Assembly (NCBI GenBank): GCA_039925885.1
Contig: JBDSYB010000129.1
Span: forward strand, 1 to 49,035
From: Verrucomicrobiota bacterium
GTDB lineage: Bacteria > Verrucomicrobiota > Verrucomicrobiia > Limisphaerales > CANJXF01
Length of the DNA: 49,035 nt
Direction of reading: 5' to 3'
Below, piece by piece: positions 1-49,035 of this stretch (position 1 is the first letter of the stretch; each line of letters opens with the position of its first letter). The notes under the pieces were generated by a model, which saw only the letters and a program-made list of their open reading frames with translations, did no database searches and was not told the origin of the DNA. Position numbers and translations under genes: made by a program.

Positions 1-489
1 AGCGCGTCCGCGTCGGCCCAACTTTTTATCAGCACCGCGAGAACGAAGGGATTGGCGGTTTCATCCATGCCGTTGCGAATGGCGAACCATCTCTCGGATA
101 AAAAGTCGTTGCAGGAATGGAAAAAAAAGACGCAAACGGCGCTGAGATTTAACTCGGCGGTCATTGCCGCCATTGACCTGCCACTTCAGGCAAAATCTAA
201 ATCAATGGAAAAATATTCCGAACAACTGCTGGCCGTTGCGGGATCGATTCTTGATTCAGAATCCATCGGACAGATTTTTATTGAAGGTGGAGCCACCGCT
301 TCTTCGCTCGTGCGGCAAATGGGGTGGAGCAGCCTGAGCGTCGTGCACGAGTGGGCGCCGGGAGTTGCTACGATGCGGGTCGAGAATGATGGCGGGCAAT
401 TTATCACCATCAAACCGGGCAGCTACCAATGGCCGCCGGAAATCGTCAGGCTCGCCGCCACCGAGCGCATTCCTTTTCCTGTGGCGTAA
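1..489 (+). CDS. four-carbon acid sugar kinase family protein (YgbK/OtnK-like), C-terminal part; 5' end lies outside the window
   Basis: Frame 1 is open from nt 1 to the stop at 489. IFIEGGATASSLVRQMGW...APGVATMRV...ITIKPGSYQWP resembles the nucleotide-binding C-terminal domain of this kinase family. Confidence 0.45.
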   Translation, partial: SASASAQLFISTARTKGLAVSSMPLRMANHLSDKKSLQEWKKKTQTALRFNSAVIAAIDLPLQAKSKSMEKYSEQLLAVAGSILDSESIGQIFIEGGATASSLVRQMGWSSLSVVHEWAPGVATMRVENDGGQFITIKPGSYQWPPEIVRLAATERIPFPVA

Positions 490-493
490 CTTG

Positions 494-3400
494 ATGATGA
501 CTCAATCCATCAACTTGCTCTCATTGCAGATGCGAAGGTGTTTCTCGGTCGTGATTATTTTTTTGGCGATGACTCCAGGCCGTGCCGCAGAGTTTCCGAA
601 AATTTACAACAGCGAAAAGGACAAATCCGCCGCGCCTCCTTCCGCCGGGGATTCGTTGGCCGCGCTGCAACTCCCGCCCGGCTTCAAAGCGACGGTGTTC
701 GCAGCAGAGCCGGATGTGCAAAATCCCATTGCCATGACATGGGATTCGCGTGGCCGGTTATGGATTGCAGAAAATTACACCTACGCCGAACCGGGAATCA
801 ATTTTGACCGGCGATTGCGGGATCGCATCCTGATTTTCGAGAACAGCAATGGCGACGGCCATTTTGATTCGCGAAAAGTTTTTACGGACGAAGTGCAAAT
901 GCTGACCAGCATCGAAGTCGGTCATGGCGGTGTGTGGGCAATGTGCCCGCCGCAATTATTTTTTATCCCCGACAAAAATGGAGATGGAATTCCCGACGGC
1001 GCGGCGGAAGTTGTTCTCGATGGTTTTAAGATTCCCTCCGCCAGTTATCATAATTTCGCCAACGGTTTGCGCTGGGGTCCCGACGGCTGGCTCTATGGTC
1101 GTTGCGGGGCATCGGCACCGGGGGAAATCGGAATTCCCGGGACTGCACCGAAAGACCGATTGCCGCTGCGTGGAGGAATCTGGCGTTATCATCCAGAGCG
1201 AAAAATTGTGGAAGTATTAACGTCAGGAACGGTCAATCCGTGGGGTCACGATTGGGACGAACATGGCGAAGCTTTTTTCGTGAACACCGTTTCAGGTCAT
1301 CTCTGGCACCTGATTCCCGGCGCGCACTTTGTCGCCGCCCACGCCGTGGATCCCAATGCGCGGGCTTACGAATTGATCAACACGCACGCCGACCATTGGC
1401 ATTTCGACACCGGAAAACCGTGGCAGGAATCGCGGGATGGCGCGGCGAATTCTTACGGAGGCGGACACGCGCACGCCGGGGCGATGATTTATCAAGGCGA
1501 CAACTGGCCGGAAAATTATCGCAATCACCTTTTCACTTTGAACATGCACGGTCGCCGCGCGAACCAGGAAATTTTGGAGCGCACCGGCTCCGGTTACGTG
1601 GCGCGACATGGAACCGACTGCTTTTTTTTCGGAGATAATTGGTTTCGCGGATTGGAGATCGGCTCTGGTCCTGATGGCGGCGTGTTCGTTCTGGATTGGA
1701 GCGACACCGGCGAATGTCACGGGAGCACCGGCGTTCATCGAACGTCCGGCCGTATTTTTAAAATAACTTATGGCGACCCAAAATTTAGTAGAGTGGATCT
1801 CGCGAGTTTGTCGGTAACGGAATTGGTCAAACTCCATTCGCACACCAATGATTGGTTTGTTCGACAGTCGCGGCTCCAACTTTCAGAAAGAGCGCTCAGG
1901 GGTGGCGACTTCAAGTCCGCGAAAACACAACTGGAAAATTTATTCCAGCAAGAAACCAATGTGGTCGTTCAACTCCGCGCCCTGTGGTCTCTCTACGCGA
2001 TTGGCGGAACCGATGAAAAATTTTTACGCGCGGCACTCAGTCACCCCAACGAGCATGTTCGCACCTGGGCCGTCCGTTTGCTCAGTGATCAATGGCCTCT
2101 CGATACCGCGGTTTCTCTCCGGCCCGCGAATCGGATCGAAGGTTCTCCCTCGCCTGCCATTGCGAAAAAATTTATTGAACTCGCGAAAAGCGATTCATCC
2201 GCACTTGTTCGTCTGGCTTTGGCGAGCGCCTTGCAGCGTCTGCCTTTTTCCGAGCGCGCTGAACTTGCCGCGCCTCTGCTCTCTCACGCCGAAGATGCTG
2301 GCGACCACAACCTGCCGTTCATGATCTGGTATGGCCTCATCCCACTCGGAGACAGTTCGCCGGAATCCCTCGTGTCGCTCGCGGCGGATTGCCGGATTCC
2401 ATTGGTGAGAAAATTTATCGCGCGCCGTCTCGCTGAAAATATTGATAAAAATTCAGTTGCTTTGAATGCCTTGCTAAAATTTACCACGACTCAATCCGAA
2501 TCATTCCAAGACGATGTTCTCGCGGGAATGTCAGAGGCGCTGCGCGGCTGGAGCAAAGCAAAAAAACCGCAAAGTTGGGTCGAGTTGCAAACGAAGTTGG
2601 CCACCTCGGAAAGTCCCACGCTGCGCAATCGCGTGCGAGACCTCAGCGTCCTTTTCGGCGACGGGCGCGCCCTTGATGAAGTCAAACGGATTGCTCTCGA
2701 TGACAAAAGCGCTTTGGCGTTTCGGCGATCTGCTTTGCAGACGTTGATTGAAAATCGGCCCCCCGACCTACGGCAAATCTGCGAACAACTCTTGCCCATT
2801 CGTTTTCTCAACACGACGGCTGTTCGAGGACTTGCTCTATTCGACGATGCGGCGATTGGAGAAAAACTCGCAAAAAATTATGAAAAATTTCATCACGCAG
2901 AACGAAGCGCGGTCATTGAAACGTTGGCTTCACGTCCAAGCTTTGCCAGGCCATTGCTTGAAGAAATTTTCTCCGGGCGAATTCCGCGCGCGGCTCTCAC
3001 ACCATTTCACGCCCGGCAAATCCGCAGCTTCAATGACCCGACGCTGACCAAAAGATTGACTGAAGTCTGGGGTGAATTGCGCGACAGCCCGGAAGATAAA
3101 AAAAGATTGATCGCAAAATTAAAAGCCAACCTCACACCAGAAACAATCGCCGGTGCGAACAAAATTCAGGGGCGCGTGATCTTTGAAAAAACCTGCGCCA
3201 CTTGTCACACGCTCTATGGAAACGGCGGGCGCATTGGGCCAGACCTGACCGGTTCTGGACGCGATAATTTGGATTACCTGCTGGAAAATATTATTGATCC
3301 CAGCGGAGTGGTGAGCGTCGATTTTCACATGTCCATTGTCGATCTGAAAGATGGCCGCACATTGAACGGATTGATCAGCGCAAAAACAGATCGCACCGTC

Positions 3401-3565
3401 ACTTTAAAAACGATCAACGAAACTTTGACGATGGAACGCAGCAGCATTGAAAGCATTCGCGAATCCGATCTATCACTCATGCCAGAAGGATTGCTGGACA
3501 ACTTAAGCGAAACAGAGGTGCGCGATTTGATCGCTTACTTGATGTCTCCATCCCAGGTTCTATGA
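494..3565 (+). CDS. PVC-type heme-binding CxxCH protein: dehydrogenase-like beta-propeller, HEAT-like repeats and a C-terminal cytochrome c domain
   Basis: The ATG at 494 directly follows the upstream stop. The N-terminus is hydrophobic (VVIIFLAMTPGRAAE). The middle is a long helical repeat region. A single heme motif CATCH lies at 3194-3208, followed by GPDL. Confidence 0.8.
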   Translation: MMTQSINLLSLQMRRCFSVVIIFLAMTPGRAAEFPKIYNSEKDKSAAPPSAGDSLAALQLPPGFKATVFAAEPDVQNPIAMTWDSRGRLWIAENYTYAEPGINFDRRLRDRILIFENSNGDGHFDSRKVFTDEVQMLTSIEVGHGGVWAMCPPQLFFIPDKNGDGIPDGAAEVVLDGFKIPSASYHNFANGLRWGPDGWLYGRCGASAPGEIGIPGTAPKDRLPLRGGIWRYHPERKIVEVLTSGTVNPWGHDWDEHGEAFFVNTVSGHLWHLIPGAHFVAAHAVDPNARAYELINTHADHWHFDTGKPWQESRDGAANSYGGGHAHAGAMIYQGDNWPENYRNHLFTLNMHGRRANQEILERTGSGYVARHGTDCFFFGDNWFRGLEIGSGPDGGVFVLDWSDTGECHGSTGVHRTSGRIFKITYGDPKFSRVDLASLSVTELVKLHSHTNDWFVRQSRLQLSERALRGGDFKSAKTQLENLFQQETNVVVQLRALWSLYAIGGTDEKFLRAALSHPNEHVRTWAVRLLSDQWPLDTAVSLRPANRIEGSPSPAIAKKFIELAKSDSSALVRLALASALQRLPFSERAELAAPLLSHAEDAGDHNLPFMIWYGLIPLGDSSPESLVSLAADCRIPLVRKFIARRLAENIDKNSVALNALLKFTTTQSESFQDDVLAGMSEALRGWSKAKKPQSWVELQTKLATSESPTLRNRVRDLSVLFGDGRALDEVKRIALDDKSALAFRRSALQTLIENRPPDLRQICEQLLPIRFLNTTAVRGLALFDDAAIGEKLAKNYEKFHHAERSAVIETLASRPSFARPLLEEIFSGRIPRAALTPFHARQIRSFNDPTLTKRLTEVWGELRDSPEDKKRLIAKLKANLTPETIAGANKIQGRVIFEKTCATCHTLYGNGGRIGPDLTGSGRDNLDYLLENIIDPSGVVSVDFHMSIVDLKDGRTLNGLISAKTDRTVTLKTINETLTMERSSIESIRESDLSLMPEGLLDNLSETEVRDLIAYLMSPSQVL

Positions 3566-4893
3566 AAAATCTCAACCGCCATATCCCACGAATCTCACCG
3601 CCCAATCACGAGCGCATGATGAAACATTGGCGCGTGCTCTGCGAAGAAATTGGCGAGCGCCGCGCCGGCAGCAAAAATGAAACGATGGCTGCGGATTATT
3701 TGCTAAAGCAGTTTCGCGAACTTGGATTGTCGTCGGTCGCCGCTGAAGAATTTCCCTGCATCACTCTGGAAAAATCGGAAGTGCTTTTGAAAGTGAATAC
3801 GCCAAAAGGGTTTCGCAAAATTCCCGGTCGCGCTCTGGTGGGCGCGCCTTCGACAGCGGGCAACAAGGAGATTTCCGCCGAAATGGTTTGGGTCGAGATG
3901 CCGGAACAAGCATCACGACTTTTCCAAAAAAATTTGCGCGGCAAGATTGTCGTCCTCTTCGGGCCGCTGCCGAACGATGTCGGTTTGCATCGCAAGCTCG
4001 TCAGCCTCGCGCCAGCGGCAGTGATTCACGTGGATGATCGTCTTCCTTTCGACTGGCAAAAAGACGACGGCGTTTATCCAGAGTGGGTTCGCCGCTACGG
4101 AATGCCGCCGATGATTTCCATTCCATATCGCGTGGCGTGGGATTTGAAAAAGTTGGGATGCAACGAAGCGAAAATTCGTGTTTGTGTTCAGCAGCGGGAA
4201 GGAATTTCCCAAAATGTCGTCGCGGAAATTCCTGGATCGAATCCGAAACTTCCGCTCATTCAAGTCAGCGCACACCATGACACGCAATGCAACACCATCG
4301 GCGCAGACGACAATGCGTCGGGAGTGATTGGTTTGTTGGAACTCGCCGCCTTGCTGAAAAACAGCCGGCCACTTCGCACGATCCGTTTCATTTCATTTGG
4401 AACGGAAGAACAACTTTCGGTGGGCGCGGCGCACTATGTGAAAACACATCGCAAAGGTCTCTCCAGAATTGGCGCGGTGCTCAACCTCGACGGGATTTCT
4501 TCTGTGCTGGGTCACAATTATCTTTTTCGCGCGGGCCAACCGGAATTTGGATCGACACTTGTTCGACTTCTGGCGGAAAAAGGACTGGACGTAAAAGAGA
4601 CGAACATTCTTTCACCTTACGGAGACCATTTTCCTTTTTCAGTTTATGGAATTCCGTCGATGACGCTTTCGCGACCGAACCTGCATTTCTTCATGAGCTG
4701 GAAACACCACAGCCTTCACGACACGTTGGACCAAGTTTCCGTCGAAGCGACGGCAAAAATTATTCGCGCGCTGGCTGGAGTTATTTCTTCGCTGGGCGCT
4801 CGCGAGAAATGGCCGTTCGCACGCGGTCTTCCGCGCGATCAAGCCGTTGCAACACGAAAGCTCGCCCGTGATTTGTATGGAATGAATGTCTGA
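3562..4893 (+). CDS. M28 family metallopeptidase (aminopeptidase-like)
   Basis: ATGA start/stop overlap with the upstream gene. SAHHDT, ADDNASGV and FGTEE are metal-ligand type motifs of M28 peptidases. Confidence 0.7.
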   Translation: MKNLNRHIPRISPPNHERMMKHWRVLCEEIGERRAGSKNETMAADYLLKQFRELGLSSVAAEEFPCITLEKSEVLLKVNTPKGFRKIPGRALVGAPSTAGNKEISAEMVWVEMPEQASRLFQKNLRGKIVVLFGPLPNDVGLHRKLVSLAPAAVIHVDDRLPFDWQKDDGVYPEWVRRYGMPPMISIPYRVAWDLKKLGCNEAKIRVCVQQREGISQNVVAEIPGSNPKLPLIQVSAHHDTQCNTIGADDNASGVIGLLELAALLKNSRPLRTIRFISFGTEEQLSVGAAHYVKTHRKGLSRIGAVLNLDGISSVLGHNYLFRAGQPEFGSTLVRLLAEKGLDVKETNILSPYGDHFPFSVYGIPSMTLSRPNLHFFMSWKHHSLHDTLDQVSVEATAKIIRALAGVISSLGAREKWPFARGLPRDQAVATRKLARDLYGMNV

Positions 4894-4896
4894 ACC

Positions 4897-5466
4897 ATGC
4901 AGCCGATGAATACGCCAACCCAATTATCGCTCACGTTTCGCTGTATTGAAGAAGTGGATGTAAAACCGTCTCTCGATTTGGCGATCAAGAATTTTTTGTG
5001 CGTCTGTTCGCCTGAAGGAATTTCCGCCTTTTCAAAAACTCGTTATTGGCACGGCTCAAAACCAACTTACTCGTTCCTCGGAGAAATCGACGGAAAAATT
5101 CTCGCTCACGTCGGCGTTGTCACTCGACAGATTCGCGTGGGCGCGGAGCAAATTGACATCGCAGGAATTCAAAATCTTGCGGTGCATCCAGAATCGCGCG
5201 GGCGGGGTTTCGCGCAGCAAATCATGACCGCCGCGATGGACGAAGCCGCGCGACGCGAGATTCCATTTGGACTTTTGTTCTGCGTGGCAAAGTTGGAACG
5301 CTTTTATAATTCGCTGGGCTGGCGCACTCGTGTTGGGAAACCAACCATGCTCGATTCGCATGGGAATCGCGTTCCGATTCCAGAGAAAAATAGTTGCATG
5401 TTTAAAAATCTCCGCGCGGCCACTTTTCCCTCTGGAGAAATTTTTTTGCAAGGCGCGGACTGGTGA
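4897..5466 (+). CDS. GNAT family N-acetyltransferase
   Basis: 189 aa. IQNLAVHPESRGRGFAQQIM matches the acetyl-CoA binding motif A of GNAT enzymes. Confidence 0.7.
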   Translation: MQPMNTPTQLSLTFRCIEEVDVKPSLDLAIKNFLCVCSPEGISAFSKTRYWHGSKPTYSFLGEIDGKILAHVGVVTRQIRVGAEQIDIAGIQNLAVHPESRGRGFAQQIMTAAMDEAARREIPFGLLFCVAKLERFYNSLGWRTRVGKPTMLDSHGNRVPIPEKNSCMFKNLRAATFPSGEIFLQGADW

Positions 5467-5476
5467 AAAACAATTT

Positions 5477-6502
5477 ATGAAAAACATTGCCATCGCAGGT
5501 TTCGGTTTCATGGGTTCAATGCACGCGCAGGTTTATCAATCGTTGCCGGAAGCCCGACTCGTCGGCGTCGTGGATTCGCGGGTCGAGGTTGCCAAAGAAT
5601 CGCTGAAGAAACTTGGTATTGACGCGCCGGTTTTTTCCGACTTAAAAACGCTCTTCAAAAATAGCTCCGTTGATGCCGTGGATATTTGTTTGCCGACCGA
5701 CCTTCACCACGTCACGGCCCTGGAAGCGATTGAAAATGGCAAACACGTTTTTCTCGAAAAGCCCATTGCCCGAACGTTGAACGAAGCGGAACAAATCATG
5801 AGCGCGGCGAAGCGCAAAGGTGTTCGCCTGATGATTGGTCACTGCATCCGCTTCTGGCCGGAATATGAAGCGTTGACGAAATTCGTTCGTGAACAACGCG
5901 CCGGAAAATTGTTGAGCCTTTCGATGCAACGCCGCACCAGCCCGCCTCACTCTGGCAGCGCGACCTGGCAGTTGGACGAGGAACGTTCGCTCGGCTGCGT
6001 CGTGGAACTGCACATTCACGACACGGATTTCGTTCATCATCTTCTGGGAAAACCAAAGTCAGTCACCTCCATCGGCACTCGTGATTCATCGGGCTGGTCG
6101 CACATTTTCACGACCTACGAATTTCCGGACATGATTGTGCAAGCGGAAGGCGGTTGGAATTACCCGTCGAAATGGGGATTTCAAATGGCGTTTCAAGCCG
6201 TCTTTGAACGCGGCTCTGTGGAATACGATAGCCGCGCAAATCCGACTCTGACCTGCGCGCTGGAAAATCATGCGCCTGCTCCGCTCGCGTTCGATGCGCC
6301 TGTTGCTGGCAGTTCAAAAAGCGGTGCGGGAAATATCAGTTCGCTCGGCGGCTACCAGCGCGAACTCGAATATTTCGTCAATTGTCTTGAGCAAAATCGC
6401 GACCCGGAAATTTCCACGGGCGAACAAGCCACTGATTCTTTACGCACTTGTTTTGCCGAAATAAAATCGTGCGCCGAACGCCGCGCCATTTCACTGGAGT
6501 AA
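5477..6502 (+). CDS. Gfo/Idh/MocA family oxidoreductase
   Basis: The internal ATG at 5477 gives MKNIAIAGFGFMGSMHAQ (Rossmann GxGxxG). The VFLEKPIA motif is present. The longer track ORF from 5267 overlaps the GNAT gene. Confidence 0.8.
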   Translation: MKNIAIAGFGFMGSMHAQVYQSLPEARLVGVVDSRVEVAKESLKKLGIDAPVFSDLKTLFKNSSVDAVDICLPTDLHHVTALEAIENGKHVFLEKPIARTLNEAEQIMSAAKRKGVRLMIGHCIRFWPEYEALTKFVREQRAGKLLSLSMQRRTSPPHSGSATWQLDEERSLGCVVELHIHDTDFVHHLLGKPKSVTSIGTRDSSGWSHIFTTYEFPDMIVQAEGGWNYPSKWGFQMAFQAVFERGSVEYDSRANPTLTCALENHAPAPLAFDAPVAGSSKSGAGNISSLGGYQRELEYFVNCLEQNRDPEISTGEQATDSLRTCFAEIKSCAERRAISLE

Positions 6503-6504
6503 TC

Positions 6505-7395
6505 ATGAAAAAATCCATCAGCAATTGGTCGTTTTACGGAAACTGGAATCTTCCGGAGAAATTCGCGCTGGCGAGAGAAGCGGGTTTCGCCGGATTTGAA
6601 ATTGATTTATCGGAAGATGGCCCGGTGAATTTTAAAAGCAGCCAAGCCGATTTGATTGCATTGCGGAAACAGGCGGACAAATCCGGTCTCGTCCTCAGCG
6701 GATTGGCTTCGGGACTTTATTGGAATTTCAATGGCGCGAGTGAAAATCCCGCGACTCGTCAGAAAGCTGCGGAACTTCTCGAGCGCCAAATCGTCTGCGC
6801 AAATCATCTCGGCATCGACGCGATATTGGTCGTGCCCGCGACGGTGGGCGTGGATTTTATTCCGAACGCGGAAGTGGTTCGCTACGACGTGGCGCTGGAG
6901 CGCGCAAAGAAACTCGTTCAAGGCGCGCTTCCACTCGCGGAAAAACTCGGTGTCACAATCGGCATCGAAAATGTTTGGAATAAATTCCTTCTCAGCCCGC
7001 TCGAAATGCGCGACTTCATCGACAGCTTCGGAAGCGAACGCGTCGGCGCTTATTTCGACGTCGGCAACGCACTCAATACCGGTTATCCCGAGCAATGGAT
7101 TTCAATTCTCGGTTCGCGCATCACGCGCGTTCACTTGAAAGATTTTCGTCGCAACGTCGGCACGGTGGACGGTTTTGTTGATTTGCTTTCCGGCGATGTC
7201 GATTGGAGAGCTGTCGTGACCGCGCTGCGTGAAATCAAATACACAGGCTGGTGCGTCGCTGAAATGATTCCGCCCGTTCCATTTTATAAACACGCGCCGG
7301 AAGCTTTGATTTTCAATTCGTCGCGCGCGATGGATGCGATTTTTGCGCTGGGGGGAACGGCGAAATTACCGCGCGCAAGAAAGGCTCGTTCATGA
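6505..7395 (+). CDS. sugar phosphate isomerase/epimerase (xylose isomerase-like TIM barrel)
   Basis: The ATG at 6505 lies 3 nt after the upstream stop. GFAGFEIDL, IGIENVWN and YFDVGN are motifs typical of this TIM-barrel family. Confidence 0.75.
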   Translation: MKKSISNWSFYGNWNLPEKFALAREAGFAGFEIDLSEDGPVNFKSSQADLIALRKQADKSGLVLSGLASGLYWNFNGASENPATRQKAAELLERQIVCANHLGIDAILVVPATVGVDFIPNAEVVRYDVALERAKKLVQGALPLAEKLGVTIGIENVWNKFLLSPLEMRDFIDSFGSERVGAYFDVGNALNTGYPEQWISILGSRITRVHLKDFRRNVGTVDGFVDLLSGDVDWRAVVTALREIKYTGWCVAEMIPPVPFYKHAPEALIFNSSRAMDAIFALGGTAKLPRARKARS

Positions 7396-8102
7396 AACCG
7401 CGATTGGCTCTCCACGATATTCCAAGCTCAATTATTTTTTTTATTATTCTCATTTGCATGACTCTCTCTCCCAAATCACGGGCCGCTGAAACTGCGCGAA
7501 TGATTCGCGTCGCCTGCGTCGGTGACAGCATTACTTACGGCTCAAAAGTCGAAGATCGCGCTCGAAACAATTATCCCAAAGTGTTGAACGAAATTTTGGG
7601 GAAGAATTTTGAAACAAAAAATTTTGGAGTGAGTGGCGCGACGCTGTCGAAACGCGGCAACAAACCGTATTGGAATTTGCCGCAGTTCAAGGCCGTCGCG
7701 GAATTTGAGCCGGACGCCGTGGTCATCGCACTCGGCACAAATGATTCGAAGCCGAACAATTGGAAGTCAAAATCAGACTTCGCCAACGATGCTCGCGCTA
7801 TGATGGAGCATTTCCAAAATCTGGCGACAAAGCCACGCGTTTGGATTTGTCTGCCGCCGCCGGTGTTTCAGAAAGACGAGGACGGCATCAATGAGGAAAC
7901 CATCAAAGAAGAAATTATCCCGGAAATCATGCGTGTCGCGCAGGAATTGAAAATTCCAGTAATCGACTTCCATGACGCAATGAAAGGACACTCGAAATTA
8001 TTTCCTGATGGAATTCATCCGAACGCCGCTGGCGCAAAGTTGATTGCGGAAATCGTCGCGAAATCTCTTGGCACAGTGGAATTGCAAAAAACCACAAAAT
8101 GA
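7392..8102 (+). CDS. secreted SGNH/GDSL hydrolase (carbohydrate esterase-like)
   Basis: ATGA overlap with the upstream gene and a hydrophobic leader. SGNH blocks are present: VACVGDSITYGS, GVSGAT, LGTNDS, DGIHPN. Confidence 0.75.
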   Translation: MKPRLALHDIPSSIIFFIILICMTLSPKSRAAETARMIRVACVGDSITYGSKVEDRARNNYPKVLNEILGKNFETKNFGVSGATLSKRGNKPYWNLPQFKAVAEFEPDAVVIALGTNDSKPNNWKSKSDFANDARAMMEHFQNLATKPRVWICLPPPVFQKDEDGINEETIKEEIIPEIMRVAQELKIPVIDFHDAMKGHSKLFPDGIHPNAAGAKLIAEIVAKSLGTVELQKTTK

Positions 8103-9016
8103 AGAAACGCTATCCATCCTGTATTCTTGCGACCTGCTGCATTCCGTGGAACGAAGATGGAACGCTGGCGGAAGAAGTTTTCCGGCGCGAAATTCGAAAC
8201 CTGCGCGACAACCTCACGCGCCACCTTTATTTGTTTGGCACTGCGGGTGAAGGTCACGCCGTCACCGAAAAGCAATACGAACAAATCATCCGGATTTTTC
8301 ACGAGGAAACCCTACAGCCAGACACGCATCCAATGATTGGCGTGATTCATCTTTCGCTTGGCACGATCATTGAACGAATCGAACGCGCTCGCGAGCTGGG
8401 TTTTCGCGCATTTCAAATTTCGCTGCCCAGTTGGGGCGCTTTGAATGACCGCGAGATGATGACGTTTTTCCAGGAAACCTGCGGACGGTTTCCAGACTGC
8501 TCGTTTCTGCACTACAACTTGCAGCGCGTAAAACGTCTCGTCACCCCAGAGGAATACGCAAACCTGGCGAAGCAATTTCCCAATCTCGTCGCCACAAAAA
8601 ACAGCACCGATTCGATGAACAGCATCATCGGCTTGATGACCCAGGCGCCGGAGCTTCAGCATTTCTACACCGAGACGGGTTTTGGCTACGGCGCTTTGCT
8701 CGGCGAATGCGGATTTTTAATTTCCGTTGCTTCGATGAATTTTCAAAGAGGGCGCGAATATTTTGAAGCTGGACGTGATCATAACCAGGAGAAACTTTTG
8801 GCAATGCAGCAGGAACTAAAACATCTGACGAATGATTTCATCGCGTTTGTCGGCAATGAGGCGCACATGGATGGGGCTTACGATAAATTTTTTTGCAAAA
8901 TGCATGACCCGGAATTTTCACTTCGCCTGTTGCCACCTTACTCGGATTTCAATGATCAGACCTTTGATAAGTTCGTGAAGTTCGCACGAGAGAAGTACCC
9001 CCACTGGATTTCCTGA
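8099..9016 (+). CDS. dihydrodipicolinate synthase / N-acetylneuraminate lyase family class I aldolase
   Basis: ATGA overlap with the upstream gene. LFGTAGEG is GTTGE-like, and NLVATKNSTD matches the position of the Schiff-base lysine motif of the DapA/NanA family. Confidence 0.65.
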   Translation: MKKRYPSCILATCCIPWNEDGTLAEEVFRREIRNLRDNLTRHLYLFGTAGEGHAVTEKQYEQIIRIFHEETLQPDTHPMIGVIHLSLGTIIERIERARELGFRAFQISLPSWGALNDREMMTFFQETCGRFPDCSFLHYNLQRVKRLVTPEEYANLAKQFPNLVATKNSTDSMNSIIGLMTQAPELQHFYTETGFGYGALLGECGFLISVASMNFQRGREYFEAGRDHNQEKLLAMQQELKHLTNDFIAFVGNEAHMDGAYDKFFCKMHDPEFSLRLLPPYSDFNDQTFDKFVKFAREKYPHWIS

Positions 9017-9063
9017 TGTCTATATGGATTTGCTGAAGTCATTTTCGGATAGGGCAAACGTTA

Positions 9064-12000
9064 TTACTCAGTCATGAGCGTGGCACTCATGAGGCCAATC
9101 ACCACATCTTGAGAATAAGTTTCCAGGGTTATGTCCTTCAATTTTGTGTTGGGCCGCAGCTTCCACGACAACACCATCGCTCGGCAATTATTCCCCAACT
9201 GGACTGTCGGTGGCGGTTGCTTTGGCAGGCAGAACGCATCCACTTCGTAGCTGTAGTCCATACCGCCCCAAGAACAGAGAGACCAGAAGTTCAGCGGCGG
9301 AACCAACTCCAGCTTCTCCACCTGCCCATCAGCATAATTGAAACGCACTTCGGCATTGGCAATCCGCGTCTGCATTGGAAACGTCGAGCCACACACCAGT
9401 AGCCATACGACGTCCGCCTTCTGATTCACAGGAACAGTTACCGAGCGAGGCCAGTTGTCCCACAACGATGTAAACGCGATATTCTTGTCCTCAGAAAACC
9501 GCGCGAAAGGCACGTTTTGGGACGTCATGATTTGTCCCGGGCCATGCGCTAATTTTTGTAGGTTGGACAAATCAATCGTGGGCGGCTGATTTCCCCAGTA
9601 TGAGAATGTCCAGGCCGAATAGCCGTCCACCCCCAGACGCACCGAGCACGTCTTTGGTCGGGGTGAGAGGTATTGCTGTTGGAAAATCGTCCGGACATCT
9701 CCGTTGTATTGGGGTGTCAGATCAAGACATTTCCAGTTCGCCTTCTTAGGCGCTTCGCGTGGCGTCCTTACCGTCAGCTTCGCCTCGCCTTCTGGATTAG
9801 TCACATGCAACTTGAAAACTTGCCGCTGGGGCAGTTTTCCTACTTCTACTTCAGCCAGCACAATATGGTTCCCTGGCTTCTGTGCGAAACGCCCTCTTAT
9901 CGTCGAACCGTCCGCTTGCGCGCCTTCGATTATATCATGAAAATCCTGCCAGCGCACAATCTTGCCACGCGGCGCAACGAGACGAACGCTTTCGCCCACA
10001 TTACCTTTCATCCCAACCGCGGCGGCCTGAGGCAGCCTATCAATCGTCTCGATAGCTATCTCGGCTACCTTTGATTTTTGCGCGGACAACAGCAGCCATG
10101 TACAGCCGAATCCTGCCTCGACCTTCCATCGAATTTCTTGCCCATTGAGCCTGACACGCCGAATCTCCCTGGCGCGAACCGGAAGACGAAAATGCACGTC
10201 GGCCTCACGGGGCAACGTCAGACGATACTTGTCCACACCGCCTTCCTGCAGGTAGTCGAAGGTGTAGTCCGGCGTCCGAATTGATGCCGTTGGCCACGAA
10301 GAAGGAAACGCCGGACACATTCGCACCGCTCCATTGGGATAGTCGGGGTCGTAACCGAACAATCCCTCTACTACCGCGCGGGCAAACATGTGGCTATTGT
10401 CCGAGAAGTCCGTGCCCGCGCCGATGTGACTGAATCCACCGGGCACGGCGCTGGCATAGGCACTCTCCAGTGTAGCACCGAGCAGCAGATCCCATCCTTC
10501 ATCTCCCAACCCTATCTTAAAGTAACTTAGAGCCAGGTGCAAAATGTCCCCGCCAAACATATCGCGGACAAACCACTTTGATGGCACCCAGTTGGACGGT
10601 TGGCACAATACCCCGCCAAAGGGTAAGCGGATACGTTCCAGTCCCCATTCGGTGAAGTAGAGCGCCTGTAGAGCTTCCTCTGGCGTGGTGATCCCGACAT
10701 CTATCGGTAGGAATTCACTATAAACCCAGGCATCCGAATGCACCCGACGATGCCCGCCCTGTTCCAGGTAAAGGCCAAAGTGTCCGCGATCCTTCAACCA
10801 CAACACGTCCTTTAACCCACGCTTAATCTTTTCTGCTCGTGCCTGATGGCGCGCCGCCGCTTCTTTATCTCCGGCCCGTCGAGCCATATCCATCGCGGCA
10901 AAGTGACCGTAATAAGCATATGCTGATTCCTCCACGCTGCCGCCACCGTTATACCAGATAGAGTCTGACGGCAACGTATTGATGTAACTCTCGTAAAGCC
11001 CGTCATCATCAGGATCAAAACAGTCCTTGTCCCACTCCAAATGCAATTCAAGCGCCGGACGAAGAACCTTCTCCATTTCTGGATCGGCCGTCCAGCGCCA
11101 GTCGCGGACAAGCTGGTCAAAGAACTGCGACTGGGAATTATACATATGCGGTAGAGAAGGCACCACTCGACCTCGACCATAAAACCGCGATTCTGAACCT
11201 TCGAGACAGTAGAGACGCGCAGCATCAGAATGAGGTTGGACGTGATCTTTATCATCATTCACTTGAGTCGCCGCGTAGTGAACCCCAGTGCCTTTTACGC
11301 GGTCGTGCCAGCCAAGAGCTGTCGCGCCGCCGATAACCCGCCAGCCCAGGAAAGGGATAAAGAATGCCATCGAGCCATGCCGGAAAATAACCGGATCCCG
11401 GTCGCAGGCAGCGTCTATTGGATGACACACGGCCGCGACTGCTGCGTCCAGTCTCGGATCAGGAGTTTCAATTTGCACCCGCTCGATTTTCTGAAGGTAT
11501 TCGACGCCCTCCTGGAAGGCTTTCGCTGGATCCGCAATTTGCAAGGTCTGAGTGATAGCGTTTACTGGCGCGACTTCGACAGCCCAGAAAAGCTCATCTT
11601 CTCCCGCCTTTAGATCAATAACCTCACACACCATCGGCAACTTATCGGCAGTTGATTCAATTAACGTCATTGGTCTCGCACCGGCTGAAGCATCGGCGAC
11701 CTGCAACTTCCCCTCGCGATCCGATTTGCCAATAGCTACCTGTTCCGCATGGTCATTCGCCCCCAACCGGAACGCCTGGCCTTCGATCTTCACTTGGTTG
11801 CGAACGCACCACTCCGGAATCATGCCAAACATCAGTTCCGGTTTGCGGGGGTCGCCCGTCTTACAGACATCGGGGTTCCCGCGCATGATCGGGTCCCAAT
11901 TCAAACGCGGATTCGCGTCGGATTTGGCACCGCCGAAAGCCCATACCAATTTGTCGCCCGACCGTTGGCCCTGAACTTTAAGTCGCAAAGCGAATCCTGC

Positions 12001-12468
12001 TGCATCTTTTAATGGCACCGCATCGAGGGTCACGCTCACCTCCGGCAACGTGGAGTCCGTGATCCGCCAGGTCATCCGCCCACACCGGTAACGGGATTCA
12101 ACCTCCGAGTATTCGTGAAACCATTTCCCAGCGCCGTCGCGAACAATCGCCGCAGAGAAACTTCCGTGGACGTATGGCTTGGCCAGAAACCGCAGAAACG
12201 GCCTATCCCCCGCCATCACCACGCCTTCAGTTCGGGGTGAACAATAGAGTGGACGGTTGTTAAAATAGGTTCCGTTGTGCATCACAATCTCGCGGCCTTC
12301 CGCGGTGTATCGCAACGCTCCTTTTTCGAGGTAGGTCGTTGTTACTACCTGTCCCGGCTCCCGCAAAAAGGCCGGGTCGGACGCGTTCAACGTCATAGCG
12401 GCGGTCAGCAACCCGCACCAGGTTATCGCAATAACTTCTCGCTTTCGATTACGCATATACGACTGCAT
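9064..12468 (-). CDS. large secreted glycoside-hydrolase-like protein (six-hairpin-like core, family unassigned)
   Basis: 1134-aa ORF with an ATG start and a hydrophobic leader (WCGLLTAAMTLNA). The central region is rich in the W/D/E motifs of (alpha/alpha)6 glycosidases (DPDDDGLYESY, WVYSEF, EGLFGYDPDYP). The long beta-rich N- and C-terminal regions are of unknown function. Confidence 0.5.
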   Translation of the reverse strand: MQSYMRNRKREVIAITWCGLLTAAMTLNASDPAFLREPGQVVTTTYLEKGALRYTAEGREIVMHNGTYFNNRPLYCSPRTEGVVMAGDRPFLRFLAKPYVHGSFSAAIVRDGAGKWFHEYSEVESRYRCGRMTWRITDSTLPEVSVTLDAVPLKDAAGFALRLKVQGQRSGDKLVWAFGGAKSDANPRLNWDPIMRGNPDVCKTGDPRKPELMFGMIPEWCVRNQVKIEGQAFRLGANDHAEQVAIGKSDREGKLQVADASAGARPMTLIESTADKLPMVCEVIDLKAGEDELFWAVEVAPVNAITQTLQIADPAKAFQEGVEYLQKIERVQIETPDPRLDAAVAAVCHPIDAACDRDPVIFRHGSMAFFIPFLGWRVIGGATALGWHDRVKGTGVHYAATQVNDDKDHVQPHSDAARLYCLEGSESRFYGRGRVVPSLPHMYNSQSQFFDQLVRDWRWTADPEMEKVLRPALELHLEWDKDCFDPDDDGLYESYINTLPSDSIWYNGGGSVEESAYAYYGHFAAMDMARRAGDKEAAARHQARAEKIKRGLKDVLWLKDRGHFGLYLEQGGHRRVHSDAWVYSEFLPIDVGITTPEEALQALYFTEWGLERIRLPFGGVLCQPSNWVPSKWFVRDMFGGDILHLALSYFKIGLGDEGWDLLLGATLESAYASAVPGGFSHIGAGTDFSDNSHMFARAVVEGLFGYDPDYPNGAVRMCPAFPSSWPTASIRTPDYTFDYLQEGGVDKYRLTLPREADVHFRLPVRAREIRRVRLNGQEIRWKVEAGFGCTWLLLSAQKSKVAEIAIETIDRLPQAAAVGMKGNVGESVRLVAPRGKIVRWQDFHDIIEGAQADGSTIRGRFAQKPGNHIVLAEVEVGKLPQRQVFKLHVTNPEGEAKLTVRTPREAPKKANWKCLDLTPQYNGDVRTIFQQQYLSPRPKTCSVRLGVDGYSAWTFSYWGNQPPTIDLSNLQKLAHGPGQIMTSQNVPFARFSEDKNIAFTSLWDNWPRSVTVPVNQKADVVWLLVCGSTFPMQTRIANAEVRFNYADGQVEKLELVPPLNFWSLCSWGGMDYSYEVDAFCLPKQPPPTVQLGNNCRAMVLSWKLRPNTKLKDITLETYSQDVVIGLMSATLMTE

Positions 12469-12515
12469 CTTTCCCTCTTATTTGAACCGTCCCTCGCGCA
12501 GGTTTTTCCGACTCG

Positions 12516-13682
12516 CTAAGAAGGTTCTTTCAAATTAAAACGTTGAGGATTGAATAGCTCGATGTTGTGCCGGGTTTTACCGTCCACGGCGAGATCGGCT
12601 AGAATCTCACCAACAACACTGCAAAATTTAAACCCATGTCCAGAGAAGCCGGCGGCGATGGTGACTTCCTGATGCTGTGGGTGGAGTCCAATGACGAAGT
12701 TCTTGTCCGGCGTATTGGTATACATACAAGTAACCGCGTTCAACAATTCGCTGTTCAAACTTGGAATGAACTGTGAGATCGCACGGCGCATCAACTCGAT
12801 TTCATTTTGATGAATCTCTCGATCTATAGTTTGCGGTGTGCATTTGGAAACAATGGGGCCGCGATAAAATGAAACCTTTACTCCGCCATGCGCGCCTTCT
12901 GCAGCGGGAATGCCGTAAGGCTGCAGCCCCTCTTCGTTTTCGTAAATGAACACAGGAAACCTACTTGGTAGAAACGGTTCGATCCCGCCAATCGGGTCAA
13001 ACCAATAAAGGACTTGTCGTTCTACCTCCAAAGGAATTCCTAACTCGGCCAACACGCTCGGCGCCCAGGGGCCAGCCGTGATGATGAGTCGCCCGGCTTC
13101 ATACGTGTTTGTCCCAGTTGTCACTCGCACTCCATCCAGCATCGGCTCCCACGCGAGAACTTCCTCCTCAAACCGGAGTGTCGCGCCGAGTTGTTGGGCG
13201 CGATCCAGGTGAGCTTTGATGGATTCCTCCGGTCGGATAAATCCTGTGTTCATTTCAAACAATGCCACGGTGTCAGGACTCGGTTGTATCGGTGGAAAAC
13301 GTTTGCGAATCTGGTTCGCGTCCAAAATTTCATGAGGAAGGTTGTGTTCCTTTGCGCTACGAATACTTCCCGTGACAACCGAACTTCCCGGTTGCCCCAT
13401 CATCAACCCGCCAGTCAACGTCAATAAATCTCGACCCGTATCGCGTTCAAGTTGATGCCAGAGTTCGTAAGCGCGGAGTAACAGAGGAACGTAAGCCGTA
13501 TCTTCATAGTAAGCCTGACGAATGACTCGACTACTGCCATGACTAGAACCTCGATCATGCGGTGAGGTATATTGTTCCAATCCAAGAACGCGTTGTCCTC
13601 TAGCCGCGAGGTGATAGGCGGCGGCACTTCCCATTCCACCAAGCCCAATGACTATGACATCAAATGTTTGCCCATTACTCAT
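12516..13682 (-). CDS. solA: FAD-dependent N-methyl-L-tryptophan / monomeric sarcosine oxidase
   Basis: The ATG at 13682 is one codon after a GTG. FDVIVIGLGGMGSAAAYHLA is the FAD GxGxxG motif. SSHGSSRVIRQAY and GFSGHGFKF are typical of the MSOX/MTOX family. Confidence 0.75.
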   Translation of the reverse strand: MSNGQTFDVIVIGLGGMGSAAAYHLAARGQRVLGLEQYTSPHDRGSSHGSSRVIRQAYYEDTAYVPLLLRAYELWHQLERDTGRDLLTLTGGLMMGQPGSSVVTGSIRSAKEHNLPHEILDANQIRKRFPPIQPSPDTVALFEMNTGFIRPEESIKAHLDRAQQLGATLRFEEEVLAWEPMLDGVRVTTGTNTYEAGRLIITAGPWAPSVLAELGIPLEVERQVLYWFDPIGGIEPFLPSRFPVFIYENEEGLQPYGIPAAEGAHGGVKVSFYRGPIVSKCTPQTIDREIHQNEIELMRRAISQFIPSLNSELLNAVTCMYTNTPDKNFVIGLHPQHQEVTIAAGFSGHGFKFCSVVGEILADLAVDGKTRHNIELFNPQRFNLKEPS

Positions 13683-13829
13683 CACTGAAATGAAACTACC
13701 TAACCGAACTCATTCGTGCAACACTTCACCGACAAAGATATGAAAGCCAACGATTAAAATCAATTGGAAGAAAAATATTGTGTCATCAAAAAAAAGTCTT
13801 ACTCTTGATTCAATAAAACCCACTGACCA

Positions 13830-14528
13830 ATGAAAATTACGCTCATCGGCATTCTCTTACTCGGATGCGTTCTTTCGAGCTTTGCTCAACCAACGCAGAA
13901 GTTACAAACCACGAACCAACCGGTAAAAGATCCCGCCTTTGATCGCGTCACTGACACTCCGAACCTTCCGCGCATTTTGTTGATCGGCGATTCCATTTCC
14001 ATGGGTTATACCGTTCCCGTTCGGAAATTGCTGAAAGACAAGGCCAACGTGCATCGTATTCCCGAAAATGGCGGACCGACTTCCAATGGTCTGGCGAAGA
14101 TGAAAGTCTGGTTGGGCGAGAGCCGATGGGATGTCATTCATTTTAATTTTGGCTTGCACGATTTGAGATTGGTCACTCCAGGAAAGCAACGCATCCCGCC
14201 AGAAGCGTATGAAAAAAATTTGCGCAAACTGGTCCGGCAGTTGCAGGAAACAAAAGCGAAATTGATCTGGGCCACCACCACGCCGGTTCCGCCCGGCCCA
14301 TTCAGCGCACTTGGACGCGCCACGGAAGATGTGCCCATTTACAATGCAGTTGCCGCAAAAGTCATGGAGGAGAATGGAATTGTCAGTGATGATTTGTATG
14401 CTTTCGCATTGCCGCAGTTATCAAAAATTCAAAAGCCGGTGAATGTTCATTACACCGAGGAAGGTTATGAAGTGTTAGCCAAAAAAGTAGCGGCGAGCAT
14501 TGAACCATTCCTTCCAAAATCGAAATAA
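13830..14528 (+). CDS. secreted SGNH/GDSL hydrolase
   Basis: Signal peptide MKITLIGILLLGCVLSSFA. SGNH blocks LLIGDSISMGY, ENGGPTS and HFNFGLHDL are present. Confidence 0.75.
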   Translation: MKITLIGILLLGCVLSSFAQPTQKLQTTNQPVKDPAFDRVTDTPNLPRILLIGDSISMGYTVPVRKLLKDKANVHRIPENGGPTSNGLAKMKVWLGESRWDVIHFNFGLHDLRLVTPGKQRIPPEAYEKNLRKLVRQLQETKAKLIWATTTPVPPGPFSALGRATEDVPIYNAVAAKVMEENGIVSDDLYAFALPQLSKIQKPVNVHYTEEGYEVLAKKVAASIEPFLPKSK

Positions 14529-14579
14529 GAACCCCGGCGAAATTTCCGACGCGCTTCTTTTATTCACGGTGTAGCTAAA

Positions 14580-14597
14580 GCGGCGACATGTCGCCGC
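14580..14597. terminator. GC-rich perfect palindrome between convergent genes (possible bidirectional terminator)
   Basis: GCGGCGACATGTCGCCGC lies in the 87-bp gap between the stop of the plus-strand esterase (14528) and the stop of the minus-strand giant gene (14616). The U-tract is only weak (TTTAGC on the minus strand). Confidence 0.4.
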
Positions 14598-14615
14598 ACT
14601 CCACCTCACCTTTCT

Positions 14616-17600
14616 TTACGGTGTTCGTTGCAGCCGATAGGTGCGGCTATTGAAGTTGATCGCTTGCGTATCCGTGAAAGTAGTTACCCCATTGGTCAAT
14701 AGGTTGGTCTGGAGCGGAAGCCAGTTCAATAGGTTGGTTGCGGCTTGGACGATGTAACTCTGACCCACGCTGCCCGAAATGGCGAACTGGAACTGACCGT
14801 TGCCAAGCCATTGGGGAGAACTGAGGAGCAACGGTTGGGCCGAATAATTGCCGATGGCCGAACTGTAGGTCAACTGGTCAATATACAATGTGATTGTATT
14901 CCCGCTATTCGCGCTGCCCAATCCGCCGGTTATCAATCCATAAGCGTTAAAACTGGCTCCGATGCTGCGCTGGGCCGCAGTCAGATCCTGATCTAATGTC
15001 CCCAGAGAAGCACCGGCACTATTGAACATCTGCACGGTCAGTCGTCCTTGGCTGTTCACCCCGGCGCTGGGGTCATAATCCACCGTGTACTTATAGGTGC
15101 TGTTGCCCGGCGTCAGATTGATGACGGCAACAGGCTGGACTGTTGTGCCGTCACCCAATGTAAAAGTCGGACGGACGCGGTAGGTTCCTTGGCCGCCGCC
15201 GATAGGTTCGGCCAAGGTCAAGCCGAGCGTATTTTTGCGGAGGGTGACGCCCGCGTTCGTAGTGTTGCAAAATCCAAACACCACGGCGTTATCATAGAGC
15301 GGACTGGTGCTGGCCGCGGTAATGGCCAGTTCACCATAGCCGTGCAGCGCGTTGGTCAGAGTGAAGGTTGTTCCTAGCGTAGCGTCGCCATAAAAGGAGA
15401 TGCTGGTGGTGCGAGCTATAACACCACCGGCTTCTCCCGCTGGCGATCCAAAACCGGTGTTGTCCGTATTGGAAAAACTAAAATTGTTTCCGTTGCTCGT
15501 ATTGCCCACCCCAGTCCAGCCATGGGCCACGACATCCTCCGCGGTATCGAATGGCTCCGTCACTTCAGTGACGACCACGCCATCATCATCCACAATTGTC
15601 ATGGTGGCTGCGTCAGGAAAACCGACCGTGTAAGCAGCATTGGGAGTTAGCGTCAACGTCACGGTCTCATTGCCTTCCACCAGATTATCGTCAATCGGAT
15701 TCACTATCACCGTCGCATCGAGTGATCCCGCCAGGATAGTTGCCGAACCGGGAAGACTCGCGTAATCCAACCCGTTGCCGGCCGTGCCACTGAGGGTGTA
15801 AAACACGGTCAAGTTGCTGCTACTGACGCTTGGGCGCGAGATTGTAAAAACGCCGATGCCCCCAGCTTCAACCACATTCATATCGCTGTCCGTGATGGCG
15901 ATTGTGGGCGGGCCATCATTGTCGGCAATCGTAACGGTGGCGCTGCCGGGCGAGCCAGTCACGTAAGCGGCATTCGCGGCCAGTGTCAGCACCGTCGTCT
16001 CATTGCCTTCTACCAGACTGTCGTCAATCGGATTAACGGTCACCATCGCATTGACCGAACCGGCTGGAATCGTCACCGATCCAGGAAGACTCGCGTAATC
16101 CACTCCTTTGCTGGCGGTGCCGCTGATGCTGTAGAACACCGTCAGATTGCTGCTGATACTGCCACTGCGAGTTATCCTGAAGGTGCTAGGATCGGATGGC
16201 TCGGCCGCATTGAGGTCGGTAGCCGTGATGGTGATAGTTGACGGTCCATCATCGTCGGCAATGGTAACGGTGGCGCTACTGGGCGCGCCGACAGTGTAAG
16301 CGGCATTGGTTGCCAGTGTCAGCACGACGGTCTCATCGCCTTCCACCAGAAGATCATCAATTGGGGTGACGGTAAGATTCGTGCTGAAGGCTCCGGCAAG
16401 CAAAGTTACGGAGCCTGGCAGATTGACATAGTCTACTCCATTGCTGGCGATGCCGCTGATCGTGTAAAACACCATCAGATTACTGCTCGTGTTACCCGCC
16501 CTGCTGACGGTAAATGCGCCGGTTGACGAAGGCTCTGCGGCAGTGGGGTCGCTGGCGGTCACAGCAACGATGGGCAAACCATTTGGCGCGGTGTAGCGCC
16601 ATGTGCCAGTCTCCGAAGCACTCACCCAAAGTTGGCGCGTGACCGGATGCACCTGCATACGAAGCGCCCCGCGTCCACCGCCGTCCAACCCCGGTTGACC
16701 CGGTTGCAACGAAAGCCCGGTCCAATTCGTCCCGCTGTTCGTCGAACGCATGACCGAGTATCCCACCCCGTAGACGTCGTCCTGCCGCCCGACATAAACC
16801 ACGCGCGGATCTACCGGATCAACCGCCACGCATTGAGCCGACCGGAAGCTCACCAGCGGATCCAACGGCAGCCGGTTGCTGATGTCGGTCAAGACCCCGC
16901 CTTGATACTGGTACAACTTGCCGTAACCCTGATCGCCGTAGGCAATATAGAGACGGCTGTTGATATAATCGTACGCCACTTCCTGGATCACCGAGTCGCC
17001 CGGCATTTTGACCACCAAGGTCCAGTTCGTGCCCTGATCGGTGGATTTCATAACTCGGCGGTCATTGGAGCCGTTCCAGATCCCGTAAAGCTCCTTGGCC
17101 CCACTCGGATCCGCGTTATGCGTTACGACCCCCTGCACTGAGCTTGCCGTCATTGCCTGCCAGGTTTGCCCGGCGTCCGTGGTGCGATAGTTGTTCCAAA
17201 ATGCTCCGTTCGCGTTAACCGGATTGCCGTACGCGCCGGTCACTCCGCCGCCCGTGGGGCCAGCCGCGGACCACGTCACTCCGGAATTAGTACTCAGGTA
17301 CAGAGTAAAGGGGCCGGCCCAAGCTGGGCCCCGGTCTTGGACCAATCGGGTGGGGGAGAAAACATATCCGCCCATCGTATGTCCTGAACCTAGTTTCCAA
17401 AACCAGGTAGCGCCACCGTTGGTGGTATAAGCGCCGGAATAATCCTGCCCCGTAACAATAGCCAGATTTGGATCCTGAAGATTAAAAATCGTATATCTCG
17501 CTGCGAAGCTGGTGTAACCGTTATCGTGCCAGACGTAAGAGACGCCGCCATCCGTGCTCTTGACGACGAAATCACCCCGGGTGTTGATCACCACGTTGGA

Positions 17601-18785
17601 TAGCGTGGGGTGCCAGGCACCTACATTCGGTAAACCGTGTACCCCATAACCATTGATCAGATTCGGCTCGGCGGGATAGGTAGCCTTTGTCCACGAGTTG
17701 CCGCCGTCGTGCGAATAGTGAGCGTCCACCCAACCCGTCGCGGAAGCGCCAATGGACATGTAATTGGTCGTCACCGGGCTGACCCGAATGTTACTCTGGT
17801 TCCCCGGCAGACCCGTCGCGGCTTTCAGGTCCCAAGTCGCCCCGGAGTCCGTGGACACGTAGATTCTGTTAACGCTGGACACAAGACAATTGACAACTAC
17901 GAAGTTGGGTGCTGATTTGGAAACCGCCAAACCTCTGATTTCCGCGTTCAAGGTTTTGGTGAAGGAAACACCTTGATTGTCGCTGTAATAGACTCCCCCT
18001 CCTGTCACCGGTGTTCCCACATAAAGACGCCCCGAAGTCGGGTGCACCGCCAGATAAGCGTTGCCATAGGTCACGCCGGTTTGAACCGCGGTCCAGGTCA
18101 AGCCGCCGTCGGTTGAGCGATACAAGTTGCCGTTGCCCTGATGGGGCGCGGTCAATCCATAATCCACATTGGTTATGGTGGACGCTTGAGACCAGTAAGC
18201 CCGCGTGCTTTTCGTCCCATCGAAACTGCTTGGGTCCCACGCGATCTGCCACTTGGGACCTCCGCCGCAATTGGCTTGATTCACCGGGAACCAATCCACG
18301 GCGGTGTTCGTGGACATCCACAGTCCGCGGGAGGCACCGTAGCTATGGCCGCCGACGATGAGAACCCGGCTGGAATTGTTGGGATCAATCGCCACCGCCC
18401 AGGCGCCTCTGGGCTTCAGCCCACGGCGGGAGGGCTCCCACATCGCGCCGCCGTTGGTGCTGCGCCATACTCCACCCACGTCTGTGCCAAACACCAAAAC
18501 GTTCCCGTCCCCGCCGATGTCGAAGCCCCTGAATCTCTGGCAACCTTCCCCGCCATAATAGCCCTGGCTGGCAGCGCCGGCCGTAACGAAGGGTGTTTGC
18601 AGCCATTGCGCTTGGGCAGGAATGGCCGCCAACCACCCGACTGCCAGCAAAAAGGCCAGGACAAGACGCTGGGCGCTTCGCCAACGCCGCTGGTTCGACG
18701 CGGACGCGCGGGTGGAGAGCGGAAGGATGCGTTCAGCCGACAAGAGCATTACCGGCAACAGATGAGTGGACTTTTTATGATTCAT
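14616..18785 (-). CDS. giant secreted protein: Asp-box (BNR) double-propeller-like region (Sortilin/GH74-like), three Calx-beta domains, a 247-aa lectin-like module and a 73-aa C-terminal domain
   Basis: About 12 SxDxGxTW-type Asp boxes (STDGGLTW, STDSGATW, SHDGGNSW, TTNGGATW, STNSGVTW, TTDAGQTW, STDQGTNW, STNSGTNW...). Three 109-111-aa Calx-beta units follow. The start is uncertain: ATG at 18785 or 18749. The track ORF start at 18860 would overlap the upstream gene. The hydrophobic leader is LVLAFLLAVGWLAAIPAQA. Confidence 0.8.
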   Translation of the reverse strand: MNHKKSTHLLPVMLLSAERILPLSTRASASNQRRWRSAQRLVLAFLLAVGWLAAIPAQAQWLQTPFVTAGAASQGYYGGEGCQRFRGFDIGGDGNVLVFGTDVGGVWRSTNGGAMWEPSRRGLKPRGAWAVAIDPNNSSRVLIVGGHSYGASRGLWMSTNTAVDWFPVNQANCGGGPKWQIAWDPSSFDGTKSTRAYWSQASTITNVDYGLTAPHQGNGNLYRSTDGGLTWTAVQTGVTYGNAYLAVHPTSGRLYVGTPVTGGGVYYSDNQGVSFTKTLNAEIRGLAVSKSAPNFVVVNCLVSSVNRIYVSTDSGATWDLKAATGLPGNQSNIRVSPVTTNYMSIGASATGWVDAHYSHDGGNSWTKATYPAEPNLINGYGVHGLPNVGAWHPTLSNVVINTRGDFVVKSTDGGVSYVWHDNGYTSFAARYTIFNLQDPNLAIVTGQDYSGAYTTNGGATWFWKLGSGHTMGGYVFSPTRLVQDRGPAWAGPFTLYLSTNSGVTWSAAGPTGGGVTGAYGNPVNANGAFWNNYRTTDAGQTWQAMTASSVQGVVTHNADPSGAKELYGIWNGSNDRRVMKSTDQGTNWTLVVKMPGDSVIQEVAYDYINSRLYIAYGDQGYGKLYQYQGGVLTDISNRLPLDPLVSFRSAQCVAVDPVDPRVVYVGRQDDVYGVGYSVMRSTNSGTNWTGLSLQPGQPGLDGGGRGALRMQVHPVTRQLWVSASETGTWRYTAPNGLPIVAVTASDPTAAEPSSTGAFTVSRAGNTSSNLMVFYTISGIASNGVDYVNLPGSVTLLAGAFSTNLTVTPIDDLLVEGDETVVLTLATNAAYTVGAPSSATVTIADDDGPSTITITATDLNAAEPSDPSTFRITRSGSISSNLTVFYSISGTASKGVDYASLPGSVTIPAGSVNAMVTVNPIDDSLVEGNETTVLTLAANAAYVTGSPGSATVTIADNDGPPTIAITDSDMNVVEAGGIGVFTISRPSVSSSNLTVFYTLSGTAGNGLDYASLPGSATILAGSLDATVIVNPIDDNLVEGNETVTLTLTPNAAYTVGFPDAATMTIVDDDGVVVTEVTEPFDTAEDVVAHGWTGVGNTSNGNNFSFSNTDNTGFGSPAGEAGGVIARTTSISFYGDATLGTTFTLTNALHGYGELAITAASTSPLYDNAVVFGFCNTTNAGVTLRKNTLGLTLAEPIGGGQGTYRVRPTFTLGDGTTVQPVAVINLTPGNSTYKYTVDYDPSAGVNSQGRLTVQMFNSAGASLGTLDQDLTAAQRSIGASFNAYGLITGGLGSANSGNTITLYIDQLTYSSAIGNYSAQPLLLSSPQWLGNGQFQFAISGSVGQSYIVQAATNLLNWLPLQTNLLTNGVTTFTDTQAINFNSRTYRLQRTP
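14619..15578 (-). repeat. copy A of a 320-aa C-terminal module shared with the upstream gene
   Basis: TEPFDTAEDVVAHGWTGVGNTSNGNNFSFSNTDNTGFGSPAGE...LYIDQLTYSS...QPLLLSSPQWLGNGQFQF...TNLLNWLPL...YRLQRTP aligns without gaps (314 aa) to copy B. Confidence 0.85.
15579..16571 (-). repeat. three tandem coding repeats (about 330 nt each) encoding Calx-beta domains
   Basis: Units 16239-16571, 15906-16238 and 15579-15905. Each encodes ...AAEPS..F.I.R.G..SSNL.VFY..SG.A..G.DY..LPGS....AG......V.PIDD.LVEGNET..LTL......Y.....S.ATVTIADDDG. Confidence 0.85.
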
Positions 18786-18798
18786 ACCGGTTGGAGCT

Positions 18799-21700
18799 TT
18801 ATGGGGACTTCTTCGCGCGGTAGAGCCGGTTAACGAAATTGCTGCTTTGCGGATCCGCATAAATCGCCGCGCCGTTGGTCAGGGTGTTCGTGCTCAACGG
18901 CAGCCATTGGCTCAAATTGGTGGAACCTTCCAAAATGAAACTCTCGCCGACCGCGCCCGAAATGCCGAACTGGAACTGACCGTTGCCCAGCCATTGGGGA
19001 GAACTGAGGAGCAACGGTTGAGCAGAATAATTTCCGATGGTCGAACTATAGGTCATCTGGTCAATATACAAATTGATCGCATCGCCGCTGTTCGCTGCGC
19101 CCAATCCGCCCGTCAACAGGCCATACCCATTAATACTTGCTCCGGTATTACGTTGGGCCGCGGTAAGGTCTTGAGTCAACGTTCCCAAAGAAACACCTGA
19201 ACTGTTAAACATCTGCAAAGTTAACCGCCCTTGGCCGTTGACTCCATTGGTTGGATTGTAATCCGCCGTGAACTTGTAGCGGCTGTTGCCCGGCGTCAGG
19301 CTAATAACGGCAGAAGGCTGGACAGTTGCGCCGTCACTCAGGGCAAAGGTTGGTCTCGCGCGATAGGTTCCCTGTCCACCGCCAACGGGTTCGGCTATGG
19401 TCAAGCCGAGAACATTCTTCCGCAGAACAGCGCCCCCGTCTATGGTGTTAAAAAATCCAATCATCACTGCGTTATCGTAGAGCGGACTGGTGCTCGCCGC
19501 AGTAATAGCGAGTTCACCATCGGCATGCAGTGTGTTCGTCAGAGTAAAGATTGCGCCCAGTGTTGTATCTCCATAGAAGGAGACATTAACTGTGCGGGCG
19601 AGAACATTTCCGCCTTCACCTGCCGGCGAACCAAACCCAGTGTTGTCTGTATTGGAAAAGCCAAAATTATTTCCGTTGGTTATATTGCCCACGCCTGTCC
19701 AGCCGTGAGCCAGCACATCGGAAGCATTATCAAATGGTTCTGTCGCTTGAGTCACTGCCGTCGCGTCATTGTCCGCAATCATTACGGTGGCGCTGCTCGG
19801 CGAACCCACTGTGTAACCGGCATTAGCAACATGTGTCAGCACCACGGTTTCGCTCCCTTCGACAAGGCTATCATCTACTGGAGTAACTATGATATTCGTG
19901 CTGCTAACTCCAGTAAGCAATGTTATCGAACCCGGAAGATTGACATAATCTGTTCCGTTGATCGCCGTTCCACTAATCGTGTAATTTACCGTTAAATTAG
20001 TTGTTGTGTTGCCCACACGGCTGATTGTTAACACCCCGGGGTCGGACGGTTCAGCCGCGGTCGAGTCGGTAGCCGTGACGGTCACCGTAGGTTGTGTCGA
20101 GCCGTTGGTGATGGCGTTATACCAAACCTGGCCCATAATCTGATAGCCTTCGGCGGTAGGATGAATTCCATCGTATAGTTTTCCGATCAGCGGAGTGTAT
20201 TGATCAACGATTTTGATCGTGATATTCGAGAAAACATTGGTGGGAAGGTTTGAGGCAATATATCCGTTATATTGAACGCCTTCGTTGATCATGACAGTGC
20301 TCATGGCGCTACCTGTCCAAGCTGTGGTCATGGGTGTAATCTGGGCGACAATCACCTCGATCTGGAGTCCCTGGGCCTCGGCTCGGGCGTTAATCGTCTT
20401 CAACAGTTCCTGCAGACGGGCAATGCAACCTTCAGCGATCCAGTCCTGGCCTTCGCCCTGACCATTACTACCAACATCGCTATTGAAGCTGCCGTGCACA
20501 CTATCTACTACCATGTGCACATGATCGTTCACACCGGCCATCAGCAGAATGATATTTCGGTTCGTTGCGCTCGTCGAGAAGTAGGTAGTCGTCACGGCAG
20601 CCGTCATCTCGTCGTATAAACCTTGGTTATTCTGACCCTCGATAGACACGTAGGATCGTCCATTGATCGTAGCAGGGATGTCGGAGATCTGCCAACCGAA
20701 CCTCCCCCAGTGGTTTGGATCCGGACAGGTGTCTCCCGTCTGTAACTTGGATCCAACAAAATCGACGGTATAGCCGTTTGTCTGGAGCAAATTGTAGAGG
20801 GGAAGGCGGTAGCCGCCGGGTATGGTTCCTACTGTAATAGAATCGCCCATGGGCATGATTTTTAAATTCGTGATGAAATCATTGTCCATGATGGTGACGG
20901 TCGCATTGCTTGGCAAACCAATGCTGTATCCGGCATTAGCCGCGAGTGTGAGAACCACTGTTTCATTTCCTTCCACCACATTGTCGTCTATCGGACTCAT
21001 TGTCACTATTGCATTGGATGAACCTGCCGAAATGGTCAATGAACCGGTAAGGCTCAAATAGTCCACTCCATTGCTGGCCGTGCCGGTGATCGTGTAATAC
21101 ACCGTAAGGTTGCTGCTCGTGTTGCCACTGCGGCTGATGGTGAATTGTCCCGGCGCAGAGGGTTCGGCGGAATTTGGAATGCTTGCTGTGATCGTGACGA
21201 CGGGCACATCACCCACCAACCGGAACCGATCCATGGTAACAGACTGGTCTAATTGGCCGTAGTAGTTATCCGAACCGACATGGCCGAAGACATAGATCGT
21301 GCCGTCGCTCGTTTGGATACTCCTGGGATAGTAACGCGATGAGTAACTCGCGACTCCGGTAATGTTTAAAACGTTCCAGGTGGCTCCACCATCATCGGTC
21401 CAGTGAATACCTGTAGTGGCGATGTGCAATATAGGACCTTCACGAGTAGCCAACAGTTCTGGATGTCCTGAGTGCGGGAAGGGCGCAGGGCCATACTGAT
21501 CCAATATCCAGATGCTACCCGTTTTGTGGAATCGGCCCTGGTAACGGACTTGTTGCGATGAGTTGGTGGGATTGTTCCTGCGGAAAACTCCGAAAAAATC
21601 GCCACTGGGTAGTTCCGCAACATCCCATTCGTTCCACGCGGCATAATTGGTTTGAATGCCGCTCAACGAAATGGTCTGCGGATTCCAGGTTGCCCCGTCG

Positions 21701-22395
21701 TTGCTGGAAAACATCAGGACCGGTTCTCCCAGCAATCTCGTGGCCGGGCTTGGGTCATAACGTTTTACTCCCGTGGCGAGAAGGCGGCCATCGCTCACGC
21801 GCCGGACCCGCCCAAGGTAATCCGCAAAATCGCCGATGTAGTTAGTGTATTGAGGGGGTCTTGATGGTTCGGGCGGGATTTCGGGTGGTCCCCAAGTCTG
21901 GCCCTGATCCATCGAACGTTGAAAGTAAATTGTCCTCGGCACGTTATTGGAGGGAAGTTGCGAACCGTCCACTGCACGGATAATGCCCCCATTTGTGAGG
22001 GCGCAATGTGAGCCGCCCCAGACGGGACGGTCGGAGAAGCTGGAGAATAAATCTTCACCCACCTTGTTCCAGTTAGCGCCGCCATTAGTCGAGCGAAGAT
22101 AGATATTGGCAAGCTGAAGTCCACTATAGTCATAGTTGGCATTAGTGCGGCCTACAATCTGTCCCGTTGCCTGATGACACATTGCCATAAGACTGCCATC
22201 GGGCATTATCCAAGCCCCAACCCAAGAGGTATATCCAGGAGTTTGTGGAGAATGGTAAATGGTCTGCCGCGAATAATTATCAGCAATCCATGTGGCCGCG
22301 CGAGCCGACGGGGTAGTGACTGCGAACCATCCCGCGCAGAGGGGGAAAAACGTCGTCGCCAGTTGATACGATACTTTTTTAAGGTTCATGATCAT
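18799..22395 (-). CDS. giant secreted protein: sialidase-fold Asp-box propeller, Calx-beta, SGNH esterase domain, Calx-beta, lectin-like module and C-terminal domain
   Basis: The track start at 22407 is TTG, with ATG codons at 22395 and 22389. The leader ends ...TTPSARA. Domains: propeller about 21202-22300 (STNGGANW, SMDQGQTW, SNDGATW, TDDGGATW); Calx-beta 20878-21201; SGNH 20089-20877 (MPMGDSITVG, LMAGVNDH, DGIHPT); Calx-beta 19765-20088. Confidence 0.8.
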   Translation of the reverse strand: MIMNLKKVSYQLATTFFPLCAGWFAVTTPSARAATWIADNYSRQTIYHSPQTPGYTSWVGAWIMPDGSLMAMCHQATGQIVGRTNANYDYSGLQLANIYLRSTNGGANWNKVGEDLFSSFSDRPVWGGSHCALTNGGIIRAVDGSQLPSNNVPRTIYFQRSMDQGQTWGPPEIPPEPSRPPQYTNYIGDFADYLGRVRRVSDGRLLATGVKRYDPSPATRLLGEPVLMFSSNDGATWNPQTISLSGIQTNYAAWNEWDVAELPSGDFFGVFRRNNPTNSSQQVRYQGRFHKTGSIWILDQYGPAPFPHSGHPELLATREGPILHIATTGIHWTDDGGATWNVLNITGVASYSSRYYPRSIQTSDGTIYVFGHVGSDNYYGQLDQSVTMDRFRLVGDVPVVTITASIPNSAEPSAPGQFTISRSGNTSSNLTVYYTITGTASNGVDYLSLTGSLTISAGSSNAIVTMSPIDDNVVEGNETVVLTLAANAGYSIGLPSNATVTIMDNDFITNLKIMPMGDSITVGTIPGGYRLPLYNLLQTNGYTVDFVGSKLQTGDTCPDPNHWGRFGWQISDIPATINGRSYVSIEGQNNQGLYDEMTAAVTTTYFSTSATNRNIILLMAGVNDHVHMVVDSVHGSFNSDVGSNGQGEGQDWIAEGCIARLQELLKTINARAEAQGLQIEVIVAQITPMTTAWTGSAMSTVMINEGVQYNGYIASNLPTNVFSNITIKIVDQYTPLIGKLYDGIHPTAEGYQIMGQVWYNAITNGSTQPTVTVTATDSTAAEPSDPGVLTISRVGNTTTNLTVNYTISGTAINGTDYVNLPGSITLLTGVSSTNIIVTPVDDSLVEGSETVVLTHVANAGYTVGSPSSATVMIADNDATAVTQATEPFDNASDVLAHGWTGVGNITNGNNFGFSNTDNTGFGSPAGEGGNVLARTVNVSFYGDTTLGAIFTLTNTLHADGELAITAASTSPLYDNAVMIGFFNTIDGGAVLRKNVLGLTIAEPVGGGQGTYRARPTFALSDGATVQPSAVISLTPGNSRYKFTADYNPTNGVNGQGRLTLQMFNSSGVSLGTLTQDLTAAQRNTGASINGYGLLTGGLGAANSGDAINLYIDQMTYSSTIGNYSAQPLLLSSPQWLGNGQFQFGISGAVGESFILEGSTNLSQWLPLSTNTLTNGAAIYADPQSSNFVNRLYRAKKSP
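18802..19764 (-). repeat. copy B of the shared C-terminal module
   Basis: TEPFDNASDVLAHGWTGVGNITNGNNFGFSNTDNTGFGSPAGE...LYIDQMTYSS...QPLLLSSPQWLGNGQFQF...TNLSQWLPL...YRAKKSP. It contains a 54-nt stretch (18967-19020) that is 53/54 identical to 14784-14837. Confidence 0.85.
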
Positions 22396-22455
22396 GTCAG
22401 TGTTCAACCAGCGAATCGATTCGCTCTCGGTCTTTCCTTAACCCGACGCCGAACC

Positions 22456-23634
22456 TTATTCTGAATTTAGCCGAAAAGAATCCATGACAATGGATTGATC
22501 TATTTTGCCGTAGGCATTGTCTGACCCCGCATGGCTGACAATATAAATCCGGCCATCCTTGGCCTGCACACTTACCGGGTAATAGTGCGATTGGATTGGG
22601 CCCTTTCGTTCCTTCGCCTCGAGGGAGTGCCAGGCCTTTCCAGAATCGGCGGTCCAGTCAATGCCGCTGGTAGCGATATGCAAAACAATTCCTTCACGCG
22701 TGGACAGAACTTCGGGATGACCGGAATGTTCAAAGTGGGCTGGGTGATACTCATCCAGGAGCCAGCCGTCGCCTTTCTTTCGCAGTAATCCCTGCCAGCG
22801 AACTTGTTTGAATTTGACGCTCTTTGGGTCTGTCCGGCGAAAGACGCCCAGTAAATTACCGTCAGGCAACTCCGCGCAGTCCCATTCGTTCCACGCATAA
22901 CTGGCGTGCATGTCAGGATCGGGCATTTCTATTTTTTGTGGCTCCCATGTTTTTCCATCGTCCTTGGAAAACATGACCAAAGGATCGCCCATCATTCGTT
23001 TCCGGGGACTTGGATCGGTGCGAATAACGCCAGTAGCGATAAGCCAGCCGTTAGAGAGTCGGCGAACACGGGAAATACAATCGCCAAAATCGCCAATAAA
23101 GTTGTTGGTAGGTCTGGCGGGTTCGGGCGGAATCTCAGCCTTTCCCCAGGTCTTTCCCAGATCCATTGAGCGTTGGAAAAAAATTTGCCTGGGCACAGAA
23201 TTGGAAGGCAATTGAGAACCATCCACCGCCCGTATAATTTCTCCATTGGTCAACACGCAGTGTGAGCCGCCCCAGACAGGCCGCTCTGAAGGACCATTAA
23301 ATATATCCTCCCCCGTTTTAGTCCAAGTGACGCCGCCATTAGTTGAGTGAAGGTAAATATTTGCCAGAACCAATCCGCTATAGTCGTAGTCTTTCTCCTT
23401 CCGCCCTTCAATCGGGCCAGTCACTTGTTTGAAGGTCACCATCATGCTATCGTCTGGCATCTTCCACAAACCCACCCAGGATGTGTAGCCGGGCTTTTGC
23501 GGCGAACGGTAAATGGTCCGATGAGTGAGTTGTTCAGCGACGAAACGGGTCTCCGATTTCTTCGTCTCTGCGGCATGGCAGAAATACGAAACGAAAACTG
23601 CTCCGGAAAAAATTAAAATTAATCGGTTTTTCAT
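22456..23634 (-). CDS. secreted sialidase-fold (BNR/Asp-box) beta-propeller protein, stand-alone paralogue
   Basis: Signal peptide MKNRLILIFSGAVFVSYFCHA. It is collinear with, and by eye roughly 60 percent identical to, the N-terminal propeller of the downstream giant gene (STNGGVTW, SMDLGKTW, HSGHPEVL, YYPVSVQ). Confidence 0.75.
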   Translation of the reverse strand: MKNRLILIFSGAVFVSYFCHAAETKKSETRFVAEQLTHRTIYRSPQKPGYTSWVGLWKMPDDSMMVTFKQVTGPIEGRKEKDYDYSGLVLANIYLHSTNGGVTWTKTGEDIFNGPSERPVWGGSHCVLTNGEIIRAVDGSQLPSNSVPRQIFFQRSMDLGKTWGKAEIPPEPARPTNNFIGDFGDCISRVRRLSNGWLIATGVIRTDPSPRKRMMGDPLVMFSKDDGKTWEPQKIEMPDPDMHASYAWNEWDCAELPDGNLLGVFRRTDPKSVKFKQVRWQGLLRKKGDGWLLDEYHPAHFEHSGHPEVLSTREGIVLHIATSGIDWTADSGKAWHSLEAKERKGPIQSHYYPVSVQAKDGRIYIVSHAGSDNAYGKIDQSIVMDSFRLNSE

Positions 23635-23804
23635 AAGTAACTTGAAACGAAATATACCGGCGACTTTCTCAACCGAACATGCGAAAACTGGTTAAATCCT
23701 TGATAAACGTGACACTTTCCACAAGAACTCTGCCAATTTTCCTATGTTGTGCATTTGAAAATTATGTTCATTTAATAGTAACCGACTCATAAACTCATAA
23801 ACTT

Positions 23805-25025
23805 ATGAATTCAATATTATCCAAGACGATGGTTTATACCTCACTTGCTCTCCTGCTTTTTGTCGGCGTTGGCCGTAGCGATGATTCTACGATAAAACCC
23901 AAGAAAGAATATTTCGCAGAGAACTTTAAACGGACGACGATTTATCACTCGCCGCAGTCGCCGGGATACACTTGCTGGCTCGGCACCTGGATCATGCCGA
24001 ACAAAGATTTGATGATCACGTTCACGCAGAACACAGGTGAAATTGATCCGGCGCGCCGCGCCTCCGATGAAGTAAGAAAACAATTTTATCCGCACCTCGA
24101 AAATGCGATGCGCGATGCGACATCCTTGAACAAGAGCAATTTATTTTTGCGTTCAAGCGATAAAGGCGCGACGTGGAAAGAAGTCGGAGAATTCGGATTT
24201 GAAGGTCCCTTCGCTTTCTGCTCGCCCGGTGGACAAGACATTTTATTGAAAGACGGAACCATTTTGAAAGGCGTCTTCGGTTACTTCCAATCGAGGGTAT
24301 CAGGAGCGCCTCCGAGCGCATATTTAATTCGTTCCTCCGACGCAGGAAAAACCTGGAGCAAACCTCAAGTGCTGGGTGATCCTTCTAAGGACAATATGAG
24401 GCTCACGCGAATCCGCCGATTGCGCGACGGGCGATTGATCGCCACCGGTGGCCGCGCTCGCACACCCAGCACGTCTAAAATAAAAGAAATCTGGGACCTT
24501 TGGGAGCCGTTGTTTTTAGTTTCCGATGACGAAGGAAAAACTTGGGCTGGACCGATTGAAGTTTTAAATGCAGAGCAACGCAAAGGTTGGATGTGCGAAG
24601 AATACGACACTGCGGAACTTCCGAATGGCGACCTTGTCTGTGTCTTTCGCAGAATGAGTCCAACAGATGGAAAAACGCAAGTGCGCTGGCAAGGTCTTCT
24701 TAAGAAGGAGGGCAAAAGCTGGAAGATAACCAACCTTGGGCCGTCTGCGTTGCCTCACTCCGGTCACCCGGAATTGTTGATGACGAAGGAAGGTGTGGTT
24801 TTGCACATCGCGACCAGCGGCATGCACTGGACGGAAAATGGCGAGACTTGGACGCCGGTAGAATTTCCTACTTTGAAAGAGGGTTACCACTCTCACTATT
24901 ATCCTAAAAGCATTCAGGCCGACGACGGCACGATCTACGTTTTTGGCCATGTCGGTTCGGACAACGATTACAAAGCCAGAGACCAATCCATTACTATGAG
25001 TACCTTCCACCTCGTGCAAAAGTAA
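23805..25025 (+). CDS. secreted sialidase-fold (BNR/Asp-box) beta-propeller protein, divergent paralogue
   Basis: It has a hydrophobic leader and the same family signatures (TIYHSPQSPGYTCW, SSDKGATW, SSDAGKTW, SDDEGKTW, HSGHPELL, YYPKSIQ, GHVGSDN). It is transcribed divergently from 22456-23634. Confidence 0.75.
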   Translation: MNSILSKTMVYTSLALLLFVGVGRSDDSTIKPKKEYFAENFKRTTIYHSPQSPGYTCWLGTWIMPNKDLMITFTQNTGEIDPARRASDEVRKQFYPHLENAMRDATSLNKSNLFLRSSDKGATWKEVGEFGFEGPFAFCSPGGQDILLKDGTILKGVFGYFQSRVSGAPPSAYLIRSSDAGKTWSKPQVLGDPSKDNMRLTRIRRLRDGRLIATGGRARTPSTSKIKEIWDLWEPLFLVSDDEGKTWAGPIEVLNAEQRKGWMCEEYDTAELPNGDLVCVFRRMSPTDGKTQVRWQGLLKKEGKSWKITNLGPSALPHSGHPELLMTKEGVVLHIATSGMHWTENGETWTPVEFPTLKEGYHSHYYPKSIQADDGTIYVFGHVGSDNDYKARDQSITMSTFHLVQK

Positions 25026-25401
25026 AGGAACCCGAATTCATAATTAAACTGCCGGGTAGCACGGGCGGCCAGTCTATGCTACTCATTCCAACGTCGGAAT
25101 TCGGGGTTAAGGAACTTTATCCGACTTCACAAATTGAGTTGCACAGAGGATGGCATTCGCCGCGCTGATTCTCACATCCGCATTTTCATCCGTGAGCAAC
25201 GGGCTCAAATGCATCACATCTTGTCCCTCGGGGCGACGACCCAAAGCACAGCAAGCCCAGCACGCACACAAATTTTGCCGCCAGTTTCCAGGGGAATTCA
25301 GGTGTTCTATGTGTATCCTGGCGCACGGAATATTGAATCGTTATCGGGTGAAGATTGAGTTGAGAGCCGCGGAGTTTCTTTTTGGCTGGCAAAATTATAT
25401 T

Positions 25402-26547
25402 TCACGCTGGCAACTTTTTTTGCCCAAACAATGGCATGTTGGTCATGGCGGTTTTGAGTGTTTTCACTTCCAGATGCGTGTAGCGGGCGTTCATAACCTT
25501 GGATGAATGGCCGGTCAACCGCATCCGAACTTCTTCCGGCACACCGGCATTTGCCAAATGCGAATTAAAACTATGCCGAAGAGAGTGGAACGTGCGCTTG
25601 GAAAAATTTCGTGTCCCCTTTCCTTTGGCCGTCATCAAATCAAGCCCGGCCTTGATCGCAATCCGTTTGAAACTTTCGGAGAGACCGTGTTTTCCGCCCG
25701 GCCCTTTCGCGGCCAACTTTGGGCAGAGGAAACCAGTCGTGCCGAAAGTGGATAAAAAGTCTAAATGCTCAATGATGTGCAGGTGCATCGGAACAATGAC
25801 TTTTTTGCCGGTCTTTTGTTGCTCATAGGTGATGATGCCTTTATCGGCGTGGACATTTTCCCATTTCATCTGGACGCAATCGCGCAGGCGCGCGCCGATG
25901 AAATAACCCATGAGAATCAAAGTTTGCCATTCGAGGGAAGGGGCGGCGGCAAGTATTTTTTCGACTTCGTCGTGCGTGAATACTTCGCGTTCCGAGCATT
26001 CCTCCTTGGGCATTTGAACCGCAGCCACCGGGTTTTTAATGATCGTTCCATAATTCTCGGCACGACGAAACGCCGTGTTTAAAATTTTCAAATCAACGAT
26101 GGTCGTCTTCGGCGCTAAACCTGATTTCAAACGCGCATTCAAGAACGCCTCAATATCGTGCGGAGTGATGATGTTGATTGGCTTTTGTGCTTTGCCTTTT
26201 AAATTGAGTAGGAATTGCTTCACCGAATTTCCGTAACGTTCGTGAGTCGCTTTCGTGTTGCGCGCTTGAATGCCTTCGAGCCATTGATTGAGATAATCTT
26301 CCGTCGCAGGCACTGCTAAACTATCGCCGGTCACTCTTTCCGAAACATCATTCAAAACTTTCCCCAATTGATTCGTGGTGAGGATACCTTGATTGGCTTG
26401 TTTCTCGACGCGCTCCAATTCGATGGCTACTTGAAGCGCTTGATTACGGTCAGTTGTTTTGGTTGACCGCTTCATCTGGCGACCGTTGCGGTTGGTGAAA
26501 CATGCGGTCCAGTATTGTGATTTGGTCCGTTTAACAATGCTCGCCAT
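25402..26547 (-). CDS. tyrosine-type site-specific recombinase (phage/island integrase)
   Basis: Internal ATG at 26547 (MASIVKRTKSQYW...). Box I is GARLRDCVQMKWENV, box II is HSLRHSFNSHLANAGV, and LTGHSS...ARYTH carries the nucleophile Tyr. The gene looks intact. Confidence 0.85.
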   Translation of the reverse strand: MASIVKRTKSQYWTACFTNRNGRQMKRSTKTTDRNQALQVAIELERVEKQANQGILTTNQLGKVLNDVSERVTGDSLAVPATEDYLNQWLEGIQARNTKATHERYGNSVKQFLLNLKGKAQKPINIITPHDIEAFLNARLKSGLAPKTTIVDLKILNTAFRRAENYGTIIKNPVAAVQMPKEECSEREVFTHDEVEKILAAAPSLEWQTLILMGYFIGARLRDCVQMKWENVHADKGIITYEQQKTGKKVIVPMHLHIIEHLDFLSTFGTTGFLCPKLAAKGPGGKHGLSESFKRIAIKAGLDLMTAKGKGTRNFSKRTFHSLRHSFNSHLANAGVPEEVRMRLTGHSSKVMNARYTHLEVKTLKTAMTNMPLFGQKKLPA

Positions 26548-26639
26548 ACAAGGTGAGAATAAGAGTGAGAATAAAAAGTGCAAGAAATGGCTTTTTTAAA
26601 AACACTAAGCCGCTGTATATCAATTAATTGAAAAAGGTG

Positions 26640-26676
26640 CATGGAGACGAGGGTTCGATTCCCTTCACCCGCTCCA
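26640..26676 (+). pseudogene. 3' fragment of a tRNA gene (tRNA-Gly-like T arm, acceptor 3' strand, U73 and CCA); probable att-site remnant
   Basis: GAGGG-TTCGATT-CCCTT is a T arm. It is followed by CACCCGC-T-CCA. The complementary 5' acceptor strand (GYGGGTG) is absent from the 90 nt upstream, so the gene is truncated. The left edge of the fragment is approximate. Confidence 0.6.
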
Positions 26677-26992
26677 CTAATAATCAATCATTAAGAAAGT
26701 GGCGGACAAATGCACTAAATTCAAAGAGTCGCTTTAAAGTTTTATTAGTTCCAAACTTATTGAAGGCTGATTTACGCGAACATTAGACGAGGAACCGGTT
26801 GCTTACCCAGCAGTTGTCCGACCTCCGATCGATGCTCACTGTAATTTTCATTCCCCTTAAAAAATTGAAAACATCAGCTAATACTTGCGCCCAAAAAATT
26901 GAATCAGGTTGCGACAAATTTTTCCCCGTGTAAAAGACTTCATCTTCTCGCAAAAGAAATTTCTCCGTTTTGAACCTGCTGAATAACCGAAG

Positions 26993-29872
26993 TCAAGGAA
27001 CCGCTTTCGCGCGGTAGTAATGTTGCGACAATGCGGCGGCATTCGTTCCCATAATTCGCAAGGTGCCGCCGGACGGCAGCACATTGGTGGCAATCGTCGT
27101 CCAATTCATCAGGTTCGTGGAAATCTGGAGGAGATAAGTCGCTTGCGGCACGCCCGCCAACAGGAGAGAAAATCCCCCGCCGGAAATGCGTTGCGGGTTA
27201 CTCAACTGCGGAGGCGCATTGGTGCTCACCAGGACCGAACTCATTGCAAACGCCCTGCGGCCATCCGGCCATTGCACTTCAGCCTCGACCCAATGGAGTC
27301 CCTCAGGAAGCAAAGGCGTGAAGGTGTAGTTCAAGCTGCCGAAAGTTGGTTCCTGATTGCGCGCTTCCCACACGATCCGCGCTCCGGTCAAGTTGGTCTC
27401 AGCAACTTGCAGAGTCACAGTGACCGGTTGTCCCACCTGTCGCGGGTTGGTTGGAGCAACGATGTTGGCATTGGTGGAGCGCCAAGGTTGCCCCGCCAAT
27501 GAGGTCTGCGCCGCGAGCCATGAAGTGACCGCGAGGCTGCGCGCGGTGTCAGTGGTGGAACCTTCAGTGCCAACGTTCCAATCATCACACCCCCGGTCGT
27601 AATATTGATAGGGTGCCGTGTTCGTGTAATCAGATGGATACGGCAGCGCTCTCAATTCGTTACCATACTGCCAGGTGCGTTGGAATTCTGTTTGGATGTT
27701 GCCGATGGGAACGCCGTCCTTGGGCAAGACGCGCCGGTCGTTGACCGAGTATTGATCCACAATATTGCGCTGCCGTTTCCAACCCAGGCCGGTCAAATAG
27801 GTAACGTTAAGAGGGTTGCAGCCTCCTTCGTAGTTGAGGTTGCGCAGGATGGCGTCGAGATAGGATGGATTGGGATTGAATTGATAGGCCACCACCATAT
27901 CGAAAGCCTGCACGGAAGAGAAATACCAGGTGCCGCCGCGGTAGGCTTTCGTTGACTCAGGAAAACTGGTGCCGTAGGCGTTTTTCTGCGACCAGGTCAG
28001 ATTATCGTTGCCGCAGTTGGTGATGGCGTTGATGCACTTGGCCAGATAACTCGAGTCGAGCTGACTAGCCTGCAACCGTCCGCTCCTTGCTCCCATAGAG
28101 TATGCACGAATCGCATTTCCATTGCAGGCGTACATCCGCCACCAACCCCATTGGGTGGATGCCGGGTCAGTGGGATCGGGGAACCAGGTTTTAAGCAAGG
28201 TGTGATATTGAGGGTCACCTGTAGCTAAAAACATTTCACCAGCGGCCCAAGCCAGTTCGTCCCGGTCGGCAAAAGCGTCGCCGAAGTGCTGAATTTTTTG
28301 ATACGCACCATTCAATCCATGAAGGGCAATAGCATTGGTCAGGAATTTCCAACCCAACTGAGCCTTTGCCCAATAATTGCTCGCCACTTGTGGATAGGCT
28401 TGCTTGAACCGTGGTGACGACGCGCATTGGGCCAACGCGGCGGCGGCTACTGCCGTAGCCACGGTGTTTTTAGGCCACACCACCTCCGGGTCGCCGTTTT
28501 CAGGTAGCACGTCGTCTTCGTATTCGCGGAGTTGAGAATAAGCGGAATAGTAAAACCCTCCGTCGGCATCCTGCATCCTTGCCAGGAAATCCGCCTCCCA
28601 CTTGGCTTCCTGCAAGACATCGCTAATGCCATCGCTGCTTTCAGGAATGCCCAAATTATCCAGTGTGGCGACGCCTGGCAGTGAATCCACTGCGAACATT
28701 AAACCATGGACCAGTTGCGCGGCGTTATACGTCACACGGTTGTAATCGCCCGCTTCGAAATGACCTCCGGATACGTTGATCAATCCTTGATTTACGAAGG
28801 GATACAATTGCGCGGAAGAGTTGGTCAGCCGTGGCGCAATTTGCGGCGGATTCTCGGAATTCACCTCGCTGGCATAGTCAGAAATCGTCGCCCAGGTAAA
28901 TGCGAAAGGCGCGGACGCGTTCGTCGGCACACTCGCAGGGTCGATGTGGTCTGCGGCATGAGTGAAGCGCGTGAACGGCATGGCCACGTTGAAACCGCTG
29001 CGCTGGTGAAACATTCCAAGCGCATAAGTGCGCGCGAAATCCATCCCGATTCCCTCATCAATCCGGAACGGCAACGAGGCACCCATTCCTGGCACCACGA
29101 GGAGATATGCGCCCACCGTCGTGACGCTGCTGAAGTCTGCTTCATAAACCTTTTGATAGGGAGTCGGCGTGTACGTGTAGCCCACATCCGGGCGCAGGGT
29201 GAGCGTGCCTTGATAAACCGTTGCGCCACTCTGCACGTTCACAAGAGAAAATCGGTTGGTGGGAATCGTCATCTCGCCCATGTTTCCGAGGTAATAACCG
29301 ACGCTGGCTTTTTTCGGGTAGGCCGGAAGATAGCCTTCTTGGTTGACATGAATCGCCGGGCTGGAACGAAGCGGGTCCATGACAGCGAAGAATGGTTTAT
29401 TGGTTGACCAGAGAGTGCCGTTATTAACCACCTGAACTGACTGACCACTGGAAACGGGACTGTTCAATTGAAGATAAAGGTGATTCCCAATTCGCAAATC
29501 CCTTGGATCCACCGTCGAATAGAGGGGACGTCGCTTGAAACCAACGTTCGTGATGTTGTTGCTTTGACCGTTGACGATCACTCGTATGCTCGAAAGGTCT
29601 GGCGGCACAAAATTTCCCAGGTCATTCACCCAATCCCAACGATCCACTCGCGCCGGGTCGGGTTGCTTCGTGTTGACGAGGACCAGTTCAAGCAGATTCA
29701 GAGAAAGAATCAGCAGTGTCTGGTCACCCGGTTTGGGCACCGCAAGATAGTCGTCCAACGCCAACGCCCGCTGAAAGTAAAACAAAACAAAAAGTGTCGG
29801 CAAAAAGCGGAGCCAGCGGATTGAAAAACTTTTTAAGGAGTTGAATGTTAAAAATCGAGATCTTCGCGTCAC
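26993..29872 (-). CDS. secreted glycoside hydrolase family 9-like protein with N-terminal Ig-like domain and the shared 73-aa C-terminal domain
   Basis: GTG start at 29872. VNQEGYLPAYPKKA is a CelD_N-like motif. FHQRSG and GGHFEAGDYN (28745-28756) correspond to the GH9 GGWxDAGDY signature, and DADGGFYYS is also present. The C-terminal 73 aa (26996-27214) resemble the tails of the two giant proteins. Confidence 0.65.
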   Translation of the reverse strand: MTRRSRFLTFNSLKSFSIRWLRFLPTLFVLFYFQRALALDDYLAVPKPGDQTLLILSLNLLELVLVNTKQPDPARVDRWDWVNDLGNFVPPDLSSIRVIVNGQSNNITNVGFKRRPLYSTVDPRDLRIGNHLYLQLNSPVSSGQSVQVVNNGTLWSTNKPFFAVMDPLRSSPAIHVNQEGYLPAYPKKASVGYYLGNMGEMTIPTNRFSLVNVQSGATVYQGTLTLRPDVGYTYTPTPYQKVYEADFSSVTTVGAYLLVVPGMGASLPFRIDEGIGMDFARTYALGMFHQRSGFNVAMPFTRFTHAADHIDPASVPTNASAPFAFTWATISDYASEVNSENPPQIAPRLTNSSAQLYPFVNQGLINVSGGHFEAGDYNRVTYNAAQLVHGLMFAVDSLPGVATLDNLGIPESSDGISDVLQEAKWEADFLARMQDADGGFYYSAYSQLREYEDDVLPENGDPEVVWPKNTVATAVAAAALAQCASSPRFKQAYPQVASNYWAKAQLGWKFLTNAIALHGLNGAYQKIQHFGDAFADRDELAWAAGEMFLATGDPQYHTLLKTWFPDPTDPASTQWGWWRMYACNGNAIRAYSMGARSGRLQASQLDSSYLAKCINAITNCGNDNLTWSQKNAYGTSFPESTKAYRGGTWYFSSVQAFDMVVAYQFNPNPSYLDAILRNLNYEGGCNPLNVTYLTGLGWKRQRNIVDQYSVNDRRVLPKDGVPIGNIQTEFQRTWQYGNELRALPYPSDYTNTAPYQYYDRGCDDWNVGTEGSTTDTARSLAVTSWLAAQTSLAGQPWRSTNANIVAPTNPRQVGQPVTVTLQVAETNLTGARIVWEARNQEPTFGSLNYTFTPLLPEGLHWVEAEVQWPDGRRAFAMSSVLVSTNAPPQLSNPQRISGGGFSLLLAGVPQATYLLQISTNLMNWTTIATNVLPSGGTLRIMGTNAAALSQHYYRAKAVP

Positions 29873-30273
29873 GCATTCCTATACGCTTTCAACTCTCAAC
29901 GGTCAAATTGCAGCCGCAACTTTTACCAGCCCCAGCTAACCGCGATGGCAGGCATGGCTGTCATCCGACGGCAATATTGAACGCCCAGTTAGAAAGGCTT
30001 TTGTAAACAAAGTTGTTCTCAGTTATGGTCGTGTTCGTCGCCTGACCGAGGTCACCGAGAAAGTACGCCAGCGTTTCAACAAATATCTCCGCGTTTACCG
30101 TCGCTTAAAAACTCAGTAATTTTTACACCGGAAACTTCACCGCATCGGTCCACTTCATCACGTCTCAACTTTTTCAATTGATAAACTTGATGAACGAATT
30201 CTGGTGCGCTCCAATCTTTCAGAAGGGCATTCCGCTATTCTAATTTCTTAACAGATTCGTTATTGTTCGCGCC

Positions 30274-31524
30274 ATGACCAACTCTGATTCTCAATCTTCT
30301 TCATCGCCTGATAGCGTTCCGAATAAAGTAAATCATCTTTCGCGCCGGGATTTTCTTTGGCGAACCGGCGCGCTGGTTAGCGTGGCGGCGATTGGAACGC
30401 AACACGCGGTTCGCGCCGATGAGAAACCAATTCAAGGTTTTGAGAAAGTGCCGGAGAATCCGAATGCTTCAAAAGATTGGCATCCCATTTCCGACCGGAA
30501 AATTCGCGTCGGACTGGTTGGCTATGGTGTTTGCAAATTTGCGTCGGCCTTTGGTTTTCAAGATCATCCGAACGTCGAAGTCATCGCTGTCAGCGATTTG
30601 ATTCCGGAACGTTGCGCCGAACTCGCGAAGGTCACACGTTGCGCGAAAACTTATCCGTCACTCGAAGAACTGGTTAAAGACGACAAGATCGAAGCGGTCT
30701 TTGTCGCGACAGACGCGCCGCATCACGCGCAACACTGCATCGAAGTTTTAAAACACGGCAAGCATGTCGCCACCGCGGTGCCAGCGGTTTTCGGATCGAT
30801 CAAGGAAGCTGATCGTGTTTTTGAAGCGGTCAAAAAAAGCGGCCTCAAATACATGATGTTTGAAACGTCGGCTTTCCACGAAGACCTTTTCGCGATGCGA
30901 CAAATTTTCAATGCGGACGGGCTGGGCAAACTCATTTATTCCGAAGGCGAATATTATCATTACATGGAGGAGCCGATTGATTCTTACAAAGGTTGGCGTA
31001 TCGGTCTGCCGCCACAATTTTATCCGACGCATTCCAACGCATATTACAATTGCGTGACCGGTGGAAGTTTCACAGAAGTTTCCTGCGTTGGAATAAAGAG
31101 CGCGGTCGAACATTTGAAACCGGCTAACAATATTTACAAAAACCCGTTCGGCACGGAGATCGCCCTCTTTCGCACGAGTGAAGGCGGCTCGTCGCGCATG
31201 GCGGTGAGTTGGGACACGCCCGGTTCCGGCGGGGAAATGGGACGCGTCCGCGGACAACGCGGTTCCTTCTACGGAAAATACGAAGGACTCGAAAAAAACC
31301 TTCCCGACCTTATACGTCCGCCGCTGCCTCCCGGCGTTTCGGCAGGTGGTCACGGCGGTTCGCATGGCTATCTAATGAATGAATTTATTTCGGCAATTCT
31401 CCAAAACCGAAAACCGCTCGTCGATGTCGGCATGGCGCTTAACTTAACGGTTTCAGGAATTGTCGCACATCATTCCGCGATGAAAGACGGCGAACTGTTG
31501 AAAATTCCGCAATATAAAGTCTGA
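30274..31524 (+). CDS. Tat-exported Gfo/Idh/MocA family oxidoreductase
   Basis: Twin-arginine leader SRRDFLWRTGALVSVAAIG. Rossmann motif VGLVGYGVCKF. The remainder is collinear with Gfo/Idh/MocA oxidoreductases. Confidence 0.8.
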   Translation: MTNSDSQSSSSPDSVPNKVNHLSRRDFLWRTGALVSVAAIGTQHAVRADEKPIQGFEKVPENPNASKDWHPISDRKIRVGLVGYGVCKFASAFGFQDHPNVEVIAVSDLIPERCAELAKVTRCAKTYPSLEELVKDDKIEAVFVATDAPHHAQHCIEVLKHGKHVATAVPAVFGSIKEADRVFEAVKKSGLKYMMFETSAFHEDLFAMRQIFNADGLGKLIYSEGEYYHYMEEPIDSYKGWRIGLPPQFYPTHSNAYYNCVTGGSFTEVSCVGIKSAVEHLKPANNIYKNPFGTEIALFRTSEGGSSRMAVSWDTPGSGGEMGRVRGQRGSFYGKYEGLEKNLPDLIRPPLPPGVSAGGHGGSHGYLMNEFISAILQNRKPLVDVGMALNLTVSGIVAHHSAMKDGELLKIPQYKV

Positions 31525-31571
31525 GCGAAGCGCGAGAATAGAATTCAACTCTTGTTGTTTCTTTCGCTCTA

Positions 31572-32033
31572 CTAAATCACATAATCCAGCGCGTGGACCG
31601 GTTCCGTGGCTAATTTTTTCGCGCGCGAACACAAGTCGGCGATGGTCACATTTTCCATCGCATCGACGATTTTTTCGCGAACTTCTTTCATCACATTGCG
31701 AATCGCACAACGCGCCTCGTCCGGGCAGGAACATTTTTCGTAAAATCGTTCACTCACGCAACTGATCGGTGCCAGCGCGCCTTCGATATGCCGTACGACC
31801 GAAGCCAAAGTGATTTCCTGTGGCGGGCGCGCCAGTCGATAGCCACCCGAAACTCCTCGTTTGCTTTCCACCGCGCCAGAACTCTTGAGATCGTTGAGAA
31901 TCTGTTCTAAAAAGCGTTTCGGAATATTTTGTTCCTGGGAAATTGTCTGGATGGAAATCACCGTTTCACCATAATGAAGGCCAAGAACCAACAGCGCCCG
32001 CAATGCATATTCTCCATGAACCGAAAGTTTCAT
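31572..32033 (-). CDS. Rrf2 family transcriptional regulator (IscR/CymR-like)
   Basis: MKLSVHGEYALRALLVLG plus wHTH QNIPKRFLEQILNDLKSSGAVESKRGVSGGYRLA. A cysteine cluster CVSERFYEKCSCPDEARC is present. The ATG is at 32033; the track start at 32039 is GTG. Confidence 0.8.
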   Translation of the reverse strand: MKLSVHGEYALRALLVLGLHYGETVISIQTISQEQNIPKRFLEQILNDLKSSGAVESKRGVSGGYRLARPPQEITLASVVRHIEGALAPISCVSERFYEKCSCPDEARCAIRNVMKEVREKIVDAMENVTIADLCSRAKKLATEPVHALDYVI

Positions 32034-32175
32034 CGCCACGAAGATTGTTAATTCCTATTAAAACAGTCAAGTATTACAAGAGAATGAAATTCCGAGTTAA
32101 TTTTTAATACTCTATTGACTTACATGAGTATTTATTTAATGTCCCGTTGTTGCTGACAATAGAAATAAAACCGAA

Positions 32176-32882
32176 TTGAAAACAAAACTGCCACTGCTCA
32201 TCGCCATTGTTCTTTTGCAAACAACCTTTCTGCAAGCGGATGAAGTCGCTGATGAAATTCGCGCCTTGAAAAAACAAATCGAAGAGTTGGATCAAAAAGT
32301 CCGTGTGTTGGAACGAAAAAATGAAGTGAGCGAAGAAGCCGCCGAAACTAAACTCACAGAAAATCCTCTCGTGAGCGCGGGTGCCGATGGATTTATTATG
32401 CGCTCTGCGGATACGAATTTCACTTTGCGCATTCGCGGCTATGGCCAATTCGACGGACGCGTTTACGCCGATGACAATCTGGCCAACGATACTTTCGTCA
32501 TGCGTCGGCTCCGTCTTGGTTTGGACGGAACCGTTTTTAAATATTACGATTACAAAATTTTGACCAACTTCGGTTCCGGCATCGCGAGTACGCCGGGGAA
32601 CAATGCTTTTCTTCAGGATGCCTTCGTCAATGTTCTTTTCTGGCCGGAATTTCAAATTCAATTCGGCAAATACAAAGAGCCGACCGCCTATCCTCTAGTT
32701 GCGACTTCATCTTCCACGCAGAAAATAACGTCGTGGGAAATCTGACTGAACTTGATCTGAACAATAATCTGAAATTCAATTTTGATTACACCCAAACTCA
32801 TTTTCAGGGCGGAAGCAAAGCAGCCGGTTCCGTGGCGGCTCAGGACGAAAAAGTCTTCATGAGGACGCAGTTTTCATTTTAA
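32176..32882 (+). pseudogene. phosphate-selective porin O/P (OprO/OprP) family gene with an internal deletion and frame change
   Basis: Frame 1 gives a leader, a coiled coil and the first strands (FTLRIRGYGQFDGR...VMRRLRLGLDG...IQFGKYKEP), then loses similarity and stops at 32745. Frame 0 from about 32700 encodes a porin-like C-terminus ending ...KVFMRTQFSF, with its stop at 32880-32882. Roughly 250 aa of barrel are missing. Confidence 0.6.
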
Positions 32883-32907
32883 TTTTTGAATTTGCGAAAG
32901 GAAATTT

Positions 32908-33912
32908 ATGAAAAAATTTATCGCCGCCCTTGGAATTCTTGTGTTCGCAATTTCGACGAACCTCGCGTTCGCCGGAAAAACTTTGCTCAACGTTTCCTAC
33001 GACCCAACTCGCGAATTTTATCAGGAAATCGACACCGCGTTTTCATCTGACTGGAAACAAAAAACTGGCGAGGCGGTGACAATCAAGCAATCGCACAGCG
33101 GGTCTGGCAAACAGGCGCGCGCCGTGATTGATGGTCTGGAAGCGGATGTCGTGACGCTCGCGTTGGCTTACGACATTGACGCGCTTTACGAAAAAGGAAA
33201 ACTCATTCCCAAAGATTGGCAAAAGCGCTTGCCCAATAATAGTGCGCCCTACACTTCGACCATCGTGTTCCTCGTAAAAAAAAGAAATCCAAAGCAAATT
33301 AAAGATTGGGACGATCTCGTGAAAAGCGGGGTAGGGGTGGTCACGTCGAATCCGAAAACTTCGGGTGGAGCGCGTTGGAATTATTTGGCCGCTTATGGAT
33401 TCGCGCTGAAAAAAAATAACAACGATGAAACCAAAGCCAAACAATTCATCGAGCAACTTTATAAAAATGTTCCAGGGCTCGATGCCGGAGCGCGCGGTGC
33501 GACGACAACTTTCATTCAACGCGGCATCGGCGATGTATTGATCGCGTGGGAAAATGAGGCGTTACTCGCGATGAATGAACTTGGAAAAGGTAAATATGAA
33601 ATTATTTATCCCTCGGTCAGCATTCTCGCAGAGCCGCCGGTTGCAGTCGTGGATAAAGTTGTGGACAAGCGCGGGACCCGCGAAGTGGCCGAAGCGTATC
33701 TCCAATTTCTCTACAGCGACGCCGGGCAGGAAATCGCCGCGAAACATTATTTTCGCGCTCGCTCTGAAACGGTCGCTAAAAAACATGAGAAAACTTTTCC
33801 GCAGCTGACGATGTTCACGATTGACGAAGTTTTTGGCGGCTGGCAGAAAGCGCAGAAAACTCATTTCAACGACGGAGGATTGTTCGACCAGATTTCCAAG
33901 AGCCGCCGTTAG
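32908..33912 (+). CDS. sbp: sulfate/thiosulfate ABC transporter substrate-binding protein
   Basis: Signal peptide, then [13 protein letters not shown]...[31 protein letters not shown]...[19 protein letters not shown], which is characteristic of Sbp/CysP. Confidence 0.85.
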
Positions 33913-33919
33913 GAATCAA

Positions 33920-34756
33920 ATGGCGAGCGCGACCAAAAAGAAATTCAATCCGTTGCCGGGCTTCAAACTGACGCTTGGTTTCACGCTTTTTTATTTGAGC
34001 ATCATCGTGCTCCTGCCAATCGCAGCATTGGTCATCAAAACTTTCGGGCTTTCCTGGCGCGAATTTTGGGAACTGGCGACCAATGAACGCGCCATGGCCG
34101 CCTACAAACTGAGTTTGGGCGCATCGTTTGCCGCAGCGTTAGCCAATGCGATTTTCGGAAGCCTGCTCGCGTGGGTTCTCGTGCGTTACAAATTTCCGGG
34201 ACAACAATTTATTGATGGGTTAATTGATTTTCCATTCGCACTGCCGACCGCCGTCGCGGGCCTGACTCTGGCCAATATGTTTTCGGAAAATGGCTGGCTC
34301 GGACAATTTCTTGTCCCACACGGAATCAAAGGAGCATTCACGCCGCTCGGTGTGGCGATTGCCTTGACGTTTGTCGGAATGCCTTTCTCCGTCCGAACGC
34401 TTCAACCAGTGCTGGAAAATTTCGATCGCAGTGTCGAAGAAGTTGCCGCAACTCTTGGCGCAAATCGCTTGCGAACGTTTGTGCAAATTATCATGCCCGC
34501 GCTGCTGCCGACGATTATCACCGGATTCGCTTTGGCCTTTGCTCGCGCGCTCGGCGAATATGGTTCGATTGTTTTTATTTCCGGCAATCTGCCGTTCAAA
34601 ACTGAAATTGCTCCACAACTCATCGTCATGCGGCTCGAACAGTATGATTACACCGGCGCAATGGCGCTGGCCGTTGTACTGATGATTCTTTCCTTTGTGA
34701 TTCTCGGGACAATTAATCTGCTTGAAAATTGGTCCGCACGTTTCGGAAAACAATGA
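33920..34756 (+). CDS. cysT: sulfate ABC transporter permease CysT
   Basis: ATG at 33920. The protein is multi-pass and has the EAA-type loop LEEVAATLGANRLRTFVQIIMPALLP-like segment (SVEEVAATLGANRLRTF). It lies between sbp and cysW. Confidence 0.85.
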   Translation: MASATKKKFNPLPGFKLTLGFTLFYLSIIVLLPIAALVIKTFGLSWREFWELATNERAMAAYKLSLGASFAAALANAIFGSLLAWVLVRYKFPGQQFIDGLIDFPFALPTAVAGLTLANMFSENGWLGQFLVPHGIKGAFTPLGVAIALTFVGMPFSVRTLQPVLENFDRSVEEVAATLGANRLRTFVQIIMPALLPTIITGFALAFARALGEYGSIVFISGNLPFKTEIAPQLIVMRLEQYDYTGAMALAVVLMILSFVILGTINLLENWSARFGKQ

Positions 34757-35667
34757 CCGCTTCCCAAACACAACAAGAGGGAGTTGCCAAATCGCAGCGC
34801 AGCACACAAGAGCCTGCGCTTGTGAAATGGCTGTTGATCACCGTGGCGATTTTGTTTTCCGTCGTCTTTATTTTCCTGCCAATCATCAATGTTTTCGTGC
34901 AAGCATTCTCGAAGGGCTGGTCGCACTACTGGCAGGTTCTTACCCAGCCAGACACACATTCAGCCATTCGACTTACTTTATTGGTCGCCGCCATCAGCGT
35001 TCCATTAAACGTCGTGTTCGGCGTCGCTGCGTCCTGGGCCATTGCAAAATTTGAATTTCGCGGAAAATCAATTCTACTGACGTTCATCGATTTGCCTTTT
35101 TCAATTTCACCGGTGGTTTCGGGATTGATGTTCATTTTGCTCTTCGGCGTGAACGGGCTTTTCGGTTCGTGGCTCGATGCGCACGGCGTCAAAATTATTT
35201 TCGCCATCCCAGGAATCGTGCTTGCCACGATTTTCGTCACGTTCCCTTTTGTGGCGCGCGAACTTATTCCCTTGATGCAATCGACTGGCTCAGATCAGGA
35301 ACAAGTTGCGATGACGCTCGGGGCAAGTGGTTGGCAAACATTTTGGCATATCACGTTGCCATCCGTAAAATGGGGTTTGCTCTATGGAGTAATTCTCTGC
35401 AACGCGCGAGCGATGGGAGAATTCGGCGCGGTATCAGTCGTTTCCGGTCACATCACCGGCATGACCGACACGTTGCCTTTGCGCATCGAAAAACTTTATA
35501 ATGAATTCGACCCGGCCGCGCCGTTTGCTGTCGCCAGTTTGCTGGCTTTGCTCGCGCTGGTGACACTTGCCCTCAAAACAGTTTTGGTTTGGAAATCTGA
35601 AAGAGATGAACGAATTGCGCAGCAATCCGGCATAGCCCTGCGGCTTCGAACTGCCCCAAAAAAATGA
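34753..35667 (+). CDS. cysW: sulfate ABC transporter permease CysW
   Basis: ATGA overlap with cysT. It is a paralogous permease with DQEQVAMTLGASGWQTFWHITLP. Confidence 0.85.
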   Translation: MTASQTQQEGVAKSQRSTQEPALVKWLLITVAILFSVVFIFLPIINVFVQAFSKGWSHYWQVLTQPDTHSAIRLTLLVAAISVPLNVVFGVAASWAIAKFEFRGKSILLTFIDLPFSISPVVSGLMFILLFGVNGLFGSWLDAHGVKIIFAIPGIVLATIFVTFPFVARELIPLMQSTGSDQEQVAMTLGASGWQTFWHITLPSVKWGLLYGVILCNARAMGEFGAVSVVSGHITGMTDTLPLRIEKLYNEFDPAAPFAVASLLALLALVTLALKTVLVWKSERDERIAQQSGIALRLRTAPKK

Positions 35668-36767
35668 GTATCGAGTTACGTAACGTCAGCAAACAATTCG
35701 GCGAGGTTCCGGCCGTGAACAACATCAACTTCTCGGTTCAAGAAGGGGAATTGGTGGCGTTATTGGGGCCAAGTGGCGGTGGAAAAACGACCGTACTGCG
35801 AATGATCGGCGGTTTGGAAATGCCGACGCAGGGCGACATTTTTATTCGCGGCCAGCGAGTGAATGATGTTCCCGTGCAGAAGCGCAACATCGGTTTTGTT
35901 TTCCAAAGCTACGCGCTTTTCAGTTCGATGACGGTTTTCAAAAATATTGCGTTCGGTCTAAAAATTAAAAATTGGAAAAAGAAGGATCGAGAAAATCGTG
36001 TGGCGGAATTGATCCAGCTTCTCGAATTGCAAGGATTGGAAAAACGTTATCCACACCAACTTTCCGGCGGGCAACGCCAGCGAATCGCGATTGCACGAGC
36101 ACTTGCTTCCAAACCAGATGTGCTCTTGCTCGACGAACCGTTCGGTGCCGTCGATGCCAAAATCCGTCAGGAATTGCGTCAATGGCTGGTGAACCTGCAT
36201 CACGACCTGAAGCTTACGACGCTGTTTGTCACCCACGACCAGGAGGAAGCGATGGAAGTGTCCGACCGCATCGTGATTTTTTCCAAAGGCAATCTGGAAC
36301 AAATCGGCACGCCGCGAGAAATCTACGAACAACCGATGAATGAGTTTGTCGCGCGTTTCGTTGGCGTGATGAATATTTTGGAACTCGAAGTGCAAAATGG
36401 CGTCGCGCGGCGCAACGAACTGGAATTTCCAGCGCACGGATCAGCGGCCGGCCAAAAAATGCGGATTGGCTTCCGTCCCTACGCGGTGCAAGTTTCTTCA
36501 GACCTGACGGCCTATCGTTATCACGCCGTTTTGCGACATACCTATTTTCTCGGAGTCATGCTTCGGCTGGAACTGGTGTTGCCCAGCGGCCTTGTTCTGC
36601 GATCGCGAATCAGTAAAGAGGACTACTCTCGATTTGGGTTGGCAGACGGGAAAAAAGTGTCGTTTGAGATTCGGACTTATCGGATCCTCTCCCGCGAAGG
36701 AGGACTCCTCGGCGACGAAGTTGCCACCACCCATGAAATGCCTCCCAGCATCGGTGAGGGGATTTAG
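35664..36767 (+). CDS. cysA: sulfate/thiosulfate import ATP-binding protein CysA
   Basis: ATGA overlap with cysW. Walker A GPSGGGKTT, signature LSGGQRQR, Walker B LLLDEPF, and a C-terminal TOBE-like region. Confidence 0.85.
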   Translation: MSIELRNVSKQFGEVPAVNNINFSVQEGELVALLGPSGGGKTTVLRMIGGLEMPTQGDIFIRGQRVNDVPVQKRNIGFVFQSYALFSSMTVFKNIAFGLKIKNWKKKDRENRVAELIQLLELQGLEKRYPHQLSGGQRQRIAIARALASKPDVLLLDEPFGAVDAKIRQELRQWLVNLHHDLKLTTLFVTHDQEEAMEVSDRIVIFSKGNLEQIGTPREIYEQPMNEFVARFVGVMNILELEVQNGVARRNELEFPAHGSAAGQKMRIGFRPYAVQVSSDLTAYRYHAVLRHTYFLGVMLRLELVLPSGLVLRSRISKEDYSRFGLADGKKVSFEIRTYRILSREGGLLGDEVATTHEMPPSIGEGI

Positions 36768-37020
36768 AGCCGATAGCTCATACGTGGTTGTCTCCTAGAA
36801 CGGCATTCATTCGGCTTCAGCGCACGAGGCTTTTTGTGCGCCTGACTCTCCATTTCATAACGGAACTTTACCGTTTCCCTTTCCACAAGACATTTGTCCA
36901 CAAGCGGGACAGGAGGATTTGATCTGCTGCTTGGTTTTCAGGGCGGATTCTGCGGCACAACGGTTGCTGGACGGAACGCGACTTTGCGGAAGCCGAAAAA
37001 ATGATCAGCAATCGCATTTT

Positions 37021-37257
37021 ATGAACAAGTATTTGGTGTTTACATATTACGTTGGCCGCTCTCTTGGAGGCCTCAAGGACTATCTTGATGCTTTCGAGTC
37101 CGTCGAAGAAGCGCTGGACAACATTTTGTTGGAACGTAATCGCTATTACCAAATCGTGGACAGAGACTCGATGAAGGTCGTGCGCGAAGGACTCTCGATG
37201 TTTAAGAATTTTGTGCCTGAGAAATTTAGTTCCGAAAATCCCACGACGGACGAATAA
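37021..37257 (+). CDS. small hypothetical protein (78 aa)
   Basis: The ATG-initiated ORF MNKYLVFTYYVGRSLGGLKDYLDAFESVEEALDNILLERNRYYQIVDRDSMKVVREG... has a protein-like composition. I recognised no family. The overlapping antisense ORF looks artefactual. Confidence 0.3.
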   Translation: MNKYLVFTYYVGRSLGGLKDYLDAFESVEEALDNILLERNRYYQIVDRDSMKVVREGLSMFKNFVPEKFSSENPTTDE

Positions 37258-37603
37258 TTCTTCACCCACAGCCGCCTCCAACGAAATCATTCCGAAACTT
37301 CTTCAACTAATACAGACGCTCGGCGGGCATTGCGCCCAAATTTTACTTCCGGCAAAAGCAAGAGTGTCGCGGCGAAAATCAAACTCGCGCTGATCCAGCC
37401 GAGACTTCGCAGGGACTATCCGGTAATCAGTTGAAAACCGCACCGCGGCGCGATAATTCCGCGAAGGCCAGTGAAAGTGGTTGCGGCAGTTTCCAAGATG
37501 CCAGCGCTCAAGGCGCGCCATCGTTTGTAGCGATAAGTGATTTGAGTTGCGTCTGGCCCAGACATGCGGGTGAAGATAATCCGCAAAATGCCGCGCGCAA
37601 AAA

Positions 37604-38884
37604 CTATTCGTGGACCGTCAGAGCTGGGAGGTAAAGATTGAAACTTGTTCCCTGACCAACGACGGAGTGGAGGTGCAGACACCCGTTTGCTTCTTTCAAC
37701 AACCGATGGACAATTGACAACCCGAGGCCGGTTCCTTTCCCCGGCGCTTTGGTGGAAAAATAGGGTTCAAAGATTTTTGAAATCAGTTCTGGTGGAATTC
37801 CCGGACCGGTGTCTTCGACAGAAAGGCGCAAGACCGGTCCTGCACTTTTTAATCCATCGCAGTTCAGCAGGGCGTCGTTCAGCCCTGTTTGGATTTTAGT
37901 GAGGTCGGGAGTTTCGGAGCAAATTTTTCCCGTGATTTTGACGGAATGAGGTTCGTCGGTCGCTTGAAAGCCATTGATCGCCAGGTTGAGCAGGATTTGA
38001 ATCAAATCGGTTCCGTTAATTTGCAGCGTGACGTCTTTGGGCAGAGAAGTGATTTCCAACTCATGGTTCGCTGTGCTGGGATGGGCGCGCAGAAGTTCTT
38101 CCAAATCTTTCAGAACCTGGTTCACCCGGACGCGGGCGGTTTCAGTCGAACGCTGGCGCATGAAGCTGAGATAACGCTGCGATATTTCAATGCAGTTGGT
38201 GACCTGTCGCGTCATGCGTTTGAGGCGGTCTTTCACCATGTCCAATGCTTCGCCTTCGACGCGATTTGCGTCGGCAATACGTTGGTTGATGAGTTGGATG
38301 AAGCCGGAAATAATCGTGAGCGGCCCATTGATGTCATGAATAATGCTGGCGTAAATTTCCCCGCGGGATTTGGAAATTTCTTCCTGCAATTTCTGATTCT
38401 GTAACTGGGATTGCAGTTCCAGCAGCTTCGTATTATTCATCTGCATTTCATCCGAGAGGGAGCGGCGTTCCATCGCGCTGGCGACGGCTTTCCGCATCGT
38501 TCCGATATCGAATGGTTTGTTGAGATAATCGCACGCGCCGAAACGCAATGCCTGACGAGCGGTCTCAATCGTTTCGTAAGCCGTCAACATGATGACCTCA
38601 ATTCCTGGATCGACGGCTTTCAATTGTCCGAGCAATTCGATTCCTGTCATACCCGCCATGCGGATGTCCGAAATGACCGCATCCACTCGATTTTGTTTAG
38701 CCAGCTCAATCGCTTTCGGGCCGCTGTCGGCCAGCAGGATGGTGTAATCGTCTTTGAAAACGACGCGAAGCGATTGCCGCGGACCTTCTTCGTCATCGAC
38801 AATCAGCAGAGTATATTTGCGAGTTGGAATGTCCGTTTTTTTCAAGCTTGCAACATCAGGTTTCGTGAACGAATCAGTTAACAT
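37604..38884 (-). CDS. response-regulator receiver fused to histidine kinase (REC-HisKA-HATPase)
   Basis: REC: LLIVDDEEG...VISDIRMAGMTG...IMLTAY...LNKPF. H-box: IIHDINGPL. HATPase: LLNLAINGFQAT, DTGPGI, FEPYFSTK, GTGLGLSIV. Confidence 0.8.
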   Translation of the reverse strand: MLTDSFTKPDVASLKKTDIPTRKYTLLIVDDEEGPRQSLRVVFKDDYTILLADSGPKAIELAKQNRVDAVISDIRMAGMTGIELLGQLKAVDPGIEVIMLTAYETIETARQALRFGACDYLNKPFDIGTMRKAVASAMERRSLSDEMQMNNTKLLELQSQLQNQKLQEEISKSRGEIYASIIHDINGPLTIISGFIQLINQRIADANRVEGEALDMVKDRLKRMTRQVTNCIEISQRYLSFMRQRSTETARVRVNQVLKDLEELLRAHPSTANHELEITSLPKDVTLQINGTDLIQILLNLAINGFQATDEPHSVKITGKICSETPDLTKIQTGLNDALLNCDGLKSAGPVLRLSVEDTGPGIPPELISKIFEPYFSTKAPGKGTGLGLSIVHRLLKEANGCLHLHSVVGQGTSFNLYLPALTVHE

Positions 38885-39042
38885 GAAAAATCAATGAAGC
38901 GCGAAATTGCATGCAACGAAAGTTGCCTCCCTACCGCGAACCGTTTTGGATATTCCATCGCGCATTTACTACGTGAACCCGTCAACGGAGGCGATGCTAC
39001 AGAAAGAAGTTTAGCTCACAAGAATATTCAGTGATGCCGAAA

Positions 39043-41115
39043 CTAATTAGGCGAATTTTTTAATTTAACGGTTTTTACCGAAGGGACGGTTTCAAAAGGA
39101 AGTGAAATGCGAACCAGGCCGGGCTCGCCCGGACCGGTGTGAACGATTTCAAGTTTGCCATGGTGCGTCTCGATAATTTTTTGGCTGACCGTCAGTCCTA
39201 AACCCAAACCCACATTGCGCGTTGTGAAAAATGGTTCGGGAACTTTTTCCGCCGCTTCAGGAGCGAAACCTGAGCCGTTGTCTTGGACTTCAATGTAAAC
39301 TCCTCCGTGCCCGACGTTTTTTCCATTCGCGTCGGTCACCGTTTTGATTCGCACGCCAACTTGCGCGTCTGAAGGATTTGCCTGCAACGCGTTCAACATC
39401 ACTTCGGCCAGCGCATGCTTCAGCGCCGCGCGATCTCCTTCGACAATGATAGGCTGATTTCCTTTGTCGTATTTCAATTGGGACGATTTGACGGACTGAT
39501 GTTTTTTGGCTTCCTGAAAAGCTTCCTCAATCAGCGGCACGAGTGGAAATGCATCGTGTGAGGCCGTCGAATCGCGCGCTAGAAATCGCATCTGATTCAG
39601 GAGTCGGCCCACACGTTTGACCCCGTCGGCCAGAGCGGAATCCAACGAGGCGCGAAATTCCGCATCTTTATATTTGTCGGCGAGTAATTGCTGATGGGTT
39701 GAAATCGGCACCATCGCATTTCCAATTTCGTGCGCGAGGCGGTCGGCCATCATTTTAACGAGGCGCAAATTGGCCGCCTCAATTTCCAGGTGTTGTAGTT
39801 GCTGGCTTTGGGTGTGGTCTTCCACCATGAGCAACGCGGAGTTTGGCAATACTGAATTTTCTCCCTGGAACGGAACAATGGTCACGTGATAAATCGTCTC
39901 AGGATTTTCCGGCGGATTATATTTGAAGGTCGAGACAGCGGTGCCGGTTTTGAGTACTTGATAAACTTTACTGCCCAACGTTTGCGGCAGATCACTGAAT
40001 TCAAGATCAGTATTGCGGCGACCCGCCGAGGTAAAATATTTCCTCGCCATTTTATTGACGTGCAGAATGGTGAGATCGCGGTTGACGACGACGCACGCGC
40101 TGCTGAGCTGACGCAAAATGTCGGCCATCATTTCGTGGTTGGCCGAAAGCTGGTCGTGCAAAGAAATATTTTTCACCGCCAGTGCCAATTCCTCCAGCAA
40201 ATGGAAAATCAATTCGAGTTCACCATTGCTGAGCGACTCGCCGGTGACACGTCCATCAAATGTGGCAATACCCACCAACGTTTCGCGATCAAGAATTGGA
40301 ATCGCGACTTCTGCTCCCAGCAATTCAAATTCCTTTTGGATCTCCAGATCGGATTGTGCGTCGAAACCGTTGCGGCGTACGATTTTGTTGTGACGGAAAA
40401 GATGACCGCCAATGCCCGCGTCGAAAGACAATTGGAAATGTTCCAGCATGCCGGTGGGCAGGCCGATGGCGCAAGCGGAACGCAGGCGGCGGCTTTCGTC
40501 GAGGGGGATTTTTCCGCTAAAAACCGATCCTGTCGGGCGCAAAAAAATGGCGGCGCGATTGACGCCAATTAACTCTCGCAGAAAAAGTAAGAATTGTTTC
40601 AGCATTGCTTCAGCGCAAAGCGAGTGGGTGAGAATGGCGGAAAAATCGCGCAAAACTTCGAGCGCCTGAAACGCTTTTTGTCCGCCTTCCGTGGCGGGAG
40701 TTTTTTCAGCCGGACGAAGCGCACGATTGGTCGCGGTGGGGACGTCCAGTCGTGAATTGGTTGAAGCCCAAAGTCGTTCGAGCAACGTGTTGAGGATTCT
40801 CGGACGAACTGGTTTGGTCAAAATATGGGCGACGCCGTGAAGATAAGCTTCTTCCTCCCATTCCCAGTTCGGGCCGGAAAACAGAAGTATCGGACACCTG
40901 GGAAGATTGCGCCGCAGCTTTTCAATGATCCAAATACCTTGAACGTCGGTGAGATCGACATCGATGATGCTCGCGTCAACCAGTCCGTGAATTAAGAGTG
41001 GTTCTGCGTCCTCAATATTGAGGCGATAAACGACTTTGTAATGTTCCGAACTAAGACACTCTCGAATCGAATCCGCCAGCTCCGGGTGTTGGGCCAAGAC
41101 AAGTAACGTTTTCAT
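39043..41115 (-). CDS. sensor histidine kinase with N-terminal receiver-like domain, GAF and PAS-like regions
   Basis: The receiver-like N-terminus lacks the acidic pair (LLVLAQHPE). The central region is GAF-like and PAS-like. H-box LAHEIGNAM. HATPase MLNALQAN, DNGSGF, EPFFTTR, GLGLGLTV. Confidence 0.8.
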   Translation of the reverse strand: MKTLLVLAQHPELADSIRECLSSEHYKVVYRLNIEDAEPLLIHGLVDASIIDVDLTDVQGIWIIEKLRRNLPRCPILLFSGPNWEWEEEAYLHGVAHILTKPVRPRILNTLLERLWASTNSRLDVPTATNRALRPAEKTPATEGGQKAFQALEVLRDFSAILTHSLCAEAMLKQFLLFLRELIGVNRAAIFLRPTGSVFSGKIPLDESRRLRSACAIGLPTGMLEHFQLSFDAGIGGHLFRHNKIVRRNGFDAQSDLEIQKEFELLGAEVAIPILDRETLVGIATFDGRVTGESLSNGELELIFHLLEELALAVKNISLHDQLSANHEMMADILRQLSSACVVVNRDLTILHVNKMARKYFTSAGRRNTDLEFSDLPQTLGSKVYQVLKTGTAVSTFKYNPPENPETIYHVTIVPFQGENSVLPNSALLMVEDHTQSQQLQHLEIEAANLRLVKMMADRLAHEIGNAMVPISTHQQLLADKYKDAEFRASLDSALADGVKRVGRLLNQMRFLARDSTASHDAFPLVPLIEEAFQEAKKHQSVKSSQLKYDKGNQPIIVEGDRAALKHALAEVMLNALQANPSDAQVGVRIKTVTDANGKNVGHGGVYIEVQDNGSGFAPEAAEKVPEPFFTTRNVGLGLGLTVSQKIIETHHGKLEIVHTGPGEPGLVRISLPFETVPSVKTVKLKNSPN

Positions 41116-41265
41116 CGTTCGTAATTCGAACCAAAAATTTCCATAAAAATGCTATCTGATTCCAAAAATCCACTAGCGTGTTATACATTTTTTCCTGACG
41201 CTGGCAACTCATTGCTGAACCTTTCTTGGGTGCCCCGTTGGAAATCCGCCGAAAGCGGGCAAGTA

Positions 41266-42516
41266 CTACTCGGTCGCGATCAATTTTTCCCAGACGACAT
41301 CGTTCAACAGCACTTTTTGCAGGAATTTTTCGTCTTCCTGCACAGCCGGAGGTGAATTGGGATTGGTGAGCAACTGTAGAACGAACGTTGTGCCCAGGCC
41401 TTCGTTCCGCGCCTCAATGCTTCCTCCGTGATGATGCACGATAAAAAAACAAGCCATCAGATTAATCCCATATTCCAGCGGGGTGTCGGTCCGCAAAGCG
41501 AATGGATCAAACACGAGTTGCAACGCATCCTTTGGCAAGCCAGGCCCATCGTCAGCGACTTTGATCTCGATGTGTCCATTGCGTCCCGAAGCCGAAAGCC
41601 GAACGGTGCTGCCCGAAGGCAAACTGACGATTTCGTCTTTAAACAACAATTCGAAGAGCCGAGAAAATTTTGGCCGATCTACCATCAGAGGCGAAAGCGA
41701 AGTGGGAATATTGTTTTCGACCGCGATATTTTTTTCCGCAAAATTGGGCGCCAGTTTTTTTACCACCTCCGCGACCACTTCATGAAGCTGGACGCTATCG
41801 GCGAACCCCAATGAAGGATTATCCGAGGCCGCCCACAAGTCCTTGAGCATGTTGTTGATTTTCTCGATCTGGAATTGGACATTCTGATGGTAGTCTTTCC
41901 AAAATTCCGGGTTGCGCAAATCTTCGTCCGCCTTTTCCTCATGCATTTTCGTTGGCGCTAAATCCAGAAATGTTTTCACGGCGACGAGCGAATTGCGGAT
42001 GTGATGGCTCATGCCTGCCGCCAAAAGCCCTAATCGAACTATGTGTTCGGCCACCATCATGTTGCGGAGCACCGAAACTTTTTCTTTCAACAACATGTCG
42101 CGCTCTTGTTGCGTGGCAAAAAATTCCAGGGCGCGTTTTAAGGTTTGCTCCAGATGCGGCGGGTCCCACGGTTTGGTGACATATTTATAAATCGCACCCG
42201 TGTTCACGGCCGCAATTGCCGCATCCATGTCTGCGTAGGCCGTGGCCAAAATTCGGATAATGCGCGGGCGGAGTTGGCGCGCTTTTTCGAGAAGCCAAAC
42301 GCCTTTTTCGCCAGGCATCCGCTGATCGGTCATCAGAACGCCAATGTCGTCTTTGTGTTCTTCCAGAAGTTTGAGACCTTCTTGGGCGTTGGATGCGGTC
42401 AGAATGCGGAAGTGTTCTTCGAAGGCGCGCGCAAAATATTTCAGCGACATCTCTTCGTCATCGACGTAGAGAATGGCAAAGCGTTTTGAATTCGAAATGT
42501 TTTGCGTCACGGCCAA
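41266..42516 (-). CDS. response-regulator receiver fused to a degenerate histidine-kinase-like domain (PhcR-like architecture)
   Basis: TTG start at 42516. REC: ILYVDDEE...LMTDQRMPGEKG...ILATAY...VTKPWD. The H-box-like motif is GMSHHIRNSL. The G1 box DDGPGL is present, but the N box (ELLFKDEI) and G2 box (EYGINLMACF) are degenerate. Confidence 0.75.
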   Translation of the reverse strand: MAVTQNISNSKRFAILYVDDEEMSLKYFARAFEEHFRILTASNAQEGLKLLEEHKDDIGVLMTDQRMPGEKGVWLLEKARQLRPRIIRILATAYADMDAAIAAVNTGAIYKYVTKPWDPPHLEQTLKRALEFFATQQERDMLLKEKVSVLRNMMVAEHIVRLGLLAAGMSHHIRNSLVAVKTFLDLAPTKMHEEKADEDLRNPEFWKDYHQNVQFQIEKINNMLKDLWAASDNPSLGFADSVQLHEVVAEVVKKLAPNFAEKNIAVENNIPTSLSPLMVDRPKFSRLFELLFKDEIVSLPSGSTVRLSASGRNGHIEIKVADDGPGLPKDALQLVFDPFALRTDTPLEYGINLMACFFIVHHHGGSIEARNEGLGTTFVLQLLTNPNSPPAVQEDEKFLQKVLLNDVVWEKLIATE

Positions 42517-42536
42517 TTAGTTTTTCGGAATTTACT

Positions 42537-45230
42537 CTAGCGTTTCGCCGGGAATTCCAAAGTAAATTCAGCAAATTTCCCCGGTTCGCTGGCCACACTG
42601 ATTGTGCCGTTGTTTTCCTGCATAATCTGGTAGCAAATGCTCAATCCAAGCCCCATGCCTTCACCGACATCTTTCGTGGTAAAAAATGGATCAAAAATTT
42701 TGTTCATCGCTGCTTCGGGAATCCCGTTTCCGTTGTCGCGAAGGGTGATGATGCTTGTATTCTCATCCATTTTTCCACTGATCCAAATTGTTGGTTTCGT
42801 GTCGGCGTCAAAAATTTTCCCCTTCAACGCATCGAGCGAATTTTGCAGCAAGTTGATAAAAACCTGGAGCAATCGATTTGTATTGCCGAAGACAACCTGT
42901 CTTTCCGGCACATTGAGTTCGATGTGGACGCGATCCTTCCATTCATTGCCCGTGAATCGCAGCGCGGAATTAACGACTTGCAAAATCTCGATGGCTTCCG
43001 AGTGTCCGGTGTCGGGATGAGTAAATTTTCGCAGATCGAGAACGATATTCTTGACTCGACTGATACCTTCTTCCACGTCCTTCAACACTTCCGCATATTG
43101 CGCCTGCTGTTCAGCGGCGAGAAACTTGCCTTTGTTCCGCAACGTGTAAAGTCCAGTTGCCGCATAGTTCAGCGGATTGTTAATTTCATGAATGATTCCG
43201 GCGCTCATGCGTCCCATCGACGCCATTTTTTCGGTCTGGACCAACTGCATTTCAGTCTGCTTAAGTTGCTCGATGGTTTGTTCCAATAGTTTGTTTTTGT
43301 CCGCCAATTTTTCCTGATAGTCGTGCGCGTCCAAAAGATTTTTAATGCGGACGTGAAGTTCAGTCGTGGAAAAAGGCTTCGTTAAAAAATCATTTGCTCC
43401 AGCGGAAAGCGCCGTGAGTTTCGTCTGCTCATCCCCGCGCGCCGTCAACATGATGATTGGAATATTTCTGGTCGCGCTCTTTTCGCGCAACTCGCGGCAA
43501 ACCTGCAATCCGTCTTTCTCCGGCATGTTCATGTCCACCAGAATGATGTCGGGAATATTTTCCAACGCTTTTTCAACGGCCTCTTTTCCGTCGATCGCTT
43601 CGGTGACTTGAAATTTATTTTTCAACTGCGATTTGAGGAAACGCAACATGTCCGGCTCGTCGTCAGCGATCAAAATATTTGGATTGTTTCCGTTGTGGGA
43701 AATTTCTGTCGCTTCAACTTCCTGGGTCGCGGTTGCCGGAAAAAATTCCGCGCGCCGATACAAATTTGCCAGCCACTCTTCGGATTGCGGAGCGGAAACT
43801 TCGTTCGATGGCGCTGAAGGAATTTGTTCGTGAGCGGTTTGGATTTGCAAAGGCTCAACTTGCGCCGCGCTGTCTGCTGGCAAATACGGAATTCGCACCG
43901 TGAATTTTGTTCCTTTGCCTTCCTCGCTTTCCACCGAAACTTTGCCGCCGTGGATTTCCGTGAGTTCTTTGACCAGCGACAATCCAATGCCAACACCTTG
44001 AAATTTTCGTTTGGAGGAACCGTCCGCTTGCCAAAAGCGGTCGAACACAAAGGGCAAATTCTTTTGTGCGATTCCAATGCCGGTGTCCGTCACGGTCAGA
44101 AGAAAATCTTTTCCCTCCCTGGCGACGCGTAATTCCACGCGCCCATCTTTGGGAGTGAATTTCAACGCGTTAAAAATCAAATTCAAAATCACTTTTTCAA
44201 GTTTGTCGCGGTCAACCAGCACTGCGCCGAAATCCGGCTCCACGGAAATCTCCAGTTTGATTCCTTTATTTTCCGCCATTTGTTGCGCGGCGCTGGCGAT
44301 GTTGCGGATGAACGCCGTCATCTCCATCGGCTCCCGTTTCACTTCCAGACGGCCCGATTCCAAACGAACGAGATCAAGCAAGTCGTTGATCAATTTCAGA
44401 AGCCGCATCCCGTTGGCGTGCATGATTCCAAACAAACTTTTGGTCTCGCCGTCAAAACTCCCGCCGCGCTGGTGAAGCATCGTTTCGAGCGGCGAAAGTA
44501 AAAGCGTTAGCGGCGTGCGCAGTTCATGACTGATATTCGCGAAGAAACGGTCTTTGACCTGGCCGAGTTCGACGAGCTTTTCGTTGGTCTGCTCCAACAT
44601 CCGGCGGTTCTTGTCCAATTCGTAACGCAACGCGAATTCGCGAAAGCGCAACTTGTTGAAAAAATAATTTCCCGTAATGACGATGATTCCCGTGAGCGTG
44701 AGAAAATAGAGATTGTTGAAAAAGATTCCAAAATTCGCCAGCGCGCCCGGTTTTAGAAAACAGGCCGCCAAATACATCAGCGTGATCAGGCCGACTGTGA
44801 TGAACGACTCCAGGATGCTCCAATGCAGAACGACGTTGAGCGCGAGCAGAATTAAATTCAGCCCGGCGTAATATGGAGAAACCGTTCCCTCAGTGGCCCA
44901 GATCATCCAGTCGATGAAAAATGCGGGCGAGAGAACAATCGCCATGCCGAGGAGCCGATGGTGTTTCTGGCCAAAACTTTTGGTGTAAAGAAACCACATC
45001 ATTGCCGCGACCACAGAACAAGCCAGACGCAAGGCGAAAAATTCCGGGACACGATCGCGATAAACAAAGAAATCCAGAGTGACTCCGGCGGGCATGAGGA
45101 ACACCACGAGCGCAGAACCGACCTTGCCCGCGTGGATTCTCTCCCGCAGTTCATGAATGCGATAGGTCTCTTTGAATTCTGGCGAATCCAGGAGAGCTTC
45201 GTTAACCGTTGTTGGGTTTTCTGACTTCAA
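42537..45230 (-). CDS. membrane-embedded hybrid sensor kinase with two complete kinase cores (about 6 TM, HisKA/HATPase, REC, HisKA/HATPase)
   Basis: TTG start at 45230, 29 nt inside the upstream gene. About six hydrophobic segments have only short loops. Core 1: SHELRTPL, NLIFNALKFT, DTGIGI, GVGIGLSLV. REC: ILIADDEPD...LVDMNMPEKDG...KPF. Core 2: IIHEINNPL, NLLQNSLDAL, DNGNGI, GMGLGLSI. Confidence 0.8.
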   Translation of the reverse strand: MKSENPTTVNEALLDSPEFKETYRIHELRERIHAGKVGSALVVFLMPAGVTLDFFVYRDRVPEFFALRLACSVVAAMMWFLYTKSFGQKHHRLLGMAIVLSPAFFIDWMIWATEGTVSPYYAGLNLILLALNVVLHWSILESFITVGLITLMYLAACFLKPGALANFGIFFNNLYFLTLTGIIVITGNYFFNKLRFREFALRYELDKNRRMLEQTNEKLVELGQVKDRFFANISHELRTPLTLLLSPLETMLHQRGGSFDGETKSLFGIMHANGMRLLKLINDLLDLVRLESGRLEVKREPMEMTAFIRNIASAAQQMAENKGIKLEISVEPDFGAVLVDRDKLEKVILNLIFNALKFTPKDGRVELRVAREGKDFLLTVTDTGIGIAQKNLPFVFDRFWQADGSSKRKFQGVGIGLSLVKELTEIHGGKVSVESEEGKGTKFTVRIPYLPADSAAQVEPLQIQTAHEQIPSAPSNEVSAPQSEEWLANLYRRAEFFPATATQEVEATEISHNGNNPNILIADDEPDMLRFLKSQLKNKFQVTEAIDGKEAVEKALENIPDIILVDMNMPEKDGLQVCRELREKSATRNIPIIMLTARGDEQTKLTALSAGANDFLTKPFSTTELHVRIKNLLDAHDYQEKLADKNKLLEQTIEQLKQTEMQLVQTEKMASMGRMSAGIIHEINNPLNYAATGLYTLRNKGKFLAAEQQAQYAEVLKDVEEGISRVKNIVLDLRKFTHPDTGHSEAIEILQVVNSALRFTGNEWKDRVHIELNVPERQVVFGNTNRLLQVFINLLQNSLDALKGKIFDADTKPTIWISGKMDENTSIITLRDNGNGIPEAAMNKIFDPFFTTKDVGEGMGLGLSICYQIMQENNGTISVASEPGKFAEFTLEFPAKR

Positions 45231-46608
45231 TGAAAATGTTGACTCCGGTGATGTCGGACTTCACGGAAAAATCGTCGAGGTGCGCTTTCTCCGGAATAAG
45301 TTTTCGGGCTTGTTGCGAAGTGCGATAAATCAAATGCCAGTCGAGCAAAGTCTCCATCGTGTGGCGCATCGGGTTGCAAACATCCACGTTCGTCACCAGC
45401 AAAAGTCCTCCGGGCCGCACCATTTCATAAAAAATATTCATCAAACGCAGGCAGACTTGATCGGAAAGATAATCAAATAACCCGGCGCAATAAACCAGAT
45501 CGTATTGCGGCGCGTTGGGCGCGGCCTTGGCGCCATCCTTGACGATTTGCTGCACCGATTTTTTGACAAACTTAATCGGCGTGGATCGCCCCTGTTTGAT
45601 TTTGATTTCCTGCAAAACTTCCCGAGTGTGCGCCAATGTTTCCTCGTTGAAATCAAGCAAAGTGAAACGTGCGCGATCGCATAAATCTTTTTCGGTCAGA
45701 AAATTTTGGATTTCCCACGCTGGGCCGCATCCTAGGTTGAGTGCGTCCATCGGCCTTTTTTGCAACGAGACACGCGCGGTTTCCTCCACCAGTTTTTGAG
45801 TCAGATAGGCGACGCGATTGCGATGCGCTTCGGCGGGCGGTTGCTTCAGAAACCAGAGATTGATGATTTTGGCGAAGAGCGAGTTGCCCTCCGTTTCGCG
45901 CATCATCATGTTCACCATTTCGTAATCACCGGCATAACCCAGCGGTTTTTGAAAAGTTCGATAGGCAAAGGGCGAGCAAAGAACCAGCGAATGCAATTGG
46001 CGTCGCATATATCCCTGATGCACAGCGCGGGCATTTTCATCGAGCTGATTGGCCATCGTTTCAAACTTATCGAAAAACATATTGACCGTTTGAATGACTA
46101 CCGGGGCGAGTTCCTGAATGGCTTTGCGTTCGAGTTGCAAACGATTTTGCGAAGTCCCCATTTCCAATTCGACTTGTTCGAGCCAGAGTCGCAAATCGAC
46201 GAGGAACGTTTCCATGTCCGCAATTAAAATTTTGTATTCTGGAATAATTTTATGATGCTTCTGCCATTTCTGCATGAAGCTGCTGAAACCTTGCGCCACA
46301 CTTTTTCCGGAATTTTCCGCAGGCAAAAAAACCTCGTCGCTCCAGGTTTCGTCCAAGGTCGCTTCGCAAATCATGGTCGTGCCGGTGTTGACCAGATTAC
46401 GAATGACGGCTTTGCCGGAGTAAACCTGCCGTTTGTTGATGGAAATTTTTACCTCGCTCAACACCTCGGACATTTGCAGGACGATGTGCGGATCATAAAT
46501 CTCCAGCACCACCTGGCGGCGCGAAAAGCGCACGAGGATGGTGTGCAATTCAATGCCGCGACTGGTTTTGCAACTCACCGTCGTACTTGGATTTGTTGTC
46601 GGGTCCAT
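45202..46608 (-). CDS. class I SAM-dependent methyltransferase with long N-terminal extension (PhcB-like, putative signal-ester synthase)
   Basis: 468 aa with an ATG start. Motif I is ALNLGCGPAWEIQNF, post-I is TLLDFNEE, and DLVYCAGLFDYLSD is present. The N-terminal ~290 aa have no methyltransferase motifs. It is the first gene of the kinase operon. Confidence 0.6.
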   Translation of the reverse strand: MDPTTNPSTTVSCKTSRGIELHTILVRFSRRQVVLEIYDPHIVLQMSEVLSEVKISINKRQVYSGKAVIRNLVNTGTTMICEATLDETWSDEVFLPAENSGKSVAQGFSSFMQKWQKHHKIIPEYKILIADMETFLVDLRLWLEQVELEMGTSQNRLQLERKAIQELAPVVIQTVNMFFDKFETMANQLDENARAVHQGYMRRQLHSLVLCSPFAYRTFQKPLGYAGDYEMVNMMMRETEGNSLFAKIINLWFLKQPPAEAHRNRVAYLTQKLVEETARVSLQKRPMDALNLGCGPAWEIQNFLTEKDLCDRARFTLLDFNEETLAHTREVLQEIKIKQGRSTPIKFVKKSVQQIVKDGAKAAPNAPQYDLVYCAGLFDYLSDQVCLRLMNIFYEMVRPGGLLLVTNVDVCNPMRHTMETLLDWHLIYRTSQQARKLIPEKAHLDDFSVKSDITGVNIFIEVRKPNNG

Positions 46609-47008
46609 TTTCTAAAACCTGTTTCTTTCAAATCGGCGCAAACTGTTCCGCAGAGCAGCCTGATGACCAAGGAATTTGGTTCGCTCAGAAATACGGATGA
46701 TAACTATGGGAAAACCAATCTGACGAACAGTCAATTTCTCCGCAGACCCAAGCCGAAATCTTGCGCGCCTGTCCTAATTCGGGGAAGAGTTGGCATGCGG
46801 AATGTCGGTTGAATGTCTAATTTTTGCTGATTTTCTTCCAAAAAGATTTCTTTTGACACCTTTTGAGACGGTGTTCCCCTCTGGCATTTGCCGTGCTGAA
46901 GGCGGAGCGAAGTCCATGAAACCAAACCTGATAAAGGAAATGAAATTGACAGACTTCTTTTTGTCTGGCGTTCATAAAATTAATTTTGCAAGCGGTCGCG
47001 GAAAATTT

Positions 47009-48307
47009 ATGAGTAAAACAAAGCCAGCCATAATTATGATGAATATATTTAATCGCAAATTTCGGCTGATAAATCCCATGCCACTGGCCGAACGCCTTTT
47101 TCTTTTCGTAATCGTTTCCGGCATGATGCTTTGTCTTCCAAATCGCGTCGATGCTCTTGGATTCCGCATTCCGAATCAAGATGCCGAAGCGACCGGGCGC
47201 GGCAACGCATTTACGGCCACGGCGAACAATCCTTCCGCAATTTACTACAACCCAGCGGGCATCACCCAACTCGAAGGACTGAATGCCCAAGTTGGTTTTC
47301 ACATCATTTCTGTCAATTCGCATTACGAATCGGCGACCACGGGAAAAAAATCAGACACGGAATTCGACGTCCTTCCGGTTCCACAAGCTTATTATACTTA
47401 TTCACCAAAGGAGAGTCCGCTCTCGTACGGTCTGGGCATTTACGTTCCCTACGGGCTTGGTTTGGAATGGCCGGAAGACACTGGGTTTCGCACTCTGGCC
47501 ATTCGCGGTCAGCTTAACTACACCACCATCAATCCGGTGTTCGCGTATCAGGTTTGTCCTTCGCTTTCAATTGCCGCAGGGCCGACGATCAATTATGCGC
47601 GCCTCAAATTGAAACAAGGTATCCTCGCGCCGGGTGACTCTTTTAAATTCGACGGCGAAGATACTGCCTTCGGATTTAATTGCGGAATTCTTTGGCAGCC
47701 ATTCGAGAAGTGGTCGTTCGGCGCAAATTATCGCAGCGAAACCACCATGGATTTTGAAGGGCAGGCGGACGTGCAAAGTGTCGTGCCAGCAGCGGTTCCA
47801 TCCGGCTCCAAACATTCGGTAGCGAGCGCTCCTTTCGCTCAATTTGCCATGGCGGGAATTTCTTTTCGACCGAGTGAAAAGTGGAATATTGAAGTCGGCG
47901 TGGATTGGACGGATTGGGATTCGTTAAATACGGTCACCTTCAAACACACGTCGCTCGGCGATATAAATTTTCCGCTGAATTGGGAATCCAGCTTTTTGTA
48001 TGAATTAGGTGCGAGCCGCTATTTTGAAAATGGTTACTTCCTCAGCGCCGGATATTTCTACAGCCAAAATTCCACGTCGGAACGGAGCTTTAATCCAATC
48101 GTGCCCGACACGGATTTGCACGTCGGTTCGCTTGGATTCGGCTACAAAGGCGAGCATTGGCGCTGGGCGTTAAGCGGACAAATTATCATAGGCCCGACGC
48201 GAACGGTGGACAGCAGCAAATCGACATCTCTCGTGGGCCAATCCGCCAATGGAAAATATCATTGGTTCAATCAAGCGGTGAATGTTTCCGTGGGCTATCA
48301 TTTTTGA
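47009..48307 (+). CDS. outer-membrane hydrophobic-compound channel, FadL/OmpP1/TodX family
   Basis: The start is uncertain (ATG at 47009 chosen). Leader LFLFVIVSGMMLCLPNRVDA, then GFRIPNQDAEATGRGNAFTATANNPSAIYYNPAGI, the conserved N-terminal hatch motif of FadL-type proteins. The C-terminus is aromatic (VGYHF). Confidence 0.75.
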   Translation: MSKTKPAIIMMNIFNRKFRLINPMPLAERLFLFVIVSGMMLCLPNRVDALGFRIPNQDAEATGRGNAFTATANNPSAIYYNPAGITQLEGLNAQVGFHIISVNSHYESATTGKKSDTEFDVLPVPQAYYTYSPKESPLSYGLGIYVPYGLGLEWPEDTGFRTLAIRGQLNYTTINPVFAYQVCPSLSIAAGPTINYARLKLKQGILAPGDSFKFDGEDTAFGFNCGILWQPFEKWSFGANYRSETTMDFEGQADVQSVVPAAVPSGSKHSVASAPFAQFAMAGISFRPSEKWNIEVGVDWTDWDSLNTVTFKHTSLGDINFPLNWESSFLYELGASRYFENGYFLSAGYFYSQNSTSERSFNPIVPDTDLHVGSLGFGYKGEHWRWALSGQIIIGPTRTVDSSKSTSLVGQSANGKYHWFNQAVNVSVGYHF

Positions 48308-48333
48308 TTCAGGTTTTTTAAAAATCTGGGCGC

Positions 48334-49035
48334 TCACGAATTTTTCTGCGCTTCAACGACGCGCTTGAAAAATTTGTTCGTCCCGATTTTCTCGATGATC
48401 CACGCCGCCGCCGCCGGCCACACCACGCACAGCGCGAGCAAGGGTTTCACCGGCCACCGATTGATGATGATTTCCGGAATGTCTCGTTCGAGGCAGCGCA
48501 CCACTGCGCGTGCCACTGCTTGCGGCGGCGAAGTGCCAAGCAACGCTGGCGCTGCGCAATGGGTTCGCTCTTTCAAGTTAGCGTAAATCCCCGCCTCCAC
48601 GAATCCCGGCGTCACCACCGATGCGCTCACACCCGTCCCGCGATATGTGGCGCGCAAGGAACAAGTGAATGCGATCAAACCCGCTTTCGTCGCCGCGTAG
48701 GGCTCCTGATAGGCCGGCCCGGATCTTCCCGCGAGCGATGAAATATTCACAATATGACCGCGCTTTTGTTCCAACATTGCTGGCAAAACCAATCGCGAAA
48801 GAATCATCGGCGCTTCGAGATTCACCGCAATGGTTTCCTGAATATTTTGTTCCGATAAATCGTGGTAAGTCGACGTGAATTCCACTCCCGCGTTGTTCAC
48901 CAAAACGTCAATCCGCCCAAATTCAGCAATTACTTTTTCAATCACCAAATGCCGTTGTGAATGAATCCGCAAATCCGCCGGAAACGCGATGACTCGACCG
49001 CCTTTCGGCGCGATTTGTTTTCGCAAATCTTCCAG
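48334..49035 (-). CDS. SDR family oxidoreductase; 5' end lies outside the window
   Basis: The frame is open to the window edge. VLVNNAGV, NISSLAG and YAATKAG (YxxxK) are classical short-chain dehydrogenase motifs. Confidence 0.8.
   Translation of the reverse strand: MEDLRKQIAPKGGRVIAFPADLRIHSQRHLVIEKVIAEFGRIDVLVNNAGVEFTSTYHDLSEQNIQETIAVNLEAPMILSRLVLPAMLEQKRGHIVNISSLAGRSGPAYQEPYAATKAGLIAFTCSLRATYRGTGVSASVVTPGFVEAGIYANLKERTHCAAPALLGTSPPQAVARAVVRCLERDIPEIIINRWPVKPLLALCVVWPAAAAWIIEKIGTNKFFKRVVEAQKNS

Follow-up and report, generated by a model that had tools for sequence, protein, structure and literature searches.

This study investigated whether a gene cluster in a Verrucomicrobiota contig (JBDSYB010000129.1) encodes a signaling system related to Phc; the window is the whole stretch of 49,035 nucleotides that was analyzed. 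In the characterized system, PhcB makes 3-OH MAME or 3-OH PAME, and the product is sensed by PhcS (PMC7694676, PMC13320629). The sequence-only reading had proposed that five minus-strand genes running from 46608 to 37604 mirror phcB-phcS-phcR in order and architecture and face a FadL channel. We consider it probable that the locus encodes a signal synthase and sensor module of the Phc type that works by the mechanism proposed below.

All coordinates and spacings of the five-gene run were reproduced (−29, 20, 150, and 158 nt by ORF coordinates), and the two additional kinases of 690 and 426 aa were located after the 150- and 158-bp gaps as proposed (Table 1). Because the ORFs of the cluster are long, show strong family matches, and have conserved orthologues, they are not chance ORFs. 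Scanning of positions 36700-48500 revealed promoter-like sites and terminators in numbers not above shuffled counts and no terminator within the 150- and 158-nt gaps; the last two kinases may be cotranscribed with the upstream three across these gaps. One weak sigma-70-like match was found in the divergent spacer, on the minus strand at 46726-46697. The tRNA and Rfam scans of the window yielded no matches. A 140-aa ORF downstream of the last kinase (36868-37290), which has no Pfam match and is kept only in the nearest relative (L002), was considered doubtful and left out of the system.

Table 1. Features of the cluster and of its surroundings in the window.
Feature	Coordinates	Strand	Remarks
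PhcB-family SAM-dependent methyltransferase, 468 aa	45202..46608	-	presumed signal synthase
Sensor-kinase gene, 897 aa	42537..45230	-	TM-HK-REC-HK
Six-helix membrane sensor, MASE8-like, residues 1-200 of the 897-aa kinase	44631..45230	-	
First kinase module K1, residues 201-460 of the 897-aa kinase	43851..44630	-	canonical HisKA + HATPase, directly after the sensor
Internal receiver, residues 517-632 of the 897-aa kinase	43335..43682	-	Pfam Response_reg E 2e-30
Second kinase module K2 with coiled-coil linker, residues 640-897	42537..43313	-	counterpart of the PhcS kinase core
Receiver + kinase-like protein, 416 aa	41266..42516	-	PhcR counterpart with PhcQ-like receiver
Pseudo-receiver + GAF + PAS + histidine kinase, 690 aa	39043..41115	-	Pfam
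Receiver + histidine kinase, 426 aa, last gene of the run	37604..38884	-	Pfam REC E 3e-27, HisKA, HATPase
Divergent intergenic region between the methyltransferase and FadL genes	46609..47008	.	presumed site of both promoters
FadL/TodX-family outer-membrane channel	47009..48307	+	Pfam Toluene_X E 1.3e-49
Short-chain dehydrogenase/ketoreductase (SDR), cut by the window end	48334..49035	-	Pfam adh_short E 6e-40

The 468-aa product of the first gene had been credited with C-terminal class I SAM-methyltransferase motifs, and Pfam placed such domains at residues 269-425. Three domains make up the protein: an N-terminal beta-barrel at residues 9-85, a helical domain in the middle at 104-281, and, at 287-463, the class I methyltransferase domain. 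We compared it with the PhcB of R. pseudosolanacearum (NCBI name 'methyltransferase PhcB', P0263), and the two proteins aligned end to end (residues 10-459 with 10-458, E 8e-111) at 39% identity, a level that does not fix the substrate or its chain length. The match spans the barrel and the helical middle domain and thus extends beyond the Rossmann core. The PhcB of Cupriavidus was 38.7% identical over residues 1-461, and that of Paraburkholderia was also matched. Across 46 sequences from both clades, 63 columns were invariant, and these were spread over all three domains. Close homologues have been automatically named 'phcB', a 3-hydroxypalmitic acid methyl ester biosynthesis protein, in the JGI annotation. 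NCBIfam holds no PhcB-specific model, its best match being BioC at 24 bits (cut-off 185). An AF2 model of the protein (pLDDT 87) was compared with the PDB by using Foldseek; only generic small-molecule methyltransferases were retrieved, with query-normalised TM-scores of at most 0.37 that are uninformative on substrate. Solved structures matched by sequence were likewise generic methyltransferase cores only (best E 0.003). A PilZ identity of the N-terminal barrel was rejected after three family members gave no Pfam match at E<=10, and the domain is described here only as a predicted beta-barrel. In distant members of the family, the methyltransferase is fused to a REC or PilZ domain.

The second gene and the methyltransferase gene share 29 nt. 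The earlier description of its product as a hybrid kinase with about six hydrophobic helices and no sizeable loop proved accurate for the sensor and too simple for the remainder, which contains two complete kinase modules: Pfam identified HisKA and HATPase domains, a receiver, and then a second HisKA-like domain with HATPase. A hydropathy scan placed six hydrophobic helices within residues 37-188, joined by short loops, and detected no hydrophobic helices in any other protein of the cluster. When this region was compared with the MASE8 sensors of PhcS by using hhalign, a probability of 99.9% was obtained (E 1.5e-34, 197 columns); the sensor also aligned with PhcS from residue 17 onward in BLASTP. 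The Pfam MASE8 model (PF20968) gave no match to the window's sensor at E<=1 and matched 7 of 17 orthologous sensors, the best with an E value of 1.8e-5. We regard the profile-profile comparison with MASE8-bearing PhcS sensors as decisive for the homology of the six-helix domain. K1 consists of a HisKA domain (226-293) and a HATPase_c domain (340-449), as assigned by Pfam. Every phospho-acceptor and ATP-binding motif of K1, the receiver, and K2 is kept in 61 orthologues; conservation extends to the K1 H-box SHELRTPL with the N, G1, F, and G2 boxes, to the receiver motifs DDEPDM, DMMMP, LTARAD, and KPFS, and to the K2 H-box HEINNP with the N, G1, and G2 boxes. K2 was 36% identical to PhcS residues 188-439 (E 2e-49). 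Eight related loci encode a short form of 453-486 aa in which K2 directly follows the sensor, as in PhcS. The long and short forms constitute a natural experiment on the addition of a kinase-receiver stage to a pathway.

The third gene, which starts 20 nt downstream, encodes a 416-aa protein with REC, HisKA, and HATPase domains (Pfam). Its proposed resemblance to PhcR held, with 28% identity from end to end (residues 15-367 with 11-357, E 4e-29), and its receiver and linker were 39% identical to PhcQ residues 11-224 (E 6e-42). The whole family shows degeneration at the N-box Asn and in the G2 box, and because these elements are missing, the protein may not be an active kinase. The 690-aa protein (REC, GAF, PAS, HisKA, and HATPase by Pfam) has orthologues in the same position in 20 loci; its receiver lacks the acidic pair in 21 of 21 sequences, and the kinase motifs are intact. 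Orthologues of the 426-aa protein, with conserved catalytic motifs, were found in 18 loci. The cluster contains no separate PhcQ gene with its own C-terminal domain, and the subset of window ORFs scanned against Pfam yielded no LysR-type domain. In Ralstonia, phcA is unlinked. Given that neither a separate PhcQ gene nor a PhcA-like LysR protein was found among the annotated ORFs, the output of Phc cannot be assumed for this system.

The locus thus shares with Phc a homologous synthase (39%), a MASE8 sensor, a K2 core (36%), and the PhcR architecture of the third gene. The order of synthase, membrane sensor kinase, and receiver-kinase-like protein is common to both, each of the three genes being matched to its Phc counterpart, and the synthase and kinase genes overlap or abut in both. 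These comparisons establish, at the level of sequence, that synthase, sensor, and relay are homologous to PhcB, PhcS, and PhcR and that the gene order corresponds. Several differences were also identified. The window kinase has 897 aa, compared with 442 aa in PhcS, and carries an extra HisKA-HATPase-receiver unit between the sensor and the PhcS-type core. A PhcQ-like receiver is fused to a PhcR-like body in the window, whereas a separate PhcQ gene occurs only in Phc. Two additional kinases follow the PhcR-like gene, as the sequence-only reading had noted, and PhcA is not in evidence among the scanned ORFs of the window. The hosts of Phc are Betaproteobacteria, whereas the present host belongs to Verrucomicrobiota. 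FadL and SDR genes are linked to the module in the window, but the 9 kb around phcB of Ralstonia and Cupriavidus contain neither of them. The Cupriavidus comparison was based on the chromosomal loci L084 and L085 and not on L082. The latter locus, in Cupriavidus necator, has no PhcR and represents a variant copy surrounded by transposase genes.

Other signaling systems resemble parts of the cluster. In the virulence signaling of pathogenic Leptospira, LvrA (HK-REC-HK) phosphorylates LvrB (REC-HK), and phosphorylation of the receiver activates the LvrB kinase (PMC5863495, PMC13269768). The module order of sensor-HK-REC-HK plus REC-HK is that of the 897-aa and 416-aa proteins, and a DNA-binding domain is absent from both pairs. 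However, LvrA is cytoplasmic, with a PAS sensor and no membrane domain, whereas the window kinase has a six-helix membrane sensor; a methyltransferase is not mentioned in PMC5863495. The NCBIfam LvrA model (NF047465/NF047466 pair) aligned to residues 201-894 with 312 bits against a cut-off of 1200, and the LvrB scores were 47-205 bits against a cut-off of 500. By these scores, the likeness is one of architecture and not of orthology or membership. In the alpha-hydroxyketone systems CqsA/CqsS of Vibrio and LqsA/LqsS of Legionella, the dedicated synthase of a hydrophobic, fatty-acid-derived signal also adjoins a kinase, and the sensor has approximately six membrane helices and no periplasmic domain, with the ligand read within the membrane. 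Nevertheless, CqsA and LqsA are PLP-dependent acyl-CoA transferases and thus unrelated synthases, and the sensor fold family is also unrelated; the likeness is by description only.

We further analyzed the gene facing the run. Its product scored 169 bits against PF03349 Toluene_X (cut-off 29.7). The mechanical ORF (46790-48307) is over-extended from a TTG start, and the likely start is the ATG at 47009, which precedes a signal-peptide-like stretch consisting of a hydrophobic N-terminus followed by VDA-LG. From this ATG, the spacer is 400 bp, in agreement with the divergent FadL/TodX channel placed 400 bp away by the earlier reading. The product is a clear member of the FadL/TodX family with a predicted signal peptide, although the gene partners a signal-synthase and kinase module and not fatty-acid or toluene catabolic genes. 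Linkage was observed beyond the window: in 38 of 65 loci (21 divergent and 17 co-directional), the methyltransferase has a FadL-family gene no more than 1.5 kb upstream, one FadL cluster was found in 46 of 80 loci, and two subfamilies, 45-60% and 22-29% identical to the window's protein, occupy the same position in different lineages. Orthologues of the SDR (54-64% identical) adjoin FadL in six loci (L011, L018, L019, L021, L034, and L038). A possible acyltransferase adjoins FadL in 11 loci. FadL proteins are known for uptake. Since the phc loci of Ralstonia and Cupriavidus contain no FadL gene, its role here is not supported by the model system, and its part in signal passage is putative.

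The distribution of the module was examined in the best 80 loci from species-representative genomes, mostly of Verrucomicrobiota. Of 77 testable loci, 76 have a homologous sensor after the methyltransferase, and an orthologue of the 416-aa receiver-kinase follows the kinase in 62 of 80; with the FadL linkage described above, the neighborhood is conserved. The synthase-sensor pair was found in at least 593 genome loci and gives 637 clusters at 50% identity (E<=1e-30). As a module, the pair is thus conserved across several hundred bacterial species or more. The family extends beyond the PVC bacteria to MAGs that carry the labels delta-proteobacteria, Binatia, Haliangiales, FCPU426, and Limnocylindria. 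Ten Verrucomicrobiaceae-type loci encode a sensor-less kinase core and a REC-GerE regulator directly upstream of FadL and the methyltransferase; this DNA-binding regulator suggests a transcriptional output in those loci. Verrucomicrobiae bacterium DG1235 (L062) is the only carrier whose record is not labelled a MAG. The module is also present in Prosthecobacter-type genomes, which are MAGs here, and the genus Prosthecobacter has cultured members. DG1235 and the Prosthecobacter-type genomes are tractable carriers.

On the basis of these findings, we infer as follows what the enzyme makes, how the product acts outside the cell, in which order phosphotransfer proceeds, and in which direction FadL transports. 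The PhcB-family methyltransferase would catalyze the SAM-dependent O-methylation of a carboxyl group. The substrate would be derived from a fatty acid and would most likely be a 3-hydroxy fatty acid, by analogy with Ralstonia, where the Phc signal is (R)-methyl 3-hydroxymyristate or 3-hydroxypalmitate; the product would be a neutral, membrane-permeant methyl ester. The ester would partition into membranes and be read inside the bilayer by the MASE8-like six-helix domain of the 897-aa kinase. This domain would set the activity of K1, which would phosphorylate the internal receiver, and the phosphorylated receiver would turn on the PhcS-type K2 in the manner of Leptospira LvrA/LvrB. From K2, the signal would pass to the 416-aa receiver-controlled kinase-like protein, the putative counterpart of PhcR and PhcQ, and in this lineage also to the 690-aa GAF-PAS kinase, a possible site of cytoplasmic input, and to the 426-aa receiver-kinase. 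The FadL channel may be the route of the ester across the LPS-covered outer membrane, and the cluster itself encodes no DNA-binding or other final output.

The best-surviving alternative, which we consider unlikely, is a cell-autonomous circuit that reports the lipid status of the membrane or envelope rather than cell density. The methylated lipid or fatty acid would stay in the membranes of the producer, the MASE8-like kinase would report this internal pool, and FadL would import exogenous fatty acids that feed or perturb it. Such a circuit fits a sensor that is wholly intramembrane according to the hydropathy scan and a channel family whose members are classically importers. It would also accommodate the GAF-PAS kinase, which suggests the integration of metabolic input, the lack of an encoded secretion function, and the REC and PilZ fusions of distant methyltransferases, as expected of an internally regulated enzyme. 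However, a neutral methyl ester would be expected to leave the cell, and the one-to-one pairing of synthase and sensor in nearly all testable loci is a hallmark of autoinducer systems. Moreover, the homologous enzyme-sensor pair uses a diffusible extracellular signal in the only members that have been studied (PMC7694676, PMC6989110).

A regulon for the uptake and catabolism of exogenous hydrophobic substrates, comparable to TodX/TodST or FadL/FadR, appears less likely still. FadL would import a compound, the membrane kinase would sense it, and the methyltransferase and SDR would process or detoxify it. A FadL/TodX channel next to a two-component system invites this reading, as do the conserved SDR neighbor in six loci and the possible acyltransferase beside FadL; nevertheless, neither the window nor the conserved clusters contain a linked catabolic operon with oxygenase or beta-oxidation genes, the sensor has its invariant partner in the PhcB-family enzyme, with FadL missing from approximately 40% of loci, and the homology to a known synthase is strong. 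It is very improbable that the methyltransferase is a CheR-like protein carboxyl methyltransferase that adapts the neighboring kinase by covalent modification: the two genes sit strictly side by side and weak matches to the SAM-binding part of CheR (PF01739) were detected, but these were below threshold in the window's protein (16.6 bits against a cut-off of 27, E 0.0056) and in a distant member (26 bits against 27), the best Foldseek matches were small-molecule O- and C-methyltransferases, no CheB-like demethylase is linked, and the characterized homologue PhcB is a 3-OH MAME or 3-OH PAME synthase (PMC13320629, PMC7694676).

The Phc-type synthase and sensor module thus remains the best explanation of the locus. 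Our literature search found no paper on the PhcB family outside Burkholderiaceae, no meaningful link between phcB and Verrucomicrobia, and no link between FadL and 3-OH PAME, in line with the earlier statement that no characterized equivalent is known in PVC-type bacteria. In the papers examined, homologues are mentioned only for Ralstonia, Cupriavidus, and Paraburkholderia (PMC6989110). The locus suggests that a major environmental phylum has a system of chemical communication that has gone unstudied. Verrucomicrobiota are abundant in soil, water, and the gut, and work on Phc signaling has dealt almost exclusively with its role as a virulence switch in Ralstonia. A broader reading, which we offer tentatively, is that Verrucomicrobiota and other poorly studied phyla may run widespread, unrecognized quorum sensing on PhcB-type fatty-acid methyl esters. 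Linked genes for a ketoreductase or an acyltransferase might diversify the chemistry, a dedicated FadL channel might gate the signal through the outer membrane, and a multi-kinase relay without a DNA-binding member might decode it. If true, the phylum would have its first cell-cell signaling system, and no earlier autoinducer would have had an outer-membrane conduit of its own. The findings make testable the occurrence of chemical communication in the carriers, the reading of a lipid ester by a purely intramembrane sensor, and the passage of a hydrophobic signal across an LPS outer membrane.

The five minus-strand ORFs that the sequence-only reading had placed head to tail matched the ORF table exactly, with successive spacings of -29, 20, 150, and 158 nt. 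The predicted methyltransferase domain was located by Pfam in the C-terminal part of the first protein, and the divergent FadL/TodX channel was also recovered. The probable start of the channel gene is the ATG at 47009, with a signal peptide behind it, leaving a 400-bp spacer to the methyltransferase.

Features of the cluster, its surroundings, and the comparison loci (L numbers, loci fetched for comparison)
Feature	Position	Strand	Basis or content
468-aa SAM-methyltransferase	45202-46608	minus	ORF table; Pfam class I SAM-methyltransferase, residues 269-425
N-terminal beta-barrel of the methyltransferase	46354-46584		residues 9-85
897-aa sensor kinase	42537-45230	minus	Pfam HisKA, HATPase, receiver, then second HisKA-like and HATPase
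416-aa protein	41266-42516	minus	Pfam REC, HisKA, HATPase
690-aa protein	39043-41115	minus	Pfam REC, GAF, PAS, HisKA, HATPase
N-terminal receiver of the 690-aa protein	40786-41115	minus	
426-aa protein	37604-38884	minus	Pfam REC, HisKA, HATPase
FadL/TodX ORF	46790-48307	divergent from cluster	Pfam, E 1.3e-49
Short-chain dehydrogenase/ketoreductase (SDR)	48334-49035	minus	cut by window end
Tyrosine recombinase/integrase ORF	25402-26583	minus	Phage_integrase, E 1e-22
Sulfate/thiosulfate-type ABC transporter	32908-36767	plus	SBP_bac_11 binding protein, two permeases, ATPase
SDR orthologues	L011:7673-8593, L018:14-754, L019:3335-4258, L021:7033-7938, L034:7581-8438, L038:7695-8621		
~350-aa protein beside FadL (example)	L007:7213-8331		HxxxDG motif
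REC-GerE loci	L029:5207-6583; equivalent positions in L031, L043, L046, L048, L058, L060, L061, L065, L068		234-aa protein and NarL-type regulator

Full-length relatives of the methyltransferase numbered in the thousands among the 5.8 billion proteins searched, many already labelled phcB by JGI automatic annotation, and the family comprised 637 clusters at 50% identity (E<=1e-30). A tblastn search against plasmids identified a Paraburkholderia graminis operon encoding a methyltransferase (40% identity, 96% of the protein covered), a 445-aa kinase, and two response regulators. Through this operon we reached the Phc reference protein P0263, the NCBI entry "methyltransferase PhcB [Ralstonia pseudosolanacearum]". 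The Ralstonia locus (L085) encodes PhcB (467 aa), PhcS (442 aa, with MASE8), PhcR (374 aa), and PhcQ (336 aa); a chromosomal Cupriavidus operon (L084) served as the second reference locus. BLASTP aligned residues 10-459 of the window methyltransferase with residues 10-458 of Ralstonia PhcB at 39% identity (E 8e-111). This match covered the N-terminal beta-barrel, the helical middle domain, and the methyltransferase domain of the AF2 model (pLDDT 87), and an alignment of 46 sequences from both clades contained 63 invariant columns across all three domains, with motifs including KPLGYAGDY, HRNR, GCGP, and YCAG.FDY. The proposed similarity to PhcB therefore extends beyond the generic Rossmann core.

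Even at a relaxed threshold (E<=10), Pfam matched nothing in the beta-barrel, which AF2 nevertheless modelled well and which holds invariant residues. In Ralstonia, an R22C change in this domain lowered signal output (PMC6989110), and the window methyltransferase carries His at the equivalent position. Some distant PhcB-family proteins have an additional signalling domain N-terminal to the PhcB-like body: a receiver in P0376 (E 2e-24) and a genuine PilZ domain in P0398, P0414, and P0427 (27-33 bits, cut-off 22.5). These fusions suggest that the activity of PhcB-family enzymes is itself regulated by signalling.

The locus scan covered one genome per species for 185,579 species and matched at least 593 loci, and the following counts refer to the best 80. 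Most of these belonged to several orders of Verrucomicrobiota, and the other hosts were MAGs whose records name delta-proteobacteria, Binatia, Haliangiales, FCPU426, and Limnocylindria. Host counts by phylum rely on record titles and call for caution, as some MAG labels are implausible: Bifidobacteriaceae for L014 and L015, and 'Akkermansia muciniphila' for the lake-derived L044 and L048. A homologous six-helix sensor directly followed the methyltransferase in 76 of the 77 loci with enough downstream sequence. Orthologues of the 416-aa protein occurred in 62 loci, those of the 690-aa protein in 20, and those of the 426-aa protein in 18. Where enough upstream sequence was present, a FadL-family gene lay within 1.5 kb upstream of the methyltransferase in 38 of 65 loci (21 divergent, 17 co-directional); one FadL cluster was found anywhere in the locus in 46 of 80, and two FadL subfamilies, 45-60% and 22-29% identical to the window FadL, occupied the same position. 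Judging from the small number of FadL genes per genome, this linkage is very unlikely to be due to chance. The window gene order was reproduced in the closest relatives among these loci (L002, L009, L013, L021, and L059); the neighbourhood on which the proposed signalling system was based is therefore conserved.

In the 897-aa kinase, the hydropathy scan revealed six hydrophobic helices, linked by short loops, within residues 37-188. The description of this protein as a hybrid kinase with a six-helix membrane sensor thus stands in part: it has two complete kinase modules (K1 and K2, separated by the receiver), the second of which had been overlooked. Residues 31-448 aligned with PhcS 17-439 at 27% identity (E 3e-34), whereas the C-terminal module, residues 639-894, aligned with the PhcS kinase core (188-439, coiled-coil linker included) at 36% (E 2e-49). 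A profile of 17 window-type sensors matched a profile of three PhcS sensors with an hhalign probability of 99.9% (E 1.5e-34, 197 columns), and both groups shared motifs such as SPYYAGLNL. Pfam MASE8 was matched individually by 7 of the 17 window-type sensors, and the window's own copy had no match. These alignments identify the sensor as a homologue of the PhcS sensor and K2 as the PhcS-type core, bearing out the proposed resemblance of the second gene to PhcS.

About 58-60 of the complete kinases among the best 80 loci had the long sensor-K1-receiver-K2 form (873-1048 aa). In eight loci (L013, L018, L022, L032, L039, L049, L070, and L080), a short form of 453-486 aa joined the sensor straight to a K2-type core, which is the architecture of PhcS. 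The long form therefore amounts to PhcS plus a complete kinase-receiver stage between sensor and core, unless the short form instead arose by deletion. All catalytic motifs of K1, the receiver, and K2 were kept in 61 long-form orthologues, a pattern indicating that all three are under selection.

The 416-aa protein aligned with PhcR over nearly its full length (28%, E 4e-29), and its receiver and linker aligned with PhcQ at 39% identity (E 6e-42). Its 62 orthologues kept the receiver motifs, the G1 box, and a C-terminal tail (FL..VL.N..LWEKLL); the N-box asparagine and the G2 box were replaced, so the earlier term "kinase-like" is apt and the third gene is PhcR-like as proposed. The protein may act as a pseudokinase or in phosphotransfer. 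The receiver of the 690-aa protein lacked the acidic Asp-Asp pair (LVLAQHP) in 21 of 21 orthologues and is probably a pseudo-receiver. The 690-aa protein, which also carries GAF and PAS domains, probably provides a second, cytoplasmic input rather than serving as a phosphorylation target.

On the FadL side, orthologues of the SDR (54-64% identical) adjoined FadL in six loci, and in four of these (L011, L018, L019, and L034) SDR, FadL, methyltransferase, and kinase followed one another in that order on one strand. Such a ketoreductase would be a fitting source of a 3-hydroxy acyl precursor, but the SDR linkage is present in a minority of loci only. In eleven loci, the ~350-aa protein beside FadL, with a sub-threshold PapA_C match (E 2e-4), may be an acyltransferase. 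Ten Verrucomicrobiaceae/Prosthecobacter-type loci had a 234-aa protein and a REC-GerE (NarL-type) regulator directly upstream of FadL-methyltransferase-kinase. The 234-aa protein had no Pfam match and by eye resembled a sensor-less kinase core. This arrangement suggests that the regulator is a candidate transcriptional output in the Verrucomicrobiaceae-type lineage; it has no counterpart in the window, and Pfam detected no DNA-binding member in the window cluster.

The ABC transporter, whose ATPase had a weak, sub-threshold TOBE-like match, was not conserved alongside the kinase cluster among the best 80 loci; a doubtful 140-aa ORF lies between the two. The integrase ORF is located amid glycoside hydrolase, BNR, and Calx-beta genes, and a tRNA scan of the whole window found no tRNA genes. 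A second, variant phc-like locus (L082, labelled Cupriavidus necator) encodes a methyltransferase, a MASE8 kinase, and a PhcQ-like regulator, without PhcR, and is flanked by transposase/integrase genes and a HigB toxin; a similar set is carried by the conjugative P. graminis plasmid pPHS1_P. The L082 flanks suggest that the phc-like module is horizontally mobile.

PhcB synthesizes (R)-methyl 3-hydroxymyristate or 3-hydroxypalmitate, which is sensed by PhcS (PMC7694676, PMC13320629, PMC6989110). By homology with PhcB, the substrate esterified by the window methyltransferase is most likely a fatty-acid-derived carboxylate, and the ester would be read by the intramembrane MASE8-like domain. FadL, present in the window but absent from the Ralstonia and Cupriavidus phc loci, could carry this hydrophobic ester across the outer membrane. 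The HK-REC-HK and REC-HK proteins of the window have the same arrangement as LvrA and LvrB of Leptospira, a pair in which LvrB is phosphorylated by LvrA (PMC5863495) and the LvrB catalytic domains are released once the receiver has been phosphorylated (PMC13269768). This pair offers a tested model for a possible phosphorelay from K1 through the receiver to K2 and the receiver-controlled kinases. A cell-autonomous circuit reporting lipid status is an unlikely alternative, and a regulon for uptake or catabolism is less probable still; neither explains the homology to PhcB and the strict pairing of synthase with sensor as well as a Phc-type system does. A CheR-like protein methyltransferase shares this weakness and is very improbable, since the CheR match was below threshold and the fold matches were small-molecule methyltransferases.

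Our literature search found no publications on the PhcB family in Verrucomicrobia or linking FadL to Phc signals, and the Phc literature consulted mentions homologues in Ralstonia, Cupriavidus, and Paraburkholderia only (PMC6989110). The window has counterparts of the Phc synthase, of the PhcS sensor domain, and of PhcR, whereas the cluster lacks the single-core PhcS architecture and a separate PhcQ gene; it is therefore a variant of a Phc-type system. Judged from its sequence, the cluster combines a core of Phc-type synthase and sensor with a relay resembling that of LvrA and with a FadL channel.
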